From Chloroflexi bacterium RBG_13_51_52 (lineage in GTDB: Bacteria > Chloroflexota > Dehalococcoidia > Dehalococcoidales > RBG-16-60-22): a stretch of 56,860 nt of DNA. A program made the translations under genes and the position numbers. Under the pieces are notes generated by a model. The model saw only the letters and a list, made by a program, of their open reading frames with translations. It made no database searches and was not told the origin of the DNA. Positions 1 through 56,860 of this stretch are shown in pieces. Numbering within the stretch: position 1 is the stretch's first letter; every line of letters starts with the position of its first letter. The stretch is taken from NCBI GenBank assembly GCA_001796525.1, contig MGMT01000024.1, forward strand, positions 1-56,860, in the 5' to 3' direction.

Positions 1-362
1 GGGGCAGTTTTACTTTCGGCGGAAACCTGTTTAGAATTTCGAATAGCATCTCTCCCGGAGGGCTGTCGGGATACCGGAGAAGTGATAGGCGGTTCTACAA
101 GCTGATTGTCATTTTCAGAACGTGCTAATGGTCGTACAGATTCGGTGTTTTCCCTACCTGCCGTTAATACAGTATTACTGACCGGACGCGGGGTATCAGA
201 AGAAGCAGGCGTACCGATTTCATCAAAACTAACCGTTTCCTTAAATTCATCTACAGTTTCATGAACTTGCAGAGAAGAGCCGTAGCTCGACCTAACCAAC
301 GGTTTAATCACCGGAGCCCGTCCACTTGTGCGCTGAACCAGTCTTGTAAGAAAATCAGCCAT
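1..362 (-). CDS. Partial CDS (N-terminal ~120 aa; continues past left window edge), hypothetical protein of the contractile-tail cluster
   Basis: Minus-strand ATG at 362-360 overlaps the TAA of the upstream gene by 1 nt (TAATG). My manual translation MADFLTRLVQRTSGRAPVIKPLVRSSYGSSLQVHETVDEFKETVSFDEIGTPASSDTPRP... stays open to position 1. It is absent from the ORF track because there is no stop in the window. The sequence after the N-terminus is low-complexity and S/P/T-rich. Confidence 0.55.
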   Translation of the reverse strand, partial: MADFLTRLVQRTSGRAPVIKPLVRSSYGSSLQVHETVDEFKETVSFDEIGTPASSDTPRPVSNTVLTAGRENTESVRPLARSENDNQLVEPPITSPVSRQPSGRDAIRNSKQVSAESKTA

Positions 363-1090
363 TAAGTCACCATATTCATATAATATTGTCGCCGCCAGGA
401 GCTCATGGCAAGGATATCGGCTTCAAACCATCCGTATGCGCGAGAGAGAACATGCACCTGGTACAATATTTGCATAACCTGATTGCCTAATTCCTCCCAT
501 AAAAAACTCAGTATATCCAGCGTCATCGTCCACTTGTGATTGCATTCGATGCAACTTAGAGCAATCTGTATATCGGAAAGCGAGTCCGCTTCCGCCATCC
601 GTGCAATCAGAGTCGAGAGTGTTGCTTCCGGTATATCATCAAAAGCAACTATTTTTTTATTATGCGTTATCTTTAAAACGCACCTCTTCAACAGTTCCTT
701 ATCAGTATCGATTGAACCGGAGTTGATACAAGCCGCTATATCTGCGCTGTCAGGCAACCGGAACCTGATGTTGTAACTATTCAATCTGGTTATTTTTCCG
801 TTTCCGTCCAAGGTGCGATAGCCGCGTAACAGTTCTTCAATATTTAACTTGAACTCAAGTTGGGCGCCGCACGCCGGGCATTCGGTATATGCCTGCATCT
901 CCCGGCCGAAGGTCATTTCCCGCAATGCAAAAAGCAGAGCATCGCGCTGACCAATGCTCAAATGCACAAGTTCATCACGCTCTTTTTCGGGGCAAGCGGT
1001 TGCCAGCAATGTTATAGCCCTATCTAACGGATGCTGGCGCTCACCCCGCTCCCAGATATCAGGGAGTTCGGTTGCCAATAGTGTGCGCAT
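362..1090 (-). CDS. Zn-ribbon protein of phage-tail-like/eCIS cluster (function unknown, possible assembly factor)
   Basis: 242-aa ORF immediately downstream of the tube gene, with a 13-nt gap. It has two Cys pairs (CPAC ... CIEC) that fit a zinc ribbon. It is translationally coupled to the next gene. Confidence 0.6.
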   Translation of the reverse strand: MRTLLATELPDIWERGERQHPLDRAITLLATACPEKERDELVHLSIGQRDALLFALREMTFGREMQAYTECPACGAQLEFKLNIEELLRGYRTLDGNGKITRLNSYNIRFRLPDSADIAACINSGSIDTDKELLKRCVLKITHNKKIVAFDDIPEATLSTLIARMAEADSLSDIQIALSCIECNHKWTMTLDILSFLWEELGNQVMQILYQVHVLSRAYGWFEADILAMSSWRRQYYMNMVT

Positions 1091-1103
1091 AGGCTATACC
1101 CTG

Positions 1104-1634
1104 CTAGGACGGTTCTGTAAAGCTTGGTTCGGTGGGTTCCGTTACGCTGTAATCGCGTTCCCAGCCCTCATTTTCTAACTTAATGCTCTGGATAGCTATA
1201 GCTTTGCCGCTAGCATCCAAATCAGGCACCGCCTGGTATTCAGAGACCCAGCAACGATAAACATTATAAGCCAACGCTACCTGGCCGGCCTCATTATAGA
1301 CTTCTATGGTCAGGTTCTTGCGGAAGTCACTTAACGAGACCTCGCTTCCGAGACCCGAACCGTAGTTCCAGACCTTGTTCGCCCATATCTCGAATTCGGT
1401 ATCATGCGAGACACCACGCTCCAGGGTAATAGCATCGTACTTGGTCTGCCCGGGCGATTTGCGTACCGTGCTGGGGTCGCCGCCACTGCGATGTTCGACA
1501 GGGTCGGTAGTTTTCTTCAGGTTGGTAACCTTACTTATACCAGCAACATACTTACCGTCCCACTTGACACGGAATTTGAAGTTCTTATAAGGATCGAAAC
1601 GTTCTGCGTTTACGCTGAATTCTGCCATTTTCAT
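1104..1634 (-). CDS. Contractile-tail tube protein (T4 gp19-like / eCIS Afp1-Afp5-type)
   Basis: N-terminus FDPYKNFKFRVKWDGKYVAGISKVTNLKKTTDPVEHRSGGDP matches the conserved phage tail tube / 'phage tail region protein' signature. It sits 7 nt downstream of the sheath gene. Confidence 0.85.
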   Translation of the reverse strand: MKMAEFSVNAERFDPYKNFKFRVKWDGKYVAGISKVTNLKKTTDPVEHRSGGDPSTVRKSPGQTKYDAITLERGVSHDTEFEIWANKVWNYGSGLGSEVSLSDFRKNLTIEVYNEAGQVALAYNVYRCWVSEYQAVPDLDASGKAIAIQSIKLENEGWERDYSVTEPTEPSFTEPS

Positions 1635-1641
1635 ACTCCTT

Positions 1642-3225
1642 CTAAGTCTCGATATTTCCGGCTATCTGTTGTATTTTGATTATCACGAATTCAGCCGGTT
1701 TGAGTGGAGCAAAACCCACTAAAATATTAACGACTCCTTTATCGATATCGTTCTGGGTGGTTGTGTCCTTATCGCACTTGACGAAGTAGGCCTCTTTAGG
1801 AGACGTTCCCTGGAAAGCTCCCTTGGCGAAAAGGTCATGCATGAACGCTCCGACGTTGAGGCGAATCTGCGCCCACAGAGGCTCATCATTAGGCTCGAAG
1901 ACGACCCACTGAGTGCCACGGTAAAGGCTCTCTTCGATAAAGAGAGCAGTCCGCCGTACCGGTAAGTATTTCCACTCGGAGGCGATTTTATCCGCGCCTT
2001 CCAGCGTACGTGCTCCCCATACGATATTGCCGTATACCGGGAAGGAACGAAGGCAGTTGACGCCCAGCGGATTCAACCGGCCGTTGTCTCCATCGGTGAG
2101 CTTGACGGTCAACTTCTGCACGCCGACCAGTTTTGCATCCAGACCAGCCGGGGCTTTCCAGACACCACGCTGGGCATCGGTGCGAGCCATGATTCCGGCT
2201 ACCGCACCGCAGGGTACGAACGTTTCCATACGGAACTCTTTTAGTTTATCCGGCACTTTGATGCGCGGGAAGTAGATTACGGAATTTTCGTCTCTCAAAC
2301 CCAGACTGTCGACTCCCGATGTAGTGTCCTCTATGTCGGAAACCTCATCCCAATTCGCAGGCGAGTCCACAATCAACACTGCCCGCCGCTTTTTGCAATA
2401 GGCTAATGCTGTGACATACGTTGCAGTAAGAATATCATCCTCCCGAGTCAGCGGGGGAATGCACAAGAGATTAAACAAGTCGGTATTTTCAAGAGCATAA
2501 AGGCCGGTCTTAGAACTCTCCACGCCAAGGATATCGGTATCATCTATATCATCCCCATCATCGCCATCGTCATTGGAGATGTCATAGGCTGTACCAGACA
2601 AGGCATCCGCGAAAGGATCTGCACCTGCAGATACACTAGCATGAGGGGTAACCGTGGTGGGAACACTACCTGTAACACGGACAAGCGCGGATTCAAGTTC
2701 CAATACCTGCTTGACATAGCGTTTGTGTGACGCATCAGTAGATACATTGCGGAAACTCTCTATTTCACCGGTGCCGTTATCTTTGACGGTAAGGTTAAAA
2801 AGACTGCCTGCCGACTCACCTGTCTCGAGGTCGCGGGTATCATCATCCAACCGAACACGCAGGTCGTTTCCCCAATCTCCTTCACTGGCAGCTTCCAGGT
2901 TCAATTCGTTGGCAGTCACGGTTGCTTTTACGGCGTTATCAGTAGCCGTAGCATCTCCCGAATGAACGACACGTACGATAATAGCATCAGTGCCACCGTT
3001 CTCAAAATACTGTTGAACGGTATAGCTCATCGTGCTTTCTACCCAGAGCCCGCCAAAAGTCCTTTCAAAATCGGCATAACTCTGAACGCGAGTAGGTTCA
3101 TTGCACGACCCTCTCAAGGCTCTTCCAATAAAAGCAGTGATGGAAGTAGCCACTCCAATAATCGTCCGCACGCCACTGGGGAGTTCTTCAATATAGACTC
3201 CAGGGTAAGTAGGTGTGATAGGCAT
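1642..3225 (-). CDS. Contractile-tail sheath protein
   Basis: 527 aa. The N-terminus MPITPTYPGVYIEELPSG...ITAFIG and the C-terminal region ...PLGVNCLR...GNIVWGARTL... are typical of phage/eCIS tail sheath proteins. Confidence 0.9.
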   Translation of the reverse strand: MPITPTYPGVYIEELPSGVRTIIGVATSITAFIGRALRGSCNEPTRVQSYADFERTFGGLWVESTMSYTVQQYFENGGTDAIIVRVVHSGDATATDNAVKATVTANELNLEAASEGDWGNDLRVRLDDDTRDLETGESAGSLFNLTVKDNGTGEIESFRNVSTDASHKRYVKQVLELESALVRVTGSVPTTVTPHASVSAGADPFADALSGTAYDISNDDGDDGDDIDDTDILGVESSKTGLYALENTDLFNLLCIPPLTREDDILTATYVTALAYCKKRRAVLIVDSPANWDEVSDIEDTTSGVDSLGLRDENSVIYFPRIKVPDKLKEFRMETFVPCGAVAGIMARTDAQRGVWKAPAGLDAKLVGVQKLTVKLTDGDNGRLNPLGVNCLRSFPVYGNIVWGARTLEGADKIASEWKYLPVRRTALFIEESLYRGTQWVVFEPNDEPLWAQIRLNVGAFMHDLFAKGAFQGTSPKEAYFVKCDKDTTTQNDIDKGVVNILVGFAPLKPAEFVIIKIQQIAGNIET

Positions 3226-3262
3226 TTTTCGACCTCCTTTAAATAAATTATTTACTTATTCA

Positions 3263-3649
3263 TCAGGCTGTAGCATCTCTGCCGAGAAGTATTTCCACTG
3301 TGACATCCTTGCCGATGTTGTTGGAGAAAATCAATGTCTCCGGTGATGAGTCCAAGATACCTACAGCCCCTTTTCCGATGAAGGCATGAGGGCCATCCAG
3401 GATTATTTCAGTGGCAGTAGTATCATTGACTTTATAAGTTAATTCCGAGCCATAGGTAGATGATTTAATAAGTAAAAATTCACCCATATTGGTGCCGTCA
3501 GGCTGCAGGTTGACACTTAAATCTTCGGTTGCATTCGGAACATCTATCTTGATTTTTTCATACGCCTCGGGGTAAATTTCGCCGGTGATTGGAATCGTCG
3601 TCCCGCCAACCACCTGGAAGCTTAGAGAATACTTTATTGTTTCTGCCAT
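3263..3649 (-). CDS. Hypothetical 128-aa protein, first gene of the sheath/tube operon
   Basis: The ORF track starts it at 3715. An ATG at 3649 (MAETIKYSLSF...) is preceded by AAAGGAGGA at ideal spacing, so I take that as the start. Predicted beta-rich; no family recognised. Confidence 0.6.
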   Translation of the reverse strand: MAETIKYSLSFQVVGGTTIPITGEIYPEAYEKIKIDVPNATEDLSVNLQPDGTNMGEFLLIKSSTYGSELTYKVNDTTATEIILDGPHAFIGKGAVGILDSSPETLIFSNNIGKDVTVEILLGRDATA

Positions 3650-3997
3650 CCGGATTCCTCCTTTAAAAATAATTTTAATAAAATTTAAAGCCCTGCAATT
3701 AATGCAAGGCTTCAAGATATCATCCTATCGGCAAGTTTCTGTTAAAACACGTACCATTAAGATACGATATTTTATTTTTTCTCTTTGAGAGTATCATAAT
3801 TAACCCTTTACAGAGATTTTTTTGTTGTTACAATTGTTTCATGGAATTATTGGTTACAGCTCCTGAATGAACTTGGTGATGTTATATATCAATGACTAGT
3901 GACCTATTATATAGCACTTGGCATGCCTTTTGTCAACATTTATTTCGATAATATATTGGCTTTTTGATATTTTTTTTAGTTATTCGTTAAATGATGT

Positions 3998-4026
3998 TTG
4001 ACAAGTGCCGGTATTTCATATAGTCT
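3998..4026 (+). promoter_or_regulatory. Possible sigma70-type promoter for the GAF kinase operon
   Basis: TTGACA at 3998-4003. Candidate -10 elements are TATAGT (4019-4024, 15-nt spacer) or TAGTCT (4021-4026, 17-nt spacer). Confidence 0.35.
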
Positions 4027-4074
4027 ATTCTATACTTATAATGTAGGCGAAAACAGGTAAAATATTACTGGTAT

Positions 4075-5352
4075 GTGAAAATGGTCGGAAAGAGTAACAA
4101 ACGCCCCAAAGCAACGAAGGAAAAAGAGGAACAACCTTCCGAGGTACTGGTGCTAAGCAGGATTTCAGCAGCGCTTAGCGGTTTATGGGACCTGGATGCC
4201 ATCCTCGGCGTGGGGCTAGACAGCGCCCTGAATATCATGAATGGAAACATTGGAGAAATACTGCTTATCGACGAGCAAACACAGAACCTGACGCGGCAAG
4301 TTTACCGGGGTTTGAGCAAAGAATTTGTCGATAATATACGATTAAGCCTTGGGGAAGGTATTAACGGTAGCGTGGCGCAAAGCGGCAAGGCGGTATTACT
4401 CGAGGATATTGCTTCAGACCCGCGCGTAGCACATCGTGAGCTGGTGGCGGCTGAAGGTCTGAAAGCGTTCATCTGCGTTCCACTTCGAGCCAGAGATGTG
4501 GTACTGGGCGTGTTGAACGTGGCGAGTCGTGTTCCGCGGCACTTTACCACAAACGATATGCATCTGCTGTACGCCATCGGCGACCAGCTGGGAATAGCCA
4601 TCGAGCATGCCCGGCTGTACGACCGACTGAGAAAAGCCCGCGAAAGGATGCGTCGACTCGCGCGCCAGAACCTAGTTGCCGAAGAAGACGAACGACGGAG
4701 AATCGCCAGAGAACTGCATGATGAAACAAGCCAATCGCTTTCCGGGATGGCCCTGCAGCTAGAGGCACTGATAGAAAAGTCGCAGATATCAGGCGACCAA
4801 GATAAAGAACTTGTCACCGGGCTGAAGAAAGTGCAGTCATTAACGGTTCAGGTGCATAAAGAAGTAAGCAGGCTGATTTCCAACCTACATCCGGCATTAC
4901 TGGACACGCTGGGACTGGTGCCGGCTGTCCGGCAGCATGCAGAGATAAGGCTACAGCCGCTGGGGACACACGTATCCATCGAGACAAAAGGAACAGTGAT
5001 GAGATTTCCACCGGATGTTGAAGCAGCCTTTTTCCGTTTTATCCAGGGAGCTATCGGCAATATAGCCCAGCATTCCAAGTGTAAAAATGCTAATATTATA
5101 CTGGAATATAAATCTGAAGAGTTTTCGATGTATGTCATCGATGACGGGCAGGGATTCGATGTTTCGGAGATTACCGATATCGAGGTAAGCGGGCGGGGCC
5201 GCGGTTTATTCAGTATGAGAGAGAGGATAGGTTCTCTCGGAGGCACCAGCGGGATAGAGTCGGAAATCGGCAAGGGGACAACAGTCTGGGCAAAAATACC
5301 CATTGGACAGGAAATAGGATATGCAGAAAATAAGAGTACTGGTAGTAGATGA
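4075..5352 (+). CDS. GAF-domain sensor histidine kinase (NarL-partner type, HisKA_3 + HATPase)
   Basis: GAF-like region ...GEGINGSVAQSGKAVLLEDI...; H-box EEDERRRIARELHDETSQSL; ATPase motifs DDGQGFD and GRGLFSMRERIGSLGG. The start is GTG 4075 or ATG 4081. Confidence 0.85.
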   Translation: MKMVGKSNKRPKATKEKEEQPSEVLVLSRISAALSGLWDLDAILGVGLDSALNIMNGNIGEILLIDEQTQNLTRQVYRGLSKEFVDNIRLSLGEGINGSVAQSGKAVLLEDIASDPRVAHRELVAAEGLKAFICVPLRARDVVLGVLNVASRVPRHFTTNDMHLLYAIGDQLGIAIEHARLYDRLRKARERMRRLARQNLVAEEDERRRIARELHDETSQSLSGMALQLEALIEKSQISGDQDKELVTGLKKVQSLTVQVHKEVSRLISNLHPALLDTLGLVPAVRQHAEIRLQPLGTHVSIETKGTVMRFPPDVEAAFFRFIQGAIGNIAQHSKCKNANIILEYKSEEFSMYVIDDGQGFDVSEITDIEVSGRGRGLFSMRERIGSLGGTSGIESEIGKGTTVWAKIPIGQEIGYAENKSTGSR

Positions 5353-5974
5353 CCACACGATAGTACGGGACGGCATTTGCGCGCTGCTGGCACTGGCGGG
5401 GGATATCGAGGTGGTGGGCGAAGCGACTAATGGAAACGAAGCCGTCAACAAGGTCCGAGAGCTGAACCCGGATGTAGTCCTGATGGATATAGCCATGCCG
5501 ATGATGGGAGGTCTAGAAGCCACCCGGCGAATAAATAAAGAGTTCCCCAAGACCAAGGTGCTGGTACTGACACAATACGACGATAAAGAATATTTCTTCC
5601 CGGTTATCGAGTCCGGGGCACTGGGATTTATCAGTAAAGCCGCCGCTTCTTCTGAACTGACAGCGGGGATACGTTCGGTTCACCGTGGTGACTCATACCT
5701 GTCACCATCGGTTACCAAGTTACTGGTGGATAATTACCAGAATATGGCGGGTAAAAACCCCAGTCAGGACCCATACAACCAATTAACGGAGCGGGAACGT
5801 GAGGTTTTCAAGCTTTTAGCGGAGGGGCATAGCACGCAAGAAATAGCGGAAATGCTGGTAATTACCCGGAAGACAGCGGAGGGGCACAAGACCAATCTCA
5901 TGGCTAAACTGGGCGTGCATAACAGGGTGGACCTGGTTAAATACGCCATTCGCAAGGGCATAATTACCGTCTAA
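5321..5974 (+). CDS. NarL/LuxR-family response regulator (REC + HTH)
   Basis: IRVLVVDDHTIVRDG...VVLMDIAMPMMGG receiver domain; C-terminal LTEREREVFKLLAEGHSTQEIAEMLVITRKTAEGHKTNLMAKLG LuxR-type HTH. It overlaps the kinase gene by 32 nt. Confidence 0.9.
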   Translation: MQKIRVLVVDDHTIVRDGICALLALAGDIEVVGEATNGNEAVNKVRELNPDVVLMDIAMPMMGGLEATRRINKEFPKTKVLVLTQYDDKEYFFPVIESGALGFISKAAASSELTAGIRSVHRGDSYLSPSVTKLLVDNYQNMAGKNPSQDPYNQLTEREREVFKLLAEGHSTQEIAEMLVITRKTAEGHKTNLMAKLGVHNRVDLVKYAIRKGIITV

Positions 5975-6147
5975 GTATCTGAAGGAATCCGGCCCGGTCT
6001 CATTATAAAATCCGCAGTACTTGCCGTATATTTTCATCTGTTCTTTCATCCCATGAAATACAGGGGTTTTTCCCGCGTATCTTTGGGGTGAATCCCCTGT
6101 TTATCTTCTTTTGCATCTGTCCTATATTGGCTTTATAGGGGTTTAAG

Positions 6148-6975
6148 GTGGAAAGGGGGCTGAAAATGGAAAAGAAACATACGGTCCTGATTGTTGATGA
6201 TGAAAGCGATTTTGTCGAAGTTTTGAAACAAATCCTCGAAAAGGAAAATTTTATCGTTGCCTCCGCCTACGACCGTGAAGAAGCAGAGCGCATGGTGCGC
6301 GCTCACGAGCCGGGGATTATTATCCTAGGCACAATCATGCCCCGCGGAGATGCATTTTTATTCCACAAGTGGATGAAACAGACGTTGGGATTCGGCAATC
6401 TGCCTATAATGGTTATCAATGCCCCGCCCGAAAAGCAACTGCTCAAGGGGTGGCGCATGGATGAAGGCATGCAGATGGACGCCGAAGATTTTCTCGCCAA
6501 GCCCGTAAAACCCGAATCGCTGATACCGCGTATTCAGGCTTTGCTGGACAGGACGACCAAGAAAATAAGGGTGTTGATAGCGGACGACCATGCCGTGGTC
6601 AGAGACGGGATAAGGTCGGTGCTGGCACTGCAAAGGGATATGCAGGTAATCGGTGAGGCGATAAACGGAAAAGAAGCACTGGAAAAAACGATAGAACTGA
6701 TACCAGATGTGGTGGTCATGGACATCGTTATGCCGATAATGAACGGGCTGGACGCCGCCAAGGAGATATGCCAGAGATGCAAGACCGCCAAGGTTTTAAT
6801 GCTGACACAATACGATGAGGAAGAAAACGTTCTGGCCAGTAAAAAAGTAGGTGCGGTGGGTTTTATACCTAAAGCCGCTGCCAGTTCCCGGTTGCTTACC
6901 GGCATACGTTCCGTGGCGCGGGGCGACCAGTCATGGATAGAATCACTCCAACCGCATATCGAGGAGCAGAGGTAA
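6148..6975 (+). CDS. Tandem receiver protein without output domain (degenerate REC + NarL-type REC)
   Basis: REC1 has LIVDDESDF but GIIILGTIMP, with Gly where the phospho-accepting Asp is expected. REC2 (IRVLIADDHAVVRDG...VVVMDIVMPIMNG) is a close paralog of the receiver at 5321-5974, and the protein ends without an HTH. The start may be ATG 6166. Confidence 0.8.
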   Translation: MERGLKMEKKHTVLIVDDESDFVEVLKQILEKENFIVASAYDREEAERMVRAHEPGIIILGTIMPRGDAFLFHKWMKQTLGFGNLPIMVINAPPEKQLLKGWRMDEGMQMDAEDFLAKPVKPESLIPRIQALLDRTTKKIRVLIADDHAVVRDGIRSVLALQRDMQVIGEAINGKEALEKTIELIPDVVVMDIVMPIMNGLDAAKEICQRCKTAKVLMLTQYDEEENVLASKKVGAVGFIPKAAASSRLLTGIRSVARGDQSWIESLQPHIEEQR

Positions 6976-6981
6976 GCCCAA

Positions 6982-9672
6982 GTGGAATCGATTACCATCG
7001 TTCTGAACGGCGTGGAGGTCAGCGGTAATCCGGGGACAACGATTCTCGATCTAGCGCGCGAGTCAGGAGTTTACATCCCTACTCTCTGTCACGATCCTAA
7101 CCTTGCTTCAACCGGCGCCTGCCGGCTATGCCTAGTGGAAGACGAACGCTCCGGAGCATTGCTGGCTTCATGTGTCGCCCCAATAAGCGCAGGGATGACT
7201 ATCAATACGAATTCGGTGAAAGTACTGGAACATCGCAAAAAGATACTCAAGCTCATGCTGGCAAGCCATCCGGACACCTGTATGGTCTGCAACAAGGGCA
7301 ATCGCTGCCAGCTACGTAAACTAGCAACGGAGATGGGTATAGGGCTGATAGAATACCAGAAAATACCCCAGTTAGACATTATCGAAGAAGTTAATCCGTT
7401 CATAGAACGGGACCTTTCAAAGTGCATCCTATGCGGAAAATGTATCCGGGCCGACCAAGAGCTGGTGGTGGAGGGGGCTATCGATTATATAAACCGGGGT
7501 ACCCAGGCAAAGCCGGCGACATTGAATGATGTGCCGCTGGAGAAAGCCGAGTGCACTTTCTGCGGAGCTTGTGTAGCCATCTGCCCTACCGGCGCGATCA
7601 TGGAAAAGGAAAGCGCCTACACCGGCACAGCCACAAATGTTGTAACGACAATATGCCCTTACTGCGGCTGCGGATGTTCTATTTCTCTGGGCATCAAGGA
7701 TGGTAAGGTAGTCCACGCCCAACCAGCCCCCGATAGTCCAATCAACCGGGGGACTCTCTGCGTCCGCGGCAGTTACGGCTACGATTTTATTCACAGCCCG
7801 GAGAGGTTAAAGACACCTTTAATTAAAGTAAATGGAGAGCTACAAGAAGCAAGCTGGGAAGAAGCTCTGTCCCTTATAGCGAATGAAATCCGGAGAATAA
7901 AGAAGGAGCACGGCGCCGATGCCCTAGCTGTCTTTGGCTCCACAAAATGTACTAACGAAGAAAATTACCTGCTACAGAAATTTGCCCGGGGAGTGCTGGG
8001 CACAAATAACATTGATAATGGCAGTCGACTTTACAGTTCAGCCAGCCGTATTGGACTCGGGGCATCCATAGGCTACGCCGGAACAACGGGTTCGATAGAC
8101 GCTTTAGAAAGGTCAAAGGCGATTATGGTAATCGGCGCCAATCCGGAAATATCGGCTCCGATCGTGGCATATGCCATCAAGCGGGCAGCCAGATACAAGG
8201 GGGCAGAGCTATGCGTTATCGACCCCCGCTGGACGCCCCTAGCACAATTCGCCCGCTACTGGCTGCAACCAAAAGTGGGCACCGATATCGCGCTGCTGAA
8301 CGGCATGGCGAAAGTAATCATCGACGAAAAGAAATACGACGTGGAATTTGTCACACGCATGACGGACAACTTCACGCAATGGGCGAAGAGCCTGGAAAAA
8401 TATACACCAGCCTATGTAGAACACGTAACCGGCATTCCCAGAAACGAAATACAGGCAGCAGCCAGAATGTTGGCCGGGGCAGAAGAGGCTTCAATAATAT
8501 ATGGGAACGGTATAACCCAGCATGCTACCGGCACCGATGCCGTCATTGCCATAGCCAACCTGGCAATGCTGACCGGTAACCTAGGGAGGCACGGGGGAAT
8601 ATTCGCACTACAACGTGAAAACAACGCTCATGGCGCCTGTGATATGGGAACTTTACCCGGTTTTCTCCCCGGTTATAAGAGCATAGAAAACGCGCAACAC
8701 AGGAAGAAATACGAGGAACGCTGGGGGATACAGATACCCAGCCAAACCGGTCTGACAGCGGTTGAAATGATGGAGGCAGCGCTATCAGGAAAGGTCAAGG
8801 GGATATTCATCACCGGGGAGAACGTTATCGCGAGCTTTCCGCAGCCGTCCAAGGTCAAAAAGGCTCTGCAAAATCTGGAATTTCTCGTGATTTCTGATAT
8901 GTTCCTGACAGAGACCGCCAGGATGGCTAACGTAATATTACCGGCTGCGAGTTTCGCGGAGAAAGAGGGGACCTTTACTAACTTCGAGGGGAGAGTGCAG
9001 CGACTGCACAAAGCTATCGAACCCTGTGGAGAAAGCCTGCCTGATAGCGAGATAATTATGCGAATTGCGGCGAAACTGGAGTCACCGATGCCATATACTT
9101 CCAGCCAGCAGGTGATGGAGGAAATCGAAGAGATGGTCCCCTTCTACCATTACCTAGCTTATAGAGACACCGAGCCAATCGAGGCGGACATAGAGGGCAA
9201 CGAGATAAACGCCCCGAGCAACAGGAGGCTTTATAACGGATTGTTCCCCAGCGGTTTCGGGCGGTTTTCAGCGGTTGAATATACGCCTCCGACGGATGTG
9301 GCTACGGAAAAATATCCCTTTACACTGCTGGTAGGTTCGGTGCTCTTTAATTTCGGCACCGGCTCACGCAGCTCGCGTTCAAAACGATTAAAGCAGTTCC
9401 GACCGGAGGCACTGCTTGAAATGAATAATAATGATGCAAAACGCCTGGGCGTCAAGGACGGTGACAAGATCAAGATTACCTCAACGCAGGGAGAACTGAC
9501 AACCACCGCAAAGCTGGACGCCAAGCTGCAACCCGGCTTGCTTTTTATGCCGATATCCTTCCCCGAACCTCCGGCGTATGAGCTATTCGATACTACCCTG
9601 TACCATCAAGCTAAAGCCCCGGCGCTTAAATCCTGCGCCGTAAAGGTGGAAAGGATTACCGATGACGGTTAA
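6982..9672 (+). CDS. FdhA/NuoG-like Fe-S + molybdopterin-fold protein lacking canonical formate dehydrogenase catalytic residues
   Basis: GTG start. It has an N-terminal 2Fe-2S region (CHDPNL...GACRLCLV), 4Fe-4S ferredoxin motifs (CILCGKCIRAD, CTFCGACVAICP) and a Mo-oxidoreductase Fe4S4 motif (ICPYCGCGCSI). It aligns by eye along E. coli FdhH. At the Sec140-His141 position it reads RLYSSAS versus RVUHGPS, and at Arg333 it reads ALQRENN versus PVRGQNN. Confidence 0.8.
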   Translation: MESITIVLNGVEVSGNPGTTILDLARESGVYIPTLCHDPNLASTGACRLCLVEDERSGALLASCVAPISAGMTINTNSVKVLEHRKKILKLMLASHPDTCMVCNKGNRCQLRKLATEMGIGLIEYQKIPQLDIIEEVNPFIERDLSKCILCGKCIRADQELVVEGAIDYINRGTQAKPATLNDVPLEKAECTFCGACVAICPTGAIMEKESAYTGTATNVVTTICPYCGCGCSISLGIKDGKVVHAQPAPDSPINRGTLCVRGSYGYDFIHSPERLKTPLIKVNGELQEASWEEALSLIANEIRRIKKEHGADALAVFGSTKCTNEENYLLQKFARGVLGTNNIDNGSRLYSSASRIGLGASIGYAGTTGSIDALERSKAIMVIGANPEISAPIVAYAIKRAARYKGAELCVIDPRWTPLAQFARYWLQPKVGTDIALLNGMAKVIIDEKKYDVEFVTRMTDNFTQWAKSLEKYTPAYVEHVTGIPRNEIQAAARMLAGAEEASIIYGNGITQHATGTDAVIAIANLAMLTGNLGRHGGIFALQRENNAHGACDMGTLPGFLPGYKSIENAQHRKKYEERWGIQIPSQTGLTAVEMMEAALSGKVKGIFITGENVIASFPQPSKVKKALQNLEFLVISDMFLTETARMANVILPAASFAEKEGTFTNFEGRVQRLHKAIEPCGESLPDSEIIMRIAAKLESPMPYTSSQQVMEEIEEMVPFYHYLAYRDTEPIEADIEGNEINAPSNRRLYNGLFPSGFGRFSAVEYTPPTDVATEKYPFTLLVGSVLFNFGTGSRSSRSKRLKQFRPEALLEMNNNDAKRLGVKDGDKIKITSTQGELTTTAKLDAKLQPGLLFMPISFPEPPAYELFDTTLYHQAKAPALKSCAVKVERITDDG

Positions 9673-10150
9673 AACGAAGAAGAAATCCAAGGTAGATCTT
9701 AAGCAGATAGAGAAAATCATCGCGGGATACCGGGGAAAGCGGTGGGCATTGATACCACTGGTCCAAGAAATTCAGGAGAAGGCGGGATTCATTCCCCCCG
9801 AGGTTATCCCGAGTATTGCCGGCGCTTTAAATCTATTCCCCAGCCAAGTGCAGGCGGTGATTACATTTTACGCTCAACTTTATACGAAACCCCGGGGTAG
9901 AAATATCGTCAGGGTGTGCCGGGGAACCGCCTGCCACGTACGCGGCGGGAACTCTATTCTGAAGCTGACCAAACAGCACCTCGGCATCGAGGAGGGGCAG
10001 ACTAGCGAAGACATGGAATATACCCTGGAAACGGTAGCCTGTATCGGCGTGTGCGCGCTCGCCCCAAATTTGATGATAAACAAAGATACATATGGTAATT
10101 TGAATCCCAAGAAAGTTGCCAGAATATTCGGTAGAGGCAAGAAGGAGTAA
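9662..10150 (+). CDS. NuoE/HydC-like thioredoxin-fold [2Fe-2S] subunit
   Basis: Cys motifs CRGTACHVRG and CIGVCALAPNLMIN. It overlaps the upstream gene by 11 nt. Confidence 0.85.
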   Translation: MTVKTKKKSKVDLKQIEKIIAGYRGKRWALIPLVQEIQEKAGFIPPEVIPSIAGALNLFPSQVQAVITFYAQLYTKPRGRNIVRVCRGTACHVRGGNSILKLTKQHLGIEEGQTSEDMEYTLETVACIGVCALAPNLMINKDTYGNLNPKKVARIFGRGKKE

Positions 10151-10151
10151 T

Positions 10152-13100
10152 ATGCCGGTGAAGCGTACCGTATTTGTATGCCGGGGCACCGGTTGTGTTT
10201 CCGGCGGCGGCGATGTCGTTTTCGAAGCCCTGAAGTCGGAACTCGTTAAACAGGGAGTAACCGAAGCTGCGGCAGACTTTTCCGGATGCCATGGTTTTTG
10301 CCAGCAGGGACCCAACGTGGTGGTGGAACCGGACGGTATTTTCTATACGCATGTAGAACTAGAAGATGCTGCGGAAATCGTGAGTTCACACCTGCATAAC
10401 GGCATACCGGTCGAGCGTCTTTTTTACCGCGACCCGGTAACCGGCAAATCGATATCGCAATACGCCGATATTAAATTTTATGACGAGCAGCAACGCGTGG
10501 TGATGCGTAACTGCGGGCAGATAAATCCCGAAAGAATTCGCGATTATACAGCCCGCGGAGGCTACGAATCGTTGAAAAAGGCGCTTTTCACGATGAAGCC
10601 GAAGGATGTTATCGACGTGATAAAGCGTTCCGGGCTGCGCGGACGGGGCGGGGCGGGATTCTCTACAGGCACCAAATGGGAGTTCTGCCATAACGCTCCC
10701 GGGAACCAGAAGTATATGATTTGCAACGCCGATGAAGGCGACCCAGGCGCTTTTATGGACCGCTCCATATTAGAAGCCGACCCTCATTCTGTCTTGGAAG
10801 GTATGGCTATCGCGGCATATGCCATCGGCGCCAGCGAGGGATATATTTATGTCCGCGCGGAGTACCCGCTAGCCGTGCAACGCCTGAAAACGGCGTTGGT
10901 GCAGGCGCAGGAGAGAGGCTTTTCCGGCAATAAAATACTCGGTTCCGGATTCGATTTAAACGTACATATCAAGGAAGGCGCAGGTGCTTTTGTATGCGGG
11001 GAGGAAACGGCGCTGATAGCTTCAATTGAAAGCAAACGCGGCATGCCACGTCCCCGCCCTCCTTTCCCGGCAAATTCCGGGCTTGACGGCAAACCGACGA
11101 TTATCAATAACACCAAAACCCTTGCAACCATTCCTATTATTATAGAAAGAGGGGCAGACTGGTTTGCCAGCATCGGTACAGAAAAAAGCAAAGGGACAGC
11201 GGTCTTTGCCCTCACCGGGAAAATTGCAAACAGCGGTCTGGTCGAGGTACCGATGGGCACGCCGTTGTCTCATATAGTCTATAACGTGGGCGGCGGTATT
11301 CCGCGAGGGCGGAGCCTTAAAGCGGTACAGACAGGGGGGCCCTCCGGGGGCTGCATCCCGGCGCGATTCATGGATACACCCATAGAATACGAGACGCTGG
11401 CGAAACTGGGTTCTATCATGGGTTCGGGCGGTATGGTGGTCATGGACGAGGCGACCTGCATGGTGGAAGTGGCGCGCTTCTTCGTCAGCTTTACGCAAAG
11501 CGAGTCCTGCGGCAAGTGCACTCCCTGCCGGCTGGGAACGCGGCAGATGCTGGAAATATTGACCAGAATTACCGAGGGCAAAGGACGCGACGATGACATC
11601 GACGCCCTACTTTCCATAGCGAAAACAGTTAAAGAATGTTCACTATGCGGGCTGGGGCAGACCGCACCTAACCCGGTGCTCTCTACCATTAACTATTTCC
11701 GCGATGAATACGAGGCTCATATAAGGGAGAAGAAATGCCCGGCGGCGGTCTGCGAAGCTTTGATGATATCGCCCTGCCAGCATACCTGCCCGGCGGGCAT
11801 CAATATACCGAAGTACGTGGCATATATCGCCGATGGCGATTATAAAGCTTCCATCGAGACTATAAGGGAACGCAACCCTTTTGCCGCGGTATGCGGACGC
11901 ATCTGCCACCATCCCTGCGAGGGACGGTGCCGACGCGGGGAGCTGGACGAGGCAGTGGCTATAAGGACACTGAAACGGTTTGCCGCCGACTGGTATGTGG
12001 AACATGGCGCCGAGATGGGAGAAGTAAAGCCTTTCCCAATCACGAAAAAACAGAAAGTGGCGGTGGTGGGAGCGGGACCGACCGGACTTGCCTGCGGCTA
12101 TTTCCTGGCGCAGTCAGGATACCCGGTGACGGTTTTCGAAGCATTGCCTATTGGTGGGGGCATGTTATCGGTAGCGATCCCGGAGTTTCGCTTACCGCGT
12201 GCTGCTATAGAGCAGGACATCGAATATATCATCAAAAAGGGCGTGGAGATAAAATACAATACACCGATTAATACTAACTTTACGATAGAACATCTAAGGA
12301 AAGACGGATATGCCGCAGTCTTTATCGCGGCAGGCGCGCAGAGGAGCCAGCGCCTGGGTATACCAGGAGAGGTCGAAGACTTAGAGGGTCTATACTACGG
12401 CTTGCGGTTCCTGCGGGATGTCAGGCTGGGGAGAGAGACGAAGGTAGGTAAAAAGGTGGCTATCATCGGGGGTGGCAACGTTGCCCTGGACGCAGCCCGT
12501 ACTTCACTCCGCCTCGGTGCGGAGGAAACCAGTATCTATTACCGTCGCTCCAGAGATGAGATGCCGGTCTCCGAAGTGGAGTATGAGGAGGCGATGGCTG
12601 AAGGTGTGAAAATCAATTTCCTGGTTTCTCCAACCAGAATAATCAGCGATAACTGGAAGGTTACCGGGATTCAATGTACCCGCATGCAACTGGGTGAACC
12701 CGACGACAGCGGAAGGCGACGCCCTATCCCCATCACGGGGTCGGAGTCTACAATCGCAGCGGATACGGTTATCGCCGCGGTGGGACAGGCGCCCGACCTT
12801 TCTTTCCTGCCACCCGATAGCGCCCTCGAACGGACGAGGTGGGAGACCCTGGTCACAGACAGTAATACTCTGGCGACTAACATACCCGGTATCTTCGCCG
12901 GCGGCGATTTTGTCACAGGGCCGGACATGGTTGTTAACGCCGTCGCGGCGGGGAGGAGAGGGGCAATCGCTATAGACAAGTACCTGCGCAAAGATACCTC
13001 ACGCGTGGAAATTTATGACAAGAAGTTGAAAAACGAAGGTGCAAAGCCACTGGAACTCGATGAGACATGGGAGAACCAACCCAGGACGAAGGTAAATACG

Positions 13101-13211
13101 CTGCCGCTACCGGAAAGGCGAGCGAGCTTTACAGAAATCGAGCTGGGCTTTTCTGAAGATATCGCCCAGCGCGAGGCCAAAAGGTGTCTGCGGTGCGACC
13201 TGGAAGAATGA
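10152..13211 (+). CDS. NuoF/HydB-like NADH-FMN-FeS module fused to GltD/NfnB-like FAD/NAD(P) oxidoreductase module
   Basis: I take the start as ATG 10152, behind GAAGGAG and just after the nuoE-like TAA; the track start at 10116 overlaps that gene. Motifs: N-terminal 2Fe-2S (VCRGTGC...CHGFC), GRGGAGFSTGTKW, ESCGKCTPCRLG, then CQHTCPAGINIPKY, VAVVGAGPTGLACG and VAIIGGGNVALDAART. Confidence 0.85.
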   Translation: MPVKRTVFVCRGTGCVSGGGDVVFEALKSELVKQGVTEAAADFSGCHGFCQQGPNVVVEPDGIFYTHVELEDAAEIVSSHLHNGIPVERLFYRDPVTGKSISQYADIKFYDEQQRVVMRNCGQINPERIRDYTARGGYESLKKALFTMKPKDVIDVIKRSGLRGRGGAGFSTGTKWEFCHNAPGNQKYMICNADEGDPGAFMDRSILEADPHSVLEGMAIAAYAIGASEGYIYVRAEYPLAVQRLKTALVQAQERGFSGNKILGSGFDLNVHIKEGAGAFVCGEETALIASIESKRGMPRPRPPFPANSGLDGKPTIINNTKTLATIPIIIERGADWFASIGTEKSKGTAVFALTGKIANSGLVEVPMGTPLSHIVYNVGGGIPRGRSLKAVQTGGPSGGCIPARFMDTPIEYETLAKLGSIMGSGGMVVMDEATCMVEVARFFVSFTQSESCGKCTPCRLGTRQMLEILTRITEGKGRDDDIDALLSIAKTVKECSLCGLGQTAPNPVLSTINYFRDEYEAHIREKKCPAAVCEALMISPCQHTCPAGINIPKYVAYIADGDYKASIETIRERNPFAAVCGRICHHPCEGRCRRGELDEAVAIRTLKRFAADWYVEHGAEMGEVKPFPITKKQKVAVVGAGPTGLACGYFLAQSGYPVTVFEALPIGGGMLSVAIPEFRLPRAAIEQDIEYIIKKGVEIKYNTPINTNFTIEHLRKDGYAAVFIAAGAQRSQRLGIPGEVEDLEGLYYGLRFLRDVRLGRETKVGKKVAIIGGGNVALDAARTSLRLGAEETSIYYRRSRDEMPVSEVEYEEAMAEGVKINFLVSPTRIISDNWKVTGIQCTRMQLGEPDDSGRRRPIPITGSESTIAADTVIAAVGQAPDLSFLPPDSALERTRWETLVTDSNTLATNIPGIFAGGDFVTGPDMVVNAVAAGRRGAIAIDKYLRKDTSRVEIYDKKLKNEGAKPLELDETWENQPRTKVNTLPLPERRASFTEIELGFSEDIAQREAKRCLRCDLEE

Positions 13212-13236
13212 GATTCCTTAGAGGGAGGGGTCAGCT

Positions 13237-13881
13237 ATGAAGTCAATAACAAAGCAAAAAACAATGGAAGAAGTTGAACAGAGCCTGAAAGGGCTGGATA
13301 GAATATTTATAATAGGCTGCGGCACCTGTACGACCATGACGAAGACCGGAGGCATCGACCAGGTAGCGGAGATGAAGGGAAAGCTACAGGACCTGGGCAA
13401 GCGGATAACCGGCACTACAGTAATACCCACCGCCTGCGACGACATGACCGAGACGGCGATGAAAGAAAACGAACAGTTTATACGCAACGCCGATGTGATT
13501 TTATCCATGGCCTGCGCGCTGGGGGTGCACCGGATGAGCCTGAACATCAGCAAACCGGTGATTCCCGCAGTTGATACATTATTTATAGGGGTGGAGGAGA
13601 CACCCGGATTTTTCCGCGAAGCCTGCGCCCAGTGCGGACAGTGTCTGCTCGGGGAGACAGCGGGAGTCTGCCCCATTACCGCCTGTCACAAGGGACTGGT
13701 CAACGGTCCTTGCGGGGGTACCAATAACGGCAAGTGTGAGGTGGACAAGGAAAAGGACTGTGCATGGACGCTGATATACAATCGATTAAAAGAGCAGGGC
13801 AGGCTCGAACTAATGCACCGGTACCAGCCGCCCCGCAACCATCACATCAGTCTGAAACCGAGGTCGGTGAGAATTCAGTGA
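13237..13881 (+). CDS. metV: Methylene-THF reductase Zn/Fe-S accessory subunit (MTHFR C-terminal-domain protein, MetV-type)
   Basis: Cys-rich signature ...CAQCGQCLLGETAGVCPITACHKGLVNGPCGG...GKCEV. It lies immediately upstream of metF. Confidence 0.8.
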   Translation: MKSITKQKTMEEVEQSLKGLDRIFIIGCGTCTTMTKTGGIDQVAEMKGKLQDLGKRITGTTVIPTACDDMTETAMKENEQFIRNADVILSMACALGVHRMSLNISKPVIPAVDTLFIGVEETPGFFREACAQCGQCLLGETAGVCPITACHKGLVNGPCGGTNNGKCEVDKEKDCAWTLIYNRLKEQGRLELMHRYQPPRNHHISLKPRSVRIQ

Positions 13882-13894
13882 GGGGGTAAGGAAA

Positions 13895-14779
13895 ATGGTA
13901 TCGCGTTTTAAAGAAGCTCTTAACTCCGGAAAGTTCGTAATTACGAGCGAAGTCGCCCCGCCGAAAGGGACGAACCTGGAAAAGATGTTCCACCACATCG
14001 AACTACTGAAAGATAAAGTGGATGCCATGAATGTCACGGACCACCAGAGTTCTGTGATGCGATACCCGTCACTGGGGGGGTGCCTGGCGGTTAAAGAGAG
14101 GGGCGGCGAGGCTATCATGCAGATGACCTGCCGCGACCGTAACCGGATGGCGCTGGAAGCCGACCTGCTTTTTGCATACAGCAGGGGCATCGAGAACGTA
14201 TTATGCCTTACCGGCGACGCGGTACCGGTTGGCGACCACAAGGAAGCCAAGGGCGTCTTCGACCTGGACTCACTACAACTACTGAAAGCTATCAAGCAGC
14301 TGACAGCCGGAGAGGACTTAGGCGGGAACAAGCTCGAAGGAGCGGTGGAGTTTTGCGCGGGGGCTATTGTTACGCCGGAGGCGCAGCCTATCGAGCCACA
14401 ATTGATAAAATTTGAAAAGAAGGTAGAAGCCGGCGCTGAATTTTTCCAGACCCAGGCTATCTATGACCTCGATAATTTCAGGAAATTTATGGAATACGCC
14501 CGAAAGCTAAAAGCCAAAGTGCTGGCGGGTATCGTCCTGCTTTCATCCGCCAGAATGGCAAAGTATATGACGGAGAACGTACCCGGTATCTTTGTGCCTA
14601 AGAACCTCATTGACGAACTGTCCGCAGTGCCGAAAGAGAATATGCTAGCCAAAGGGATTGAAATAGCGGGGCGGACAATCGCCGCTTTGAAGAAAGAAGC
14701 TCTTTGCGACGGCGTGCATATCATGGCTATCGGCAAAGAGGAGGTTGTGCCCGATATACTGGCGGCGGCGGGGCTTTAG
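13895..14779 (+). CDS. metF: 5,10-methylenetetrahydrofolate reductase
   Basis: 294 aa with ...VITSEVAPPKGT...NVTDHQSS...MQMTCRDRNR...ENVLCLTGD..., typical of MetF. Confidence 0.85.
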   Translation: MVSRFKEALNSGKFVITSEVAPPKGTNLEKMFHHIELLKDKVDAMNVTDHQSSVMRYPSLGGCLAVKERGGEAIMQMTCRDRNRMALEADLLFAYSRGIENVLCLTGDAVPVGDHKEAKGVFDLDSLQLLKAIKQLTAGEDLGGNKLEGAVEFCAGAIVTPEAQPIEPQLIKFEKKVEAGAEFFQTQAIYDLDNFRKFMEYARKLKAKVLAGIVLLSSARMAKYMTENVPGIFVPKNLIDELSAVPKENMLAKGIEIAGRTIAALKKEALCDGVHIMAIGKEEVVPDILAAAGL

Positions 14780-14942
14780 TTTAATCATTAATCGCAAACC
14801 ATATTCCGGTTGTTCAGACTTAATACATTGTTGAGTTGATTTTACTTTTTTTTAATGATATAAATTGTAATATGAAACATGCCATCATGCAGAGAAAATG
14901 CTTTTTGTTTTTCAAATCGAATAAAAGGAACGGGGAATAGAG

Positions 14943-14971
14943 TTGACAATTAAGGAAATATGGATTATAGT
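14943..14971 (+). promoter_or_regulatory. sigma70-type promoter upstream of the ABC transporter operon
   Basis: TTGACA (14943-14948), 17-nt spacer, TATAGT (14966-14971). This implies a ~165-nt 5' UTR before ATG 15144. Confidence 0.55.
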
Positions 14972-15143
14972 ATTTGAAAATTGAAAATTACAGGATAACA
15001 ATACACGGCGGAAGACGGGTATTCTGTGCGTGTTGATATAGGAAATTAAGAAAAGCCCAAAAATATTTATAACAGGGGAGGTCGATAATAGCCAATAATA
15101 AGAATATTTCAGGAATCGCCAAAATTTTAAAGAGGAGGAAAGA

Positions 15144-16820
15144 ATGAAAAAATTGTTACTGGTCCCGATATTCTTGATGCTGGCAGCTGTATTGATATTT
15201 ACCAGTTGCGGCGGAACAGCGACAACAACAGCAACACAACCTACAGCAACACAGCCAACAGCGACACAACCAACCGCAACACAACCCACAGGAACGCAAC
15301 CGATCAAACCTGAACCTTATGGTACGATAACCATCGGCTCCACAGATTTCAGCTACGAATCAACAGACCCAGTTTATTATGAGTCCTTCTGGGGCTGGTC
15401 AATGTATGAACCAATAATCACATGGGACCCCGATGGTAATTACGTTGGCAATGATGACGCCGATTGGGCCTGCACAGTAGCTGACAGCTGGTCAATAAGC
15501 GAAGACGGCAATACCTGGACGTTTAAAATCCACAAGGGCCTCAAAGCCTGGAACGGCGAGCCAATTACAGCAGAAGACGTCAAATGGTCCGTAGACCGGT
15601 TTGGGGATATGACAGTATCCACGAATCCCTGGTCATTTTTCCTTAGCACGATGTACAACACGAAAAGCACGGCTGTTATCGATGACTACACCTTCGAATT
15701 CGTGACCAATCATCCCGAGCCAGCTCTGGTCGTGCCTTTTGCCTGGACTCGCGTCCTGCCCAAGGACTACTTTGAGTCAGTAGGTCAGGAAGAATTCAGG
15801 AAGAACCCAATGGGTTCCGGTCCCTGGAAGTTCGTCGAGCATACTCCGGAGACCAGCTTTACGATGGAAGCCAACACAGACTACTGGAACCCACTAGCCA
15901 TACCCGAGTATAAAACTCTTAAATATCTCCAGGTTCCAGAAGAAGCAACGCAGGTTGCCATGCTCAAGCGCGGCGAACTTGATATGGTCACCGTAAACAT
16001 GGACAGGATCGTTGCACTGCAGAAAGCCGGCTGGAAAACCGTTGAATTCGGGTTCCCCGCCCTGATCAATCTGACCGTCCAGGGAAGCTACTATGAGACG
16101 GCCGGACCCGTGCACGACATAAGAGTCCGACAGGCATTATCCTATGCCATCAACCGCCAGGAAATTTGTGATTCCTACTACCTGGGTAACGCCGTACCGG
16201 GAGGCATGTGGTTCATGTCCCCGGGCAGCTATGGCTGGAAAGACTCATGGCTTAATTTCTACTCATATGATCCAGATAAAGCCAAAGCACTGCTGGCAGA
16301 AGCCGGATATCCGGATGCCTGGGAAGACCCGGTAATCCACATGTACATCTCACCAGGATCCGGAGTCGATTTCATGCAGATAATCCAGGGCTACTGGAGA
16401 GCTGTCGGTATCGACTGCGTAATTGAGATAGTTGACTCCGTGGTATATGGCGGTCTTTACTTTAGCTTCGGACCTCTGGCAGAAGATGCGCAAAACGTGG
16501 GCTGGATATTCCCGTGGTTCTTCAATGGCGCACCTAACAGCACATACCACGCATCCAACATGTACACATCGACGGGCGTGCACCACGGACTTACCGACCC
16601 GACGATTGACGCAATGTACGCGAAGTATGCCGCAGAACTCGACCCGGTGAAGGCATTGAAGTACTGGCAGGAGTTCCAGGAAGCGGGCCATGCCCAGTAT
16701 ATCAATATCGGCATCTGCATGGTTAAACCGCTGGTTATCTCCGGACCTAACCTTGGTGCATGGAGCTACAAGACCTGGGTTTCCTCCGCCGATTCTCTAG
16801 CCTTCCTTAAGCACCCTTAA
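15144..16820 (+). CDS. ABC transporter substrate-binding lipoprotein, family 5 (peptide/nickel, Opp/Dpp-type)
   Basis: Signal peptide plus lipobox-like ...LIFTSC|GG, a TATQP x4 linker, then a family-5 solute-binding-protein-like body. It is followed by two permeases and two ATPases. Confidence 0.85.
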   Translation: MKKLLLVPIFLMLAAVLIFTSCGGTATTTATQPTATQPTATQPTATQPTGTQPIKPEPYGTITIGSTDFSYESTDPVYYESFWGWSMYEPIITWDPDGNYVGNDDADWACTVADSWSISEDGNTWTFKIHKGLKAWNGEPITAEDVKWSVDRFGDMTVSTNPWSFFLSTMYNTKSTAVIDDYTFEFVTNHPEPALVVPFAWTRVLPKDYFESVGQEEFRKNPMGSGPWKFVEHTPETSFTMEANTDYWNPLAIPEYKTLKYLQVPEEATQVAMLKRGELDMVTVNMDRIVALQKAGWKTVEFGFPALINLTVQGSYYETAGPVHDIRVRQALSYAINRQEICDSYYLGNAVPGGMWFMSPGSYGWKDSWLNFYSYDPDKAKALLAEAGYPDAWEDPVIHMYISPGSGVDFMQIIQGYWRAVGIDCVIEIVDSVVYGGLYFSFGPLAEDAQNVGWIFPWFFNGAPNSTYHASNMYTSTGVHHGLTDPTIDAMYAKYAAELDPVKALKYWQEFQEAGHAQYINIGICMVKPLVISGPNLGAWSYKTWVSSADSLAFLKHP

Positions 16821-16864
16821 GAGAATACTTGGTTCGTTAAAAGACCAGTTTAACGCGAAATAGA

Positions 16865-16897
16865 GGCTTTTCGGGGGGTAATCCCCCCCGAAAAGCC
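16865..16897 (+). terminator. Stem-loop after the SBP gene (intra-operon attenuator or terminator)
   Basis: GGCTTTTCGGGGGG-taat-CCCCCCCGAAAAGCC, a perfect 14-bp stem. There is no contiguous U-tract. Confidence 0.45.
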
Positions 16898-17126
16898 ATG
16901 GTTCAAAAAATTACCCTTAGGTATCATAATGAGTGGTACTTTGTATCCATTTTTACCGAATTATACGCAATATACGGATAATTTTAATGAGAAATTTGTA
17001 TAAATGCTAAAATATTTGACACTTAGATAATATATATGTATCATAGAATTAATTACTCAAATTTAGTATTACACTAAGATAAAAAGGAACTATTCTTAGT
17101 AATCCCAAATATCAAGGGAAAAGACA

Positions 17127-18050
17127 GTGACGCGTTTTATCATAATAAGAATACTACAGTCCATCATCGCTCTCATCGGAATCATGGTAATGGTCTTTTT
17201 CCTGGTCCGGCTTTCAGGAGACCCCACCGAACTGATAAAATCGCCCAACTCAACAAAAGAACAAATAGAAGCAGTAAAAATACAGCTCGGACTGGATAAA
17301 TCATACGCCGAGCAGTTCTTGATTTTCATTAAAGACTACTCCAGGGGCGAGTTCGGCAAGTCATTCATGCAGATGCGACCCGTCATCGAAATGATCGGCG
17401 AGGCACTACCGAATACATTAAAACTAGGTATTCCCTCATTTATTATAGGCATGGTCTTGGCATTTACTCTAGGTATATTGGGGGCAGTCCGCCGCGACTC
17501 AATTATAGACAACACCGTTAAATTTTTAGCCATCCTTGGGCAGGCATTGCCAGGTTTCTGGGTAGCTATCATTGCGGTATTAGTGTTATCCGTGCACTGG
17601 CAGATTTTCCCAGCGGCCGGCATGGATACACCGCTTCACTATGTCCTGCCGGTGGGCACCATGGTCTTCTTTATGCTGCCGGGCATGATGCGTCTGGTAC
17701 GTTCCAGCATGCTGGATGTACTCGATAGCGAGTATGTCAAGCTGGCAAGAATTAAGGGTCTCCCGGAAAGAGTGGTTATCTGGAAACATGCGCTGCGAAA
17801 CGCATTGATAGCACCGTTGACAACAGCAGGCATGATATTCGCCGGAATAGTTGGCGGCGCGATAATCACCGAGAACATTTTTAACTGGCCGGGCATGGGC
17901 AGGCTGGCGCTTTCATCGACATTTTCCAGGGATTTCCCGGTAGTACAGACGATTACGATATTAATTGCAATAATGGTACTCGGGGCGAACCTGCTTGTCG
18001 ATATTGCATACGCCTATGTCGACCCGCAAATAAGGTATGAAAAGTCATAA
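17127..18050 (+). CDS. ABC transporter permease (OppB/DppB-like)
   Basis: 307 aa, multi-TM, ending ...DIAYAYVDPQIRYEK, the typical OppB-type C-terminus. Confidence 0.85.
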   Translation: MTRFIIIRILQSIIALIGIMVMVFFLVRLSGDPTELIKSPNSTKEQIEAVKIQLGLDKSYAEQFLIFIKDYSRGEFGKSFMQMRPVIEMIGEALPNTLKLGIPSFIIGMVLAFTLGILGAVRRDSIIDNTVKFLAILGQALPGFWVAIIAVLVLSVHWQIFPAAGMDTPLHYVLPVGTMVFFMLPGMMRLVRSSMLDVLDSEYVKLARIKGLPERVVIWKHALRNALIAPLTTAGMIFAGIVGGAIITENIFNWPGMGRLALSSTFSRDFPVVQTITILIAIMVLGANLLVDIAYAYVDPQIRYEKS

Positions 18051-18065
18051 AGGCTGGCATATATA

Positions 18066-18968
18066 ATGACAGTGGCACCGAATATAGAAGCAAAGACAAC
18101 TAATAAGAGGAAGGGTGGTGTTTCTCGGTGGTCCCGTATAATGAAGAACCTGACATTTATTATTCCGTTGTCTATATTCATTATACTAATACTGACGTCA
18201 ATATTTGCACCGTTTATAGCTCCTCATGACCCAGAGGCGACATCTTTGACAGAAAGGCGTCTGCCACCAGCTTTTATTGAGGGTGGGAGCACAAAGTATC
18301 TCCTAGGGACAGACAGTCTGGGCAGAGATGTGTTAAGTCGTGTTATTTACGGGGCGAGGGTCTCTCTTAGCGTTTCTCTGATGGTGATAGCTATTACCGC
18401 CGGCATCGGTACGCTTATGGGTATAGCTTCAGGCTACCTCGGAGGGCGTATCGACGGCTTTTTAATGAGGGTAGTTGATATTGCCATGTCTTTTCCCGGC
18501 CTGGTCCTGGCAATGTTGCTGGCGGTGGCCTTGGGACCAGGTTTTTTCACCGTGGTGATAGCGTTATCAGCACTGGGCTGGGCTGGTTATGCACGTTTAA
18601 TACGTGGAGAGACATTGCGTATACGCAATTCAGACTTCGTAGCACAGGCGCGTATATCCGGCGCATCTTCGTGGAGAATAATGCTCAGACACATTTTCCC
18701 GAATGTCCTTAATCCGTTGATAATAATTATGACATTAGCCGTGGGTATGATGATTCTGGCAGAATCCGGCATGAGCTACCTCGGCATAGGTATTCCGCCA
18801 CCGACACCATCATGGGGTTCCATGGTGTCTGATGGAAGAAACGACCTGGATGTTGCCTGGTGGATTTCTACGTTCCCCGGCATATGTATCGGGTTGGTGG
18901 TATTATCCGGCAACTTCCTGGGTGATTGGCTACGTGATAAAATGGACCCGAGGTTGAGACAATTATGA
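18066..18968 (+). CDS. ABC transporter permease (OppC/DppC-like)
   Basis: 300 aa, multi-TM, with ...LLGTDSLGRDVLSRVIYGARVSL... and ...LGDWLRDKMDPRLR. Confidence 0.85.
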   Translation: MTVAPNIEAKTTNKRKGGVSRWSRIMKNLTFIIPLSIFIILILTSIFAPFIAPHDPEATSLTERRLPPAFIEGGSTKYLLGTDSLGRDVLSRVIYGARVSLSVSLMVIAITAGIGTLMGIASGYLGGRIDGFLMRVVDIAMSFPGLVLAMLLAVALGPGFFTVVIALSALGWAGYARLIRGETLRIRNSDFVAQARISGASSWRIMLRHIFPNVLNPLIIIMTLAVGMMILAESGMSYLGIGIPPPTPSWGSMVSDGRNDLDVAWWISTFPGICIGLVVLSGNFLGDWLRDKMDPRLRQL

Positions 18969-19933
18969 GTAATGTTGTACTACAAGTTGAAGACCTGCAT
19001 ACTTCTTTCTTTACAAGGATGGGTGAGGTCAAGGCTGTTGACGGGGTGAGTTTCTTGATAAGGGAGGGGGAGACTTTCGGGATTGTGGGTGAATCCGGCT
19101 GCGGTAAATCAGTAACCGGGTTATCAATCATGCGTTTACTTCCAGAGCCGGGGGGCCAGATTGTGGGGGGCAAGATAATCCTGGAGGGTAAAAACCTCCT
19201 GGAGTTGAGCAAAAAGGCAATGAGGGCGTATCGCGGGAAAATAGTTTCCATGATATTGCAGGACCCGATGTCCTCACTTAATCCGGTGTATCAAGTCGGC
19301 GACCAGATAGCAGAATCAGTGCGGCTGCACCAGGGCCTTCCTGAGAATATGGTTGAACCTGAAGTGATATCAGCATTGCGGTTATTGAGAATCCCGGCTC
19401 CGGAAGTACGTATCAAGGAATATCCTTTTCAACTTAGCGGAGGCATGAGGCAGAGGGTGGTGGGATCAATAGCAATGTCCTGCAAGCCACGCCTGCTGAT
19501 TGCCGATGAACCTACGACTGCTTTGGATTCAACTATACAGGCTCAATACATCGCTTTATTCGAGGATATTCAGGCGAAGACAAACGTGGCGATAATGTTT
19601 ATTACCCATGATTTCGGGGTCATTTCCAGGATATGCGATAGAGTGGGAGTCATGTATGCAGGGAAAATCGTGGAAACAGCCCCTACGAGGGAAATTTTTA
19701 AAGCGCCCAAGCACCCCTATACAGTCGCCCTGATTCATTCTGTACCGCGTCTGGATCAAAAAGACGAACGGTTATTTTCAATCGAAGGTCAGCCGCCTTC
19801 ATTGATGAACTTACCTCCCGGGTGCCGCTTCTGTCCACGCTGTACCGTTGCGCTTGATGTTTGTAAGGAGCAACAGCCGCCCGAGGTAAAAATCAGTGAT
19901 AATCACTCTGTATCTTGTTGGAGGGTAAAGTAA
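18965..19933 (+). CDS. ABC transporter ATP-binding protein (OppD-like)
   Basis: Walker A GESGCGKS, signature LSGGMRQR, Walker B LLIADEPTTALD, and a C-terminal oligopeptide-type Cys motif. Confidence 0.9.
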   Translation: MSNVVLQVEDLHTSFFTRMGEVKAVDGVSFLIREGETFGIVGESGCGKSVTGLSIMRLLPEPGGQIVGGKIILEGKNLLELSKKAMRAYRGKIVSMILQDPMSSLNPVYQVGDQIAESVRLHQGLPENMVEPEVISALRLLRIPAPEVRIKEYPFQLSGGMRQRVVGSIAMSCKPRLLIADEPTTALDSTIQAQYIALFEDIQAKTNVAIMFITHDFGVISRICDRVGVMYAGKIVETAPTREIFKAPKHPYTVALIHSVPRLDQKDERLFSIEGQPPSLMNLPPGCRFCPRCTVALDVCKEQQPPEVKISDNHSVSCWRVK

Positions 19934-19936
19934 GTC

Positions 19937-20914
19937 ATGGCAGAGGTTTTACTCGAAGCGCGTGATATTGTAAAACACTATCCGGTGACACGGGGGCTTC
20001 TTCAACGTACCGTCGGCTGGGTAAGGGCCGTGGATGGTGTTTCTTTTACCGTAGAACAGGGCAAGACTTTTAGCCTTGTGGGAGAATCAGGGGCGGGGAA
20101 AACGACTATTGCCAAGGCAATATTACTGCTGGAGAGACTGACTTCCGGCAACATTCTTTTTGAAGGGAAAGACGTTTATAAATTCTCTGCCGCGCAGCTT
20201 AAAACCGGCTATAGGCCCAAGGTCCAGTCCGTGCAACAGAATCCCTGGAGTTCCATGAATCCCAGAATGAGGGTGAGAGATATTGTCGGCGAACCGCTGT
20301 TTGTGAACACAAAGCAGCCCAAGAAGGAAGTGTATGATAACGTTAGCAAGCTACTGGACCAAGTGGGTATAGGGGCGGAGGGTATGACCCGCTATCCGCA
20401 CGAATTCAGCGGCGGCCAACGCCAGCGTATCGCCGTGGCACGCGCTCTGGCATTACACCCGAACCTGCTGGTACTGGATGAGCCCGTTTCCGCCCTCGAT
20501 GTATCAATCCGGGCGCAGATAATGAATTTGTTGAAAGACCTCCAAACACAGTTTAACCTTAGCTATATAGTAATCGCGCATAATCTAGCAACGGTAAGAT
20601 ATATGAGCCACGGTGTGGCCATTATGTACCTCGGACAGCTGGTAGAATACGGGGACACAGAGGAGCTTTTCAAGAATCCTTTACATCCGTATACGAGGGC
20701 TCTGATATCCGCTTCACAGTTGACGTTGCCCGAGGATGCTAAAGACGGTGCGAAACAGATTATATTGACCGGTGAAATGCCTTCACCATTGAATCCACCA
20801 CCGGGCTGCCGATTCCACACCCGCTGCGCCGAGGCCGGGGAACTCTGCTCAAAAGAAATACCAGATATGCGGCAGGTCGGTAAAAATTACGTGAAGTGCC
20901 ATCACTACAAATAG
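19937..20914 (+). CDS. ABC transporter ATP-binding protein (OppF-like)
   Basis: Walker A GESGAGKT, signature FSGGQRQR, Walker B LLVLDEPVSALD. Confidence 0.9.
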   Translation: MAEVLLEARDIVKHYPVTRGLLQRTVGWVRAVDGVSFTVEQGKTFSLVGESGAGKTTIAKAILLLERLTSGNILFEGKDVYKFSAAQLKTGYRPKVQSVQQNPWSSMNPRMRVRDIVGEPLFVNTKQPKKEVYDNVSKLLDQVGIGAEGMTRYPHEFSGGQRQRIAVARALALHPNLLVLDEPVSALDVSIRAQIMNLLKDLQTQFNLSYIVIAHNLATVRYMSHGVAIMYLGQLVEYGDTEELFKNPLHPYTRALISASQLTLPEDAKDGAKQIILTGEMPSPLNPPPGCRFHTRCAEAGELCSKEIPDMRQVGKNYVKCHHYK

Positions 20915-20965
20915 CGATTACTTCTGCAGGGCAATCCTGATATCAAGAAAAGCACAGGCTGGTTT

Positions 20966-22207
20966 CTAGAGCCTGATTCTCCGTCCACATCTGGTACAGA
21001 GCACATTATTATCTTTAAAACCCGGCGGTATTTTCCACCTGGCGCCGCATTCACAGTCCACAGTCCTGTATTTATCCAAGCGCAGCATGAGGTCCGACAC
21101 TTCATGGGTTCCCGCGGCTTTACTCGCGGCTTTGCCCGAAGCGAGCCCTAATTCTCCGGGGGCGGACAGCGATGCCTGCCTGACACCTACAGCGCCTATT
21201 CCCGCCGTTGCAGTTTGAGAGATAATTGCCTGTTTGCCAGAATGCACTTTGCGGTAAGCATTATTATAATCCGTAAAGGAAGCGCCGCCAGCCATGGCAC
21301 GCAAGATGCGTACCCTCTCCGATATGGGGGGGTGAGTACTGGTAAGGTCAGCGGCTTTCATGCCCTCTTTACGGAAAGGATTGATGATATACATAGGGGC
21401 AGTAGCTTGATTGGCGGATTTCAACTGCTGGGTTGAACCCCCGATTTTTTCCAGAGCCGATGCCAGGCCTTCCGGATAGCGAGTATAGAGAGCGGAGGAG
21501 GCATCGGCGAGATATTCCCTCTTGCGGGAGATAGCATAGTAAATAAGTTGCGCCATGATGGGTGCAAGAATCATCAAGACAAGGCCGACAATCAGGATAA
21601 TCGCTTGGGCGCCACCTCCACCACCGCCACTACGCGATGAAGACCTTCTGCCTGAACCCGCCATACCACCAAAGATTAAAACGCGTGTGGCATACCACGA
21701 AAGTATCACGATAGTGCCGAGCATTACGGCTGTAATCGCCATAAGAAGGACGTCACGATTTTTAATGTGCGCAATCTCATGGCCGATGACTCCCTGTAAT
21801 TCATCACGGTTGAGCTTCTGCAATAAACCGGAAGTGATAGCCACCGATGCTTTAGAGGGGTCGCGGCCGGTAGCGAAGGCATTTAATGCCGGGTCGTCAA
21901 TGATATAGACATCCGGCACCTTCTCAAGGCCGGAGGCTATTTTCATCTCCTCGACCACATTATAGAGTCTCGGGGCATCATCGGGGCCGATTTTCTTGGC
22001 TTTCGCCATAACGAGCAGGATGCTATCGCCCTGAAAATAAGCAACCAGGCTCATAATTGCCCAGACAATTAAGGCAATGACCAGTCCACCAACCGCGCTA
22101 TCGAAAAAGTAAAGTCCCAGAAAATAGCCGACAGCCAGCAATAATCCCGCGATAAGCGCGATCAGAAATACCGACCTTACCTGGTTTGACCGTATCTGTT
22201 CCCACAT
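20966..22207 (-). CDS. M48-family (HtpX-like) membrane Zn-metalloprotease with C-terminal zinc-ribbon extension
   Basis: HEIAH motif, several TM segments, a poly-Gly tract SGGGGGGA, and a C-terminal ~110-aa extension ending ...VDCECGARWKIPPGFKDNNVLCTRCGRRI. Confidence 0.8.
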   Translation of the reverse strand: MWEQIRSNQVRSVFLIALIAGLLLAVGYFLGLYFFDSAVGGLVIALIVWAIMSLVAYFQGDSILLVMAKAKKIGPDDAPRLYNVVEEMKIASGLEKVPDVYIIDDPALNAFATGRDPSKASVAITSGLLQKLNRDELQGVIGHEIAHIKNRDVLLMAITAVMLGTIVILSWYATRVLIFGGMAGSGRRSSSRSGGGGGGAQAIILIVGLVLMILAPIMAQLIYYAISRKREYLADASSALYTRYPEGLASALEKIGGSTQQLKSANQATAPMYIINPFRKEGMKAADLTSTHPPISERVRILRAMAGGASFTDYNNAYRKVHSGKQAIISQTATAGIGAVGVRQASLSAPGELGLASGKAASKAAGTHEVSDLMLRLDKYRTVDCECGARWKIPPGFKDNNVLCTRCGRRIRL

Positions 22208-22225
22208 GATTTATATTTTTCTTGC

Positions 22226-22789
22226 TTAAGTAAAACTGACCTTTGGAGCTTCTTTCTCCACCGTTATGGTAACTTCAAAGAATTCACCCAATTTAAAGCT
22301 GAACATGCCGGCGATAACGTTGGAAGGAAACATCTGTATTTTATTGTTATATTTCAGGACAGAATCATTGTAATACTGCCGGGAGAAGCTGATTTTATTC
22401 TCTGTGGAGGTCAACTCCTCCTGTAGAGCGAGGAAGTTCTGGTTGGCTTTCAATTCCGGATAAGCCTCGGCAACTGCCAGCAGCCTGCCCAGCGCCATGC
22501 CCAACTCACCTTCCAACTTGCCTCTTTCAGCAGCACCAGCAGAGGACGCCTGCTGGGCTAGATTACGAGCTTTGGTTACCATCTCAAATGTTTCCCGCTC
22601 GTGTTTAGCGTAGCCTTTGACTGTTTCTACGAGATTGGGGATTAGGTCATATCGCCTTTTCAGCTGAACGTCTATCTGCGCCCAGGCGTTCTTGACCTGG
22701 TTGCGGAAGCCAACCAAGCCGTTGTAAGCGCCGATGATGAAAAAAATCAAGATAACGACGATGCCGAGGACAATCCATAATGCAATCAC
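22226..22789 (-). CDS. lemA: LemA family protein
   Basis: N-terminal TM then ...YNGLVGFRNQVKNAWAQIDVQLKRRYDLIPNLVETVKGYAKHE... and ...LQEELTSTENKISFSRQYYND..., the classic LemA signature. Confidence 0.9.
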   Translation of the reverse strand: MIALWIVLGIVVILIFFIIGAYNGLVGFRNQVKNAWAQIDVQLKRRYDLIPNLVETVKGYAKHERETFEMVTKARNLAQQASSAGAAERGKLEGELGMALGRLLAVAEAYPELKANQNFLALQEELTSTENKISFSRQYYNDSVLKYNNKIQMFPSNVIAGMFSFKLGEFFEVTITVEKEAPKVSFT

Positions 22790-22836
22790 GTTTTACTACC
22801 TCCCAATTATATTTACGCAAATATCTTTTAAGGATA

Positions 22837-23256
22837 TTATCCTGTCTGATGTTTAAACATGTCGCCGACGAAAGCCAGAACACCTTGAGAATCACCTTTT
22901 TCCGGCGATTCTCCTACCAGCGCCTGTACCAGATGATGTACCTCACCGCCGTCAAACCATATGCCATCGCCGACATGGCAGACATCAACGAGGACTTTTT
23001 TATCCCGGTCTATATAGGTCTTTTTCATCTTGTGGTTACAGTCGGGGCATTTACGTTTTTTTTCCGAAGTAGCAACTTCCGGAGCGTGAATAATACCCTC
23101 AAGATAGCGCCGGAAGTCCTCCAACCCAGCCGATTCCATAAGCAATTCAAGCTCGCCGGCATCAAACCAGACGCCGTTACAGACGGGACAATAATCCAAC
23201 TCTATATCCTGATACTCAACAATCAGAGCATCCTTATGACATACCGGACACATCAT
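22837..23256 (-). CDS. Double zf-TFIIB-type zinc-ribbon protein
   Basis: Two repeats: CPVCHK...YCPVCNGVWFDAGELELL and CPDCNH...VCHVGDGIWFDGGEVHHL. Confidence 0.75.
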   Translation of the reverse strand: MMCPVCHKDALIVEYQDIELDYCPVCNGVWFDAGELELLMESAGLEDFRRYLEGIIHAPEVATSEKKRKCPDCNHKMKKTYIDRDKKVLVDVCHVGDGIWFDGGEVHHLVQALVGESPEKGDSQGVLAFVGDMFKHQTG

Positions 23257-23390
23257 ATTACTGTATTCCTTAATTCAATTATACGAGTTTGAAGCGCAGG
23301 TTACAATGCTTTCACAGGTATTGCTGCTATTATACAAACGATAGTAAAGAAGTACAATTAAACGTCTTCCAAGTATATATGATATACTTT

Positions 23391-23419
23391 TTGTATTATT
23401 CCCGTCACGCTGGTATAAT
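23391..23419 (+). promoter_or_regulatory. sigma70-type promoter with extended -10
   Basis: TTGTAT (23391-23396), 17-nt spacer ending in TGG, TATAAT (23414-23419). It lies ~100 nt upstream of ATG 23523. Confidence 0.5.
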
Positions 23420-23522
23420 GTGACACTAAAGAGTCAGGCTGTTCAGGTCGACAGGAATTCCAAGAACAACAACATCACGATTAAACTTTATCTATGTTTA
23501 AAACTAGAACAGGAGCAGAAAG

Positions 23523-24863
23523 ATGCCAGAGAAGAAATGGTCGGAGATGACCCCGCAAGAAAAGAGAGACCAGAGGTTTAAATGGTGGCTCGATGCCGAA
23601 GGCGTAAACTTCACCAGCGCCGCGGCTAAAAAAGCCTACAAGCAGAGGGTGCAGAGGATGATTGACGTTTATAACGTCCGAGAACCGGACAGAGTTCCGG
23701 TCTCACTGATGATAGGCTCACTGCCAGCTTATCTTTACGGCACCGACTATTATAACTGCATGTATGACTATGATCTGGCGGTCAAGGCATGGGATAAATT
23801 TAACGCGGACTTCCAGGACGCGGACTCTCTATCAAGTCCGGGCATGGTAATACCGGGGAAAATATACGATTTGCTGGATTATAAATTGTATAAATACCCG
23901 GGGCACGGGCTGGAAAAAAATGCCACGGGAATCCAGTTCGTCGAGGGCGAGTATATGAAGGCAGACGAGTACAACGCCCTAATTTTAAATCCATCAGATT
24001 TCTGGCAGAGGACCTACATGCCACGTATTTTCGGAGCATTCGAATCGTGGAATCTGCTAACGCCCTTCACCAACATCATCGAACTGCCGGCGATGAATTT
24101 CATGCCGTATTCTCATCCGGGGGTACAAAATTCGCTGCGGACACTGATAAACGTGGGCAACGAACTACTGAAATACATGCAGGTTACCGGGGAATTCGCG
24201 CGGAGAACACTGGAAGCCGGATTTCCCACCGCCAGGGGCGCCTTCGCCAAAGCGCCTTTCGATGTCATCGGCGACACTCTAAGAGGAACACACGGGATTA
24301 TCAACGACATGTTCCGCCAGCCAGACAAGCTCCTCGAAGCTATCGATGTAATAACCAAACTAATGATTGAGTCGGTCATCACTCCCGCCAATGCATCCAA
24401 AGGTTTAATAGCCATGTTCCCCCTGCATAAAGGCGCCGATGGCTGGATGTCCGATAAGCAGTTCGATAGATTTTACTGGCCTTCCCTGAAAAGAGTAATC
24501 GATGCCCTGCTTGAGGAAGGTATTTTACCGATGCTATTTGCCGAGGGCAGCTACGAAACGCGCTTGGAAAGTGTCAACGAATTCGCTAAGGGCGAGGTTT
24601 CCTGGCTTTTCGATAAGACGGATATGGGTAAAGCCAAGAAAATCCTGGGCGAGAAGTGTTGTATCGCCGGAAACGTCCCAACCTCACTAATGCTGACCGG
24701 AACACCAAAATCAGTGAAAGACTATTGCCGTAAACTCATCGAGACCTGCGGCAAGGGCGGAGGTTATATACTGGCGGGCGGGGCGCAGGTAGATAACGGC
24801 AAGCCGGAGAACGTGAGAGCAATGCTGGATGCTGCCAAAGAATACGGCGTATATAGAAAATAG
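23523..24863 (+). CDS. Uroporphyrinogen decarboxylase (URO-D) family protein, probably a methyltransferase-like enzyme of unknown substrate
   Basis: 446 aa. The overall pattern (...REPDRVPV...GSLPAYLYG...PGHGL...QFVEGEYMKADEY...) resembles the long URO-D-family proteins of anaerobes. Assigned by recollection only. Confidence 0.55.
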   Translation: MPEKKWSEMTPQEKRDQRFKWWLDAEGVNFTSAAAKKAYKQRVQRMIDVYNVREPDRVPVSLMIGSLPAYLYGTDYYNCMYDYDLAVKAWDKFNADFQDADSLSSPGMVIPGKIYDLLDYKLYKYPGHGLEKNATGIQFVEGEYMKADEYNALILNPSDFWQRTYMPRIFGAFESWNLLTPFTNIIELPAMNFMPYSHPGVQNSLRTLINVGNELLKYMQVTGEFARRTLEAGFPTARGAFAKAPFDVIGDTLRGTHGIINDMFRQPDKLLEAIDVITKLMIESVITPANASKGLIAMFPLHKGADGWMSDKQFDRFYWPSLKRVIDALLEEGILPMLFAEGSYETRLESVNEFAKGEVSWLFDKTDMGKAKKILGEKCCIAGNVPTSLMLTGTPKSVKDYCRKLIETCGKGGGYILAGGAQVDNGKPENVRAMLDAAKEYGVYRK

Positions 24864-24959
24864 CAGCTGTGATAGTTATGTAAAGGAGTGGTTTTTACAG
24901 CAGGAAATGGGACGGACTATAAAAGAGATATTGAATAACAATAGGATTAGAGGATAAAT

Positions 24960-26633
24960 ATGGAAGAATATACGACAATAAAAGCTCTCATAGAGATTAT
25001 GAACGCCAACGGAGTCGAGTTCGTTTTCTTTAATCCCGGTATAGATAATGTGCCGGTACTGGAAACGATAGCCGCCTACCAGGCACAGGGGAAAAAGTCG
25101 CCGAAAAGCATCCTCTGCCTCGATGAGTTCGTAACCATGACAGCTGCACACGGCAACTGGATGGCATCGGGGAGACCGCAGGTAGTATCGGTACATTCCG
25201 AACTAGGCACGCTGCAACTAGGCGGCGCCCTGCATAACGCCCAATGGGGAAGGGTGCCGGTGGTGTTTTTCACCGAGAGCTACGGGCCCAGCCAACGTAC
25301 CAACTGGCGCGGCGAACCCTTCGACCAGGGGACGACGGTACGCAACTTCGTCAAATGGGACCACTATTTAAATCCCAACGAGAACGTCATCGACGTATTC
25401 GAAGAGGCTTTCCGTATTGCCACGACCGAGCCCTGCGGTCCCGTTTACTTAAGCCTGCCGAGGGAGGTACTCTGGAGCAAGGGTGAAATTACCCAGCGTA
25501 AAATAGCTAACACCAAGAGTGAAAACCTGTTAAAAATCGATACAGGTACTCTCACCAAAATTGCCGAAGTCCTCATTAACGCCGAAAATCCGCTGATAGT
25601 GACCGGATATTCAGGCAGGAACCTCGATACCGTGCAATCGCTGATAGAGCTGGCGGAAACATTAAGCGTAAGAGTGCTAACATCCGATATCAGAGTGAAC
25701 TTCCCTAACAACCATCCATTAGCAGCATTGCTTTCCCCTACCGGAGGATTCGGTAACCCGCTATTGAGTAAAGCCGATGTCATCCTGGCTATCGACTACG
25801 ATATGCATTACGCGTCGCCGCCCTCCACACCGATGCCCAACGTCAAGATAATCCATATCGATATCGACACGGCGAAAAAAGGCGTACCGCTGTGGGGCAA
25901 GAAGCCTGATATTCTCCTGAAAGCCGATTCAGCACAGGCGATACCCGCCCTGACGAAAATTATTAAGCAGAAACTAACGGCGGAAAAAAGCGAGCAGTTT
26001 AAGAAACGCGCCAATGCACTGGAGGCGGAGCATAAAAAGCTTGATAGCGAATGGCGAACGCTGGCAACGAGCCATGCCGAACGCAAGCCGATTACCGCGC
26101 ACTGGTTGAGTCGATGCATCGATGAAATAATCGACGACAATACGATTATCGTGAACCAGACGATATCACCGTCAACGATTGTGGCACACCAGGTCCACCG
26201 CAGCAAGCCAGGTTCATTACTATCCTGCGCGGGGGGATGCATCGGGTGGGCGCCGGGCGCGGCTCTGGGTGTGAAGCTGGCAGCGCCGGATAAAACGGTC
26301 ATCAGCCTGATGGGCGACGGCGCTTTTATCTACGGCTGCCCGGAGTCAACTTTGTGGTCGGCTAACTTTTACAAAGCCCCGTTTTTAGCCGTTATCTATG
26401 ATAATCAAGGTTACGGGGCTATCAAGGGACTGTTTAAAGAAAAGTACAACGTAGATAACATGGGCGCCGATATCGCCGCACCGCCGGACTACACCCTGAT
26501 TGCCCGCGCCAATAACGCCTACGGGCGCATGGTTGATGACCCGGCTGACATACCTAAAGCGCTCAAGGACTGCCTTGGTATGGTACGTGGTGGACAAGCC
26601 GCCGTGCTGGATATCAGACTAGCGCCGGTATAG
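24960..26633 (+). CDS. Thiamine-diphosphate-dependent enzyme (acetolactate synthase large-subunit-like)
   Basis: Three-domain size (557 aa) and the ThDP motif LMGDGAFIYG...VIYDNQGYG. Confidence 0.8.
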   Translation: MEEYTTIKALIEIMNANGVEFVFFNPGIDNVPVLETIAAYQAQGKKSPKSILCLDEFVTMTAAHGNWMASGRPQVVSVHSELGTLQLGGALHNAQWGRVPVVFFTESYGPSQRTNWRGEPFDQGTTVRNFVKWDHYLNPNENVIDVFEEAFRIATTEPCGPVYLSLPREVLWSKGEITQRKIANTKSENLLKIDTGTLTKIAEVLINAENPLIVTGYSGRNLDTVQSLIELAETLSVRVLTSDIRVNFPNNHPLAALLSPTGGFGNPLLSKADVILAIDYDMHYASPPSTPMPNVKIIHIDIDTAKKGVPLWGKKPDILLKADSAQAIPALTKIIKQKLTAEKSEQFKKRANALEAEHKKLDSEWRTLATSHAERKPITAHWLSRCIDEIIDDNTIIVNQTISPSTIVAHQVHRSKPGSLLSCAGGCIGWAPGAALGVKLAAPDKTVISLMGDGAFIYGCPESTLWSANFYKAPFLAVIYDNQGYGAIKGLFKEKYNVDNMGADIAAPPDYTLIARANNAYGRMVDDPADIPKALKDCLGMVRGGQAAVLDIRLAPV

Positions 26634-26641
26634 GCAAAAAT

Positions 26642-28201
26642 CTATATAGGCCGGGTAAATAACAAATCTATTTTATCCCAGGCCTTACGTTCATCTTCAT
26701 ACGGAGCGACTTCAACACGCGGATTTTTATCCAGCATCATCGTCATGCGTTTGGCGCCGTAGACAGGCCATTTGCCGATGCTCTCGCAGGAGGGGTCGCC
26801 GGTGCGGGCGAAAGCAGCGCAGGAGTCCTGTATTTTCAAGGCAAGATTTTCTACTTCCGGGCCGGTGCCATTCAATTGAGCATCAAGATTTCCAAAAAGC
26901 AAGGGATTATCAGAGCCGTGCATAGCACCCAGAATACCGCCCATCGCAGGTGATTTATAGGTAAACAGATAGTTATACACAGGCATGCCGGCATCGCGCT
27001 GGGTTTCAACAAGTCGGATAGTAGGTATCCGGAACATAAGGTCGACGTTGAGAGTCCCCAAAATATCAGACGGGGAGGAGCTACCACCACGTTTTTTCAA
27101 AATATCACGATAATTTTTAATCAGCCCGGGGACCATTTCCGGCGGTAGCAGGTCATTTAATCTTTTCACCATTCCCGCTTCGTCCATATTCCGCATAGCT
27201 GGTTCCATCGCCGTCATAGCCTTCATTTCGTCAAGCGTATTGCCCGCCAAAACGGGAATGTTTTTAGCAGAACCTTTTCTGATGGCTTCAATAGGCCATT
27301 CCGGAATAACGTTCCCGTCAACAACCGGCTGGAACGGCGTCATCCGGTATTCAGTCTCGCGCAACTTGTTACCCAGTTGCTGCTGGCCATCCAGAAGCTC
27401 CTGTGTTTTCAGATTGCGTAATGAATCAACATCTTTACCTTTCAGGTTAAATATCCTGACATATTCTTCCGATATTCTAACCATGTCCTCCAACGGTCCA
27501 ACAATATTAGCCGCGCCGCTGCGGTTGATAGCCTTGTGGAACTTGCCGTGCGCCAGAGGCATACCCAGCAGATTACCGATACTCATACCGCCGGCAGAAA
27601 AACCGAAAACAGTGATATTATCCGGGTTGCCGCCGAAAGCCGCAATGTTATTATGCACCCATTCCAGAGCCGTTATCTGGTCCAGCAGCCCCTCATTACC
27701 CGTCGCCAGTATTTTACCGCCGGTGATTTCTTTAAGATTCAAGAAACCAAACGCACCCAGGCGATAGTTGATACTGACAAGGACAATATCACCGCGTTTT
27801 GCCAACTTGCCGCCCTCCAGGAACGGCTCGGTGCCAGAACCAATAATAAAAGCGCCGCCGTGTATCCAGAACATAACCGGACGGCGGGCATCATCCAGTC
27901 CGGGCGTCCAGATATTCAAGAAGAGGCAGTCTTCATCTTGAAGCTCTTTTTCAAAGACAGGCATTCCCGGAGCAGCGACAGGCATCGGATTCTGGGGGGC
28001 ATAAGAGCCGTATTTTTTAGCGGGGCGTACACCATCCCAGGGCTTGACCGTCTGCGGCGGCATCCATCGTAAAGTGCCGATAGGCGGCACCGCGTAAGGA
28101 ATGCCTTTAAAGACATATAGGTCGTTTTCAATAAAACCCTCCAATTTCCCGCTTTTAGTACTTACGATAGCTTGATTTTTACTGACCACTAGTACCTCCA
28201 A
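26642..28201 (-). CDS. Type-B carboxylesterase (para-nitrobenzyl esterase-like)
   Basis: Motifs ...GIPYAVPP...RW..P, EDCLFLNIWTP, HGGAFIIGSG, and the nucleophile elbow GFSAGG. Confidence 0.9.
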   Translation of the reverse strand: MEVLVVSKNQAIVSTKSGKLEGFIENDLYVFKGIPYAVPPIGTLRWMPPQTVKPWDGVRPAKKYGSYAPQNPMPVAAPGMPVFEKELQDEDCLFLNIWTPGLDDARRPVMFWIHGGAFIIGSGTEPFLEGGKLAKRGDIVLVSINYRLGAFGFLNLKEITGGKILATGNEGLLDQITALEWVHNNIAAFGGNPDNITVFGFSAGGMSIGNLLGMPLAHGKFHKAINRSGAANIVGPLEDMVRISEEYVRIFNLKGKDVDSLRNLKTQELLDGQQQLGNKLRETEYRMTPFQPVVDGNVIPEWPIEAIRKGSAKNIPVLAGNTLDEMKAMTAMEPAMRNMDEAGMVKRLNDLLPPEMVPGLIKNYRDILKKRGGSSSPSDILGTLNVDLMFRIPTIRLVETQRDAGMPVYNYLFTYKSPAMGGILGAMHGSDNPLLFGNLDAQLNGTGPEVENLALKIQDSCAAFARTGDPSCESIGKWPVYGAKRMTMMLDKNPRVEVAPYEDERKAWDKIDLLFTRPI

Positions 28202-28416
28202 GTTATTTATTCAAAAGACCTTAAATATGGTGACATTCTAGAATTATCTACCCATTATACCATTCAGTTATTTCCTGTCAAAAAATCTCAATACGCAAAC
28301 GATAAAAAATAATTCTCAACTTACCATAGCTACTACGCTTAGCATAGTATATTGTATAATACATAGATATATTGCGCATTATAATATCATTATTATTACG
28401 TTATGCCCAGTAATTA

Positions 28417-28445
28417 TTGACATTATATGTGCATTATGATAATAT
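28417..28445 (+). promoter_or_regulatory. Possible sigma70-type promoter very close to the Fe-S subunit start (near-leaderless transcript?)
   Basis: TTGACA (28417-28422), 17-nt spacer, TAATAT (28440-28445). The ATG at 28453 is only 8 nt downstream; an alternative ATG lies at 28465. Confidence 0.35.
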
Positions 28446-28452
28446 ATAAAAC

Positions 28453-29178
28453 ATGAGATGGGGAATGGTGGTAGATTTATCAAGCTGCGTGCGATGTTAC
28501 GCCTGTTTAGCCGCGTGCCGAATCGAGCATTTTTTACCGATGGGTATGTCCTGGCCGAGGCTGATAGAACTGGAGACCGGCGGTGATAATCCTACTGTAT
28601 CAACCTATTCGGTACGCTGCAACCAGTGTAAAGACGCGCCATGCGTCGAGGTATGTCCGACAGGCGCTACCCAACAACGTGGCGATGGCATTGTATGGGT
28701 CGACCAGAATAAGTGCGTGGGCTGCCGCTATTGTGTAGTCGCCTGCCCCTACCAGAACCGCACCTTTCTCTCCAAAGATAAAGACAAGGGCTTTTTCCCC
28801 GGCATTGTGCAGACGGACTTTGAGAAAGCGGGCAAGAAGCTTTACCAGCATCAAATAGGAACAACGGAGAAATGCAATTTTTGCGCGGAAAGGATTGATG
28901 TCGGACTGGCTAAGGGACTGAAGCCGGGCATCGACCGTGAAGCCACGCCCGCCTGTGTAAATACCTGCCCAGCAAAAGCGCTGACTTTCGGGGACCTGGA
29001 TGAGCCTGACAGCGAGGTTTCGCGTTTGATAAGAGAAAAGGGCGGCTTTCAGTTGCATCCGGAATACAATACCGACCCTTCGATATATTTTATAGACGGG
29101 AAGATAGGGCAGGTAGAAGCAACAAAAATTGAAGACAGACATCAGAAAGAGCCTCACACAGTAGGAGTTGGAGACTAA
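28453..29178 (+). CDS. 4x[4Fe-4S] electron-transfer subunit of a molybdoenzyme (DmsB/PsrB-like)
   Basis: CVRCYACLAAC, CNQCKDAPCVEVCP, CVGCRYCVVACP and CNFC...CVNTCP cluster motifs. Confidence 0.9.
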   Translation: MRWGMVVDLSSCVRCYACLAACRIEHFLPMGMSWPRLIELETGGDNPTVSTYSVRCNQCKDAPCVEVCPTGATQQRGDGIVWVDQNKCVGCRYCVVACPYQNRTFLSKDKDKGFFPGIVQTDFEKAGKKLYQHQIGTTEKCNFCAERIDVGLAKGLKPGIDREATPACVNTCPAKALTFGDLDEPDSEVSRLIREKGGFQLHPEYNTDPSIYFIDGKIGQVEATKIEDRHQKEPHTVGVGD

Positions 29179-30055
29179 AGTGGAAGCACACCAATGGATG
29201 ATTAACTACACCCGCCAGACGGAATGGATAGACCGCCGGGGAATATTCCTGTGGATTGCTTTCTATGCCGGCGGGCTGGGCGGGGGACTGTATTTAGTGT
29301 CGCTGTACTTCAACAGCCTGTGGGGCATGTTCATAAGCTGGCTGATTATCGCCGTTATCAAGGGCGGAACGCACTTGATATACCTCGGCAAGCCGCTGCG
29401 GTTCTGGAGGATAATCACCCGTCCTAATACCTCATGGCTTGCCAGGGGTTTCATCTTCGTGTTTTTATTCATCGGACTGGTAGCGATACAGTTAATATTA
29501 TCCTACTGGCTGCCCGGCAGCGCCGCTGAAGTTGTTTTTAAAGTGTTAGGGGGGATAACGGCTTTCGCCGTAGCTGTTTATACCGGCATAATATTGAAAA
29601 ACGTCAAGGGTGTGCCGTTCTGGAATTCGGCATTATTACCTGTATTGTTTGTTCTCTGTGGGATATTGGGCGGCTTCGGGCTTTCCGTGGTTATCGCGCT
29701 GAACGGCGGTGATGTTAATCTTGCCGCCGCCGAAACAGGCAGTCGATGGCTGCTTATAGCCAACGCTCTACTCATCGTTGTTTATCTCTGGCGGGCATCG
29801 ATAAGAGAATCCGTCGGCAAGCAGTCGGTATTGGAGCAAATCCATGGGCAAAGCGCTCCGATATTCTGGACGGGGATTGTCGCGCTGGGTATCGTCGTAC
29901 CACTGGCGATTGCCCTGGGGAGCCTGATATCAAACGAAGTCCCCACGGCCTTGATAATAACCGGGGTCATCTGCGAGATTATCGGCGGACTGGCGTTGAG
30001 ATATTGCGTTTTAAAAGCCGGCGCCTATAAACCGCTGGTCGCTAAAGCTCAATAG
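29168..30055 (+). CDS. NrfD/PsrC/DmsC-like polytopic membrane anchor
   Basis: About 8 predicted TM helices, sitting between the Fe-S and catalytic subunit genes. The start is uncertain: TTG 29168, GTG 29180 or ATG 29195. Confidence 0.75.
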   Translation: METKVEAHQWMINYTRQTEWIDRRGIFLWIAFYAGGLGGGLYLVSLYFNSLWGMFISWLIIAVIKGGTHLIYLGKPLRFWRIITRPNTSWLARGFIFVFLFIGLVAIQLILSYWLPGSAAEVVFKVLGGITAFAVAVYTGIILKNVKGVPFWNSALLPVLFVLCGILGGFGLSVVIALNGGDVNLAAAETGSRWLLIANALLIVVYLWRASIRESVGKQSVLEQIHGQSAPIFWTGIVALGIVVPLAIALGSLISNEVPTALIITGVICEIIGGLALRYCVLKAGAYKPLVAKAQ

Positions 30056-30137
30056 CGGCCGGCGCAACCAACAATTCCTCTGCTTTTCACACTTCATATG
30101 AAATACATTATAATTCTAACCAAGAAAGAATAAATAT

Positions 30138-32270
30138 ATGGGCGAAAAGAAGATAATCAAAACAACCTGCAAAAGCTGTCATGGCGGCTGCGGCGCGCTG
30201 GTAACAGTCGAGGACGGAGTTATCATCCACATCGAAGGCAACCCGGAATCGCCGACCCGCGGCACGATGTGCTCGAAAGGACTATCCAGCATCCAGCACA
30301 TCAATCACCCCGATCGATTGCTTTATCCCCTGAAAAGGATGGGTAAAAGGGGCGAGGGGAAATGGGAGCGCATTAGCTGGGACGAGGCGCTGGATACAAT
30401 CGAACAAAAGATGAAAGAATCAATCGCCAAGCACGGGGCTTCTTCCATAGCCGTATCGCAGGGAACGGGGCGGGGTTATAACGAGTACACCCACAGGTTT
30501 GCCCGTTCTATCGGTACAGCTAATATCATTACACCGGGCTACATCTGCCACAGTCCGAGGCTGGGCTTATACGGGCTGGTCACCGGCTACGGCAGGCTTT
30601 ACTGCGATTATCACGGGTGGGGCGGAGAATTCCCCAAGACGCAGATATCCTGGGCGAAACAACTTGAAATCAGCAGCGCCGACGGGGAAATGGCGGTGTG
30701 GTTTTTAGACAGCCTGAAACACGTAAAAAACCTCATCGTCATCGACCCGCGGGAAACGGCGCTTTCTTCCAGGGCGACGCTCTGGCTGCAAATCAGGCCC
30801 GGAACGGATGCTGCTTTAGCACTGGCGATGATTAACGTCATCATCAACGAAGGGCTTTACGATAGAGACTTCGTGGAGAACTGGACTTACGGCTTCGAAA
30901 ATCTCAAAGAGAGAGTCCAGGAATACACGCCGGAACGAGCCGCAGAGATTACATGGCTGAAAGCCGAGGATATCAGAAAAGCGGCGAGGCTCTTCGCTGA
31001 AGATACGCCGGGATGCATACAGATAGGCAGCTCACTAGAGCGGCAGGCAAACTGCGGGCAGACATTAAGGAGCATTATTTGCCTGCTCGGTGTTACCGGC
31101 AATATCGAAAGGCCGGGCAGCATGGTGGCATGGATGCCCCCGGATACGGGGCTACGCGAGGACTTTTTTACGGAAATTCCAATAACTCCGGAGATGCGTA
31201 AAGGAATCGTAGGCAGCGACGAATATAAAATGGGAGCAGCCCGAACTGCCCATTCCGATACAGTCATCAAACAGCTATTGAACGGAAATTCGGTAATAAA
31301 AGTTTGGTTCAGCGTGGGCGGACAGCAAATACTGCATCTTGCCAACACTACGGAAGTCATACGGGCTCTCAAGAATCTTGAATTCCTGGTACACGCCGAC
31401 CAATTCATGGGTCCGATGGCGGAAATCGCCGATATCCTACTACCGGCAGCGCACTGGCTGGAAATCGACGATATCTATGACATGCACCCGCGCTTTATGA
31501 TAGAAGCCCACAATCGTACGGTCAACCCACCGGGAGAAGCATGGCAGGACAGCAAGATATTCAACGAGGTGGGTAAAAGGTTAGCGCCGCAATACTGGTT
31601 CGAAAACGTCGAAAAGATGCTTGACTACCAGCTGAAAAAAGGCAATATGACATGGAAAGATTTCAGTAAGAAGGTCGTTCATGCCAGGATGGGCAAAGAC
31701 CAGATTTACTACAAATATAAGACTGATTACTGGAGAAAAGGAGGTGGGTTCCCAACACCCACCGGCAAAATGGAGCTTTATTCGACGGTACTGGAGGACC
31801 TTGGTTACGATCCGCTGCCCTACTTCCAGGAGCCTGGCGAGAGCTCTGTGTCAACGCCGGATTTGGCGAAAGAATTCCCGCTAGTGCTGACGACAGGATA
31901 CCGCCAGCCATTCTATTTTCTTTCCCAGTACCGGAATATACCCTGGTTAAGGAGCTTCCAGAAAGACCCGGTGATGCAGATACATCCGGATACAGCCAAA
32001 CAATACGGCATCGAAGACGGCGACTGGGCGTGGATAGAGAGTCCGCGCGGCAGAATCAAGCAGAAAGCAAGGCTTTTCCCGGGGATTCTGCGGGGGGTGG
32101 TTATGGCTACAGCTAATTGCTTTTACCCTGAAGAGCCCGGACCTTTGCACGGACTGTTGAAGTCTAACCCTAATGTACTAACGAACAACAACCACTGCGA
32201 TCCCATGTACGGGTCGCCGGACCTGACGGCATTGTTATGTAAAGTGTACAAGGCAGAAGACGAAAAATAA
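30138..32270 (+). CDS. Molybdopterin (bis-MGD) oxidoreductase catalytic subunit without Tat signal
   Basis: The N-terminal CKSCHGGC...C Fe4S4 motif starts at residue 11 and there is no twin-arginine leader. An in-frame TAA at 30117-30119 excludes an N-terminal extension. ...PGYICHSPR... is a candidate Cys ligand region. Confidence 0.85.
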   Translation: MGEKKIIKTTCKSCHGGCGALVTVEDGVIIHIEGNPESPTRGTMCSKGLSSIQHINHPDRLLYPLKRMGKRGEGKWERISWDEALDTIEQKMKESIAKHGASSIAVSQGTGRGYNEYTHRFARSIGTANIITPGYICHSPRLGLYGLVTGYGRLYCDYHGWGGEFPKTQISWAKQLEISSADGEMAVWFLDSLKHVKNLIVIDPRETALSSRATLWLQIRPGTDAALALAMINVIINEGLYDRDFVENWTYGFENLKERVQEYTPERAAEITWLKAEDIRKAARLFAEDTPGCIQIGSSLERQANCGQTLRSIICLLGVTGNIERPGSMVAWMPPDTGLREDFFTEIPITPEMRKGIVGSDEYKMGAARTAHSDTVIKQLLNGNSVIKVWFSVGGQQILHLANTTEVIRALKNLEFLVHADQFMGPMAEIADILLPAAHWLEIDDIYDMHPRFMIEAHNRTVNPPGEAWQDSKIFNEVGKRLAPQYWFENVEKMLDYQLKKGNMTWKDFSKKVVHARMGKDQIYYKYKTDYWRKGGGFPTPTGKMELYSTVLEDLGYDPLPYFQEPGESSVSTPDLAKEFPLVLTTGYRQPFYFLSQYRNIPWLRSFQKDPVMQIHPDTAKQYGIEDGDWAWIESPRGRIKQKARLFPGILRGVVMATANCFYPEEPGPLHGLLKSNPNVLTNNNHCDPMYGSPDLTALLCKVYKAEDEK

Positions 32271-32334
32271 AGGGTGAGGGCGATAAATCAGTTCGCCCTC
32301 ACCCTTCCCTCTCCATTTTATGGAGAGGGTTTTT
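32271..32334. terminator. Bidirectional double-hairpin terminator between convergent genes
   Basis: Hairpin 1: AGGGTGAGGGCG (32271-32282) pairs with CGCCCTCACCCT (32294-32305). Hairpin 2: CCCTCTCC (32307-32314) pairs with GGAGAGGG (32322-32329), followed by TTTTT. On the other strand the hairpins are followed by a T-rich run. Confidence 0.75.
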
Positions 32335-32340
32335 ATTACA

Positions 32341-33423
32341 CTATTCGAAGGTAATTATATTACGCAGGGCTTTGCCCATTTCCACCGCTTTTATAGCTTC
32401 GTTGATTCTCTCAAGCGGATAGTGGTCGGTAATCAACTCGTCCAACTTCAGCACGCCAGACTTGTACAGCTCAACCAGCTTGGGAATCTCCGTCTGTAAC
32501 TGCGTAGTGCCCATATAGCTGCCGGTAACCACTCTCTCACCTAGAATAAACGGAAACGGCGAAAAAGTAATCGTATCACTCATCTTGGGGAGTCCTACAA
32601 GGACAGTCATCCCGCCAGGTCTGGTCATCATGGCGCCCTGTTCTACAGCTTTTGCATTACCAACGGTTATAAAAACATATTCGGCGCCTCTACCTTCGGT
32701 TAATTCCTGAACAGCCTTAATAACATCCACATTGCCGGCATTTATAGTATGTGTTGCGCCGAAAGTCCTGGCTGCTTCAAGTTTTCCATCGGAGAGGTCA
32801 ACCGCTATAATCGGATTTGCCCCGGAGATTGCCGCCCCCTGTACGGTGTTAAGACCGACTCCCCCCGTGCCGATGATAACACAGCTGCTCATCACCTCAA
32901 CCTTGGCGCGGTTTACTGCCGCTCCAAATCCCGTAATGACGCCACAGGCAAGCAGCGCTGCCCTATCCATGGGCATGTCCCCGGGTATTTTTACTACTTG
33001 AGATTCGTCAAGAATAGTATATTCGGCGAAGCTCCCTATCTTGAACAACTGGGTTATAGGTTGGTCATTTTTGTTCCGGTACGGACTTTCCATATTCCGA
33101 AACCATTTTGCCTCGCATAAATGGGAACGTCCGGTCCGGCAATACAAGCATTTTCCACACGATATCAACAGCGATGCCACCACAGGGTCGCCTGGCTTTA
33201 TCGAAGTGACTCCCTCGCCTACCTCCTCTATATAACCCGCCGATTCATGACCGGCGATGAAGGGCAATCTACCGGGGATTTCACCCATGATCACGTGTAT
33301 ATCGCTATGGCAGACGGCCGTCGCCGCCAGCTTAACTTTTACCTCACCCTGCCTAGGAGTATCAATATTTACATCTTCTATTACTAAAGGCTTGCCAATT
33401 TCATAACAGACGGCTGCTTTCAA
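32341..33423 (-). CDS. Zn-dependent alcohol dehydrogenase (MDR family)
   Basis: CHSD...GHESAG, structural-Zn motif CGKCLYCRTGRSHLC, and Rossmann motif GTGGVGL. Confidence 0.9.
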   Translation of the reverse strand: MKAAVCYEIGKPLVIEDVNIDTPRQGEVKVKLAATAVCHSDIHVIMGEIPGRLPFIAGHESAGYIEEVGEGVTSIKPGDPVVASLLISCGKCLYCRTGRSHLCEAKWFRNMESPYRNKNDQPITQLFKIGSFAEYTILDESQVVKIPGDMPMDRAALLACGVITGFGAAVNRAKVEVMSSCVIIGTGGVGLNTVQGAAISGANPIIAVDLSDGKLEAARTFGATHTINAGNVDVIKAVQELTEGRGAEYVFITVGNAKAVEQGAMMTRPGGMTVLVGLPKMSDTITFSPFPFILGERVVTGSYMGTTQLQTEIPKLVELYKSGVLKLDELITDHYPLERINEAIKAVEMGKALRNIITFE

Positions 33424-33576
33424 GGTATCCTCCTTATAACGATTTTATCACCAACAGTCTATTTCCCCTGTAAAATAATGTCAAATTGATGGAACTCTAT
33501 TTGACAGAGCCAGATTCAAAAACTTATGATTAGTTAGGATGAAGTCCACAAGAGACTAAAGAGGGGGTAACTAAAT

Positions 33577-33912
33577 ATGGCTCAAACCAGGATTTTGAAC
33601 ATTGTGGCTACGGAATGCGCACCCAAGAATAACGCTAAATTCAACAAGTGGTATGACGAGGTGCATATACCTATGCTCATGAAATATAAGGGCATCAAGA
33701 AAGTGACGCGTTATAAGATGCTAGAGAATAAGGACAAGAAACCGAAATATCTGGCAGTATATGAATTCGATACGAAAAAAGACCTGGATGAGCTTTCAAA
33801 GAGCCCGGAATTCAAGGCAGCTATTGAAGAAATGCAGGGGACGTGGAAAGGCGAGATGTTCGATATCAAATGGGCAGTGAGTGCCGAACCGCTTAAAACC
33901 TGGGAGAGGTAA
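33577..33912 (+). CDS. Small hypothetical protein (possibly dimeric alpha/beta-barrel, EthD/DUF4286-like)
   Basis: 111-aa ORF behind the RBS AGAGGGGG. Family assignment is tentative, from the ...FNKWYDEVHIP... pattern. Confidence 0.5.
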   Translation: MAQTRILNIVATECAPKNNAKFNKWYDEVHIPMLMKYKGIKKVTRYKMLENKDKKPKYLAVYEFDTKKDLDELSKSPEFKAAIEEMQGTWKGEMFDIKWAVSAEPLKTWER

Positions 33913-33992
33913 ACCACCAGGCAAGCGAGTTATCCAGAGGAATTTGTTTTAAACTTCTTTTTGATTTACCATTAATATAGAGAGAATGCCCT

Positions 33993-34310
33993 ATGAATGA
34001 AACATTAACCGGTTGGTGGGATTCTTCAGCGACTTTTAAGAAATGTACCGCAGAAAAAGCGTCTTTTGTTTTTCTGGGTCTATTTGATTTGATTCTGACG
34101 ATTCTGGCGATTAACCTTGGCCTCTTTGAAATTAACCCTCTGGTCAGATTCATGGTCCAGATACCGGCGCTGCTTCTGGCGGTGAAATTCGTTATACCTG
34201 TGTTAATTGCCTGGATAATGCCGGGGAGGCTTCTTTTGCCGGCTATCGCCCTGCTGGCAATAGCCGTGATCTGGAATCTTAAGGAACTGGTAATCTTTTT
34301 AATACAGTAG
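33993..34310 (+). CDS. Small membrane protein (DUF5658-like)
   Basis: 105 aa, 3 TM segments, with the ...DLILTILAINLGLFEINPL... pattern. Confidence 0.55.
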   Translation: MNETLTGWWDSSATFKKCTAEKASFVFLGLFDLILTILAINLGLFEINPLVRFMVQIPALLLAVKFVIPVLIAWIMPGRLLLPAIALLAIAVIWNLKELVIFLIQ

Positions 34311-34313
34311 TCA

Positions 34314-35045
34314 CTATCTGGTAGCGACGTTAACGTGAGATTCTTCTTTCTGATACAGCGTACCCATTTTTTCCAGATATAATCTGGCGGCGCTGACCCG
34401 TAAGTGCTTGGCATTATAATCGGGGTCAGCTTTGAGTTTGCTGTACATGCTATTCAAGTGGTGTTCTACAGTTTTAATATCAATGAAGAGGGTTCCGGCA
34501 ATCGCCGAGTTGGTATAGCCTTGTGAAAGCAGGCTGAGTATTTCCAGTTCGCGGGTGGTGAGTTGTTTCAGGAAGGGGCATTCAGGTTTGCCGGCGAACA
34601 TAAAAGTAGCCAGGGGTGGATCGAGAATAACCTGTCCCTGGCTAACAGCTAGAATCGTCCGGCACAGCTGGTCAATTTTATCAAGGGATTGTTTCAAGAA
34701 GAGAGCCATACCGCTTTCGCCGCAGAGGGCTAGTCTTCGCAGCAATTCAATATCTTGAGAGCTATACATTACTATTAATATTACGATACCCATTCTGGGA
34801 TTAGAATTTCTGATTTTTTCCAATTCTTCGATAGTATTTACATCGAGCTTTTTAATGCTTAGCAGCATAACATCAGGGGAGAGTTCCGATACGGCCCTTA
34901 AAATAGAACCTTTTCCGCCGTTGCCGGAAACACGCAGCACATCAATATTTTCATTCTTTGGTAATACATGATTAAATAATTCCCGATAAATTTCCTGTTC
35001 CTCAATCACTAACAGACTTACGTTTTCTGACTTCGATTGCATCAT
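34314..35045 (-). CDS. LuxR-family regulator with atypical (non-phosphorylatable?) receiver domain
   Basis: C-terminal LTTRELEILSLLSQGYTNSAIAGTLFIDIKTVEHHLNSMYSKL HTH. In the receiver, the acidic pocket reads VIEEQE (not DD) and the acceptor position reads MLLSIKK, with Ser in place of Asp; the conserved Lys (FLKQ) is kept. Confidence 0.8.
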   Translation of the reverse strand: MMQSKSENVSLLVIEEQEIYRELFNHVLPKNENIDVLRVSGNGGKGSILRAVSELSPDVMLLSIKKLDVNTIEELEKIRNSNPRMGIVILIVMYSSQDIELLRRLALCGESGMALFLKQSLDKIDQLCRTILAVSQGQVILDPPLATFMFAGKPECPFLKQLTTRELEILSLLSQGYTNSAIAGTLFIDIKTVEHHLNSMYSKLKADPDYNAKHLRVSAARLYLEKMGTLYQKEESHVNVATR

Positions 35046-35447
35046 GGTATTACCTTTCTGTTTGCTGAATTAACTAAATCCTTGCCTCACAGCCACTGCC
35101 CATCGTCAAATAACATTCAAATTCTAGACCAATTTTATAAAGATAAGAATAAAAATTCATAAACAAGTTGTTAAAATTCCATTAAATTTTCGTGTATTTT
35201 TTGCCATCTGGCAAATACTCACTCGTGAAATTCAGCATACGCTTTTAGATTTTGTCATCATTGACCCTAAATTACAATACATGCTGCCCCCCAATTTTCC
35301 ATGGGGATAATATTACTTTAGTACTGGATAATTCCCCTAGATGATTATTAGGTAAAGGGCTTGGCAAGATTGGGGATGGTCTGGTGTTCATCGAGAGCTG
35401 GTCGAGGTAAATTGTTAATACCTATACCGTGAAAGGAAATTCATGTG

Positions 35448-35624
35448 ATGCATCGGTTGGCTGGAAAAGCTTTTGATAACCAGAAAGGCATCACCGGAAT
35501 CGAAATAGTAATCGTGCCTTTGGCTTTCGTTGTTGCAGACGTTGCTATTACCTGCGTAGCGTTTTCGGCAGGTTTATTCTCAACACGGAAAACAAAGGCA
35601 ACTATTCATTTTAGATTGGATTAA
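35448..35624 (+). pseudogene. Truncated archaellin-like N-terminal fragment (58 codons)
   Basis: My manual translation is MHRLAGKAFDNQKGITGIEIVIVPLAFVVADVAITCVAFSAGLFSTRKTKATIHFRLD*. It parallels the first ~45 residues of the two archaellins (EKGITGLETAIILIAFVVVAAVFAYTALSAGLFSTQKAQEA) but carries Pro/Asp substitutions and an early stop. It is below the ORF-track size cutoff. Confidence 0.6.
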
Positions 35625-35852
35625 ACCAGAAGAACCGTATTAATGAAATATCCTACGCTTACAGGGTGATAAAACTGAATTTAAAATGTCAACCAGAAAC
35701 CCAATAAAGGTCAAGCGTGAAAAAAATTATAGTTAAGGATATGGAAGGGGGTGATTTCTTAAGGAAAAAAATAATCATCTAAATCCTGACACAAGGTTTA
35801 TTAATCGAAAGCATCACAACACAATAAAGTCCCTACTACTTAGGAGGAAAAA

Positions 35853-36500
35853 ATGTACAAGAAATACTTTAAGCACGAGAAAGGCATTACGGGCCTTGAG
35901 ACCGCTATCATCCTGATTGCATTCGTGGTGGTAGCCGCGGTCTTCGCCTATACTGCACTTTCCGCGGGTCTTTTCTCGACCCAGAAAGCCCAGGAAGCAG
36001 TCTACTCCGGGCTTAAGGAAGCCCAGAGCACGCTAGAGCTCAGGGGCGGCATTGTAGCAACGGCAAATACTGTTGGTGCTACCGGCAACATTAAGCAGCT
36101 GACCTTCGTAGTTTCCAATGCACTTGGCGGTGACCCGATTGATTTCACCGAGCCCTCACCGGCATCGGACAACTCCGGAGTCGCCGATACTAACAGCTCA
36201 AATAAGGTAGTAATCAATTACATCGATTCCAATCAGGTTGTGTCCAACCTTTTCTGGACCTGCACACCGCTGGGAACGAATGACGGCGACGACCTGCTGG
36301 AGACCGGCGAGAAATTCCAGATTACCATCGGGTATGATACCGCAGGTCAAGGTGGCGGCAATCTGATCGATGCACTTGATCCCACATTCCTTTCTGTGAA
36401 CGACACCTTCACGCTGGAAATCATGACCAATGCCGGTGCCGTGATCACCATCGAGCGGACCACACCCGCCTACATAGATCTAAAAATGAATCTTCACTAA
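35853..36500 (+). CDS. arlB: Archaellin (archaeal flagellin family) with class III signal peptide
   Basis: MYKKYFKHEKG|ITGLETAIILIAFVVVAAVFAYTALSAGLFSTQKAQEAVYSGLKEAQSTLELRG closely resembles euryarchaeal FlaB N-termini. The C-terminal ...LLETGEKFQITI...TIERTTP... is also archaellin-like. Strong RBS TAGGAGG. Confidence 0.9.
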   Translation: MYKKYFKHEKGITGLETAIILIAFVVVAAVFAYTALSAGLFSTQKAQEAVYSGLKEAQSTLELRGGIVATANTVGATGNIKQLTFVVSNALGGDPIDFTEPSPASDNSGVADTNSSNKVVINYIDSNQVVSNLFWTCTPLGTNDGDDLLETGEKFQITIGYDTAGQGGGNLIDALDPTFLSVNDTFTLEIMTNAGAVITIERTTPAYIDLKMNLH

Positions 36501-36540
36501 TATGTTTTAAACTAAAAAAGTGAAGCAAAAAGGAGAATAT

Positions 36541-37176
36541 ATGCTTAAGAAAATATTCAGGAAAGAAAAGGGCATCACCGGTCTGGAAACTGCCATCATC
36601 CTGATTGCATTCGTGGTAGTAGCCGCGGTCTTTGCCTACACGGCACTTTCCGCAGGCCTCTTTTCCACTCAGAAGGCGCAGGAAGCAGTTTATTCTGGGC
36701 TCAAGGAAGCCCAGAGCACCCTGGAAATCAAAGGGGCTATTATCGCCACCGGTAATGTCACCGGCGATGCCGGTCGTATCGGGCAGATAACGTTCACCGT
36801 ATCCAACGTGCTCGGGGGTGAGCCGATTGATTTCACCGAGCCATCGGGCGGCGCTCTTGGCATAGCCACTGGTAGCACGAACAAGGTAGTCATTAACTAT
36901 CTTGACTCATCCCAGGAAGTGGATAACCTTTATTGGACCCTTGCCAAACTGGGGAACGACGACGGCGACGACCTGCTGGAGACCGGCGAGAAATTCCAGA
37001 TAACCATCGGAGCGGTCGACGGCGCAGCCGAGGGTAACCTGGTACAAGCACTCAATCCAAATTATTTGAGTGTTAATAAGACTTTCAGTCTTGTGATATT
37101 GACACCGATAGGTGCCGTTGTCACGATTGAAAGGACTACACCACCCTACATCGATAAAATCATAAACCTGCGCTAA
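36541..37176 (+). CDS. arlB: Archaellin paralog
   Basis: I take the start as ATG 36541, behind AGGAG (36531-36535); the track start GTG 36520 is less likely. MLKKIFRKEKG|ITGLETAIILIAFVVVAAVFAYTALSAGLFSTQKAQEA... has the same hydrophobic core as the first archaellin over the residues I compared. Confidence 0.9.
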   Translation: MLKKIFRKEKGITGLETAIILIAFVVVAAVFAYTALSAGLFSTQKAQEAVYSGLKEAQSTLEIKGAIIATGNVTGDAGRIGQITFTVSNVLGGEPIDFTEPSGGALGIATGSTNKVVINYLDSSQEVDNLYWTLAKLGNDDGDDLLETGEKFQITIGAVDGAAEGNLVQALNPNYLSVNKTFSLVILTPIGAVVTIERTTPPYIDKIINLR

Positions 37177-37200
37177 TTGTAGTCGATAAAAGCTGAACAT

Positions 37201-37250
37201 GCGGGGTGGGGGTCTCCATAACCGGAGCCCCACCCCGAACCGTGGTTTTT
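37201..37250 (+). terminator. GC-rich hairpin plus T5 after the archaellin pair (probable partial terminator)
   Basis: CGGGGTGGGG-gt-CTCC ataacc GGAG-CCCCACCCCG (37201-37236), then TTTTT at 37245-37249, 8 nt downstream. Confidence 0.5.
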
Positions 37251-37337
37251 AGTGGGTGCTACCCGCTTTCCTTTAGCTGTGAGAGATGGGGATTCCAGCC
37301 GCAAGCATCTGCTCCAATGTAATAATGGAGGTCTGTT

Positions 37338-37814
37338 GTGGACAAAGCCATAACTACAGCTCTACTAATAATAGCGGGGGTTGTATGTATGATATTTGTC
37401 TTTAATAGTGTTTACCCGATGATTAACCGTTCCAGCCAGGCAATGACCAGTATGGCCGAGCAGGTTGATGAACGGATGAAGAGTCGGATTAATATTGTTC
37501 ATGCGGCAAATACAGCCAACCGTACGTCCGTTTATCTATGGATAAAAAACGTGGGCACCCAGCGTATCCTGGCGATTGAGGAAAGCGATCTGTTTTTCGG
37601 CCAGGAAACTGATTTCGAACGCATCGCTTATGAAGGCGATGCCGGCACAAATTATCCCCGCTGGTCTTTCGATTTTGAAAACGACACCCAGTGGATGACC
37701 AGCGCAACAATAAAAGTTACGATTGAATATGAGAGCGACCCGGGGGCCGGGACGTATTTTGCCAAGTTTATTATCCCTAACGGGATATACGACGAGTATT
37801 ATTTTAGCATGTAA
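37338..37814 (+). CDS. ArlF/ArlG (FlaF/FlaG)-family archaellum accessory protein
   Basis: GTG start behind GGAGG. It has an N-terminal TM helix (AITTALLIIAGVVCMIFVF), then ...RINIVHA...SVYLWIKNVGTQRI..., the beta-sandwich pattern typical of archaeal FlaG/FlaF. Confidence 0.65.
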   Translation: MDKAITTALLIIAGVVCMIFVFNSVYPMINRSSQAMTSMAEQVDERMKSRINIVHAANTANRTSVYLWIKNVGTQRILAIEESDLFFGQETDFERIAYEGDAGTNYPRWSFDFENDTQWMTSATIKVTIEYESDPGAGTYFAKFIIPNGIYDEYYFSM

Positions 37815-37825
37815 CGGAGCAAGAA

Positions 37826-38350
37826 ATGGAAACAGTGCTTGTTTCGATAATTTGCATAGCCCTGGTAGTCTTCGGGGGCATGACAATGTCCCAGGGCTTC
37901 ATGACGTCAGTTGATGCCAGTACAACAGGGCTTAGTGAAATAGGACAACGAACGGAAATAATGATGAGGACCGAACTGACACCAATAAGCGCGAATACCA
38001 CACTGATAACTGGTGCCGACCCTCTGGAAATAGTACTGGAGAACACCGGACAGACTAAGATGGCCGATTTTGAAAAATGGGATATCATCGTACAGTACTA
38101 TGATGATTCCGGCGACTATCAGATTGTATGGCTGCCCTACGCGGAAGGGGGAGCAGGCACTTACGAGTGGGAGGTTGTGTGGATAAGGCTAAACGGTCAA
38201 GCAGAGACATTTGAACCGAATGTATTGAATCCAGGCGAACAGATAATGATAAGAGCGTGGCTCGACCCATCAGTAGGTGCCGGTACTACTAATATGGTAG
38301 TTATATCAACACCTACAGGTATTACGAGTTCAACGTATTTTTCACCATAA
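37826..38350 (+). CDS. ArlF/ArlG (FlaF/FlaG)-family archaellum accessory protein
   Basis: N-terminal TM helix (VLVSIICIALVVFGGMTM), then ...LEIVLENTGQTKMADFEKWDIIVQYYDD... Confidence 0.65.
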   Translation: METVLVSIICIALVVFGGMTMSQGFMTSVDASTTGLSEIGQRTEIMMRTELTPISANTTLITGADPLEIVLENTGQTKMADFEKWDIIVQYYDDSGDYQIVWLPYAEGGAGTYEWEVVWIRLNGQAETFEPNVLNPGEQIMIRAWLDPSVGAGTTNMVVISTPTGITSSTYFSP

Positions 38351-38418
38351 AGAAGTAATATGAACAGTTACATTTTATTCATGATTTTATAGGAAAGGAA
38401 AAAACTGGAGCCGATAAC

Positions 38419-39510
38419 ATGGCGGTATTAATAATAACGATAATATGTATAGCCATGACTGTCGTCGGAGGTATGACGTTATCACAAGGAATACTCACTT
38501 CGGCGGATACGGCGGCGATTAATGCCAATAGTATCAGCGTTAGAGAAGGTGAAATATCGAGGACCGATCTGGATATTTTACGTGCCGCTAAACTCTCATG
38601 GGCTGATTATTTACGTGTAACTGTACAAAACAGCGGGCAGACCAAGCAATTTAACTTTGATAAATGGGATATTATTGTGAATTACACAGATGACGGCGGG
38701 ACTTCTTATTCCAAATGGCTCCCTTATAGCACTTCATTGCCGGTTGATAATGAATGGCAGAAAGCAAGAATAGGTCTTAACGGTCCAATCGAGTTTTTTG
38801 AGCCCGGGATTCTGAATCCTTTAGAAGAGATAGTTGCCCTGATTTATCTGGACCCACAATCGGGAAATGCTACGAGCGGAATTGTATCCTTTGTTACTCC
38901 CAACGGTGTATACAGCTCTAGTTCATTTTTAAATCTCGGTTATACAAGGTTAACCCCGCAATCGGAGAATATTACCATCGCCAACATAAAATATTACGAA
39001 CTGGTGGAAGCCGCACCGGCAGATGGTGTCGTTTCAATAGTTAGAGCGGATTTTGCTAAAAACGAGATAGCCAGAAAACTACTTTATAATGACACACAAT
39101 CAACTCGCCCGGCGAAGTTTATCTATCCTCTTGTCGGTATCAGCCAGATTCCGGCAGCCAACTGGACGGTAAATTACCGATGTTTCCTATCAGAGGGTTT
39201 TATAACCGCTGAAAATGACTTAGTTTATTTAAATATTGATATCAAAATAATAACAAAGGATGGTATGGTGAGAGATACCATCAACATTTCCCCTGTAGCT
39301 GAAGTTTCACTTTCCGTAGATCAAGTGAACATGTGGATAACTGTAAGCGGTTCTTATAATTTTCCCGATTATACAGTGGTAGATGAAAACGATTACCTTG
39401 AAATTGATTTTTATGGGGAAACTAAAGAGAAAGTAAATATTGGATATATGCTATTGAGCATAGATGACGATAGCCTGCCTATCGCAGACCAGACGAGGAT
39501 AGAAGCTTAA
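38419..39510 (+). CDS. ArlF/G-like protein with ~195-aa C-terminal extension
   Basis: The N-terminal ~165 aa are paralogous to 37826-38350: VTVQNSGQTKQFNFDKWDIIVNYTDDGG versus VLENTGQTKMADFEKWDIIVQYYDDSG, and FFEPGILNPLEEIVALIYLDP versus TFEPNVLNPGEQIMIRAWLDP. The remainder has no recognisable family. Confidence 0.6.
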   Translation: MAVLIITIICIAMTVVGGMTLSQGILTSADTAAINANSISVREGEISRTDLDILRAAKLSWADYLRVTVQNSGQTKQFNFDKWDIIVNYTDDGGTSYSKWLPYSTSLPVDNEWQKARIGLNGPIEFFEPGILNPLEEIVALIYLDPQSGNATSGIVSFVTPNGVYSSSSFLNLGYTRLTPQSENITIANIKYYELVEAAPADGVVSIVRADFAKNEIARKLLYNDTQSTRPAKFIYPLVGISQIPAANWTVNYRCFLSEGFITAENDLVYLNIDIKIITKDGMVRDTINISPVAEVSLSVDQVNMWITVSGSYNFPDYTVVDENDYLEIDFYGETKEKVNIGYMLLSIDDDSLPIADQTRIEA

Positions 39511-39512
39511 AT

Positions 39513-41024
39513 ATGAAAATAGTGGAAATGATAAAAGCACTCCCGTTTTTCGGAAATAATAAAAAGCGCAATAAATGGAGAAAGGGCGCTCTGAGCTTCG
39601 ATTTATTCTATCAGCTCTCATATATGTCTACGATTGCCGCCTCGGGCGTGCCGCGCGACCAGATTTTCGAACGTTCCGCCGAGATTCAGTGTTCTTCAGC
39701 CGAATATTTTAGAAAAATCAAACTGACCCGCGACCGTTTAAGGTACGACTATGCCCGAGCCTGCCGCTCCGTTGGAGAACCAGCCAAGGAAGAAGATATC
39801 AAAGGTCTACTTCTACGTCTTTCCAGCTCACTAACTTCCGGGGAGCCGGAATCAGAGTTTCTTTCGAGAGAGGCTGATGCCCGGGCCGCGGATTTTGAAA
39901 ATGAATACGGAAGAGACTTGGAAGCCCTGAAATTGTGGACTGATGCGTACATTTCCTTGATTCTTTCAGCGATTCTAGTGGTCGTTATCGGGATAGTATC
40001 CACAATGATCTGGAAAATCGAGACGGCTCTTATTATAGCCATGGCTTTTATCGCGGTGACTACTACGGCTGTCGGAGTCTGGCTGATATGGGTAGTATCG
40101 CCAAAAGAATTGACCGTCTTGAGCAAGCCAGGCTCGAAAGAACAAAAAATCGCCGCTGCATTGCTTAAACCGGTATTAGCCGCGGTTATCGGCATAAGCG
40201 CACTGTTTTTATTAACCGGAATGAATCTGGGTTTAGCTCTGATTATCATCGCCGTGATAGTCTTCCCGCTTGGTTTTATCATGTCGAGAGATGACAAGAA
40301 AATCGCCAAGCGAGATAACGAGGTAGGGACATTTTTACGTTCTCTTGGCGGTGTTTGCGCGGCATTAGAAACGACAGTGAATTCGGCTTTGGGGCGTATT
40401 GATCTCAACGCCATTAACATATTAAGGTCGTCAGTTAAAAATCTACACACAAGGCTAACCGCCGGTATTAAACCAAAACTATCGTGGAAGATGTTTATCG
40501 ATGAAACCGGAAGCGAGCTTACCAACCGCAGCGTGGGCATGTTTTACGATGCTATCGAAGTTGGCGGTTCCGCCGGTCAGGCAGGTAATCAGGCTGCTAT
40601 GTTCGCCAACAGGTTATCACAACTTCGCGCCCGCCGTAAAATGGTATCCAGTCCCTTCCGCTGGCTTTGTATCGCCATGCATGGTGCCGTCATCGTTATC
40701 CTGGTCTTTATTACGGAGGTAATCGTTGCCTTCGGTGGGATGGTGTCGAAAGCCCAGGAAACAATACCGAGACTAGCTGAATCCCCGGATATGAGCTCTT
40801 TCTCAAGTTTTAATCTATCAGGATTAGAAATTTTGCAGCATCTTGTTTTACCCCTGGTATTAATATTCACCGTAGCCAATGCTATTGTACCAGTCCTGGC
40901 GGAGGGGGGCAGCAAATACAAAATATTTAGCAATCTTGGAATTACAGCGGCTATTTCCGGCGTATCCCTTCTTATCCTGCCGATATTAGCCAACCAATTA
41001 TTTACATCAGTTTCTCAGATGTAA
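39513..41024 (+). CDS. arlJ: Archaellum platform membrane protein ArlJ (FlaJ; T2SS-F-like)
   Basis: 503 aa, polytopic. ...FDLFYQLSYMSTIAASGVPRDQIFERSAE...YFRKIKL...YDYARAC...LLRLSSSLTSGE...FLSREA... matches the FlaJ pattern. Confidence 0.8.
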   Translation: MKIVEMIKALPFFGNNKKRNKWRKGALSFDLFYQLSYMSTIAASGVPRDQIFERSAEIQCSSAEYFRKIKLTRDRLRYDYARACRSVGEPAKEEDIKGLLLRLSSSLTSGEPESEFLSREADARAADFENEYGRDLEALKLWTDAYISLILSAILVVVIGIVSTMIWKIETALIIAMAFIAVTTTAVGVWLIWVVSPKELTVLSKPGSKEQKIAAALLKPVLAAVIGISALFLLTGMNLGLALIIIAVIVFPLGFIMSRDDKKIAKRDNEVGTFLRSLGGVCAALETTVNSALGRIDLNAINILRSSVKNLHTRLTAGIKPKLSWKMFIDETGSELTNRSVGMFYDAIEVGGSAGQAGNQAAMFANRLSQLRARRKMVSSPFRWLCIAMHGAVIVILVFITEVIVAFGGMVSKAQETIPRLAESPDMSSFSSFNLSGLEILQHLVLPLVLIFTVANAIVPVLAEGGSKYKIFSNLGITAAISGVSLLILPILANQLFTSVSQM

Positions 41025-41033
41025 GGAGGAAAC

Positions 41034-41207
41034 ATGGACCCAGAAGAACAACTGAAAGAAATGGAAATGGAATTTCAGGAAGTTAGAGATGACTTAAAAG
41101 AAATGTTATTTGATATCCGCGCATATTTAATGGAAGCCCAGACTCCGATTCCAAACGACCTTGAAAAGGAGAAACTACGTGATGAGCTGGAGGCAGGAAG
41201 GAGGTAA
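41034..41207 (+). CDS. Small (57-aa) acidic coiled-coil protein, unannotated in the ORF track
   Basis: ATG 41034 sits 3 nt after the RBS AAGGAGGA (41023-41030). My translation is MDPEEQLKEMEMEFQEVRDDLKEMLFDIRAYLMEAQTPIPNDLEKEKLRDELEAGRR*. The motif resembles the N-terminus of the next gene. It exactly fills the gap between arlJ and the arlCDE-like gene. Confidence 0.6.
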   Translation: MDPEEQLKEMEMEFQEVRDDLKEMLFDIRAYLMEAQTPIPNDLEKEKLRDELEAGRR

Positions 41208-41213
41208 ATAACC

Positions 41214-42218
41214 ATGGTAAACGAAAAGAGACTTGATAACCTACAAGATGAAATCAAGTTATTGAAGGCAGAAGTGAAGAACTCTCTCGCGAGTGTCAGG
41301 GATTATCTTCTCAACATGGAACTGCCATCCTCGGAATTTTCGACTATTCTAGCGGCCCTGGCCGGGGATGATGCTAATCCTCAAAAAATGAACGTTGACA
41401 GCCATGTCTCAAATGACAAAGAGGATATGCCAAAACCGGAGTATATTCAAGAGGGGCCGGAAATTCCAGAGGAAGGTTTTACTCCTGAACCAAGCCAGCC
41501 AGGAGAATTTGAAGACCTGCTTGATTTTGAAGAATCAGGTAAGGAAGATGAAGCTTCTGAAGAGATGCCCGATGAAAGAGTGTTAGATAAAAATGTGCTG
41601 GAGGAAGAAGATGATTTGCCTGAAGATTCTCTTCTTTCTGAAGATGAATCAGATGAAACGGAAGACGATGATAGTATCCAGGAAGAAAGTGATGAAGAAT
41701 CTGCTGAAGAATTAGATTTACCTTTGGAGGAGGTACGTCCTATGGAATATGAACGGACTAATAACGAAGTGAACCAGGGGATACCTAAAGTAAACATGCT
41801 GGCTAATCTCATCAACTGGGTAGCCAGAGCCAAGAAGGAAATAGGGTATGAAGAGCTGCCAACGTTTTTAGAGGTCTATGGTGTTAGCGGTCATCTATCA
41901 CCGGAGTTGAAAGACGTTATTATCCATCTTGCCGAAGTGACGAAAGACCATCCCGATGCTGCCACCGACTCTGAAATCTGGAGTCAGTCAATGTTATCAC
42001 TGCACGGGATTCTTACGGGAGGGGATGCTCCTCTTAATCCTGTAATACCGTCATGGGTAGATTCTACCGATGAAGCAGAATCTCCAGATGAAGAGGAGAT
42101 AATCGAGATAGATAAAGAAAAACGGGCTAAATTAAAACTCGTATTTCCCAGCAGCAACGGCAAGAGCAAGGAGTTCTGCATAGACCTAACACCAGAAGAG
42201 AATGGCGGCGGTTCTTAA
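41214..42218 (+). CDS. ArlC/D/E (FlaC/D/E)-like archaellum protein with long acidic linker
   Basis: It has an N-terminal coiled coil and a ~130-aa D/E-rich region. The C-terminal segment ...NMLANLINWVARAKKEIGYEELPTFLEVYGVSGHLSPELKDVIIHLAEV... resembles the archaeal FlaD/E domain. Confidence 0.6.
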   Translation: MVNEKRLDNLQDEIKLLKAEVKNSLASVRDYLLNMELPSSEFSTILAALAGDDANPQKMNVDSHVSNDKEDMPKPEYIQEGPEIPEEGFTPEPSQPGEFEDLLDFEESGKEDEASEEMPDERVLDKNVLEEEDDLPEDSLLSEDESDETEDDDSIQEESDEESAEELDLPLEEVRPMEYERTNNEVNQGIPKVNMLANLINWVARAKKEIGYEELPTFLEVYGVSGHLSPELKDVIIHLAEVTKDHPDAATDSEIWSQSMLSLHGILTGGDAPLNPVIPSWVDSTDEAESPDEEEIIEIDKEKRAKLKLVFPSSNGKSKEFCIDLTPEENGGGS

Positions 42219-42257
42219 TGATGAAACCCCATCCTCTAACAAAAGAGGTGATTAAAA

Positions 42258-42974
42258 ATGGTAAAAAGCGATAAAAAGAAAGAAGCTATAGTTACGGGAA
42301 TAACAGAAGTTGATGACAAACTTGGCGGGGGCATTCCGCTCGGCTCACTTTGCCTTATCGAAGGTCATTCTGATTCCGGAAAAAGCGTTTTGTGTCAGCA
42401 TCTTACAAACGGCACTCTGTCAAACGCTTCGATTTCTGTAGCTTATTACACCACGGAAAATAACATCAGAAGCATAGTAAGCCAGATGGATTCTCTCAAC
42501 ATGAATATTCTGGACCATTTCCTGGCAGACCGCTTGAGGATATTCCCTTTGACTTTCCATAGCGGCCTGCCGCACGGGCACAAACCTTTTATAGTACTGA
42601 CACATCATTTTTCCAACCTGCCTCAAGAATTCAAGTTAATTATTGTAGATTCTATTACGCTGCTCGTAGCCCATAGTGAACCGGTGGCTATAATAGATTT
42701 CTTTTCCAGATGCAAGTCTTTATGCGACCAGGGTAAAACAATAATCGTGGTAGCACATTCCTACGCTTTCGAGGAGGACATTCTTTCACGGACCCGTTCA
42801 CTGTGTGATGCACGCTTCAAGCTGCGTTTGGAACAGGTTGGCGAAAGCATGATAAAGCTTATGGAGGTTTTAAAGGTCCGCGGTGCAGACCGTCCCACTG
42901 GAGACGTTGTAAGTTTCAATATCGAACCCAAGCTTGGTATGAGGATTATTCCGCTTGCTAAAGCCAGAGTCTAG
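42258..42974 (+). CDS. arlH: ArlH (FlaH) KaiC/RecA-like ATP-binding protein
   Basis: ...TGITEVDDKLGGGIPLGSLCLIEGHSDSGKSVLCQHL... (Walker A), ...YYTTEN..., and LIIVDSIT. Confidence 0.8.
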   Translation: MVKSDKKKEAIVTGITEVDDKLGGGIPLGSLCLIEGHSDSGKSVLCQHLTNGTLSNASISVAYYTTENNIRSIVSQMDSLNMNILDHFLADRLRIFPLTFHSGLPHGHKPFIVLTHHFSNLPQEFKLIIVDSITLLVAHSEPVAIIDFFSRCKSLCDQGKTIIVVAHSYAFEEDILSRTRSLCDARFKLRLEQVGESMIKLMEVLKVRGADRPTGDVVSFNIEPKLGMRIIPLAKARV

Positions 42975-42982
42975 GAGAGCAA

Positions 42983-44800
42983 ATGCTTCATCTTCCCTTC
43001 GAAATAAAGCCATGCCCACAGAACTGCGGGAAGGTATGCGGCGAAAATCTGGAAAACTGCCCGATATTCCTGAAGTTGCCGCCAGACTTACAGGATGTAT
43101 GCAAGAATAACCTGCATCTCCTGCAATACCTGTATATGTTACCGCTGGACGAGATGGAAATACCCCATTATTACGAAAAGATTACCCGGAAGCTGATGGG
43201 AACCAAAGATCCCAACATTATCTACAACATTGGCGGCGGAGTATTTGTTCATGTACTCGCTAATCCGGAAGATATCAGAGATCATTATATTGCCATCGAA
43301 CCAAGTATTATCGATCCCCAGAACCTTCTTCTTGAAGAAATTGAGTTTCAACTGGCAAAGCACGTTGAAGAGCTCGAGGGCGTGATGGAATCATCACAGC
43401 GGCTGGATATTATCATGGATATCGTCGATAAGATTGTGTACATTGACAATCAAAAGAACTCCTTAATTCCCAAGAACATTAAACAGAAAAACAAGAAAAA
43501 TAATGATGATAACGGAAATAGTAATATTGATTTTAGTCAAGAGAATGATAAACAATCTGAAAAACTTAAAGGAAGCGGAAAAGGGAAAATACATGTCACC
43601 CAATTCCAGTATAACAGCATACGTTACCTTTTAAGACGTAAACTCGAAGGCATGGGTGTTCTAGACCCGATGATAGAAGACCCATACATCGAAGATATTT
43701 CGTGCTCCGGTCTCGGAAACATCTTCGTGGAACATAAAATTTTCGGGGGGCTTCGGACCAGCATCGGATTCGATTCTAACGATGCGCTGGATAAATTCGT
43801 TATCGAGCTATCCGAAAGCATTAAGCACCCGGTGACTTTCCGCGAGCCGGTTGTCGATTCCACCCTGCCAGATGGCTCCCGTATCAATATCGTTTACGGG
43901 AACGATGTTTCTAAAAGGGGCAGCAATTTTACAATTCGTAAATTCAGCGAGACACCGATGAGTATACTAGAGCTTATCCAGTTCAACGCACTAAATTACG
44001 AAATGGCTGCTTATCTATCACTGATCATCCAAGAGGGTATGAACGTCTGGGTGTCCGGAGAGACGGCTTCAGGTAAAACAACCATGATGAATGCGCTGAC
44101 GACTTTCATTCCCCCTGAATACAAGATAGTGAGTATTGAAGACACGCCTGAAGTGCAGGTGCCCCACCATAACTGGATACGCGGTGTTACCCGAGGTTCC
44201 GGCAGACAGACTGAATCATCCGAAATATCCATGTTCGATCTTCTTAAGGCTGCCTTACGTCAAAGACCCAACCTTATCATAGTCGGGGAGATTCGTGGTA
44301 TCGAGGGCGCCGTTGCTTTTCAAGCGATGCAGACAGGTCACGCCTGTATGAGCACCTTCCATGCCGCATCGGTTTCCAAACTAATCCAGCGTATAACCGG
44401 CAATCCTATTAATGTGCCGAAGTCATATGTAGACAATCTAAACGTCATCGCCATCTGTCAGCAGGTACGCCTAGCCAGCGGACATCTAGCCCGACGTCTA
44501 ACCAGCATCAACGAAATTGTGAACTATGATTCGATTACCGACGCATTTTCCTTCATTGAGATTTTTAACTGGAATCCATTGGATGATACTTTTTTATTCC
44601 GCGGTTATCAGAACTCATACATACTGGAAAATAAAATCGCTCCCCGACGCGGGTTCCCTGAAGGTAAAAGAAGGCAGATATATAAAATATTAAAGCAAAG
44701 GGCAGAGGTCTTAAAACGTATTACCGAACATGGAAAAACGAATTTTTATGAAGTTTATTCAATATTATCTAAAGCATATCGCGAGGGATATTTCCGTTAA
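42983..44800 (+). CDS. arlI: ArlI (FlaI) archaellum assembly/motor ATPase (type II/IV secretion ATPase superfamily)
   Basis: Walker A VSGETASGKTTMMNAL, IEDTPE, Walker B LIIVGEIRG, and ...HACMSTFHA.... It has a long N-terminal domain with the YIEDISC pattern typical of FlaI. Confidence 0.85.
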   Translation: MLHLPFEIKPCPQNCGKVCGENLENCPIFLKLPPDLQDVCKNNLHLLQYLYMLPLDEMEIPHYYEKITRKLMGTKDPNIIYNIGGGVFVHVLANPEDIRDHYIAIEPSIIDPQNLLLEEIEFQLAKHVEELEGVMESSQRLDIIMDIVDKIVYIDNQKNSLIPKNIKQKNKKNNDDNGNSNIDFSQENDKQSEKLKGSGKGKIHVTQFQYNSIRYLLRRKLEGMGVLDPMIEDPYIEDISCSGLGNIFVEHKIFGGLRTSIGFDSNDALDKFVIELSESIKHPVTFREPVVDSTLPDGSRINIVYGNDVSKRGSNFTIRKFSETPMSILELIQFNALNYEMAAYLSLIIQEGMNVWVSGETASGKTTMMNALTTFIPPEYKIVSIEDTPEVQVPHHNWIRGVTRGSGRQTESSEISMFDLLKAALRQRPNLIIVGEIRGIEGAVAFQAMQTGHACMSTFHAASVSKLIQRITGNPINVPKSYVDNLNVIAICQQVRLASGHLARRLTSINEIVNYDSITDAFSFIEIFNWNPLDDTFLFRGYQNSYILENKIAPRRGFPEGKRRQIYKILKQRAEVLKRITEHGKTNFYEVYSILSKAYREGYFR

Positions 44801-44848
44801 GGTATCGGAATGTGAAGAACAAACCATCTTGCCGGAAGGAGATTTAAT

Positions 44849-45394
44849 ATGATATTCAAAGGCTTTAAATTCGGTAAATCAAAAGATAATGGAAAAGGAA
44901 AGTCCGGAAGCGGCGATAGCACCGCTACACAAATAGCCGAGTTGGAAGAACACCTTAAAGACCGGACTAATAATTTGAAACAAACGGAGAAGAAGCTTTC
45001 AAAGCTTTCCGAAAAAGTGAATGATATAGTAGAAATCGATATTGCCCCGGTAAGACCCCATGGGCCGATCAAAGAGCTGTCCATCGGATCAGAAGATACT
45101 CTGGATGATGTCGATATTGACGAAGGAGTAATAGCGGGGGATGCCCTTGAGGAAACCGTTGAGGATATCAAATTAGTAGAAAAACCAGTCGAATCCGAAC
45201 CTCCTCCGGTGACAGGAAAGGGAACAAAAAGCAATTATGACAGCGATTCGTTGAAGGCACTATTCACCAGCGTAGAAGAGGATGAAAATCCTCTGGCAAA
45301 TCTGATAAATTCACTGCCCGAGATCACCATTGATGAACTGGAGGAGGATTTAAAGGAAATAAAGGATATTATCAAGGACTGGCAGCAGAAATGA
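44849..45394 (+). CDS. Hypothetical acidic coiled-coil protein, last gene of the archaellum cluster
   Basis: 181 aa behind the RBS AAGGAG. It has a basic N-terminus (KGFKFGKSKDNGKGKSG), a coiled coil, then a D/E-rich C-terminal half. No family recognised. Confidence 0.6.
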   Translation: MIFKGFKFGKSKDNGKGKSGSGDSTATQIAELEEHLKDRTNNLKQTEKKLSKLSEKVNDIVEIDIAPVRPHGPIKELSIGSEDTLDDVDIDEGVIAGDALEETVEDIKLVEKPVESEPPPVTGKGTKSNYDSDSLKALFTSVEEDENPLANLINSLPEITIDELEEDLKEIKDIIKDWQQK

Positions 45395-45604
45395 GCAAGA
45401 AATACGAAGAATCCAGGAAAGCTTTTTCAGTGTGGGGGAATACCCCAATAAAATAGGGGGATATCATGGTTGCTGACTACAGTAAGCAGTAGTAGCCTGA
45501 TAATGAGGGCAAATTGGATAAAATTGCCCGTACTGTGCTTTGAGAAAAATTAGACCATGGGGAAATAAAGCAACCGGACCCTGAACACTTTTGGAGGGCC
45601 AAAA

Positions 45605-47107
45605 ATGAGTTATAAACGTAATAAAAAGGGGTTGTGGGCAAATAAACACTTGCGGTATATCATCGCTATCATAGCGTTGTGCGCTGTTGTTTATTATTTG
45701 CCCGCTATCAGCGGCCGTCTCGGGTGGATAGGTGTTCAGGACTCTCTTAATAATCTCCATAACTTATATGGTATTGACTTCCTGGGTCTGATATTCTTCG
45801 CCCCGGTGGTGTATTCAGCTTACGTACTGGGTGTTATACCGGCAATCTTAACAGCATTTATTTCCATGTTAATCCTGTTGCCCCATGCCGTACTTATAGA
45901 CACATATCCCAATGCTCTGTTCAAACCCACAGCTTTTGTTATCATCCTTAGCGCGGTGGGGGCGGTAGTTGCCATGCTGCAAAAGAGCGAGCAGCAGCAC
46001 CGCCAGAGAATTAAGGAGATGAAATGTCTTTATGATATCGGTAAAGCGGCGGGAGACAGCAACTCGGTTGATGAGTTCCTGGGTAAAGTTGTGACGATAG
46101 TGCCGCAGGCAACACATTTACCGGAGGGAACCAGAGTTAGAATCACTTTTCGTGACAATGTTTATAAGAGCCCGAATTTCCAAAAATATACTAATAAAAC
46201 ATCCGAGAACCTGGTAATAAATGGGGAAAACAGCGGTATTGTGGAAATTTATTCCAACCACGATAATCCTTATTTAAAGAAGAAAAACTACCTGACCAAG
46301 ACACTCGCAGAAAGAATCGGAGGAGCTATCCGCCAGGTGGAACTGGAACAGTCACTCCGCGGCTATTACGAACAATTGGAAAAAGAGGTGGACATCAGGA
46401 CTAAAGACCTGGAGAAAGTACAGGAAAAACTCATCCGTTCCGAGCGTCTGGCAGCTGTCGGAGAGTTGGCTTCAGGCGTCGGGCATGAACTGCGAAATCC
46501 CTTAAACGTAATCAGGAATTGCGCCTATCTGCTTAATATGGCGTTAGCCGAAAAATCGGATGAAGAAGCGGCTAATACGCTGAAGGTCCTGGATAAACAA
46601 ATCGATATCGCCAATAAAATAGTAACCGACCTGCTGGATTTCACGCGTATCAAGCCCCCAACACAAGTCAAGGCCGAGATAAAGGCTTTGCTGGATGAAA
46701 GCCTTTCATGGCTAACCATTCCGGAACAAGTAAGCGTAAAAGTGAACCTGAACGGTAATTCAAAACTGATAAAGACCGACCCCGAGCAGATAAGCCGGGT
46801 GTTTTCTAATATCGTTTCTAATGCCGTGCAAGCGATGAACGGGAAAACCGGAGAAGTGAATATCAGCACCGATTCCGATGATAGTTATCTTTCGGTTATA
46901 TTCCAGGACACCGGCTGTGGAATACCTGAAGAAAACATGGAAAAGATATTCGAGCCACTTTTCACTACCAAGCCGAAAGGTATTGGACTCGGTCTGGCTA
47001 TTTCCAAGAGGCTGGTCGAACAAAATGGCGGCAAAATCGAAGTGTCGAGCAAGGTTGGCATGGGCACGACCTTCACTATCAAACTACCGATTGAACAAAG
47101 GAGCTAA
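45605..47107 (+). CDS. Membrane sensor histidine kinase
   Basis: N-terminal TM segments, H-box GELASGVGHELRNPLN, and ATPase motifs DTGCGIPEE and GIGLGLAISKRLVEQNGG. Confidence 0.9.
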   Translation: MSYKRNKKGLWANKHLRYIIAIIALCAVVYYLPAISGRLGWIGVQDSLNNLHNLYGIDFLGLIFFAPVVYSAYVLGVIPAILTAFISMLILLPHAVLIDTYPNALFKPTAFVIILSAVGAVVAMLQKSEQQHRQRIKEMKCLYDIGKAAGDSNSVDEFLGKVVTIVPQATHLPEGTRVRITFRDNVYKSPNFQKYTNKTSENLVINGENSGIVEIYSNHDNPYLKKKNYLTKTLAERIGGAIRQVELEQSLRGYYEQLEKEVDIRTKDLEKVQEKLIRSERLAAVGELASGVGHELRNPLNVIRNCAYLLNMALAEKSDEEAANTLKVLDKQIDIANKIVTDLLDFTRIKPPTQVKAEIKALLDESLSWLTIPEQVSVKVNLNGNSKLIKTDPEQISRVFSNIVSNAVQAMNGKTGEVNISTDSDDSYLSVIFQDTGCGIPEENMEKIFEPLFTTKPKGIGLGLAISKRLVEQNGGKIEVSSKVGMGTTFTIKLPIEQRS

Positions 47108-47114
47108 ACCTGAA

Positions 47115-47873
47115 ATGGATGATAAACTGACAATCCTCGTGGTTGATGATAACCAGGATTTATTAGAAACATTCGCCATGATTTTAAAGCGGCGCGGCTA
47201 TAATGTCCAAACGGCAGTTGATGGATTATCCGCCGTTAATAAGTTTAAAGAGCAAAGTTTTGACGTCACGCTGATGGACATCGTTATGCCCGAGATGAAC
47301 GGTGTGGACGCCTTTAAGAAAATAAAAGAGATGCAGCCGGAAGCGCCGATAATATTGATGACAGCCTACTCCGACGAGGAACTGATTCAAAGCGCCAAAA
47401 ATGAGGGTGTCTGCCAGATAATCCACAAGCCGATACGCATTGACCAGCTTATTGAGCTCATCAACGAAACAGCCGGCAGCCAACCGATTCTCGTCGTAGA
47501 TGACGACGCCGACATTTGTGAGACTTTGACAAAAATCCTGGAATTACACGGATATGACGTCTTAACAGCCGGCAGCGGTGAAGAGGCTGTTGCGATGAGC
47601 AAGCGAAAAACCTGCCAGATTGCTTTTATCGATGTCAAGCTGCCTAATATCGACGGTCTGGAGACGCTGCTCAGATTGAAGGAAATAAATCCGGATATCC
47701 TCATTATAATGATGACCGGATTCCGTAACGAAGTAAAAGAAGCCCTGGAGAAAGCCGAAGCAGCATCAGCCATCACCTGTCTGTATAAACCGTTCGACCC
47801 CGCCGATGCCGCGGCACTGGTAAAAAATATTTTCAAAGGGAAGCATCATAACAGGAAACCAGATGAAAAATAA
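47115..47873 (+). CDS. Tandem receiver (REC-REC) protein without output domain
   Basis: I take the start as ATG 47115 (MDDKLTILVVDDNQ...), after the kinase stop at 47107; the track start 46878 overlaps the kinase. Both receivers keep DD and the acceptor Asp (TLMDIVMP and AFIDVKLP). Confidence 0.85.
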   Translation: MDDKLTILVVDDNQDLLETFAMILKRRGYNVQTAVDGLSAVNKFKEQSFDVTLMDIVMPEMNGVDAFKKIKEMQPEAPIILMTAYSDEELIQSAKNEGVCQIIHKPIRIDQLIELINETAGSQPILVVDDDADICETLTKILELHGYDVLTAGSGEEAVAMSKRKTCQIAFIDVKLPNIDGLETLLRLKEINPDILIIMMTGFRNEVKEALEKAEAASAITCLYKPFDPADAAALVKNIFKGKHHNRKPDEK

Positions 47874-49479
47874 AGAAAGCATACTGGTAGTGGATGACGA
47901 CCTCGATTTTCTAGGAATCATCCGGAAGATACTGGAAAATAAGGGGTACAAAACCAGTACCGTGCCTTCGGCCAGTGAGGCGTTGTCCCTTTTAGAAAAG
48001 CAGTTCTATAATGCGGTTATCCTGGATATCAGCCTGCCGGATGCCGATGGTACCGAACTGCTTCCTAAAATACTCGAATTGCATCCATATATCCTAGCTA
48101 TAATGCTGACAGGCCATTCCTCGGTAAAGAACGCCGTAGAGTCTTTGAACCGGGGTGCTTTCGCGTATCTTGAGAAACCGTTAAACCCGGAGAACCTCCT
48201 TTCAGTTATCAACCGAGGCATGGAAAAACAGCTCCTCGTTTTTGAAAACCGCCAGTTAATGGATGAACTGGAAAGGCATAATCGTATCACCAATACTCTC
48301 TTGAGCGTTTCGCAGGCAGTAGCCCAGACGCTCGACCTTCAGAAAATAATCGATTCCGCACTGGAAAAGGTAGCCGAATGTATCGGAGTGGAAGCAAGTT
48401 TTGTCTACCTTCGTGATAAAGATCATTTCAAACTCAAGGGGTACCACGGATTGTCAACGCAAACAGTCAAGGATATGCCCGAAGAGGTCTCCAACAACAC
48501 GGGAATATTCAGTAACCTGATTGAGCAGTCCGGGCCTATTATTATAGAAGATCTTAAAAAAACCAATGAACCAGACCTCGGGTTCCTGAATAATGTCGGC
48601 TACCGCTCTTTTGCCGGAGTTCCCTTGGCGATTCTGGGTGAGAATATCGGTGTCCTGGGAATAGCTACCGATTTTAATCAGATTTTTAGTCCTAATAATG
48701 TCGATTTACTCACGGGAATCGGACGAGAAATAGCTATAGCGGTCAGGAACGCACAGCTATATGAAGAAGCATCCAGCGTTAAAGCGCTCCGGGAACTCGA
48801 CGCCATGCGTACCGCCTTTCTCGCCAACGTATCACACGAATTACGCACGCCTCTAGCAGTTATTAAAGGTTCAGCCAATAGCCTGTTGCAGCCTGATGTT
48901 ATTTTCGATGAACAGACACGTCGTGACTTCCTGGTATCTATAGATAAAGACGCCGATACATTGACCCGCTTGGTAGACGACCTGCTGATGATATCCCGCC
49001 TCGAAGCCAACGCGCTGGAGGTCAAGAAAAAGCCAAGTAAACTTATCGATGTAATATCAGCCATTAAAGACAGGCTGGACAACCTAACAGTAAAACATCA
49101 TATGCATATCGATATCGCGGAAGAAATCCCGACGGTAAATATAGATGAAGGACGCATCGGCGAAGTGCTTACCAATCTCGTTGAGAACGCGGTTAAGTTT
49201 TCCGAAGACAACACCAATATCTACATTAAAGCGATAAATAAAAATAAAGAAGTATTAATCAGCGTTGCCGATGAAGGTATCGGCATTCCTCTGGAATTGC
49301 ACCAGAGAATATTCGAACGATTTTTCCAAGGAGACGGTCGCAAGGCCGGACGCAGAAAGGGAACCGGACTGGGGCTGGCCATTTGCCAAGGCATTGTCGA
49401 AGCGCACGGGGGTGAAATCTGGGTAGAAAGCACACCAGGCAAAGGGGCTAAATTCAGCTTCAACATCCCGGTTAACTAA
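47863..49479 (+). CDS. Hybrid REC-GAF histidine kinase
   Basis: ILVVDDDLDF...VILDISLPDADG receiver domain, a GAF-like middle region, H-box FLANVSHELRTPL, and GTGLGLAICQGIVEAHGG. Confidence 0.9.
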   Translation: MKNKESILVVDDDLDFLGIIRKILENKGYKTSTVPSASEALSLLEKQFYNAVILDISLPDADGTELLPKILELHPYILAIMLTGHSSVKNAVESLNRGAFAYLEKPLNPENLLSVINRGMEKQLLVFENRQLMDELERHNRITNTLLSVSQAVAQTLDLQKIIDSALEKVAECIGVEASFVYLRDKDHFKLKGYHGLSTQTVKDMPEEVSNNTGIFSNLIEQSGPIIIEDLKKTNEPDLGFLNNVGYRSFAGVPLAILGENIGVLGIATDFNQIFSPNNVDLLTGIGREIAIAVRNAQLYEEASSVKALRELDAMRTAFLANVSHELRTPLAVIKGSANSLLQPDVIFDEQTRRDFLVSIDKDADTLTRLVDDLLMISRLEANALEVKKKPSKLIDVISAIKDRLDNLTVKHHMHIDIAEEIPTVNIDEGRIGEVLTNLVENAVKFSEDNTNIYIKAINKNKEVLISVADEGIGIPLELHQRIFERFFQGDGRKAGRRKGTGLGLAICQGIVEAHGGEIWVESTPGKGAKFSFNIPVN

Positions 49480-49493
49480 AGGGGGATACGACT

Positions 49494-50201
49494 ATGGACA
49501 AAAAACACATACTCATCGTGGATGATGACCCGGCGATACTGAGATTACTTAGCACAAATCTCAAGGCACGCGGCTATGAAATTTTCACCGCCATAGATGG
49601 AGCAGAATCGCTGGAAGCGGTGCAAAAAGATTTCATCGACCTAATAATTCTCGACCTGATGATGCCCAAGATAGACGGCGTGGAAGTATGCCGACGTGTC
49701 CGGGAATGGTCGGACGTACCTATTATCATACTGAGCGCCCGTGGCGATGAAAATGACAAGGTAAAGTGCCTTGACCTGGGCGCGGACGATTATCTGACGA
49801 AACCTTTCGGTATCGCCGAACTGATGGCGAGAATTAAAACGGCTTTCCGCCACCGCGGCGACCCAACTGTAGCCCCAGCCCAAGCAACATTCGCCTGCGA
49901 CGGACTGGAAATAAACTTTGCCAAGCGGCGGGTAACGGTTGACGGTAAAGAGGTAACACTCACCCCTACCGAGTTCGCCCTGCTGCAGCACCTGGCAGTT
50001 AATTCGGATAAAGTCCTGACCCATAATATGCTTTTGCAGAGCGTCTGGGGCAATGAATATTCATCGGAAAAAGAATACCTGCGTGTATTTGTCGGACGAC
50101 TGCGCCGCAAGCTGGAGCCCGACCCCAAGAACCCCAAATACATCCAGACAATCCCCGGTGTAGGCTATCATATCGCGACATCAACAGCTTCAGTAGCTTA
50201 G
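49494..50201 (+). CDS. OmpR/PhoB-family response regulator (KdpE-like)
   Basis: ILIVDDDPAI...IILDLMMPKIDG receiver domain and a winged-helix C-terminus ...LTPTEFALLQHLA...YLRVFVGRLRRKLE...IQTIPGVGY. Confidence 0.9.
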   Translation: MDKKHILIVDDDPAILRLLSTNLKARGYEIFTAIDGAESLEAVQKDFIDLIILDLMMPKIDGVEVCRRVREWSDVPIIILSARGDENDKVKCLDLGADDYLTKPFGIAELMARIKTAFRHRGDPTVAPAQATFACDGLEINFAKRRVTVDGKEVTLTPTEFALLQHLAVNSDKVLTHNMLLQSVWGNEYSSEKEYLRVFVGRLRRKLEPDPKNPKYIQTIPGVGYHIATSTASVA

Positions 50202-50221
50202 CGGCTACTGTTTTCATATAG

Positions 50222-50249
50222 AAAGGGAGCTTTATCAGCTCCCTTTTTT
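50222..50249 (+). terminator. Rho-independent terminator
   Basis: AAAGGGAGCT-ttatc-AGCTCCCTTT followed by a T-run (50244-50249). Confidence 0.8.
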
Positions 50250-50323
50250 ATTTGTTAAATATCTGTGTTTTAGAGTACAATCAGGTTAATATTTTGCATC
50301 ATCATATATAAAAGGAGTATTTC

Positions 50324-51046
50324 ATGACCGTCAAAGAAATGGAAGCAAAGCTCAAAGCCCTGGAAAAGAAAATAAGCCTTTTAGAAGATGTAAATGAAGT
50401 AAAAAGACTGCAGAGGGCATATAGTTATTACGTTCAGCATATGATGCGTGACGAAATATACGACTGTTTCGCCGATTCTCCGGATGTAGTCCTACACTGG
50501 CTGGAAGGCACCTGGCTGGGCAAAGAAGGCGTGAAACGCTATTTCGGCGTCGGAAGTGACCGCCCGGAACCGCCGCCGGGATTCCTGCACCAGGTAATGC
50601 CTATCGCCGGAGTTGTTGATGTAGAACCGAACGGGAAAAGAGCCAAGGGGCGCTGGTATTCTTTCGGCGGGGTTGCCATACCCAACGAAAAAGGTAAATT
50701 CAATTGCTCAATCGTCGGGGGCCTTTACGAAATCGAATATATCAAGCAGAACGGCGCCTGGAAAATGCTGAGAGTAGACTGGATTATACCTCTAAACATC
50801 AAAATACCGGAAGATGCCTGGATGTCAGTGGAAAATCTCGGTAAAGCTATCATGAATTTCAAAGGTCCCGGTGCCGATATCCCGCCTACTCCCGATGACC
50901 CCAGGTTTGTATCAGGCTATATCTTCCCGTTCCATTACAACCACCCGGTTACCGGCAAGCCAACTTCCGAGAAAGTGAAGAATACCAAACTGCTAAGCGG
51001 AAAAAAGGTAAAAGCTAAAGCTAAGTCCAAATTAAAAGCGAAATAG
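50324..51046 (+). CDS. NTF2/SnoaL-like fold protein with N-terminal coiled coil and Lys-rich C-terminal tail
   Basis: ...VKRLQRAYSYYVQH...GRWYSFGG...GGLYEIEYIKQNGAWKM... is SnoaL_4-like. The tail reads KKVKAKAKSKLKAK. Confidence 0.6.
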   Translation: MTVKEMEAKLKALEKKISLLEDVNEVKRLQRAYSYYVQHMMRDEIYDCFADSPDVVLHWLEGTWLGKEGVKRYFGVGSDRPEPPPGFLHQVMPIAGVVDVEPNGKRAKGRWYSFGGVAIPNEKGKFNCSIVGGLYEIEYIKQNGAWKMLRVDWIIPLNIKIPEDAWMSVENLGKAIMNFKGPGADIPPTPDDPRFVSGYIFPFHYNHPVTGKPTSEKVKNTKLLSGKKVKAKAKSKLKAK

Positions 51047-51097
51047 CTGCGTCTTTTCAGGAGCCTGTAACAACAATTATCTTAAGGAGAGAAAAAT

Positions 51098-51556
51098 ATG
51101 GCAACGAAAACAAAATACGGAAAATGTGTACATACGAAAAAATTAATCAAAGATATAGGACATTACACCGGTAAATCAATCGTAGCGCACGATGGCGAGC
51201 TGGATGCCGACTGCAGCATGGGTTATCACTGCATCTCCAAGCCAATGTCTTTCGACCATGTTCATTCCCATAATTTCCCAGAAATGCTTTGCTTCATCGG
51301 CGGGAACCCGCTGGATATCACCGATTTCGGGGCGGAAATAGAGTTTACGTTGGGTGGAGAGAAGCACTTTATCAATACCACTGCCGTCGTCTCCATCCCT
51401 AAAGGTGTAAAGCACTGCCCTATCGTATTTAAGAAAGTTACCAGGCCTATCATCTTCCTGGAGGTATCGCTAACGCGCATCTGGAAGCCTTCAGGACCGC
51501 CGCCGAAAAAGAAAGCGGCCGCTACCAAGAAAGCACCTAAAAAGACCACCAGATAA
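51098..51556 (+). CDS. Cupin-like protein with Lys/Pro-rich C-terminal tail
   Basis: ...HVHSHNFPEMLCFIGG...GAEIEFTLGGEKH...VSIPKGVKHCP... is a cupin pattern. The tail reads PPPKKKAAATKKAPKKTTR. Confidence 0.55.
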   Translation: MATKTKYGKCVHTKKLIKDIGHYTGKSIVAHDGELDADCSMGYHCISKPMSFDHVHSHNFPEMLCFIGGNPLDITDFGAEIEFTLGGEKHFINTTAVVSIPKGVKHCPIVFKKVTRPIIFLEVSLTRIWKPSGPPPKKKAAATKKAPKKTTR

Positions 51557-51790
51557 ATATAATATTATTTGATAGTCAAACATTAAACATTGCTGCTTCG
51601 CTTTTTTAACTTTAAAACGAGTTTTATGTAAACTATCTTTACTATTTTTACACCTGCAACAAATGCCTCATATGTCCTGCCGCATCATTAATAAGATGTT
51701 TATCTTATAATTATTGCCGTTTATGCCCTGTTTATCGCCACGATGTTAGTCTTATACATGTAAATAAAACGTCTTATAAAGGAGACTAGC

Positions 51791-52207
51791 ATGAAGGAGA
51801 AAACGAAAATACTTACCATCAGCCGGGACCAGTCTCTGGTTACTTTACTGCAGCAAGAGCTTAATGATGGTGATTACGAAATAATTAACACTGAACATGG
51901 CGATATTCACCTTAAGGATGTAGTCGATGCCGAAAATCCGGAATTTATTATTCTGGATATCGTTATGCCGTCACTCGATGGCATCGGCACCTGCCTGCAG
52001 CTTCGGCAATGGACACAGACCCCCATCATGATGCTAAGTACATGGGATACCAGAGACGGCATGGTTAGAGGTCTTAATCTCGGAGCTGAAAGTTACCTGA
52101 CCGAGCCTTTCAGTGTGGATATTCTGAAAATGCGGATCGAAGACACGTTGAAACGCACCATCGTAACCTCCGGCACCCTGTATAACATACAAACCAACCA
52201 GAACTAA
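51791..52207 (+). CDS. Stand-alone receiver-domain protein
   Basis: ...FIILDIVMPSLDG...PIMMLS...YLTEPF... The N-terminal acidic pair is degenerate (ILTISRDQS). Confidence 0.75.
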   Translation: MKEKTKILTISRDQSLVTLLQQELNDGDYEIINTEHGDIHLKDVVDAENPEFIILDIVMPSLDGIGTCLQLRQWTQTPIMMLSTWDTRDGMVRGLNLGAESYLTEPFSVDILKMRIEDTLKRTIVTSGTLYNIQTNQN

Positions 52208-52223
52208 AACAAAAGGAGATAAA

Positions 52224-52460
52224 ATGGCAGAATGTGAATGCTTGAACGGATGTCCGTTCTTTAATGATAAAATGAAAGACACCGACGGGCTTGGGGCGAT
52301 GTTTAAGGAAAAGTACTGCCTTGGTGATAATTCTGAATGCGCCAGATACATGATTTTCAAGACGCTTGGCAAACCAAGTATTCCTGTAGACCTTTACCCT
52401 AATATGCACGAGCGTGCCAAGAAAGTCCTCTCGGGGCAAATTGTTTCGGGGCAAAAATAA
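52224..52460 (+). CDS. Small Cys-rich protein (78 aa)
   Basis: CECLNGCPFFN...YCLGDNSECARY, six Cys residues. It starts 16 nt after the receiver gene behind the RBS AAAGGAGA. Confidence 0.6.
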   Translation: MAECECLNGCPFFNDKMKDTDGLGAMFKEKYCLGDNSECARYMIFKTLGKPSIPVDLYPNMHERAKKVLSGQIVSGQK

Positions 52461-52554
52461 AATAACCAACATGCGACTCCACACAGAAATGCTACCACCC
52501 TAGTGAGTCGTAGCGATATAAAAGCTAATTATTTCGTCAATATCAAAAAGTTTT

Positions 52555-52589
52555 AGGACTTAGCCAATAAAATGCTAAGTCCTTTTTTT
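52555..52589 (+). terminator. Rho-independent terminator
   Basis: AGGACTTAGC (52555-52564) pairs with GCTAAGTCCT (52574-52583), followed by TTTTTT. Confidence 0.8.
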
Positions 52590-52768
52590 ATCAATTAATC
52601 GCCTGATTACGCCCATTACTTGTCCTGAAGAACGTTTATTTTTTATTTACACCCTTACCCCGTCAATTTATGATTTATTACTCATTTCAACGATAAGCTG
52701 TAACTACGGTTGAAAGCTCATAGAGCTCCATTCCGGTTACTTAAACTTGATAAATTAGGTCGCTTGAA

Positions 52769-53284
52769 ATGAAAAGAACTCTCTTTTTTCTTATATTCGC
52801 AGCAATTTTACTCATTCCCTGCGGCGTAGCTTATGCCTACGATGAAGTCAATGCGACCGAAAACTCCATGACAATCGAACCGGCTGACCCAACGCAAGTA
52901 CCACACATCAACGTGTTCGGCAACGTTATAGGCGGAGTTGAGGCAGGTGACCTTTTCCAGATCGATGTCTCCGGCACGATAGTTGATACACCGTTCACTC
53001 TTTATATCACAAATGTAGATGAACTCGTTCACAGTTATAGATATATGAATCTCAATGTGGGAGTTTATGTTCAAACAGATATCGACCAATGGGAGAAAAT
53101 GACGGCAATCGCCGGAGAGCCACTCCCGGATATATATATAACAATGCAAAACGGCATGGTGAGTTTCACACTGCCGGGTAACGCCAAATACAAGATTACT
53201 ATTGATAAAGGCTGTTTCCACAGTTATAGCATTACACCAGGGGAAAGCGTAGCGATACCCAGCTTCTATCTGACCACAAGCTAA
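52769..53284 (+). CDS. Secreted hypothetical protein
   Basis: Sec-type signal peptide MKRTLFFLIFAAILLIPCGVAYA|YDE. The mature part is predicted beta-rich. Weak RBS. Confidence 0.55.
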   Translation: MKRTLFFLIFAAILLIPCGVAYAYDEVNATENSMTIEPADPTQVPHINVFGNVIGGVEAGDLFQIDVSGTIVDTPFTLYITNVDELVHSYRYMNLNVGVYVQTDIDQWEKMTAIAGEPLPDIYITMQNGMVSFTLPGNAKYKITIDKGCFHSYSITPGESVAIPSFYLTTS

Positions 53285-53334
53285 ATAAATAAGGTCGAGA
53301 AGGATACGGAATACAAAAACTTGCGGAGGTAATT

Positions 53335-53553
53335 ATGATTATACTGTGGATTAGAAAAAGGAAGACCGATAAGAATGCTATTACCGAAAAAAAAGAGAGA
53401 CAGTCTTTTGAGCAACACGATGATATTATGAAAAGATTCCGCCTCGAACACCCGGATGTAAATATCATCGATGCCAAAGACATTTTTGCGGACGAGGGGA
53501 ATCTGCTGGTGCCGGTACAACAGGTAAAACTACCGGTAAATATCCAGAATTAG
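53335..53553 (+). CDS. Small hypothetical protein (72 aa)
   Basis: ORF behind GCGGAGG, followed by a terminator-like hairpin. No recognisable family. Confidence 0.35.
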   Translation: MIILWIRKRKTDKNAITEKKERQSFEQHDDIMKRFRLEHPDVNIIDAKDIFADEGNLLVPVQQVKLPVNIQN

Positions 53554-53597
53554 CACATTAAAATCTTAAAGATTGTAAATAATTTTACAAGGCGGGT

Positions 53598-53640
53598 GAA
53601 AAAAGCTTCCCAGGCAGTAACGGGCGGGGAAGCTTTTTTC
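53598..53640 (+). terminator. Rho-independent terminator-like hairpin
   Basis: AAGCTTCCC (53603-53611) pairs with GGGAAGCTT (53627-53635), followed by a T-run. A flanking A-run/T-run extends the stem. Confidence 0.6.
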
Positions 53641-53723
53641 TTTGGTTTATATGTAATTTTAGCCTGTTTAAGCTTGCTACAACAGGTTTCAAGATGATAA
53701 AATTATGTACAGTTACTCAAACC

Positions 53724-53799
53724 GGGCCGCTAGCTCAACTGGCAGAGCAGATGACTCTTAATCATCAGGTTCGAGGTTCGATTCCTCGGCGGCTCACCA
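53724..53799 (+). tRNA. tRNA-Lys (anticodon CUU) with genomically encoded CCA
   Basis: Hand-folded cloverleaf. Acceptor stem GGGCCGC/GCGGCTC, D arm GCTC-AACTGGC-AGAGC, anticodon stem GATGA/TCATC with loop CTCTTAA, T arm CGAGG-TTCGATT-CCTCG, discriminator A, then CCA. 76 nt. Confidence 0.9.
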
Positions 53800-53849
53800 A
53801 TTTTCAACTGACTATATGCCAGTCTTTTAATTTACACTTCTTGCAAAGG

Positions 53850-55688
53850 TTATCCCGGAGGAGGCCCAAACCCAGGGGGGAATTGCCCCGGCGGCCAAAG
53901 CTCTTCAGCTATTTCAATTAAGCCAAGTTCTATTAGTTTATTCTTGCTGGGTTTGGTGGTTACCATATCCCAATCAAGAGCGCCAAGGTTCCAGTAATTT
54001 TGAGCCTTGGTGTTGATTGTCACACCCGCGAGCGGTCCCTCCTTTTGAGGAGGTTCACCGTATACCCTTGGATGCGCGTACCAGTCCAACTCATTGATAC
54101 CCTCGCGCAGGTTAAAGACATGCCTCATATTAGCAATTCTCTCGCCCGTCTTAAGAATATCGTCAACGGTATAGTTAAGACCGGTAACCGCGGTCATAAA
54201 TTCCGCCAGTTTTGCCGGTCCTGACCCGAAACCGAATCCAATAAGGCACAGTCCGCTAGCGTTTACCACATGCCCGCTGAAACCACCAGGACCAAAGCCC
54301 TGGGTATGACGGCCCGGAGTAGCATCCATCTGATAGCGAGCAAATGCAGACATACCACCGAATCCTGCGAGTTTGGGGTCATGCATACCCACCTCCTGCC
54401 CGCCGACGTGTACGGCGAACTTCTTCGCTCCCTTGCCCATTTTCTCCGCCGCCACCTTTACGCCATCGGCAAGTTTATCACCGATACCTTCTCTTTTAGC
54501 CATTTTCTCGGTCATGGCTACCAGGGCTTTGTGGTTGCCCCACTTCAGGTCGATGCCATCTGTATCCTTTTTGGTAATAACACCGTTCTCATAGCACTCG
54601 ATGGCGAATGCCATGACAGTGCCGGCAGATATCGTATCCAGACCGTAGCGGTTGCAGATATCATTGACCATATTGATTGATTCGGTATTGCTGTTGCCAC
54701 AATTAGCCCCAAAGCTTCCCTGGGTCTCATATTCCGGCCTCCGGATGCCGCCCGGGTATTTGTACTGGCCGGTGCCTTCCTTTAGAATCGCTTTGCACGC
54801 CACCGGACAATGCCAGCAACCACCAAGTTTCTGTACATATTTTTCCAACACTTCCGCTTTAAGTCCCTCGACATCCGGAAGGTCAATAATGCCGATACCG
54901 CCCCAGTTCCTGACCGGAGTATCTCCGCTGTGAGCAGAGTTGGCAGTTAAAGCAGAGGTGCCGAATCTATGTAATCCCTCCAAATTCATAGGACCGGGGG
55001 TTTGGAGTGATTTCACGTGTTCTTTTCTCAATCTCTCAGCGGTCTCTTTATCCGCTATGGGTACCGGCATGGTACCCCTCGCCACTACCGCCTTTAATTT
55101 CTTGGAACCCATGACCGCTCCCAAGCCGGAGCGTCCAGCCGCCGAGCCTTTATCCGTCATAATAGCTGATATAAGCGACAACTTTTCTCCGGCCGGGCCG
55201 ATACAGGCAACGCGGCTCTGCTTGCCGTATTCCGCTTCCAGAGTACTCTCAGTTTCATAAGCATCTTTTCCCCAGAGATGGCTGGCATCTTTCAGTTCCG
55301 CTTTACCCTCATCAATGAGCAGATAAACTGGCTTCCGCGATGCGCCCGTAAAGAAAACCCCATCATAACCGGAAAACTTGAGGTAAGGACCGAAGAATCC
55401 CCCCGAGTTAGCATCTCCCCATCCTCCGGTAAGCGGTGATTTCGCCACGGCGGCGTAACGGGCGCCGGAAGGAATCGGTGTACCGGTAAATGGGCCGGTG
55501 ACCAGTCCAAGTATATTATCCGGTCCCAACGGATCCGCTCCGGGCTTCATGCGGTCGTAAAGAATCCTTGCCCCGAGACCATAACCACCGATATAGTCTT
55601 TGTAAAGGCTTTTCTTTGGTTTCTCTTCTTTAATCTTTCCCGTGGAAAGATTCACCCATAATATTTTTCCCATGTATCCACCAGCCAT
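53850..55688 (-). CDS. aor: Aldehyde:ferredoxin oxidoreductase (tungstopterin AOR family)
   Basis: N-terminus GKILWVNLSTGKIKEE...YIGGYGLGARILY, Fe-S motif GGCWHCPVACK. It ends in an unusual P/G-rich tail, WPPGQFPPGFGPPPG. Confidence 0.9.
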   Translation of the reverse strand: MAGGYMGKILWVNLSTGKIKEEKPKKSLYKDYIGGYGLGARILYDRMKPGADPLGPDNILGLVTGPFTGTPIPSGARYAAVAKSPLTGGWGDANSGGFFGPYLKFSGYDGVFFTGASRKPVYLLIDEGKAELKDASHLWGKDAYETESTLEAEYGKQSRVACIGPAGEKLSLISAIMTDKGSAAGRSGLGAVMGSKKLKAVVARGTMPVPIADKETAERLRKEHVKSLQTPGPMNLEGLHRFGTSALTANSAHSGDTPVRNWGGIGIIDLPDVEGLKAEVLEKYVQKLGGCWHCPVACKAILKEGTGQYKYPGGIRRPEYETQGSFGANCGNSNTESINMVNDICNRYGLDTISAGTVMAFAIECYENGVITKKDTDGIDLKWGNHKALVAMTEKMAKREGIGDKLADGVKVAAEKMGKGAKKFAVHVGGQEVGMHDPKLAGFGGMSAFARYQMDATPGRHTQGFGPGGFSGHVVNASGLCLIGFGFGSGPAKLAEFMTAVTGLNYTVDDILKTGERIANMRHVFNLREGINELDWYAHPRVYGEPPQKEGPLAGVTINTKAQNYWNLGALDWDMVTTKPSKNKLIELGLIEIAEELWPPGQFPPGFGPPPG

Positions 55689-55792
55689 AGTTATCTCCTT
55701 TCACCAAATAAACTTAGATATACTTTAATTCTACTAATGAGTTTGTTTCGGTGTCAAACACGAGATATATTCAACGCATACTCTGGAATTCC

Positions 55793-55821
55793 TTGACAAA
55801 ACAAATTAGCGATATTATTAT
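55793..55821 (+). promoter_or_regulatory. sigma70-type promoter for the small membrane peptide gene
   Basis: TTGACA (55793-55798), 17-nt spacer, TATTAT (55816-55821). Confidence 0.55.
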
Positions 55822-55863
55822 ATTCAACACCCCGCTTTATAAAAAGTCGGAAAAGGAGACAGT

Positions 55864-55944
55864 ATGAAACTGAAACTCGCCGTACTTATTCTGGGCGTTA
55901 TACTCATAGTGGTAGGAATCGTACTTTTACTGACCAAAGCATAA
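55864..55944 (+). CDS. 26-aa single-TM peptide
   Basis: AGGAG (55854-55858) lies 5 nt before the ATG. Translation: MKLKLAVLILGVILIVVGIVLLLTKA*. It has its own consensus-like promoter. Below the ORF-track cutoff. Confidence 0.5.
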   Translation: MKLKLAVLILGVILIVVGIVLLLTKA

Positions 55945-55978
55945 AATAATCCCAATTTAGTCAACAATTCTCTCGTGT

Positions 55979-56860
55979 TCACAAGACCTGCTTAATAGCA
56001 GCCTTGATTTTCTCCCGGTCAGGCAAGACAAAATGCTCCATCGGAGGGCTGTAAGGAATAGGGGTATCAAGACCGCAGACACGTTTCGGAGGCGATTTCA
56101 ACCGACCGAACGTTTTATCATCCTCGGTAACTAAAGAGATAATTTCCGAAGCCGCACTGCATGTCTGGCAGGCTTCATCCACGACAACCAATCGTCCTGT
56201 TTTAGCCACGGAATTTCTTATCGTTTCTTTATCCAGCGGAACCAGCGTCCGCGGGTCGATGACCTCAACAGATATTCCCTGTTTTTCCATTTCTCCCGCC
56301 ACCGCCAGGCTCTCATGTACCATGCGTGATAGGGCTACCACGGTTACATCGGAACCCGCTTTTTTTATATCCGCCCTGCCGAACGGAATAGTATAATCCT
56401 CATCCGGCACGTCATCGACCACCGGTCCCAATAAGGTATGCTCAAATGAAATCACGGGATTATTATCCCTGAGCGCAGTCTTTAACAGGCCTTTAATGTC
56501 ATAGGCAGTAGAAGGAAGAATGATTTTTAATCCCGGCACGTTCATATACATGGAATAAGGGCATATCGAATGCTGCGCTGCAAAAGACATGCCCGCCCCT
56601 ATTGACATCCGTATTAATATGGGAAAGGTAGACTGCCCGCCGAACATATAGGTTATCTTGGCTGCCTGATTTACCATCTGGTCCATCGCCACGAAACCGA
56701 ATGTAGCCATACGAATATCCGCTATCGCCCGGTATCCCGAGCCTGCCAGTCCAATTGAAGCGCCGACGAAGGCTGACTCCGAGATAGGAGTGACCCTAAC
56801 TCTCTCTTCACCGAATTCTTCCCTCAACTCCGCGGGCAAATCGGTAGACATGTGGACTAT
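55979..56860 (-). CDS. 2-oxoacid (pyruvate/acetoin/branched-chain) dehydrogenase E1 component beta subunit, 5'-truncated by the window edge
   Basis: ...FGEERVRVTPISESAFVGASIGLAGSGYRAI... and a transketolase C-terminal-like domain. The frame stays open upstream of the track's ATG (..IVHMSTD..) to position 56860. Confidence 0.85.
   Translation of the reverse strand: MVHMSTDLPAELREEFGEERVRVTPISESAFVGASIGLAGSGYRAIADIRMATFGFVAMDQMVNQAAKITYMFGGQSTFPILIRMSIGAGMSFAAQHSICPYSMYMNVPGLKIILPSTAYDIKGLLKTALRDNNPVISFEHTLLGPVVDDVPDEDYTIPFGRADIKKAGSDVTVVALSRMVHESLAVAGEMEKQGISVEVIDPRTLVPLDKETIRNSVAKTGRLVVVDEACQTCSAASEIISLVTEDDKTFGRLKSPPKRVCGLDTPIPYSPPMEHFVLPDREKIKAAIKQVL

What the first reader, a model, noticed from the sequence alone, without database searches (positions are those of the whole stretch)
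6982..14779. MetFV linked to a NuoE / NuoF-GltD fusion / NuoG-like module: candidate unusual (bifurcating?) methylene-THF reductase complex
Five genes lie head-to-tail with overlaps or very short gaps (11-nt overlap, 1-nt gap, 25 nt, 13 nt). They are FdhA/NuoG-like, NuoE-like, a 1019-aa NuoF-HydB::GltD-NfnB fusion, MetV and MetF.

The known MetFV partnerships in acetogens are MetFV alone, MetFV-HdrABC-MvhD (Moorella type) and MetFV-RnfC2 (Acetobacterium type). NuoEF-like (HydBC) modules combined with NfnB/GltD-like modules form flavin-based bifurcating enzymes such as the Sporomusa-type Nfn.

A MetFV pair wired to a full NuoEFG-like plus GltD-like module is not one of the arrangements I know. 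It would offer NADH, NADPH and ferredoxin sites next to the methylene-THF reductase.
Basis: inference. Interest (0 to 1): 0.65.

Follow-up and report, generated by a model that had tools for sequence, protein, structure and literature searches.

The report
Methylene-folate reductase with NuoEFG-like partners
In a Dehalococcoidales genome, the two core genes of an anaerobic methylene-tetrahydrofolate reductase sit in one packed operon behind three genes for an NADH/NADPH/ferredoxin-type electron module whose formate-dehydrogenase-like subunit has lost its catalytic residues; the arrangement is conserved in two phyla, but a 2021 paper already flagged it as an unstudied 'X-type' reductase, so it is real and worth biochemistry but not a new discovery.

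Summary
On the + strand lie an FdhA/NuoG-like gene (6982-9672), NuoE (9662-10150), a 1019-aa NuoF::GltD fusion (10152-13211), MetV (13237-13881) and MetF (13895-14779). A two-receiver response-regulator gene (6166-6975) sits 6 nt upstream.

New here:
- The FdhA-like subunit is not a formate dehydrogenase. Its catalytic Cys/Sec, His and Arg are replaced, while all Fe-S ligands are invariant.
- The NuoF half is of the bifurcating HydB/BfuB type. The GltD half is the same cassette as in StnC/NfnA.
- The five-gene core recurs in 20 of 20 informative loci from Dehalococcoidia and Desulfobacterota, with varying flanks.
- These fusions form one clade. Sister clades pair with genuine Cys/Sec formate dehydrogenases or [FeFe]-hydrogenases.

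The most likely reading is a five-subunit MetVF reductase fed by a Stn/Bfu-like NAD(H)/NADP(H)/ferredoxin module. This is inferred, not shown. The main rival is a separate Stn-like transhydrogenase co-expressed with a ferredoxin-dependent MetVF, as the Sporomusa ovata precedent suggests.

Yi et al. 2021 (PMC8515935) already named this arrangement the 'X type' MTHFR, widespread in Desulfobacterales and Chloroflexi and unstudied. Interest is moderate.

The parts
4075..5352 (+). GAF-HisKA_3-HATPase sensor histidine kinase, an associated regulator rather than part of the enzyme
   Evidence: Pfam. The same kinase type lies next to the operon in relatives: upstream in L082 and L084, downstream of metF in L083.
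5321..5974 (+). NarL/LuxR-type response regulator (REC + GerE)
   Evidence: Pfam. Conserved beside the operon in Dehalococcoidia loci.
5975..6165 (+). 191-nt intergenic region and likely promoter region of the operon; no confident promoter was called
   Evidence: Sequence. The promoter scan was not above the shuffled background.
6166..6975 (+). Response regulator with two receiver domains and no output domain; first gene of the transcription unit
   Evidence: Pfam shows two REC stretches. It ends 6 nt before the next start and has a Shine-Dalgarno sequence. It is conserved in Dehalococcoidia loci, directly upstream of the FdhA-like gene or, in L083, 2 nt downstream of metF. It is absent from the Desulfobacterota versions.
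6982..9672 (+). FdhA/NuoG-like (BfuA-like) subunit, 896 aa. All Fe-S ligands are kept and the formate dehydrogenase active site is lost. Predicted to act as an electron wire and scaffold.
   Evidence: Domains. Full-length match to Rhodobacter capsulatus FdsA 6tg9_A (E 1.6e-170), but 'ARVCHSPT' becomes 'SRLYSSAS' and 'PLRGQNN' becomes 'ALQRENN'. The same loss occurs in all 15 MetVF-linked orthologues, whereas FdhA genes downstream of NuoE-NuoF keep Cys or Sec. Invariant ligands are C36/47/50/64, H96/C100/103/109, C148/151/154/201, C191/194/197 and C225/228/232/260.
9662..10150 (+). NuoE/HydC (BfuC)-like [2Fe-2S] subunit, 162 aa
   Evidence: PF01257 at 162 bits; NF005722 above its cutoff. C86/C91/C127/C131 are invariant in 19 of 19 orthologues.
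10152..13211 (+). NuoF/HydB (BfuB)-like flavoprotein fused to an NfnB/GltD-like FAD-NAD(P)H module, 1019 aa
   Evidence: Residues 6-538 match the bifurcating hydrogenase subunit HydB (7t2r_B, 765 bits; 7q4v_B), including the N-terminal [2Fe-2S] domain. Residues 540-1016 match the GltD cassette of NfnA/StnC (9bov_A residues 102-567, 9n5u_A, 8oh5_C). Conserved motifs are RGRGGAGF, GAGPxGL, and GGGNVA(L/I)D followed by YRR(S/T). Invariant Cys sets.
13237..13881 (+). MetV, the Fe-S subunit of MetVF-type methylene-THF reductase, 214 aa
   Evidence: PF12225 at 124 bits. Twelve Cys are invariant in 16 of 16 orthologues. It lies 25 nt after the fusion gene with a strong Shine-Dalgarno sequence.
13895..14779 (+). 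MetF, the catalytic flavoprotein subunit of methylene-THF reductase, 294 aa
   Evidence: PF02219 at 146 bits. It is 70-88% identical to the MetF of the same arrangement in both phyla.
14780..15143 (+). AT-rich 364-nt spacer that ends the operon, with the best promoter-like site for the next unit (an Opp-type ABC transporter)
   Evidence: TTGACA-17-TATAGT at 14943-14971, 11 of 12 matches. Sequence. Downstream genes are an SBP_bac_5 protein, permeases and ATPases.

Best explanation
The genes at 6982-14779 encode one five-subunit methylene-tetrahydrofolate reductase of the so-called 'X type'.

Proposed roles of the subunits:
- MetF (flavin) and MetV (Fe-S) form the folate-reactive core.
- The catalytically dead FdhA-like protein serves as a BfuA-type Fe-S wire and scaffold.
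- NuoE and the HydB-like half of the fusion form a Bfu-type core with an FMN/NAD(H) site.
- The fused NfnB/GltD-like half adds an FAD/NADP(H) site and two [4Fe-4S] clusters, which take the place of the HydB C-terminal ferredoxin domain.

Proposed reaction: the enzyme couples the high-potential pair methylene-THF/methyl-THF (about -200 mV) and low-potential ferredoxin to pyridine nucleotides by flavin-based electron bifurcation or confurcation. One possible stoichiometry is methyl-THF + reduced ferredoxin + NAD+ + NADP+ <-> methylene-THF + oxidised ferredoxin + NADH + NADPH. This would make methyl-THF oxidation feasible in organisms that run folate C1 chemistry oxidatively, and would save energy in the reductive direction.

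What is shown: gene order and translational coupling signals; domain and cofactor-ligand content; loss of the formate dehydrogenase active site; strict co-inheritance of the five genes.

What is inferred: physical association; the electron path MetF -> MetV -> FdhA-like clusters -> core; ferredoxin involvement; stoichiometry; physiological direction.

Expression is probably controlled by the adjacent two-component system.
For: 1. The genes are packed, with Shine-Dalgarno sequences and no room for internal promoters or terminators.

2. The five-gene core (dead FdhA, NuoE, NuoF::GltD, MetV, MetF) is present in 20 of 20 loci where the contig allows a check. These come from Dehalococcoidia and Desulfobacterota, and the flanking genes differ.

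3. A neighbour-joining tree of 65 full-length fusions places all MetVF-linked ones in one clade. Other clades pair with catalytic Cys/Sec FdhA or with HydA. Schut et al. 2022 used the same criterion to assign functions within the Bfu family (PMC9304861).

4. The FdhA-like subunit has lost Cys/Sec, His and Arg in all 15 MetVF-linked orthologues. In that clade the Fe-S N-terminus is more conserved than the Mo domain (0.74 vs 0.57 identity within a phylum, 0.56 vs 0.37 between phyla). Catalytic FdhAs show the reverse pattern, 0.50 vs 0.59. The module therefore lacks its own formate-type substrate site and needs a partner.

5. In Desulfobacterota the module genes are sandwiched between an extra MTHFR-fold gene and metVF.

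6. There is a second, independent association. In L041 a NuoE-NuoF::GltD pair of a different clade lies inside an hdrB-like / HdrA-like / mvhD / metV / metF cluster.

7. MetV is found covalently fused to an RnfC-type Complex1_51K flavoprotein (P0328), so MetV does dock onto NuoF-family modules. The Acetobacterium woodii MetFV-RnfC2 enzyme is the biochemical precedent (cited in PMC5736913).

8. Yi et al. 2021 reported that MetFV of this arrangement forms its own phylogenetic group, distinct from the 2-, 3- and 6-subunit types (PMC8515935).
Against: - No protein-level evidence exists for any member.
- The closest characterised module, Stn of Sporomusa ovata, is also encoded next to metVF. [quoted passage not shown]
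- MetVF alone can be a complete, ferredoxin-dependent enzyme, as in Clostridium ljungdahlii (PMC8515935).
- No Rosetta-stone fusion of MetV with NuoE, NuoF, GltD or the FdhA-like protein appeared among the best 150 MetV representatives; Pfam was run on 10 of them, including all of the longest.
- The HydB C-terminal ferredoxin domain, part of the Bfu signature, is missing as such.
- No other Wood-Ljungdahl genes are in the window, so the metabolic role is unknown.
- Co-inheritance of an operon can also reflect co-regulation and transfer as a block.
Confidence: 0.42

Rival explanations
1. The operon encodes two separate enzymes expressed together. [quoted passage not shown] The second is a two-subunit, ferredoxin-dependent MetVF. 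They share an operon because both serve folate C1 redox balance.
For: The domain inventory is identical to StnABC: NuoE, HydB-like NuoF, a GltD cassette and a catalytically inactive FDH-like domain. In Sporomusa ovata, stnABC lies directly downstream of metVF, yet Stn purified alone and had no formate activity (PMC7483475). MetFV alone is active with reduced ferredoxin in Clostridium ljungdahlii (PMC8515935). No MetV-module fusion protein was found.
Against: Stn/Nfn-Bfu genes generally occur without metVF, for example in Thermococcus, Caldicellulosiruptor and Dehalobacteriia (PMC9304861, PMC10327494). This clade, in contrast, is never seen without metVF (20 of 20 loci). The clade-to-partner correspondence in the tree suggests the partner defines the function. 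The Desulfobacterota sandwich arrangement and the L041 hybrid cluster are hard to explain by co-regulation alone. The FdhA-like subunit is much closer to genuine FDH alpha subunits (581 bits, full length) than to StnC (254 bits, partial), so it is not simply an inherited Stn.
Confidence: 0.33
2. The five proteins form a single complex that does not bifurcate. The NuoEF::GltD/FdhA-like module simply delivers electrons from NADH and/or NADPH to MetVF. This would be a larger analogue of the Acetobacterium woodii MetFV-RnfC2 enzyme, with no ferredoxin coupling.
For: The A. woodii type shows that MetFV plus a Complex1_51K flavoprotein makes a plain NADH-dependent reductase (cited). MetV::RnfC fusions exist. 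The HydB C-terminal ferredoxin domain, implicated in the Bfu mechanism, is replaced here.
Against: The NuoF half is about 60% identical to bifurcating HydB subunits. It keeps the extra N-terminal [2Fe-2S] domain that non-bifurcating NuoF and FdsB lack: 765 bits to 7t2r_B against 359-398 bits to non-bifurcating FDH beta subunits and Nqo1 (PMC9304861). Two separate nucleotide sites plus more than ten Fe-S clusters would be excessive for a simple exergonic reduction.
Confidence: 0.14
3. The first three genes encode a working NAD(P)+-dependent, possibly bifurcating, formate dehydrogenase that merely shares a C1 operon with metVF.
For: TIGR01591 (formate dehydrogenase alpha) scores 707 bits, above its 666-bit cutoff. 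The best PDB matches are NAD-dependent formate dehydrogenases. Related NuoE-NuoF::GltD pairs do sit next to genuine FdhA genes.
Against: The Mo-ligating Cys/Sec is replaced by Tyr, the adjacent His by Ser, the catalytic Arg by Gln, and the Lys44-equivalent by Arg. These positions are not even conserved among orthologues (Y/S/A/N; S/N/G; Q/A/S/T), and the Mo domain evolves faster than the Fe-S part. All true FdhA neighbours keep 'HCARL(C/U)H' and 'PLRGQNNVQG'.
Confidence: 0.03

Closest known systems
'X-type' MTHFR gene arrangement (Yi et al. 2021, Microbiol Spectr, PMC8515935): metFV preceded by NuoEFG homologues in Dethiosulfatarculus sandiegensis; stated to be widespread in Desulfobacterales and Chloroflexi; uncharacterised
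   Same: It has the same gene neighbourhood (NuoG-like, NuoE, NuoF, then MetV, MetF) and the same two lineages. The window is a Chloroflexota (Dehalococcoidales) example. Its MetF is 70-76% identical to Desulfobacterota MetF in the same arrangement.
   Different: The paper gives only a paragraph. It does not mention the GltD fusion, the dead formate dehydrogenase site, the HydB/Bfu character of NuoF, the extra MTHFR paralogue in Desulfobacterota or the linked two-component systems. I could not compare directly with the D. sandiegensis sequences.
Stn / NfnABC (Nfn-Bfu) transhydrogenase of Sporomusa ovata, Caldicellulosiruptor saccharolyticus and Thermococcus sibiricus (PMC7483475, PMC9304861; PDB 8oh5, 9bov, 9n5u)
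   Same: It shares the NuoE-like subunit, the HydB-type NuoF with an N-terminal [2Fe-2S] domain, a GltD/NfnB cassette with the same boundaries (query 540-1016 matches StnC 102-566), and an FDH-like domain without formate activity. In S. ovata the genes also adjoin metVF.
   Different: Here the GltD cassette is fused to the C-terminus of NuoF, replacing the HydB ferredoxin domain, rather than being inserted into the NuoG-like subunit. The FdhA-like subunit is a recently inactivated full-length FDH alpha (581 bits to FdsA), not the diverged StnC domain (254 bits, partial). Gene order differs, and linkage to metVF is obligatory.
Acetobacterium woodii MetFV-RnfC2, the three-subunit NADH-dependent MTHFR
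   Same: It also combines MetFV with a Complex1_51K-family FMN flavoprotein as the nucleotide entry point. MetV::RnfC fusions confirm that kind of docking.
   Different: There is no RnfC2 here. Instead there are NuoE, a HydB-like NuoF::GltD and a large FDH-like Fe-S subunit. The A. woodii enzyme does not bifurcate.
Moorella thermoacetica MetFV-HdrABC-MvhD, the six-subunit MTHFR
   Same: It also joins MetFV to a flavin-based bifurcation-type module, and the idea is the same: NADH oxidation is coupled to methylene-THF reduction and to a low-potential acceptor.
   Different: No Hdr or MvhD genes are in the window. The module belongs to the Bfu (HydBC) family, not the HdrA family. Locus L041 is a hybrid of the two.
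NAD-dependent formate dehydrogenase FdsABG (R. capsulatus 6tg9) and Fdh-Bfu enzymes
   Same: The subunit set of alpha (NuoG + Mo domain), NuoF-like and NuoE-like proteins is the same, and the alpha subunit is the best structural relative (E 1e-170 to 1e-173).
   Different: The catalytic Cys/Sec, His and Arg are absent. Gene order is alpha-first instead of alpha-last. The NuoF is of the bifurcating type and carries GltD.

Membership tests
X-type MTHFR arrangement (Yi et al. 2021) | metV-metF immediately preceded by genes for NuoE, NuoF and NuoG homologues | tested here: met
   Gene order and domains. The definition comes from PMC8515935.
X-type MTHFR arrangement (Yi et al. 2021) | Occurrence in Desulfobacterales and Chloroflexi, with MetFV forming its own phylogenetic group (group III) | tested here: inconclusive
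   The same arrangement was found in both lineages, with MetF 70-88% identical.
MetVF-type methylene-THF reductase core | A MetF (PF02219) gene adjacent to a MetV (PF12225) gene with conserved Cys clusters | tested here: met
   Twelve Cys of MetV are invariant.
MetVF-type methylene-THF reductase core | Methylene-THF reductase activity | not testable with these tools
   This requires an enzyme assay.
Bfu (HydABC-type) bifurcating family (Schut et al. 2022) | BfuB of the HydB type, with clusters beyond the NuoF N3 cluster (N-terminal [2Fe-2S] and C-terminal 2x[4Fe-4S]) | tested here: inconclusive
   The N-terminal [2Fe-2S] domain (C10/15/46/50) and the N3-type cluster are present, and identity to bifurcating HydB is about 60% (765 bits). 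The C-terminal ferredoxin domain is replaced by the GltD two-cluster domain with 8 invariant Cys.
Bfu (HydABC-type) bifurcating family (Schut et al. 2022) | BfuC (NuoE/HydC-like [2Fe-2S]) and a BfuA-type Fe-S subunit encoded alongside | tested here: met
Bfu (HydABC-type) bifurcating family (Schut et al. 2022) | Coupled turnover of NAD(H), ferredoxin and a third substrate | not testable with these tools
   This requires biochemistry.
Stn / NfnABC transhydrogenase | The GltD/NfnB cassette is inserted in the NuoG-like (BfuA) subunit, giving a three-subunit enzyme | tested here: not met
   The cassette is present with the same boundaries, but on the NuoF polypeptide.
Stn / NfnABC transhydrogenase | An FDH-like domain without a formate dehydrogenase active site | tested here: met
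   For Stn, the absence of formate activity is reported in PMC7483475.
Metal-dependent formate dehydrogenase alpha subunit (FdhA/FdsA/FdhF) | A Mo/W-ligating Cys or Sec followed by His, plus the catalytic Arg (E. coli FdhF U140/H141/R333; R. capsulatus C386/H387/R587, residue numbers from my own knowledge) | tested here: not met
   The residues are Tyr351/Ser352 and Gln544 in the window. The positions are variable in orthologues, and control FdhAs keep C/U-H and R.
Acetobacterium-type MetFV-RnfC2 | An rnfC2 gene next to metVF | tested here: not met
   No RnfC_N domain protein was found in the window.
Moorella-type MetFV-HdrABC-MvhD | hdrA, hdrB, hdrC and mvhD genes next to metVF | tested here: not met
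   No CCG, HdrA or FlpD domain proteins were found in the window. They are present in the unrelated locus L041.

The most novel reading that the evidence does not exclude
The operon encodes a so far uncharacterised Bfu-family enzyme, 'MetVF-Bfu'. In it, an inactivated formate dehydrogenase alpha subunit has been exapted as the wire between MetVF and a HydBC-type core that carries both an NAD(H) and an NADP(H) site. The result would be a four-substrate enzyme (methylene/methyl-THF, NAD, NADP, ferredoxin). It would solve the endergonic methyl-THF oxidation step of the reverse Wood-Ljungdahl and methyl-oxidising pathways in Desulfobacterota and Dehalococcoidia, and it would be the first MTHFR demonstrably coupled to ferredoxin by bifurcation.
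Probability: 0.4. Interest if true: 0.8.

Novelty: new member of a known kind. Interest (0 to 1): 0.5.

Why it matters
[quoted passage not shown] NADH-driven reduction wastes energy, and methyl-THF oxidation with NAD(P)+ is endergonic. The proposed bifurcation by the Moorella-type complex has never been demonstrated.

It joins MetVF to a module whose relatives are proven bifurcating enzymes.

The finding that the FDH-like subunit is catalytically dead, and that the module clade is inseparable from metVF, gives a concrete and testable enzyme model. A cultured carrier, D. sandiegensis, is named in the literature. If the model is confirmed, energy budgets for complete-oxidising sulfate reducers and subsurface Chloroflexota would change, and the Bfu family would gain a new substrate class.

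Tried and rejected
- **Promoter and terminator scan of 3700-17200.** Counts were not clearly above the shuffled background (24 vs 15.8 +/- 4.6 and 24 vs 15.9 +/- 3.8). Only the 14943-14971 site after metF was used, as weak support for the operon boundary.
- **Rosetta-stone search.** The MetV family has 1418 representatives. Fusions exist with MetF, RnfC-51K, Fer4, Rieske and HisKA-HATPase. None was seen with NuoE, NuoF, GltD or the FdhA-like protein among the 10 representatives I scanned with Pfam, which included all of the longest of the best 150. This gives no direct support for the complex.
- **PDB search with MetV.** There were no hits, so no structural template for docking is available.
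- **Literature searches for 'Bfu' plus MTHFR, and for follow-ups on D. sandiegensis.** Nothing relevant turned up beyond Yi et al. 2021. [quoted passage not shown]
- **'Ordinary NAD-dependent formate dehydrogenase next to metVF'.** Considered first and rejected on the active-site evidence.
- **Other Wood-Ljungdahl genes in the window.** None were found.

Full report
**Observation.**
- FdhA/NuoG-like, 6982-9672.
- NuoE, 9662-10150 (11-nt overlap).
- A 1019-aa fusion, 10152-13211 (1-nt gap).
- MetV, 13237-13881 (25-nt gap).
- MetF, 13895-14779 (13-nt gap).

Pfam and NCBIfam confirm every domain call. Each start is preceded by a GGAGG-like Shine-Dalgarno sequence. The unit actually begins one gene earlier, with a response regulator made of two receiver domains (6166-6975) that ends 6 nt before the FdhA-like start. 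A GAF-HisKA_3 kinase and a LuxR-type regulator lie directly upstream (4075-5974). After metF comes a 364-nt AT-rich spacer holding the best promoter-like site of the region (14943-14971), followed by an Opp-type ABC transporter. The best protein matches are Dehalococcoidales and Chloroflexi genomes assembled from metagenomes, at 91% identity to Chloroflexi bacterium RBG_13_52_12.

**What the first three genes are.** The FdhA-like protein matches NAD-dependent formate dehydrogenase alpha subunits over its full length (9wxb_B, E 3e-173; R. capsulatus 6tg9_A, E 1.6e-170). In that alignment the active-site stretch 'ARVCHSPT' is 'SRLYSSAS' in the window, and 'PLRGQNN' is 'ALQRENN'. The metal-ligating Cys/Sec, the adjacent His and the catalytic Arg are therefore all replaced.

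I collected 80 loci that encode relatives of the fusion from one genome per species and aligned every FdhA-like ORF.
- All 15 full-length FdhA-like proteins next to metVF lack these residues (Cys to Y/S/A/N; His to S/N/G; Arg to Q/A/S/T; the Lys44-equivalent to Arg in 14 of 15).
- Every FdhA encoded downstream of NuoE-NuoF without metVF keeps 'HCARLCH' and 'PLRGQNNVQG', or has an in-frame TGA exactly at the Cys position, which indicates selenocysteine (seven cases).
- Constraint is reversed. In the dead clade the Fe-S N-terminus is more conserved than the Mo domain (0.74 vs 0.57 identity within a phylum, 0.56 vs 0.37 between phyla). In catalytic FdhAs the pattern is the opposite, 0.50 vs 0.59.
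- All Fe-S ligands are invariant. One cluster ligand is Asp instead of Cys in 12 of 15 orthologues.

This subunit is therefore an electron wire or scaffold, not a formate dehydrogenase.

**The fusion protein.** Residues 6-538 are about 60% identical to HydB of electron-bifurcating hydrogenases (7t2r_B, 765 bits; 7q4v_B, 732 bits). The match includes the extra N-terminal [2Fe-2S] domain that plain NuoF and FdsB lack. According to Schut et al. 2022, the non-bifurcating homologues lack these extra clusters (PMC9304861). Residues 540-1016 match the NfnB/GltD cassette as it occurs inside NfnA/StnC (9bov_A residues 102-567, 408 bits; 9n5u_A; 8oh5_C residues 102-566). The HydB C-terminal ferredoxin domain is replaced by the two-cluster N-terminal domain of GltD, which has eight invariant Cys. 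Three motifs are conserved in both phyla: the FMN/NADH motif RGRGGAGF, the FAD motif GAGPxGL, and a second dinucleotide fold, GGGNVA(L/I)D followed by YRR(S/T). From my knowledge of NfnB/GltD enzymes, I read the last motif as an NADPH signature. That reading is an inference.

NuoE, the HydB-like NuoF, the GltD cassette and a dead FDH-like domain make up exactly the domain inventory of the Sporomusa-type Nfn. There, StnA is NuoE-like, StnB is NuoF-like and StnC is a GltD::NuoG/FDH-like fusion with no formate activity (PMC7483475). In the window the GltD cassette sits on a different polypeptide.

**Conservation and specificity of the link to metVF.** The order dead-FdhA, NuoE, NuoF::GltD, MetV, MetF is found in Dehalococcoidia (L001-L007, L012, L082-L084) and in Desulfobacterota (L009-L011, L013-L015, L081, L085, L086). 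In every one of the 20 loci where the contig continues, metV directly follows the fusion, while the flanking genes differ.

A neighbour-joining tree of 65 full-length fusions puts all metVF-linked ones in a single clade. Its sister, L018, is followed by a Sec-FdhA. Other clades are followed by catalytic FdhA or by an [FeFe]-hydrogenase HydA, or have other or unknown partners, such as the Acidobacteria clade and a Loki-archaeal locus with a GltB-like gene. Schut et al. used this same clade-to-partner pattern to assign functions within the Bfu family.

In Desulfobacterota, an additional diverged MTHFR-fold gene (about 30% identical to MetF) lies directly upstream of the dead FdhA, so the module genes sit between two MTHFR-family genes. 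Independently, in L041 a NuoE-NuoF::GltD pair from another clade lies inside a cluster of an hdrB-like gene, a BfuA::HdrA-like gene, mvhD, metV and metF.

**Mechanism.** My best-supported reading is a five-subunit reductase in which MetF (flavin) and MetV (Fe-S) exchange electrons with the Fe-S chain of the dead FdhA-like subunit. That chain connects to the NuoE/HydB-like core (FMN, NAD(H)) and to the fused GltD module (FAD, probably NADP(H)).

Methylene-THF/methyl-THF sits near -200 mV, NAD(P)H near -320 mV and ferredoxin near -450 to -500 mV (values as cited in PMC8515935 and PMC6295475). Coupling methyl-THF and reduced ferredoxin to two pyridine nucleotides would therefore be close to equilibrium and reversible. 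The presence of two nucleotide sites fits that four-electron balance. These steps are inference. What is shown is gene order, cofactor content, loss of the FDH site and co-inheritance.

Supporting analogies are the A. woodii MetFV-RnfC2 enzyme (MetFV plus a 51K-type flavoprotein) and natural MetV::RnfC-51K fusion proteins (P0328).

**Rivals.** The main rival is that the module is a free-standing Stn-like transhydrogenase co-expressed with a ferredoxin-dependent two-subunit MetVF. Its strength is the S. ovata precedent: stnABC lies directly downstream of metVF, yet Stn purified alone. I also found no MetV fusion to any module subunit. A second rival is a non-bifurcating NAD(P)H-dependent complex. 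A working formate dehydrogenase is essentially excluded.

**Comparison with what is known.** The arrangement is not one of the three textbook types (MetFV alone, MetFV-RnfC2, MetFV-HdrABC-MvhD), but it has been noticed before. Yi et al. [quoted passage not shown] I found no later characterisation in the held library. The Bfu family survey lists no MTHFR type.

The window is therefore a Chloroflexota member of an already flagged but biochemically unknown kind. As far as I could find, the following points have not been described:
- the dead formate dehydrogenase site;
- the HydB/Bfu and StnC-cassette nature of the fusion;
- the monophyly of the metVF-linked module;
- the extra MTHFR paralogue;
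- the linked two-component systems.

**Limits.** There is no expression or protein data, and no multimer modelling was possible. The tree is a quick neighbour-joining tree without support values. No other Wood-Ljungdahl genes are in the window, and whole genomes of carriers could not be scanned, so the physiological direction (reductive, oxidative or anabolic) is open.

**Verdict.** Novelty is 'new member of a known kind', and interest is 0.5.

Noticed in passing
window 35853-44800 (+): An archaellum-type gene cluster in a bacterial (Dehalococcoidales) genome. It has two archaellins (PF01917), two weaker Arch_flagellin/FlaF-Ig-like genes, a T2SSF/FlaJ-like gene, a KaiC-like FlaH-like ATPase and a T2SSE/FlaI-like ATPase. 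Kinase and response-regulator genes follow at 45605-50201.
   Followed up: no
window 362-3715 (-): A phage-tail-like contractile module: T4 baseplate protein family, gp19 tail tube, tail sheath and a 150-aa ORF with no Pfam family. It could be a prophage remnant or a contractile injection system.
   Followed up: no
window 28453-32270 (+): A DMSO-reductase-family three-gene set in the order B (4Fe-4S), C (NrfD membrane anchor), A (710-aa Mo-bisPGD subunit with 'YICHSP' at the ligand position). It is a second molybdopterin enzyme in the window, unrelated to the operon.
   Followed up: no
window 6166-6975; L083 14690-15517: The REC-REC protein with no output domain is translationally packed with the enzyme genes. 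It lies upstream of the FdhA-like gene in the window, L001, L002, L005, L007, L023, L082 and L084, and 2 nt downstream of metF in L083. Its role is unexplained; it could be a phosphorelay component or a modulator of the enzyme.
   Followed up: partly
L081 5741-6616; L085 5827-6702; L086 4579-5454; L010 5680-6555: Desulfobacterota versions carry an extra MTHFR-fold gene of 291 aa directly upstream of the dead FdhA. It is about 30% identical to MetF and 73-82% identical among its own copies, and several MetF-conserved residues are changed (HH to KR, LTGD to FTED). It may be a non-catalytic or alternative pterin-binding subunit.
   Followed up: partly
L041 8018-18773: A hybrid cluster with, in order: an HdrB-like (CCG) gene, NuoE with an N-terminal FAD/Fer4 extension, NuoF::GltD, an 1101-aa BfuA-N-terminus::HdrA-like protein, MvhD, MetV and MetF. 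It looks like a chimera of the Moorella-type and Bfu-type MTHFR neighbourhoods.
   Followed up: partly
window 6982-9672, residue 158 of the FdhA-like protein: The fourth Cys of one ferredoxin-type [4Fe-4S] motif (CxxCxxCxxxC) is Asp in 12 of 15 metVF-linked orthologues, and Cys in all 5 catalytic FdhAs. This suggests an Asp-ligated or [3Fe-4S] cluster in the wire.
   Followed up: partly
proteins P0243, P0242, P0332 (MetV family representatives): Unusual MetV fusions: MetV::HisKA-HATPase (a possible redox-sensing histidine kinase, 47% identical to the window MetV), Fer4-dicluster::MetV (54% identical) and MetV::Rieske. Their genomic context could not be looked up.
   Followed up: no
L027, L028, L029, L031, L034-L037, L043, L045, L071: NuoE-NuoF::GltD pairs of other clades have an [FeFe]-hydrogenase HydA-like gene elsewhere in the same locus; adjacency and Pfam domains were checked only in L027, where it directly follows the fusion. 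This suggests HydABC-type hydrogenases with a built-in NADP(H) site. In a Loki-archaeal locus (L046) the pair is followed by a small 2Fe-2S protein and a GltB-like gene.
   Followed up: partly
window 23523-24863 and 53850-55688: A URO-D-family protein, the family that includes corrinoid methyltransferases such as MtaA, and an aldehyde:ferredoxin oxidoreductase. AFOR and 2-oxoacid:ferredoxin oxidoreductase genes also flank the operon in relatives L083 and L084, which hints at a ferredoxin-rich metabolic context.
   Followed up: no

What the first reader, a model, noticed from the sequence alone, without database searches (positions are those of the whole stretch)
35853..45394. Archaeal-type archaellum gene cluster in a bacterial genomic context
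Ten co-directional genes encode the hallmark archaellum parts:
- Two archaellins with class III signal peptides (EKG|ITGLETAIILIAFVVVAAVFAY...), strikingly like euryarchaeal FlaB.
- Three FlaF/FlaG-like proteins.
- FlaJ/ArlJ.
- A FlaC/D/E-like protein.
- FlaH/ArlH (Walker A GHSDSGKS).
- FlaI/ArlI (GETASGKT).

Everything around the cluster looks bacterial. There is a tRNA-Lys with encoded CCA and consensus sigma70 promoters (TTGACA-17-TATAGT). There are also NarL/OmpR/LuxR two-component systems, LemA/HtpX and an Opp transporter. There are no bacterial flagellar (flg/fli/mot) or che genes in the window. No prepilin peptidase (ArlK/PibD-like) is present either, so processing must be encoded elsewhere.

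By eye, the accessory genes (37.3-45.4 kb) look AT-richer than the flanking metabolic genes. That would fit horizontal acquisition.

The archaellum is regarded as an archaeal signature organelle. I recall reports of arl clusters in some Chloroflexota, including a functional one. This would therefore be rare rather than unprecedented, but this locus differs in gene order and accessory content.
Basis: partly seen in the sequence, partly recalled or inferred. Interest (0 to 1): 0.9.

Follow-up and report, generated by a model that had tools for sequence, protein, structure and literature searches.

The report
Archaellum gene cluster in a Chloroflexota bacterium
This is a genuine, intact archaeal-type swimming-motor (archaellum) gene cluster in a groundwater-sediment bacterium of the Dehalococcoidia group. 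It is a real cross-domain transfer, but this kind of cluster was described and shown to work in related bacteria in 2025.

Summary
Window 35853-45394 encodes two archaellins with class III signal peptides, three ArlF/G-type stator proteins, ArlJ, ArlH and ArlI. ArlI and ArlH pass curated NCBIfam cut-offs. ArlI scores 433 bits against Sulfolobus FlaI and 142 against Tad CpaF.

The host is bacterial. The window is a whole 56,860-bp contig of the MAG "Chloroflexi bacterium RBG_13_51_52", and all 80 best ArlI relatives lie in Dehalococcoidia/Chloroflexota genomes.

Chimerism is excluded, because the cluster and both bacterial flanks are syntenic in more than 25 independent assemblies. All genes show dN/dS of 0.02-0.29.

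The kind is already published: Sivabalasarma et al. 2025 report 244 complete clusters in Chloroflexota, including Dehalococcoidales, and a functional, structurally solved archaellum in Litorilinea.

Corrections and additions:
- There are 11 genes (a conserved 57-aa ORF was missed), plus a truncated third archaellin.
- The "FlaC/D/E-like" protein matches no FlaC or FlaD/E model and is only positionally equivalent.
- The AT-richness is modest.
- The cited sigma-70 promoter lies elsewhere.

This subclade has a distinctive arlJ-first order. The cluster is tightly linked to a LuxR-type regulator and a kinase/REC-REC/hybrid-kinase/OmpR module.

The parts
34314..35045 (-). Divergently transcribed NarL/LuxR-family regulator with an atypical receiver domain. 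By reading of the sequence, the acidic pair is EE and the acceptor position is Ser (LLS). Candidate transcriptional regulator of arlB.
   Evidence: PF00196 GerE at E 1.4e-13, with a weak REC hit. Present, on the opposite strand, upstream of arlB in 20 of 22 arlJ-first loci with enough sequence and in 0 of 20 arlJ-last loci. dN/dS 0.06-0.10.
35445..35624 (+). Truncated remnant (59 codons) of a third, divergent archaellin paralogue: VMHRLAGKAFDNQKG|ITGIEIVIVPLAFVV...
   Evidence: The paralogue is full length (197-230 aa) at the same position in L007, L008, L010 and L030. tblastn of the L008 copy against the window intergenic region gives 51% identity over 68 aa, E 2e-19.
35743..35755 (+). Invariant GGAAGGGGGTGAT element about 98 nt upstream of the arlB1 start codon. 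It is Shine-Dalgarno-like: by my own comparison it is nearly the complement of the 16S 3' end. It may be a 5'-UTR stabiliser or a regulatory site (inference).
   Evidence: Invariant in the 9-locus upstream alignment. Unique in the window. Occurs exactly once, at the same relative place, in 13 related loci. No start codon follows it within normal spacing.
35853..36500 (+). Archaellin ArlB1 with a class III signal peptide. Predicted cleavage is KG|ITGLETAIIL.
   Evidence: PF01917 at E 1.2e-25 and TIGR02537. The best solved relative is the L. aerophila archaellin 9i5h/9SIE/9SII at E 3.3e-36. That chain starts at the aligned Ile.
36520..37176 (+). Archaellin ArlB2, 70.7% identical to ArlB1. The real start is probably the ATG at 36541, which gives MLKKIFRKEKG|ITG..., parallel to ArlB1.
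   Evidence: PF01917 at E 3.9e-23. Pairwise identity. Leader comparison.
37338..37814 (+). ArlG-like stator protein (first of the arlG-arlF pair in arl2 order).
   Evidence: NF052590 ArlF at E 1.7e-6, NF052591 ArlG at E 9.8e-6, and PF01917 at 28.1 bits, just below threshold. Conserved at 59-86% in arlJ-first loci. The G-versus-F assignment rests on position only.
37826..38350 (+). ArlF-like stator protein.
   Evidence: PF01917 at 33.3 bits (above the 29.5 cut-off) and PF22201 FlaF_Ig-like at E 5.7e-6. FlaF 4P94 at E 2e-5.
38419..39510 (+). Second ArlF-like protein (NCBI tag A2Y58_05875). It has an N-terminal helix, a FlaF/FlaG-fold beta-sandwich (about residues 51-172) and an extra beta-sandwich domain (about 177-363). 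It may be an envelope-binding stator extension (inference).
   Evidence: AlphaFold2 pLDDT 83, pTM 0.78. Foldseek finds FlaG 5TUH and FlaF 4P94/4ZBH with target TM 0.75-0.82, and only loose carbohydrate-binding or jelly-roll matches for the rest. The long form occurs only in the nearest relatives; other loci have two stator genes. 284 homologues were found.
39513..41024 (+). ArlJ membrane platform protein, placed before arlH-arlI in this subclade.
   Evidence: NF004703 at E 1.6e-110; PF00482 T2SSF. Order classes.
41034..41207 (+). It is a stand-alone paralogue of the N-terminal module of the next gene.
   Evidence: Called as a gene in two public assemblies. Conserved at 44-95% identity, directly upstream of the X334 orthologue, in all close loci. 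dN/dS 0.05-0.11. No Pfam hit, including FlaC_arch.
41214..42218 (+). X334: N-terminal coiled coil, acidic/Pro-rich linker and a four-helix C-terminal core (residues about 190-270). It is the positional equivalent of arlCDE and the presumed cytoplasmic ring/switch component (inference).
   Evidence: No Pfam or NCBIfam hit for it or for 74 relatives. In arlJ-last loci its homologue sits between arlB and arlG. That is the slot of the gene called arlCDE in L. aerophila. The core family has 487 representative clusters. AlphaFold2 predicts four helices, pLDDT 76. No PDB fold match. dN/dS 0.06-0.17.
42258..42974 (+). ArlH, a KaiC-like ATP-binding regulator of the motor.
   Evidence: NF004723 at 249.7 bits (cut-off 194); PF06745. 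Best solved relatives are FlaH 4YDS and 4WIA. 79-94% identical in close loci.
42983..44800 (+). ArlI, the hexameric assembly and rotation ATPase. It has a clade-specific N-terminal Cx3Cx3Cx6C motif and a low-complexity insert (residues about 165-212).
   Evidence: NF058587 at 663.6 bits (cut-off 550). 433 bits against FlaI 4II7, 142 against CpaF. Cys motif conserved in 21 of 21 arlJ-first loci inspected.
44849..45394 (+). Y181, a clade-specific accessory protein. It has a basic N-terminus, a coiled coil, an RPHGPxxELS motif, an acidic linker and a conserved C-terminal ...NPLANLIxSLPDVSxxELxDDLKEIKxIIKDWQKK. Function unknown.
   Evidence: No family found. Found only in the nearest relatives, always after arlI. 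dN/dS 0.11-0.29.
45605..50201 (+). Linked two-component operon: a membrane histidine kinase (45605-47107), a REC-REC protein (47118-47873), a REC-GAF-HisKA-HATPase hybrid kinase (47863-49479) and an OmpR-type regulator (49494-50201). Candidate regulatory module of the archaellum (inference from linkage).
   Evidence: Domains. The kinase lies downstream of arlI in 27 of 32 arlJ-first loci and OmpR in 22 of 26, against 0 of 32 and 0 of 27 arlJ-last loci. dN/dS 0.02-0.10.

Best explanation
The region is a bona fide, selectively maintained archaellum (arl) operon in a bacterium of the Dehalococcoidia lineage of Chloroflexota, the MAG RBG_13_51_52 from aquifer sediment. It descends from an old transfer of a euryarchaeal arl2-type cluster into Chloroflexota and has since been inherited vertically.

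Inferred mechanism, by homology with archaeal systems and with the experimentally characterised Litorilinea aerophila archaellum:
1. Pre-archaellins ArlB1 and ArlB2 are cleaved after Lys-Gly by a class III signal peptidase encoded elsewhere in the genome.
2. The ArlI hexamer, working on the ArlJ membrane platform, assembles them into a filament and then rotates it by ATP hydrolysis. KaiC-like ArlH modulates ArlI.
3. ArlG, ArlF and a second ArlF with an extra beta-sandwich domain form the stator anchored in the cell envelope.
4. The 57-aa coiled-coil protein and X334 occupy the place of the cytoplasmic ArlCDE ring.

In this subclade arlJ has moved in front of arlH-arlI. The operon is also flanked by bacterial regulators, which probably control its expression: an atypical LuxR-type protein, and a kinase/REC-REC/hybrid-kinase/OmpR relay.

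Shown here: gene content, family membership, bacterial host, genuine junctions and purifying selection. Inferred: filament assembly, rotation, the role of X334, the 57-aa protein and Y181, and the regulatory wiring.
For: - Family hits above curated cut-offs for ArlI and ArlH; strong hits for ArlJ and the archaellins.
- The best solved-structure relatives are archaellum proteins: FlaI 4II7, FlaH 4YDS/4WIA and FlaF 4P94. For ArlB1 it is the bacterial archaellin of L. aerophila, 9SIE/9SII.
- The FG3 model has the FlaF/FlaG fold.
- Host: a 100% identical protein from a 56,860-bp contig is named Chloroflexi bacterium RBG_13_51_52. All 80 best ArlI loci come from Dehalococcoidia/Chloroflexota genomes, including Mb-scale contigs and complete chromosomes.
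- Flanks carry bacterial-type OmpR, NarL, HisKA_3, SBP_bac_5 and LemA genes.
- The cluster plus flanks are syntenic in many independent assemblies.
- dN/dS is 0.02-0.29 for every gene.
- Published context: 244 complete clusters in Chloroflexota including Dehalococcoidales. These have arl2 order, arlF duplication, arlHIJ order variation and a peptidase outside the locus. The proposed donors are Methanotecta-related euryarchaea. Swimming and a 2.7 A filament structure were shown in L. aerophila (PMC12488501).
Against: - No class III signal peptidase is in the window, so processing cannot be shown here.
- The ArlCDE slot is filled by proteins that no FlaC or FlaD/E model recognises.
- One archaellin paralogue is truncated.
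- ArlJ and the stator proteins score below NCBIfam equivalog cut-offs.
- No culture exists, so expression, assembly and motility are untested for this organism.
- dS is near saturation, so the dN/dS values are approximate.
- I did not build the donor-lineage phylogeny myself; it rests on the paper.
Confidence: 0.88

Rival explanations
1. Assembly or binning artefact: an archaeal fragment was joined to bacterial DNA, or an archaeal contig was mis-binned into a Chloroflexota MAG.
For: The cluster's accessory genes have lower GC3 than the upstream metabolic genes. The source is a short-read metagenome assembly.
Against: - Both junctions recur in more than 25 independently assembled MAGs: LuxR|arlB on one side and arlI-Y181-kinase-REC-REC-kinase-OmpR on the other. 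These include a 1.47-Mb contig (L006) and a 125-kb contig (L023).
- The exact ArlI occurs with the same downstream genes on three separately assembled public contigs.
- The flanking genes are bacterial in type and 80-95% identical to those of the same relatives.
- The archaellin GC3 matches the host.
Confidence: 0.01
2. The cluster is not a rotary archaellum. It would be an archaeal-type or Tad-like type IV pilus used for adhesion or twitching, whose parts merely resemble archaellum parts.
For: The archaellum belongs to the type IV filament superfamily. ArlJ hits the generic T2SSF model and ArlI the generic T2SSE model. The ArlCDE-like component is not recognisable.
Against: - ArlI passes the archaellum-specific FlaI equivalog cut-off (663.6 against 550). 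It scores about three times higher against FlaI than against CpaF.
- The archaellum-specific parts ArlH (KaiC-like) and the ArlF/ArlG stator are present.
- The filament protein is closest to an archaellin solved within a rotating bacterial archaellum.
- The published ArlIJ tree puts the Dehalococcoidia loci in the archaellum clade, not the pilus clade.
Confidence: 0.04
3. The cluster is a decaying or non-functional relic of an old transfer.
For: One archaellin copy is reduced to a 59-codon remnant. There is no peptidase in the window. The switch-complex slot is unrecognisable by sequence models.
Against: - All 11 genes are intact.
- dN/dS is 0.02-0.29 against four orthologous loci.
- The Walker motifs are intact.
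- The architecture is conserved over a clade spanning 58-81% ArlI identity.
- Archaellin copy number varies from 1 to 3 among relatives, so loss of one paralogue is ordinary.
Confidence: 0.05
4. The island was acquired recently by this particular genome, as the AT-richer composition would suggest.
For: GC3 of the accessory genes is 0.38-0.51 against an upstream mean of 0.57, p = 0.003.
Against: - The same locus with the same flanks is present throughout a diverged clade.
- The neighbouring regulator genes have intermediate composition, and the archaellins match the host.
- No integrase, transposase or tRNA-adjacent junction flanks the cluster.
- The published analysis places the transfer at the ancestor of Dehalococcoidia and Anaerolineae.
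Confidence: 0.02

Closest known systems
Chloroflexota archaellum clusters (Sivabalasarma et al., Nat Microbiol 2025, PMC12488501). The type example is Litorilinea aerophila, with PDB entries 9SIE and 9SII.
   Same: - The host is a bacterium of Chloroflexota.
- Archaellins have a class III signal peptide cleaved before Ile.
- The stator genes are in arlG-arlF (arl2) order, and ArlH, ArlI and ArlJ are present.
- The peptidase is not in the locus, and no flagellar genes are nearby.
- ArlB1's best solved relative is the L. aerophila archaellin, E 3.3e-36.
- The paper explicitly includes Dehalococcoidales and mentions arlF duplication and arlHIJ order variation.
   Different: - This subclade has arlJ before arlH-arlI.
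- It has a second ArlF with an extra beta-sandwich domain.
- It has a 57-aa coiled-coil gene plus X334 in place of a recognisable ArlCDE, and the extra protein Y181.
- ArlI carries a Cys4 motif at its N-terminus.
- The cluster is tightly linked to a LuxR-type regulator and a four-gene two-component module. There are no pilN/pilO-LysM genes and no single-domain cheY-like gene inside the locus.
- I found none of these details described in the paper's main text.
Euryarchaeal arl2-type archaellum operons (Archaeoglobus and Methanotecta-related). The published tree names these as the donor group.
   Same: The part list is the same: archaellins, ArlG/F, ArlH, ArlI and ArlJ. The assembly and rotation logic is the same. 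The motor proteins have FlaI and FlaH sequence signatures.
   Different: - The host is a bacterium.
- The canonical order has arlJ last, whereas here it precedes arlH-arlI.
- The ArlCDE Pfam domains are not detectable.
- Regulation is probably by bacterial LuxR and OmpR two-component proteins.
- The published survey reports that CheF is absent from Chloroflexota.
SAR202 and other Dehalococcoidia archaellum loci (arlJ-last class; for example L040, L046, L059-L061, L077)
   Same: These carry homologous archaellins, stator proteins, an X334-type protein, ArlH, ArlI and ArlJ. ArlI is 48-54% identical.
   Different: - They keep the canonical order: X334-like, arlG, arlF, arlH, arlI, arlJ.
- They lack the LuxR and two-component flanks: 0 of 20, 0 of 32 and 0 of 27 loci.
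- They lack Y181 and the long ArlF.
- The ArlI N-terminus has HxH...CP instead of four cysteines.
Bacterial Tad pilus (CpaF/TadA ATPase, TadB/C platform)
   Same: Both belong to the type IV filament superfamily of archaeal ancestry. Both use an ATPase plus a polytopic platform protein and a prepilin-type subunit.
   Different: - ArlI scores 142 bits against CpaF and 433 against FlaI. TadA-family NCBIfam scores 155.6 bits against 663.6 for FlaI.
- Tad systems have no ArlH or ArlF/G.
- The filament subunits here are full-size archaellins, not Flp pilins.

Membership tests
Archaellum (arl/fla) machinery | Archaellin filament subunit(s) with a class III (prepilin-like) signal peptide and a hydrophobic N-terminal helix | tested here: met
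   PF01917 at E 1e-25 and 4e-23, plus TIGR02537. KG|ITGLETAIIL aligns with the mature N-terminus of the solved L. aerophila archaellin.
Archaellum (arl/fla) machinery | FlaI/ArlI-type dual-function ATPase, distinct from pilus and secretion ATPases | tested here: met
   NF058587 equivalog at 663.6 bits, above the 550 cut-off. 433 bits against FlaI 4II7, 142 against CpaF and about 50 against PilT.
Archaellum (arl/fla) machinery | ArlJ/FlaJ polytopic platform protein | tested here: met
   NF004703 at E 1.6e-110 over the full length, though 370 bits is below the equivalog cut-off of 570. PF00482 scores above the gathering threshold.
Archaellum (arl/fla) machinery | ArlH/FlaH KaiC-like protein (archaellum-specific, absent from pili) | tested here: met
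   NF004723 at 249.7 bits, above the 194 cut-off. The best solved relatives are FlaH 4YDS and 4WIA.
Archaellum (arl/fla) machinery | ArlF and ArlG monotopic beta-sandwich stator proteins | tested here: met
   Weak sequence hits to ArlF/ArlG/FlaF_Ig-like. FlaF 4P94 at E 2e-5. The FG3 model matches FlaG and FlaF with target TM 0.75-0.82. Which gene is G and which is F is inferred from order only.
Archaellum (arl/fla) machinery | Cytoplasmic accessory ring: ArlCDE (Euryarchaeota) or ArlX (Thermoproteota) | tested here: inconclusive
   X334, the 57-aa protein and the 74 other X334-family members scanned hit neither PF04659 nor PF05377, and X334 hits no NCBIfam model. There is no PDB fold match. 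Only the position corresponds to the gene called arlCDE in L. aerophila. A profile-profile comparison with archaeal ArlD/E could not be made, because no archaeal sequences were in reach.
Archaellum (arl/fla) machinery | Class III signal peptidase (PibD/ArlK or PilD) present in the genome | not testable with these tools
   No peptidase A24 domain was found in any of the scanned window ORFs, and no motif match. The rest of the MAG is not available here. The paper reports that the peptidase lies outside the locus in Chloroflexota.
Archaellum (arl/fla) machinery | An assembled filament that rotates and drives swimming | not testable with these tools
   There is no culture. This has been shown only for L. 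aerophila.
Chloroflexota archaellum clade (PMC12488501) | The host genome is Chloroflexota (classes Dehalococcoidia or Anaerolineae) | tested here: met
   NCBI names the contig's protein as from Chloroflexi bacterium RBG_13_51_52. The 80 best ArlI loci are all Dehalococcoidia/Chloroflexota records. Flanking genes are up to 95% identical to those of the same MAGs.
Chloroflexota archaellum clade (PMC12488501) | ArlI/ArlJ branch inside the archaellum clade, sister to Methanotecta-related Euryarchaeota | not tested
I rely on the published tree and on the score ratios.
Bacterial Tad / type IVa pilus | CpaF/TadA or PilB/PilT-type ATPase as the best-matching family, with Flp or type IVa pilins | tested here: not met
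   The TadA family scores 155.6 bits and PilB 60.6 bits, against 663.6 for FlaI. CpaF structures score 142 bits against 433 for FlaI. The subunits are archaellins.

The most novel reading that the evidence does not exclude
In this Dehalococcoidales subclade the transferred archaellum may have been rewired to bacterial signalling.

The published survey reports that the archaeal CheF link between chemotaxis and the motor is absent from Chloroflexota. In its place, control would come from a co-inherited bacterial phosphorelay and an atypical LuxR regulator. The relay consists of a membrane kinase, a REC-REC protein, a REC-GAF hybrid kinase and an OmpR-type regulator.

The clade-specific proteins would form a new cytoplasmic switch or adaptor that replaces ArlCDE/CheF. 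These are the 57-aa coiled coil, X334 and Y181. The REC-REC protein might act as the CheY-like input.

The extra-domain ArlF and the Cys4 N-terminus of ArlI would be further adaptations to a bacterial envelope and physiology.
Probability: 0.2. Interest if true: 0.6.

Novelty: new member of a known kind. Interest (0 to 1): 0.33.

Why it matters
An archaellum in a bacterium is one of the few clear cases of a whole motility organelle crossing the domain boundary. That point was established in 2023-2025, so this locus does not change the picture.

Its value is as a well-resolved example from an uncultured, anaerobic sediment lineage, and for the subclade-specific features documented here. Three of them bear on open questions raised by the published work.
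- The conserved physical linkage to bacterial two-component regulators is relevant to how a bacterium controls an archaeal motor without CheF.
- The unrecognisable proteins in the ArlCDE slot are relevant to what replaces the switch complex.
- The enlarged stator protein is relevant to how the stator is anchored in a bacterial envelope.

All three are testable leads, not findings.

Tried and rejected
1. Direct Pfam and NCBIfam scans gave nothing for X334, Y181, the 57-aa ORF and the FG3 C-terminal half.
2. I scanned 24 locus-derived and 49 database relatives of X334 for FlaD/E or FlaC domains. None matched.
3. A profile of the X334 core against the word-indexed 5.8-billion protein set returned only unannotated Dehalococcoidales-type hypotheticals. 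The exhaustive HMMER search found 487 clusters, but only the top 150 are listed and none is annotated. A weak archaeal tail, if any, could not be inspected.
4. A profile search of the X334 core against PDB sequences, and a Foldseek search of its model against PDB structures, gave no significant match.
5. Sigma-70 promoter and intrinsic-terminator scans inside the cluster were not above the shuffled expectation. I therefore make no promoter claim.
6. Rfam found only the tRNA.
7. The taxonomy look-up of the MAG name failed. A full-text search for the MAG name found no paper. The stored supplementary genome table of the 2025 paper is truncated, so I could not establish whether this genome was in their set.
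8. I considered a recent-island reading on the basis of composition. I rejected it because of clade-wide synteny.
9. I considered that the SD-like element precedes a leader peptide. I rejected this because no start codon follows it at a usable distance in the window or in L002.
10. I did not build an ArlI/ArlJ/ArlH phylogeny.

Full report

Yes. Ten co-directional + strand ORFs fill 35853-45394.
- The first two are archaellins: PF01917 at E 1.2e-25 and 3.9e-23, plus TIGR02537. They share the leader ...EKG|ITGLETAIILIAFVVVAAVFAY and are 70.7% identical to each other.
- Three monotopic proteins follow, with weak but concordant ArlF/ArlG/FlaF_Ig-like hits. The second hits Sulfolobus FlaF 4P94 at E 2e-5.
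- The third was modelled with AlphaFold2 on 23 sequences (pLDDT 83). Its first beta-domain superposes on FlaG 5TUH and FlaF 4P94/4ZBH with target-normalised TM 0.75-0.82.
- ArlJ hits NF004703 at E 1.6e-110.
- ArlH hits NF004723 at 249.7 bits (cut-off 194) and has Walker A GHSDSGKS.
- ArlI hits NF058587 at 663.6 bits (cut-off 550) and has Walker A GETASGKT.

- A tRNA-Lys ends in an encoded CCA.
- LemA plus an M48 peptidase, an Opp-type transporter, and NarL-, OmpR- and LuxR-type regulators are present.
- No flagellar, chemotaxis or prepilin-peptidase domain was found in the 36 flank ORFs scanned.

**2. Corrections to the observation**

(a) The protein called 'FlaC/D/E-like' (X334, 41214-42218) matches no FlaC or FlaD/E model. 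Neither do 24 orthologues taken from related loci, or 49 more distant database relatives.

(b) A conserved 57-aa gene (41034-41207) between arlJ and X334 was missed.
- It is called as a gene in two public assemblies.
- It is 44-95% identical in all close loci.
- It has dN/dS of 0.05-0.11.
- It is a stand-alone copy of X334's N-terminal coiled coil.

(c) The 807-bp spacer upstream of arlB1 holds a 59-codon remnant of a third archaellin (35445-35624). That paralogue is full length in L007, L008, L010 and L030.

(d) The TTGACA-17-TATAGT match is at 14943-14971, not at the cluster. Promoter and terminator scans inside the cluster do not exceed shuffled controls.

(e) The composition claim is half right. 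Accessory genes have GC3 of 0.38-0.51 against a mean of 0.57 upstream (p = 0.003). The archaellins (0.58-0.62) look like host genes. The difference from downstream genes is not significant.

**3. Whose genome is it, and is the junction real?**

The third stator protein is 100% identical to 'hypothetical protein A2Y58_05875 [Chloroflexi bacterium RBG_13_51_52]', recorded on a contig of exactly 56,860 bp. The window is therefore a whole contig of that aquifer-sediment MAG.

A genome-collection scan with ArlI returned 80 loci. All are from Dehalococcoidia, Dehalococcoidales, SAR202 or other Chloroflexota records, at up to 81% identity. They include Mb-scale contigs and complete chromosomes.

I ran tblastn with 18 window proteins against those loci. 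The divergent LuxR-type gene, the whole arl cluster, Y181 and the downstream kinase/REC-REC/hybrid-kinase/OmpR operon are collinear in more than 25 independently assembled MAGs. The exact ArlI protein, with the same downstream genes, is also present on three separately assembled public contigs. Chimerism and mis-binning are therefore excluded.

**4. What is it, and how does it most likely work?**

ArlI scores 433 bits against Sulfolobus FlaI (4II7). It scores 142 against Tad CpaF and about 50 against PilT. ArlH's best solved relatives are FlaH proteins.

ArlB1's best solved relative is the archaellin of Litorilinea aerophila (9i5h, the same sequence as 9SIE/9SII; E 3.3e-36). That chain begins at the residue aligned with Ile after KG. 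This matches the reported mature N-terminus at Ile29.

Every gene, including the unassigned ones, shows dN/dS of 0.02-0.29 against four orthologous loci. dS is near saturation, so the values are approximate.

The best-supported reading is a functional archaellum.
- Archaellins are processed by a peptidase encoded elsewhere.
- ArlI and ArlJ assemble and rotate the filament, modulated by ArlH.
- The ArlG/ArlF stator provides anchoring in the envelope.

These mechanistic steps are inferred by homology. Only gene content, host, contiguity and selection are shown here.

**5. Comparison with what is known**

Sivabalasarma et al. (Nat Microbiol 2025, PMC12488501) found archaellum loci in 243 of 3,780 Chloroflexota genomes, 244 of them complete clusters, and compared representatives that include Dehalococcoidales. 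Their findings relevant here:
- The clusters have arl2 (arlG-arlF) order, arlF duplication and arlHIJ order variation.
- The peptidase lies outside the locus.
- L. aerophila swims, and its filament was solved at 2.7 A.
- The cluster was inferred to come from Methanotecta-related Euryarchaeota, by transfer into the ancestor of Dehalococcoidia and Anaerolineae.
- CheF is absent from Chloroflexota, so another component may couple signalling to the motor.

The kind of system is thus already known, and the present locus is one more member. No paper in the searchable library mentions this MAG by name. I could not verify whether it was in their genome set.

**6. What is particular to this subclade**

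The 80 loci fall into two classes.

The first class has 38 loci with ArlI 58-81% identical to the window. Their order is arlB(1-3), arlG, arlF, (arlF'), arlJ, 57-aa gene, X334, arlH, arlI. Among those with enough flanking sequence:
- 27 of 32 have the kinase.
- 22 of 26 have OmpR.
- 20 of 22 have the divergent LuxR gene.

The second class has 36 loci at 48-54% identity. They keep the canonical order, with the X334-like gene before arlG and arlJ last. They have none of these flanks: 0 of 32, 0 of 27 and 0 of 20.

X334's homologue in that second class sits in the slot of the gene called arlCDE in L. aerophila. It is therefore a positional equivalent. Its four-helix core (pLDDT 76) has no recognisable relative among solved structures.

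Other clade-specific features:
- The long ArlF carries an extra beta-sandwich domain with only loose carbohydrate-binding-module resemblance.
- Y181 has conserved RPHGP and C-terminal NPLANLI...DWQKK motifs.
- ArlI has a Cx3Cx3Cx6C N-terminus in 21 of 21 loci inspected. It lies outside the FlaI model.
- An invariant Shine-Dalgarno-like GGAAGGGGGTGAT lies about 98 nt upstream of arlB, and no start codon follows it.

The linkage to bacterial regulators suggests control of the archaellum by two-component signalling, but does not show it.

**7. Verdict**

It is a new member of a published kind, not a new kind.

Interest is moderate to low for a specialist in 2026. The subclade-specific regulators and accessory proteins are the only parts that might repay further work.

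Noticed in passing
window 35445-35624 (+): This is a truncated, 59-codon remnant of a third, divergent archaellin paralogue. The paralogue is full length as the first gene after LuxR in L007, L008, L010 and L030. Archaellin copy number varies from 1 to 3 across the clade.
   Followed up: yes
window 41034-41207 (+): A conserved 57-aa coiled-coil gene lies between arlJ and X334.
   Followed up: yes
window 35743-35755 (+); also L002:2044-2056, L003:2068-2080, L006:2796-2808 and 10 further loci: An invariant GGAAGGGGGTGAT lies about 98 nt upstream of the arlB start. It nearly complements the 16S rRNA 3' end, yet no start codon follows it. It could be a 5'-UTR 'STAB-SD'-type mRNA stabiliser or a regulator binding site; this is untested.
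   Followed up: partly
window 42983-43120 (ArlI residues 1-46): ArlI has a Cys-rich N-terminus, CPQNCGKVCGENLENCP (Cx3Cx3Cx6C). It is conserved in all 21 arlJ-first loci inspected and replaced by HxH...CP in the arlJ-last clade. It lies outside the FlaI family model. It may be a metal-binding site.
   Followed up: partly
window 43475-43620 (ArlI residues about 165-212): There is a low-complexity Lys/Asn/Asp-rich insert (KNIKQKNKKNNDDNGNSNIDFSQENDKQSEKLKGSGKGK) between the N-terminal and ATPase domains of ArlI.
   Followed up: no
window 41790-41830 (X334) and 45290-45330 (Y181): X334 (VNMLANLINWV) and Y181 (NPLANLINSLP) share an (N)xLANLIN motif at the start of their conserved C-terminal regions. 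It could be a common docking motif or a coincidence.
   Followed up: no
window 362-3225 (-): A contractile-tail module sits at the left end of the contig. It comprises a T4 baseplate-like protein (PF12322), a gp19-type tail tube (PF06841) and a tail sheath (PF04984/PF17482). It may be a prophage tail or a contractile injection system running off the contig.
   Followed up: no
window 4075-6975 (+): A second regulatory set has a similar make-up: a GAF-HisKA_3 kinase, a NarL-type regulator and another REC-REC protein (6148-6975). It lies just upstream of a formate-dehydrogenase-like, NuoF-like and MTHFR gene block.
   Followed up: no
window 34314-35045 (-): The LuxR-type regulator next to arlB has a degenerate receiver domain. 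The acidic pair is EE and Ser replaces the phospho-acceptor Asp (LLS). It is probably phosphorylation-independent.
   Followed up: partly
window 36520-36541: The mechanical ORF for ArlB2 starts at GTG 36520. The ATG at 36541 gives an 11-residue leader (MLKKIFRKEKG|) parallel to ArlB1 and is the likelier start.
   Followed up: no
window 51791-52207 (+): A stand-alone single-domain receiver protein (138 aa, PF00072 at E 1.7e-16) lies 1.6 kb downstream of the OmpR gene. It is CheY-like in architecture only.
   Followed up: no
window 14943-14971 (+): This is the only TTGACA-N17-TATAGT match in the window (0.02 expected by chance). It lies upstream of the Opp substrate-binding protein gene, not at the archaellum cluster.
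   Followed up: yes
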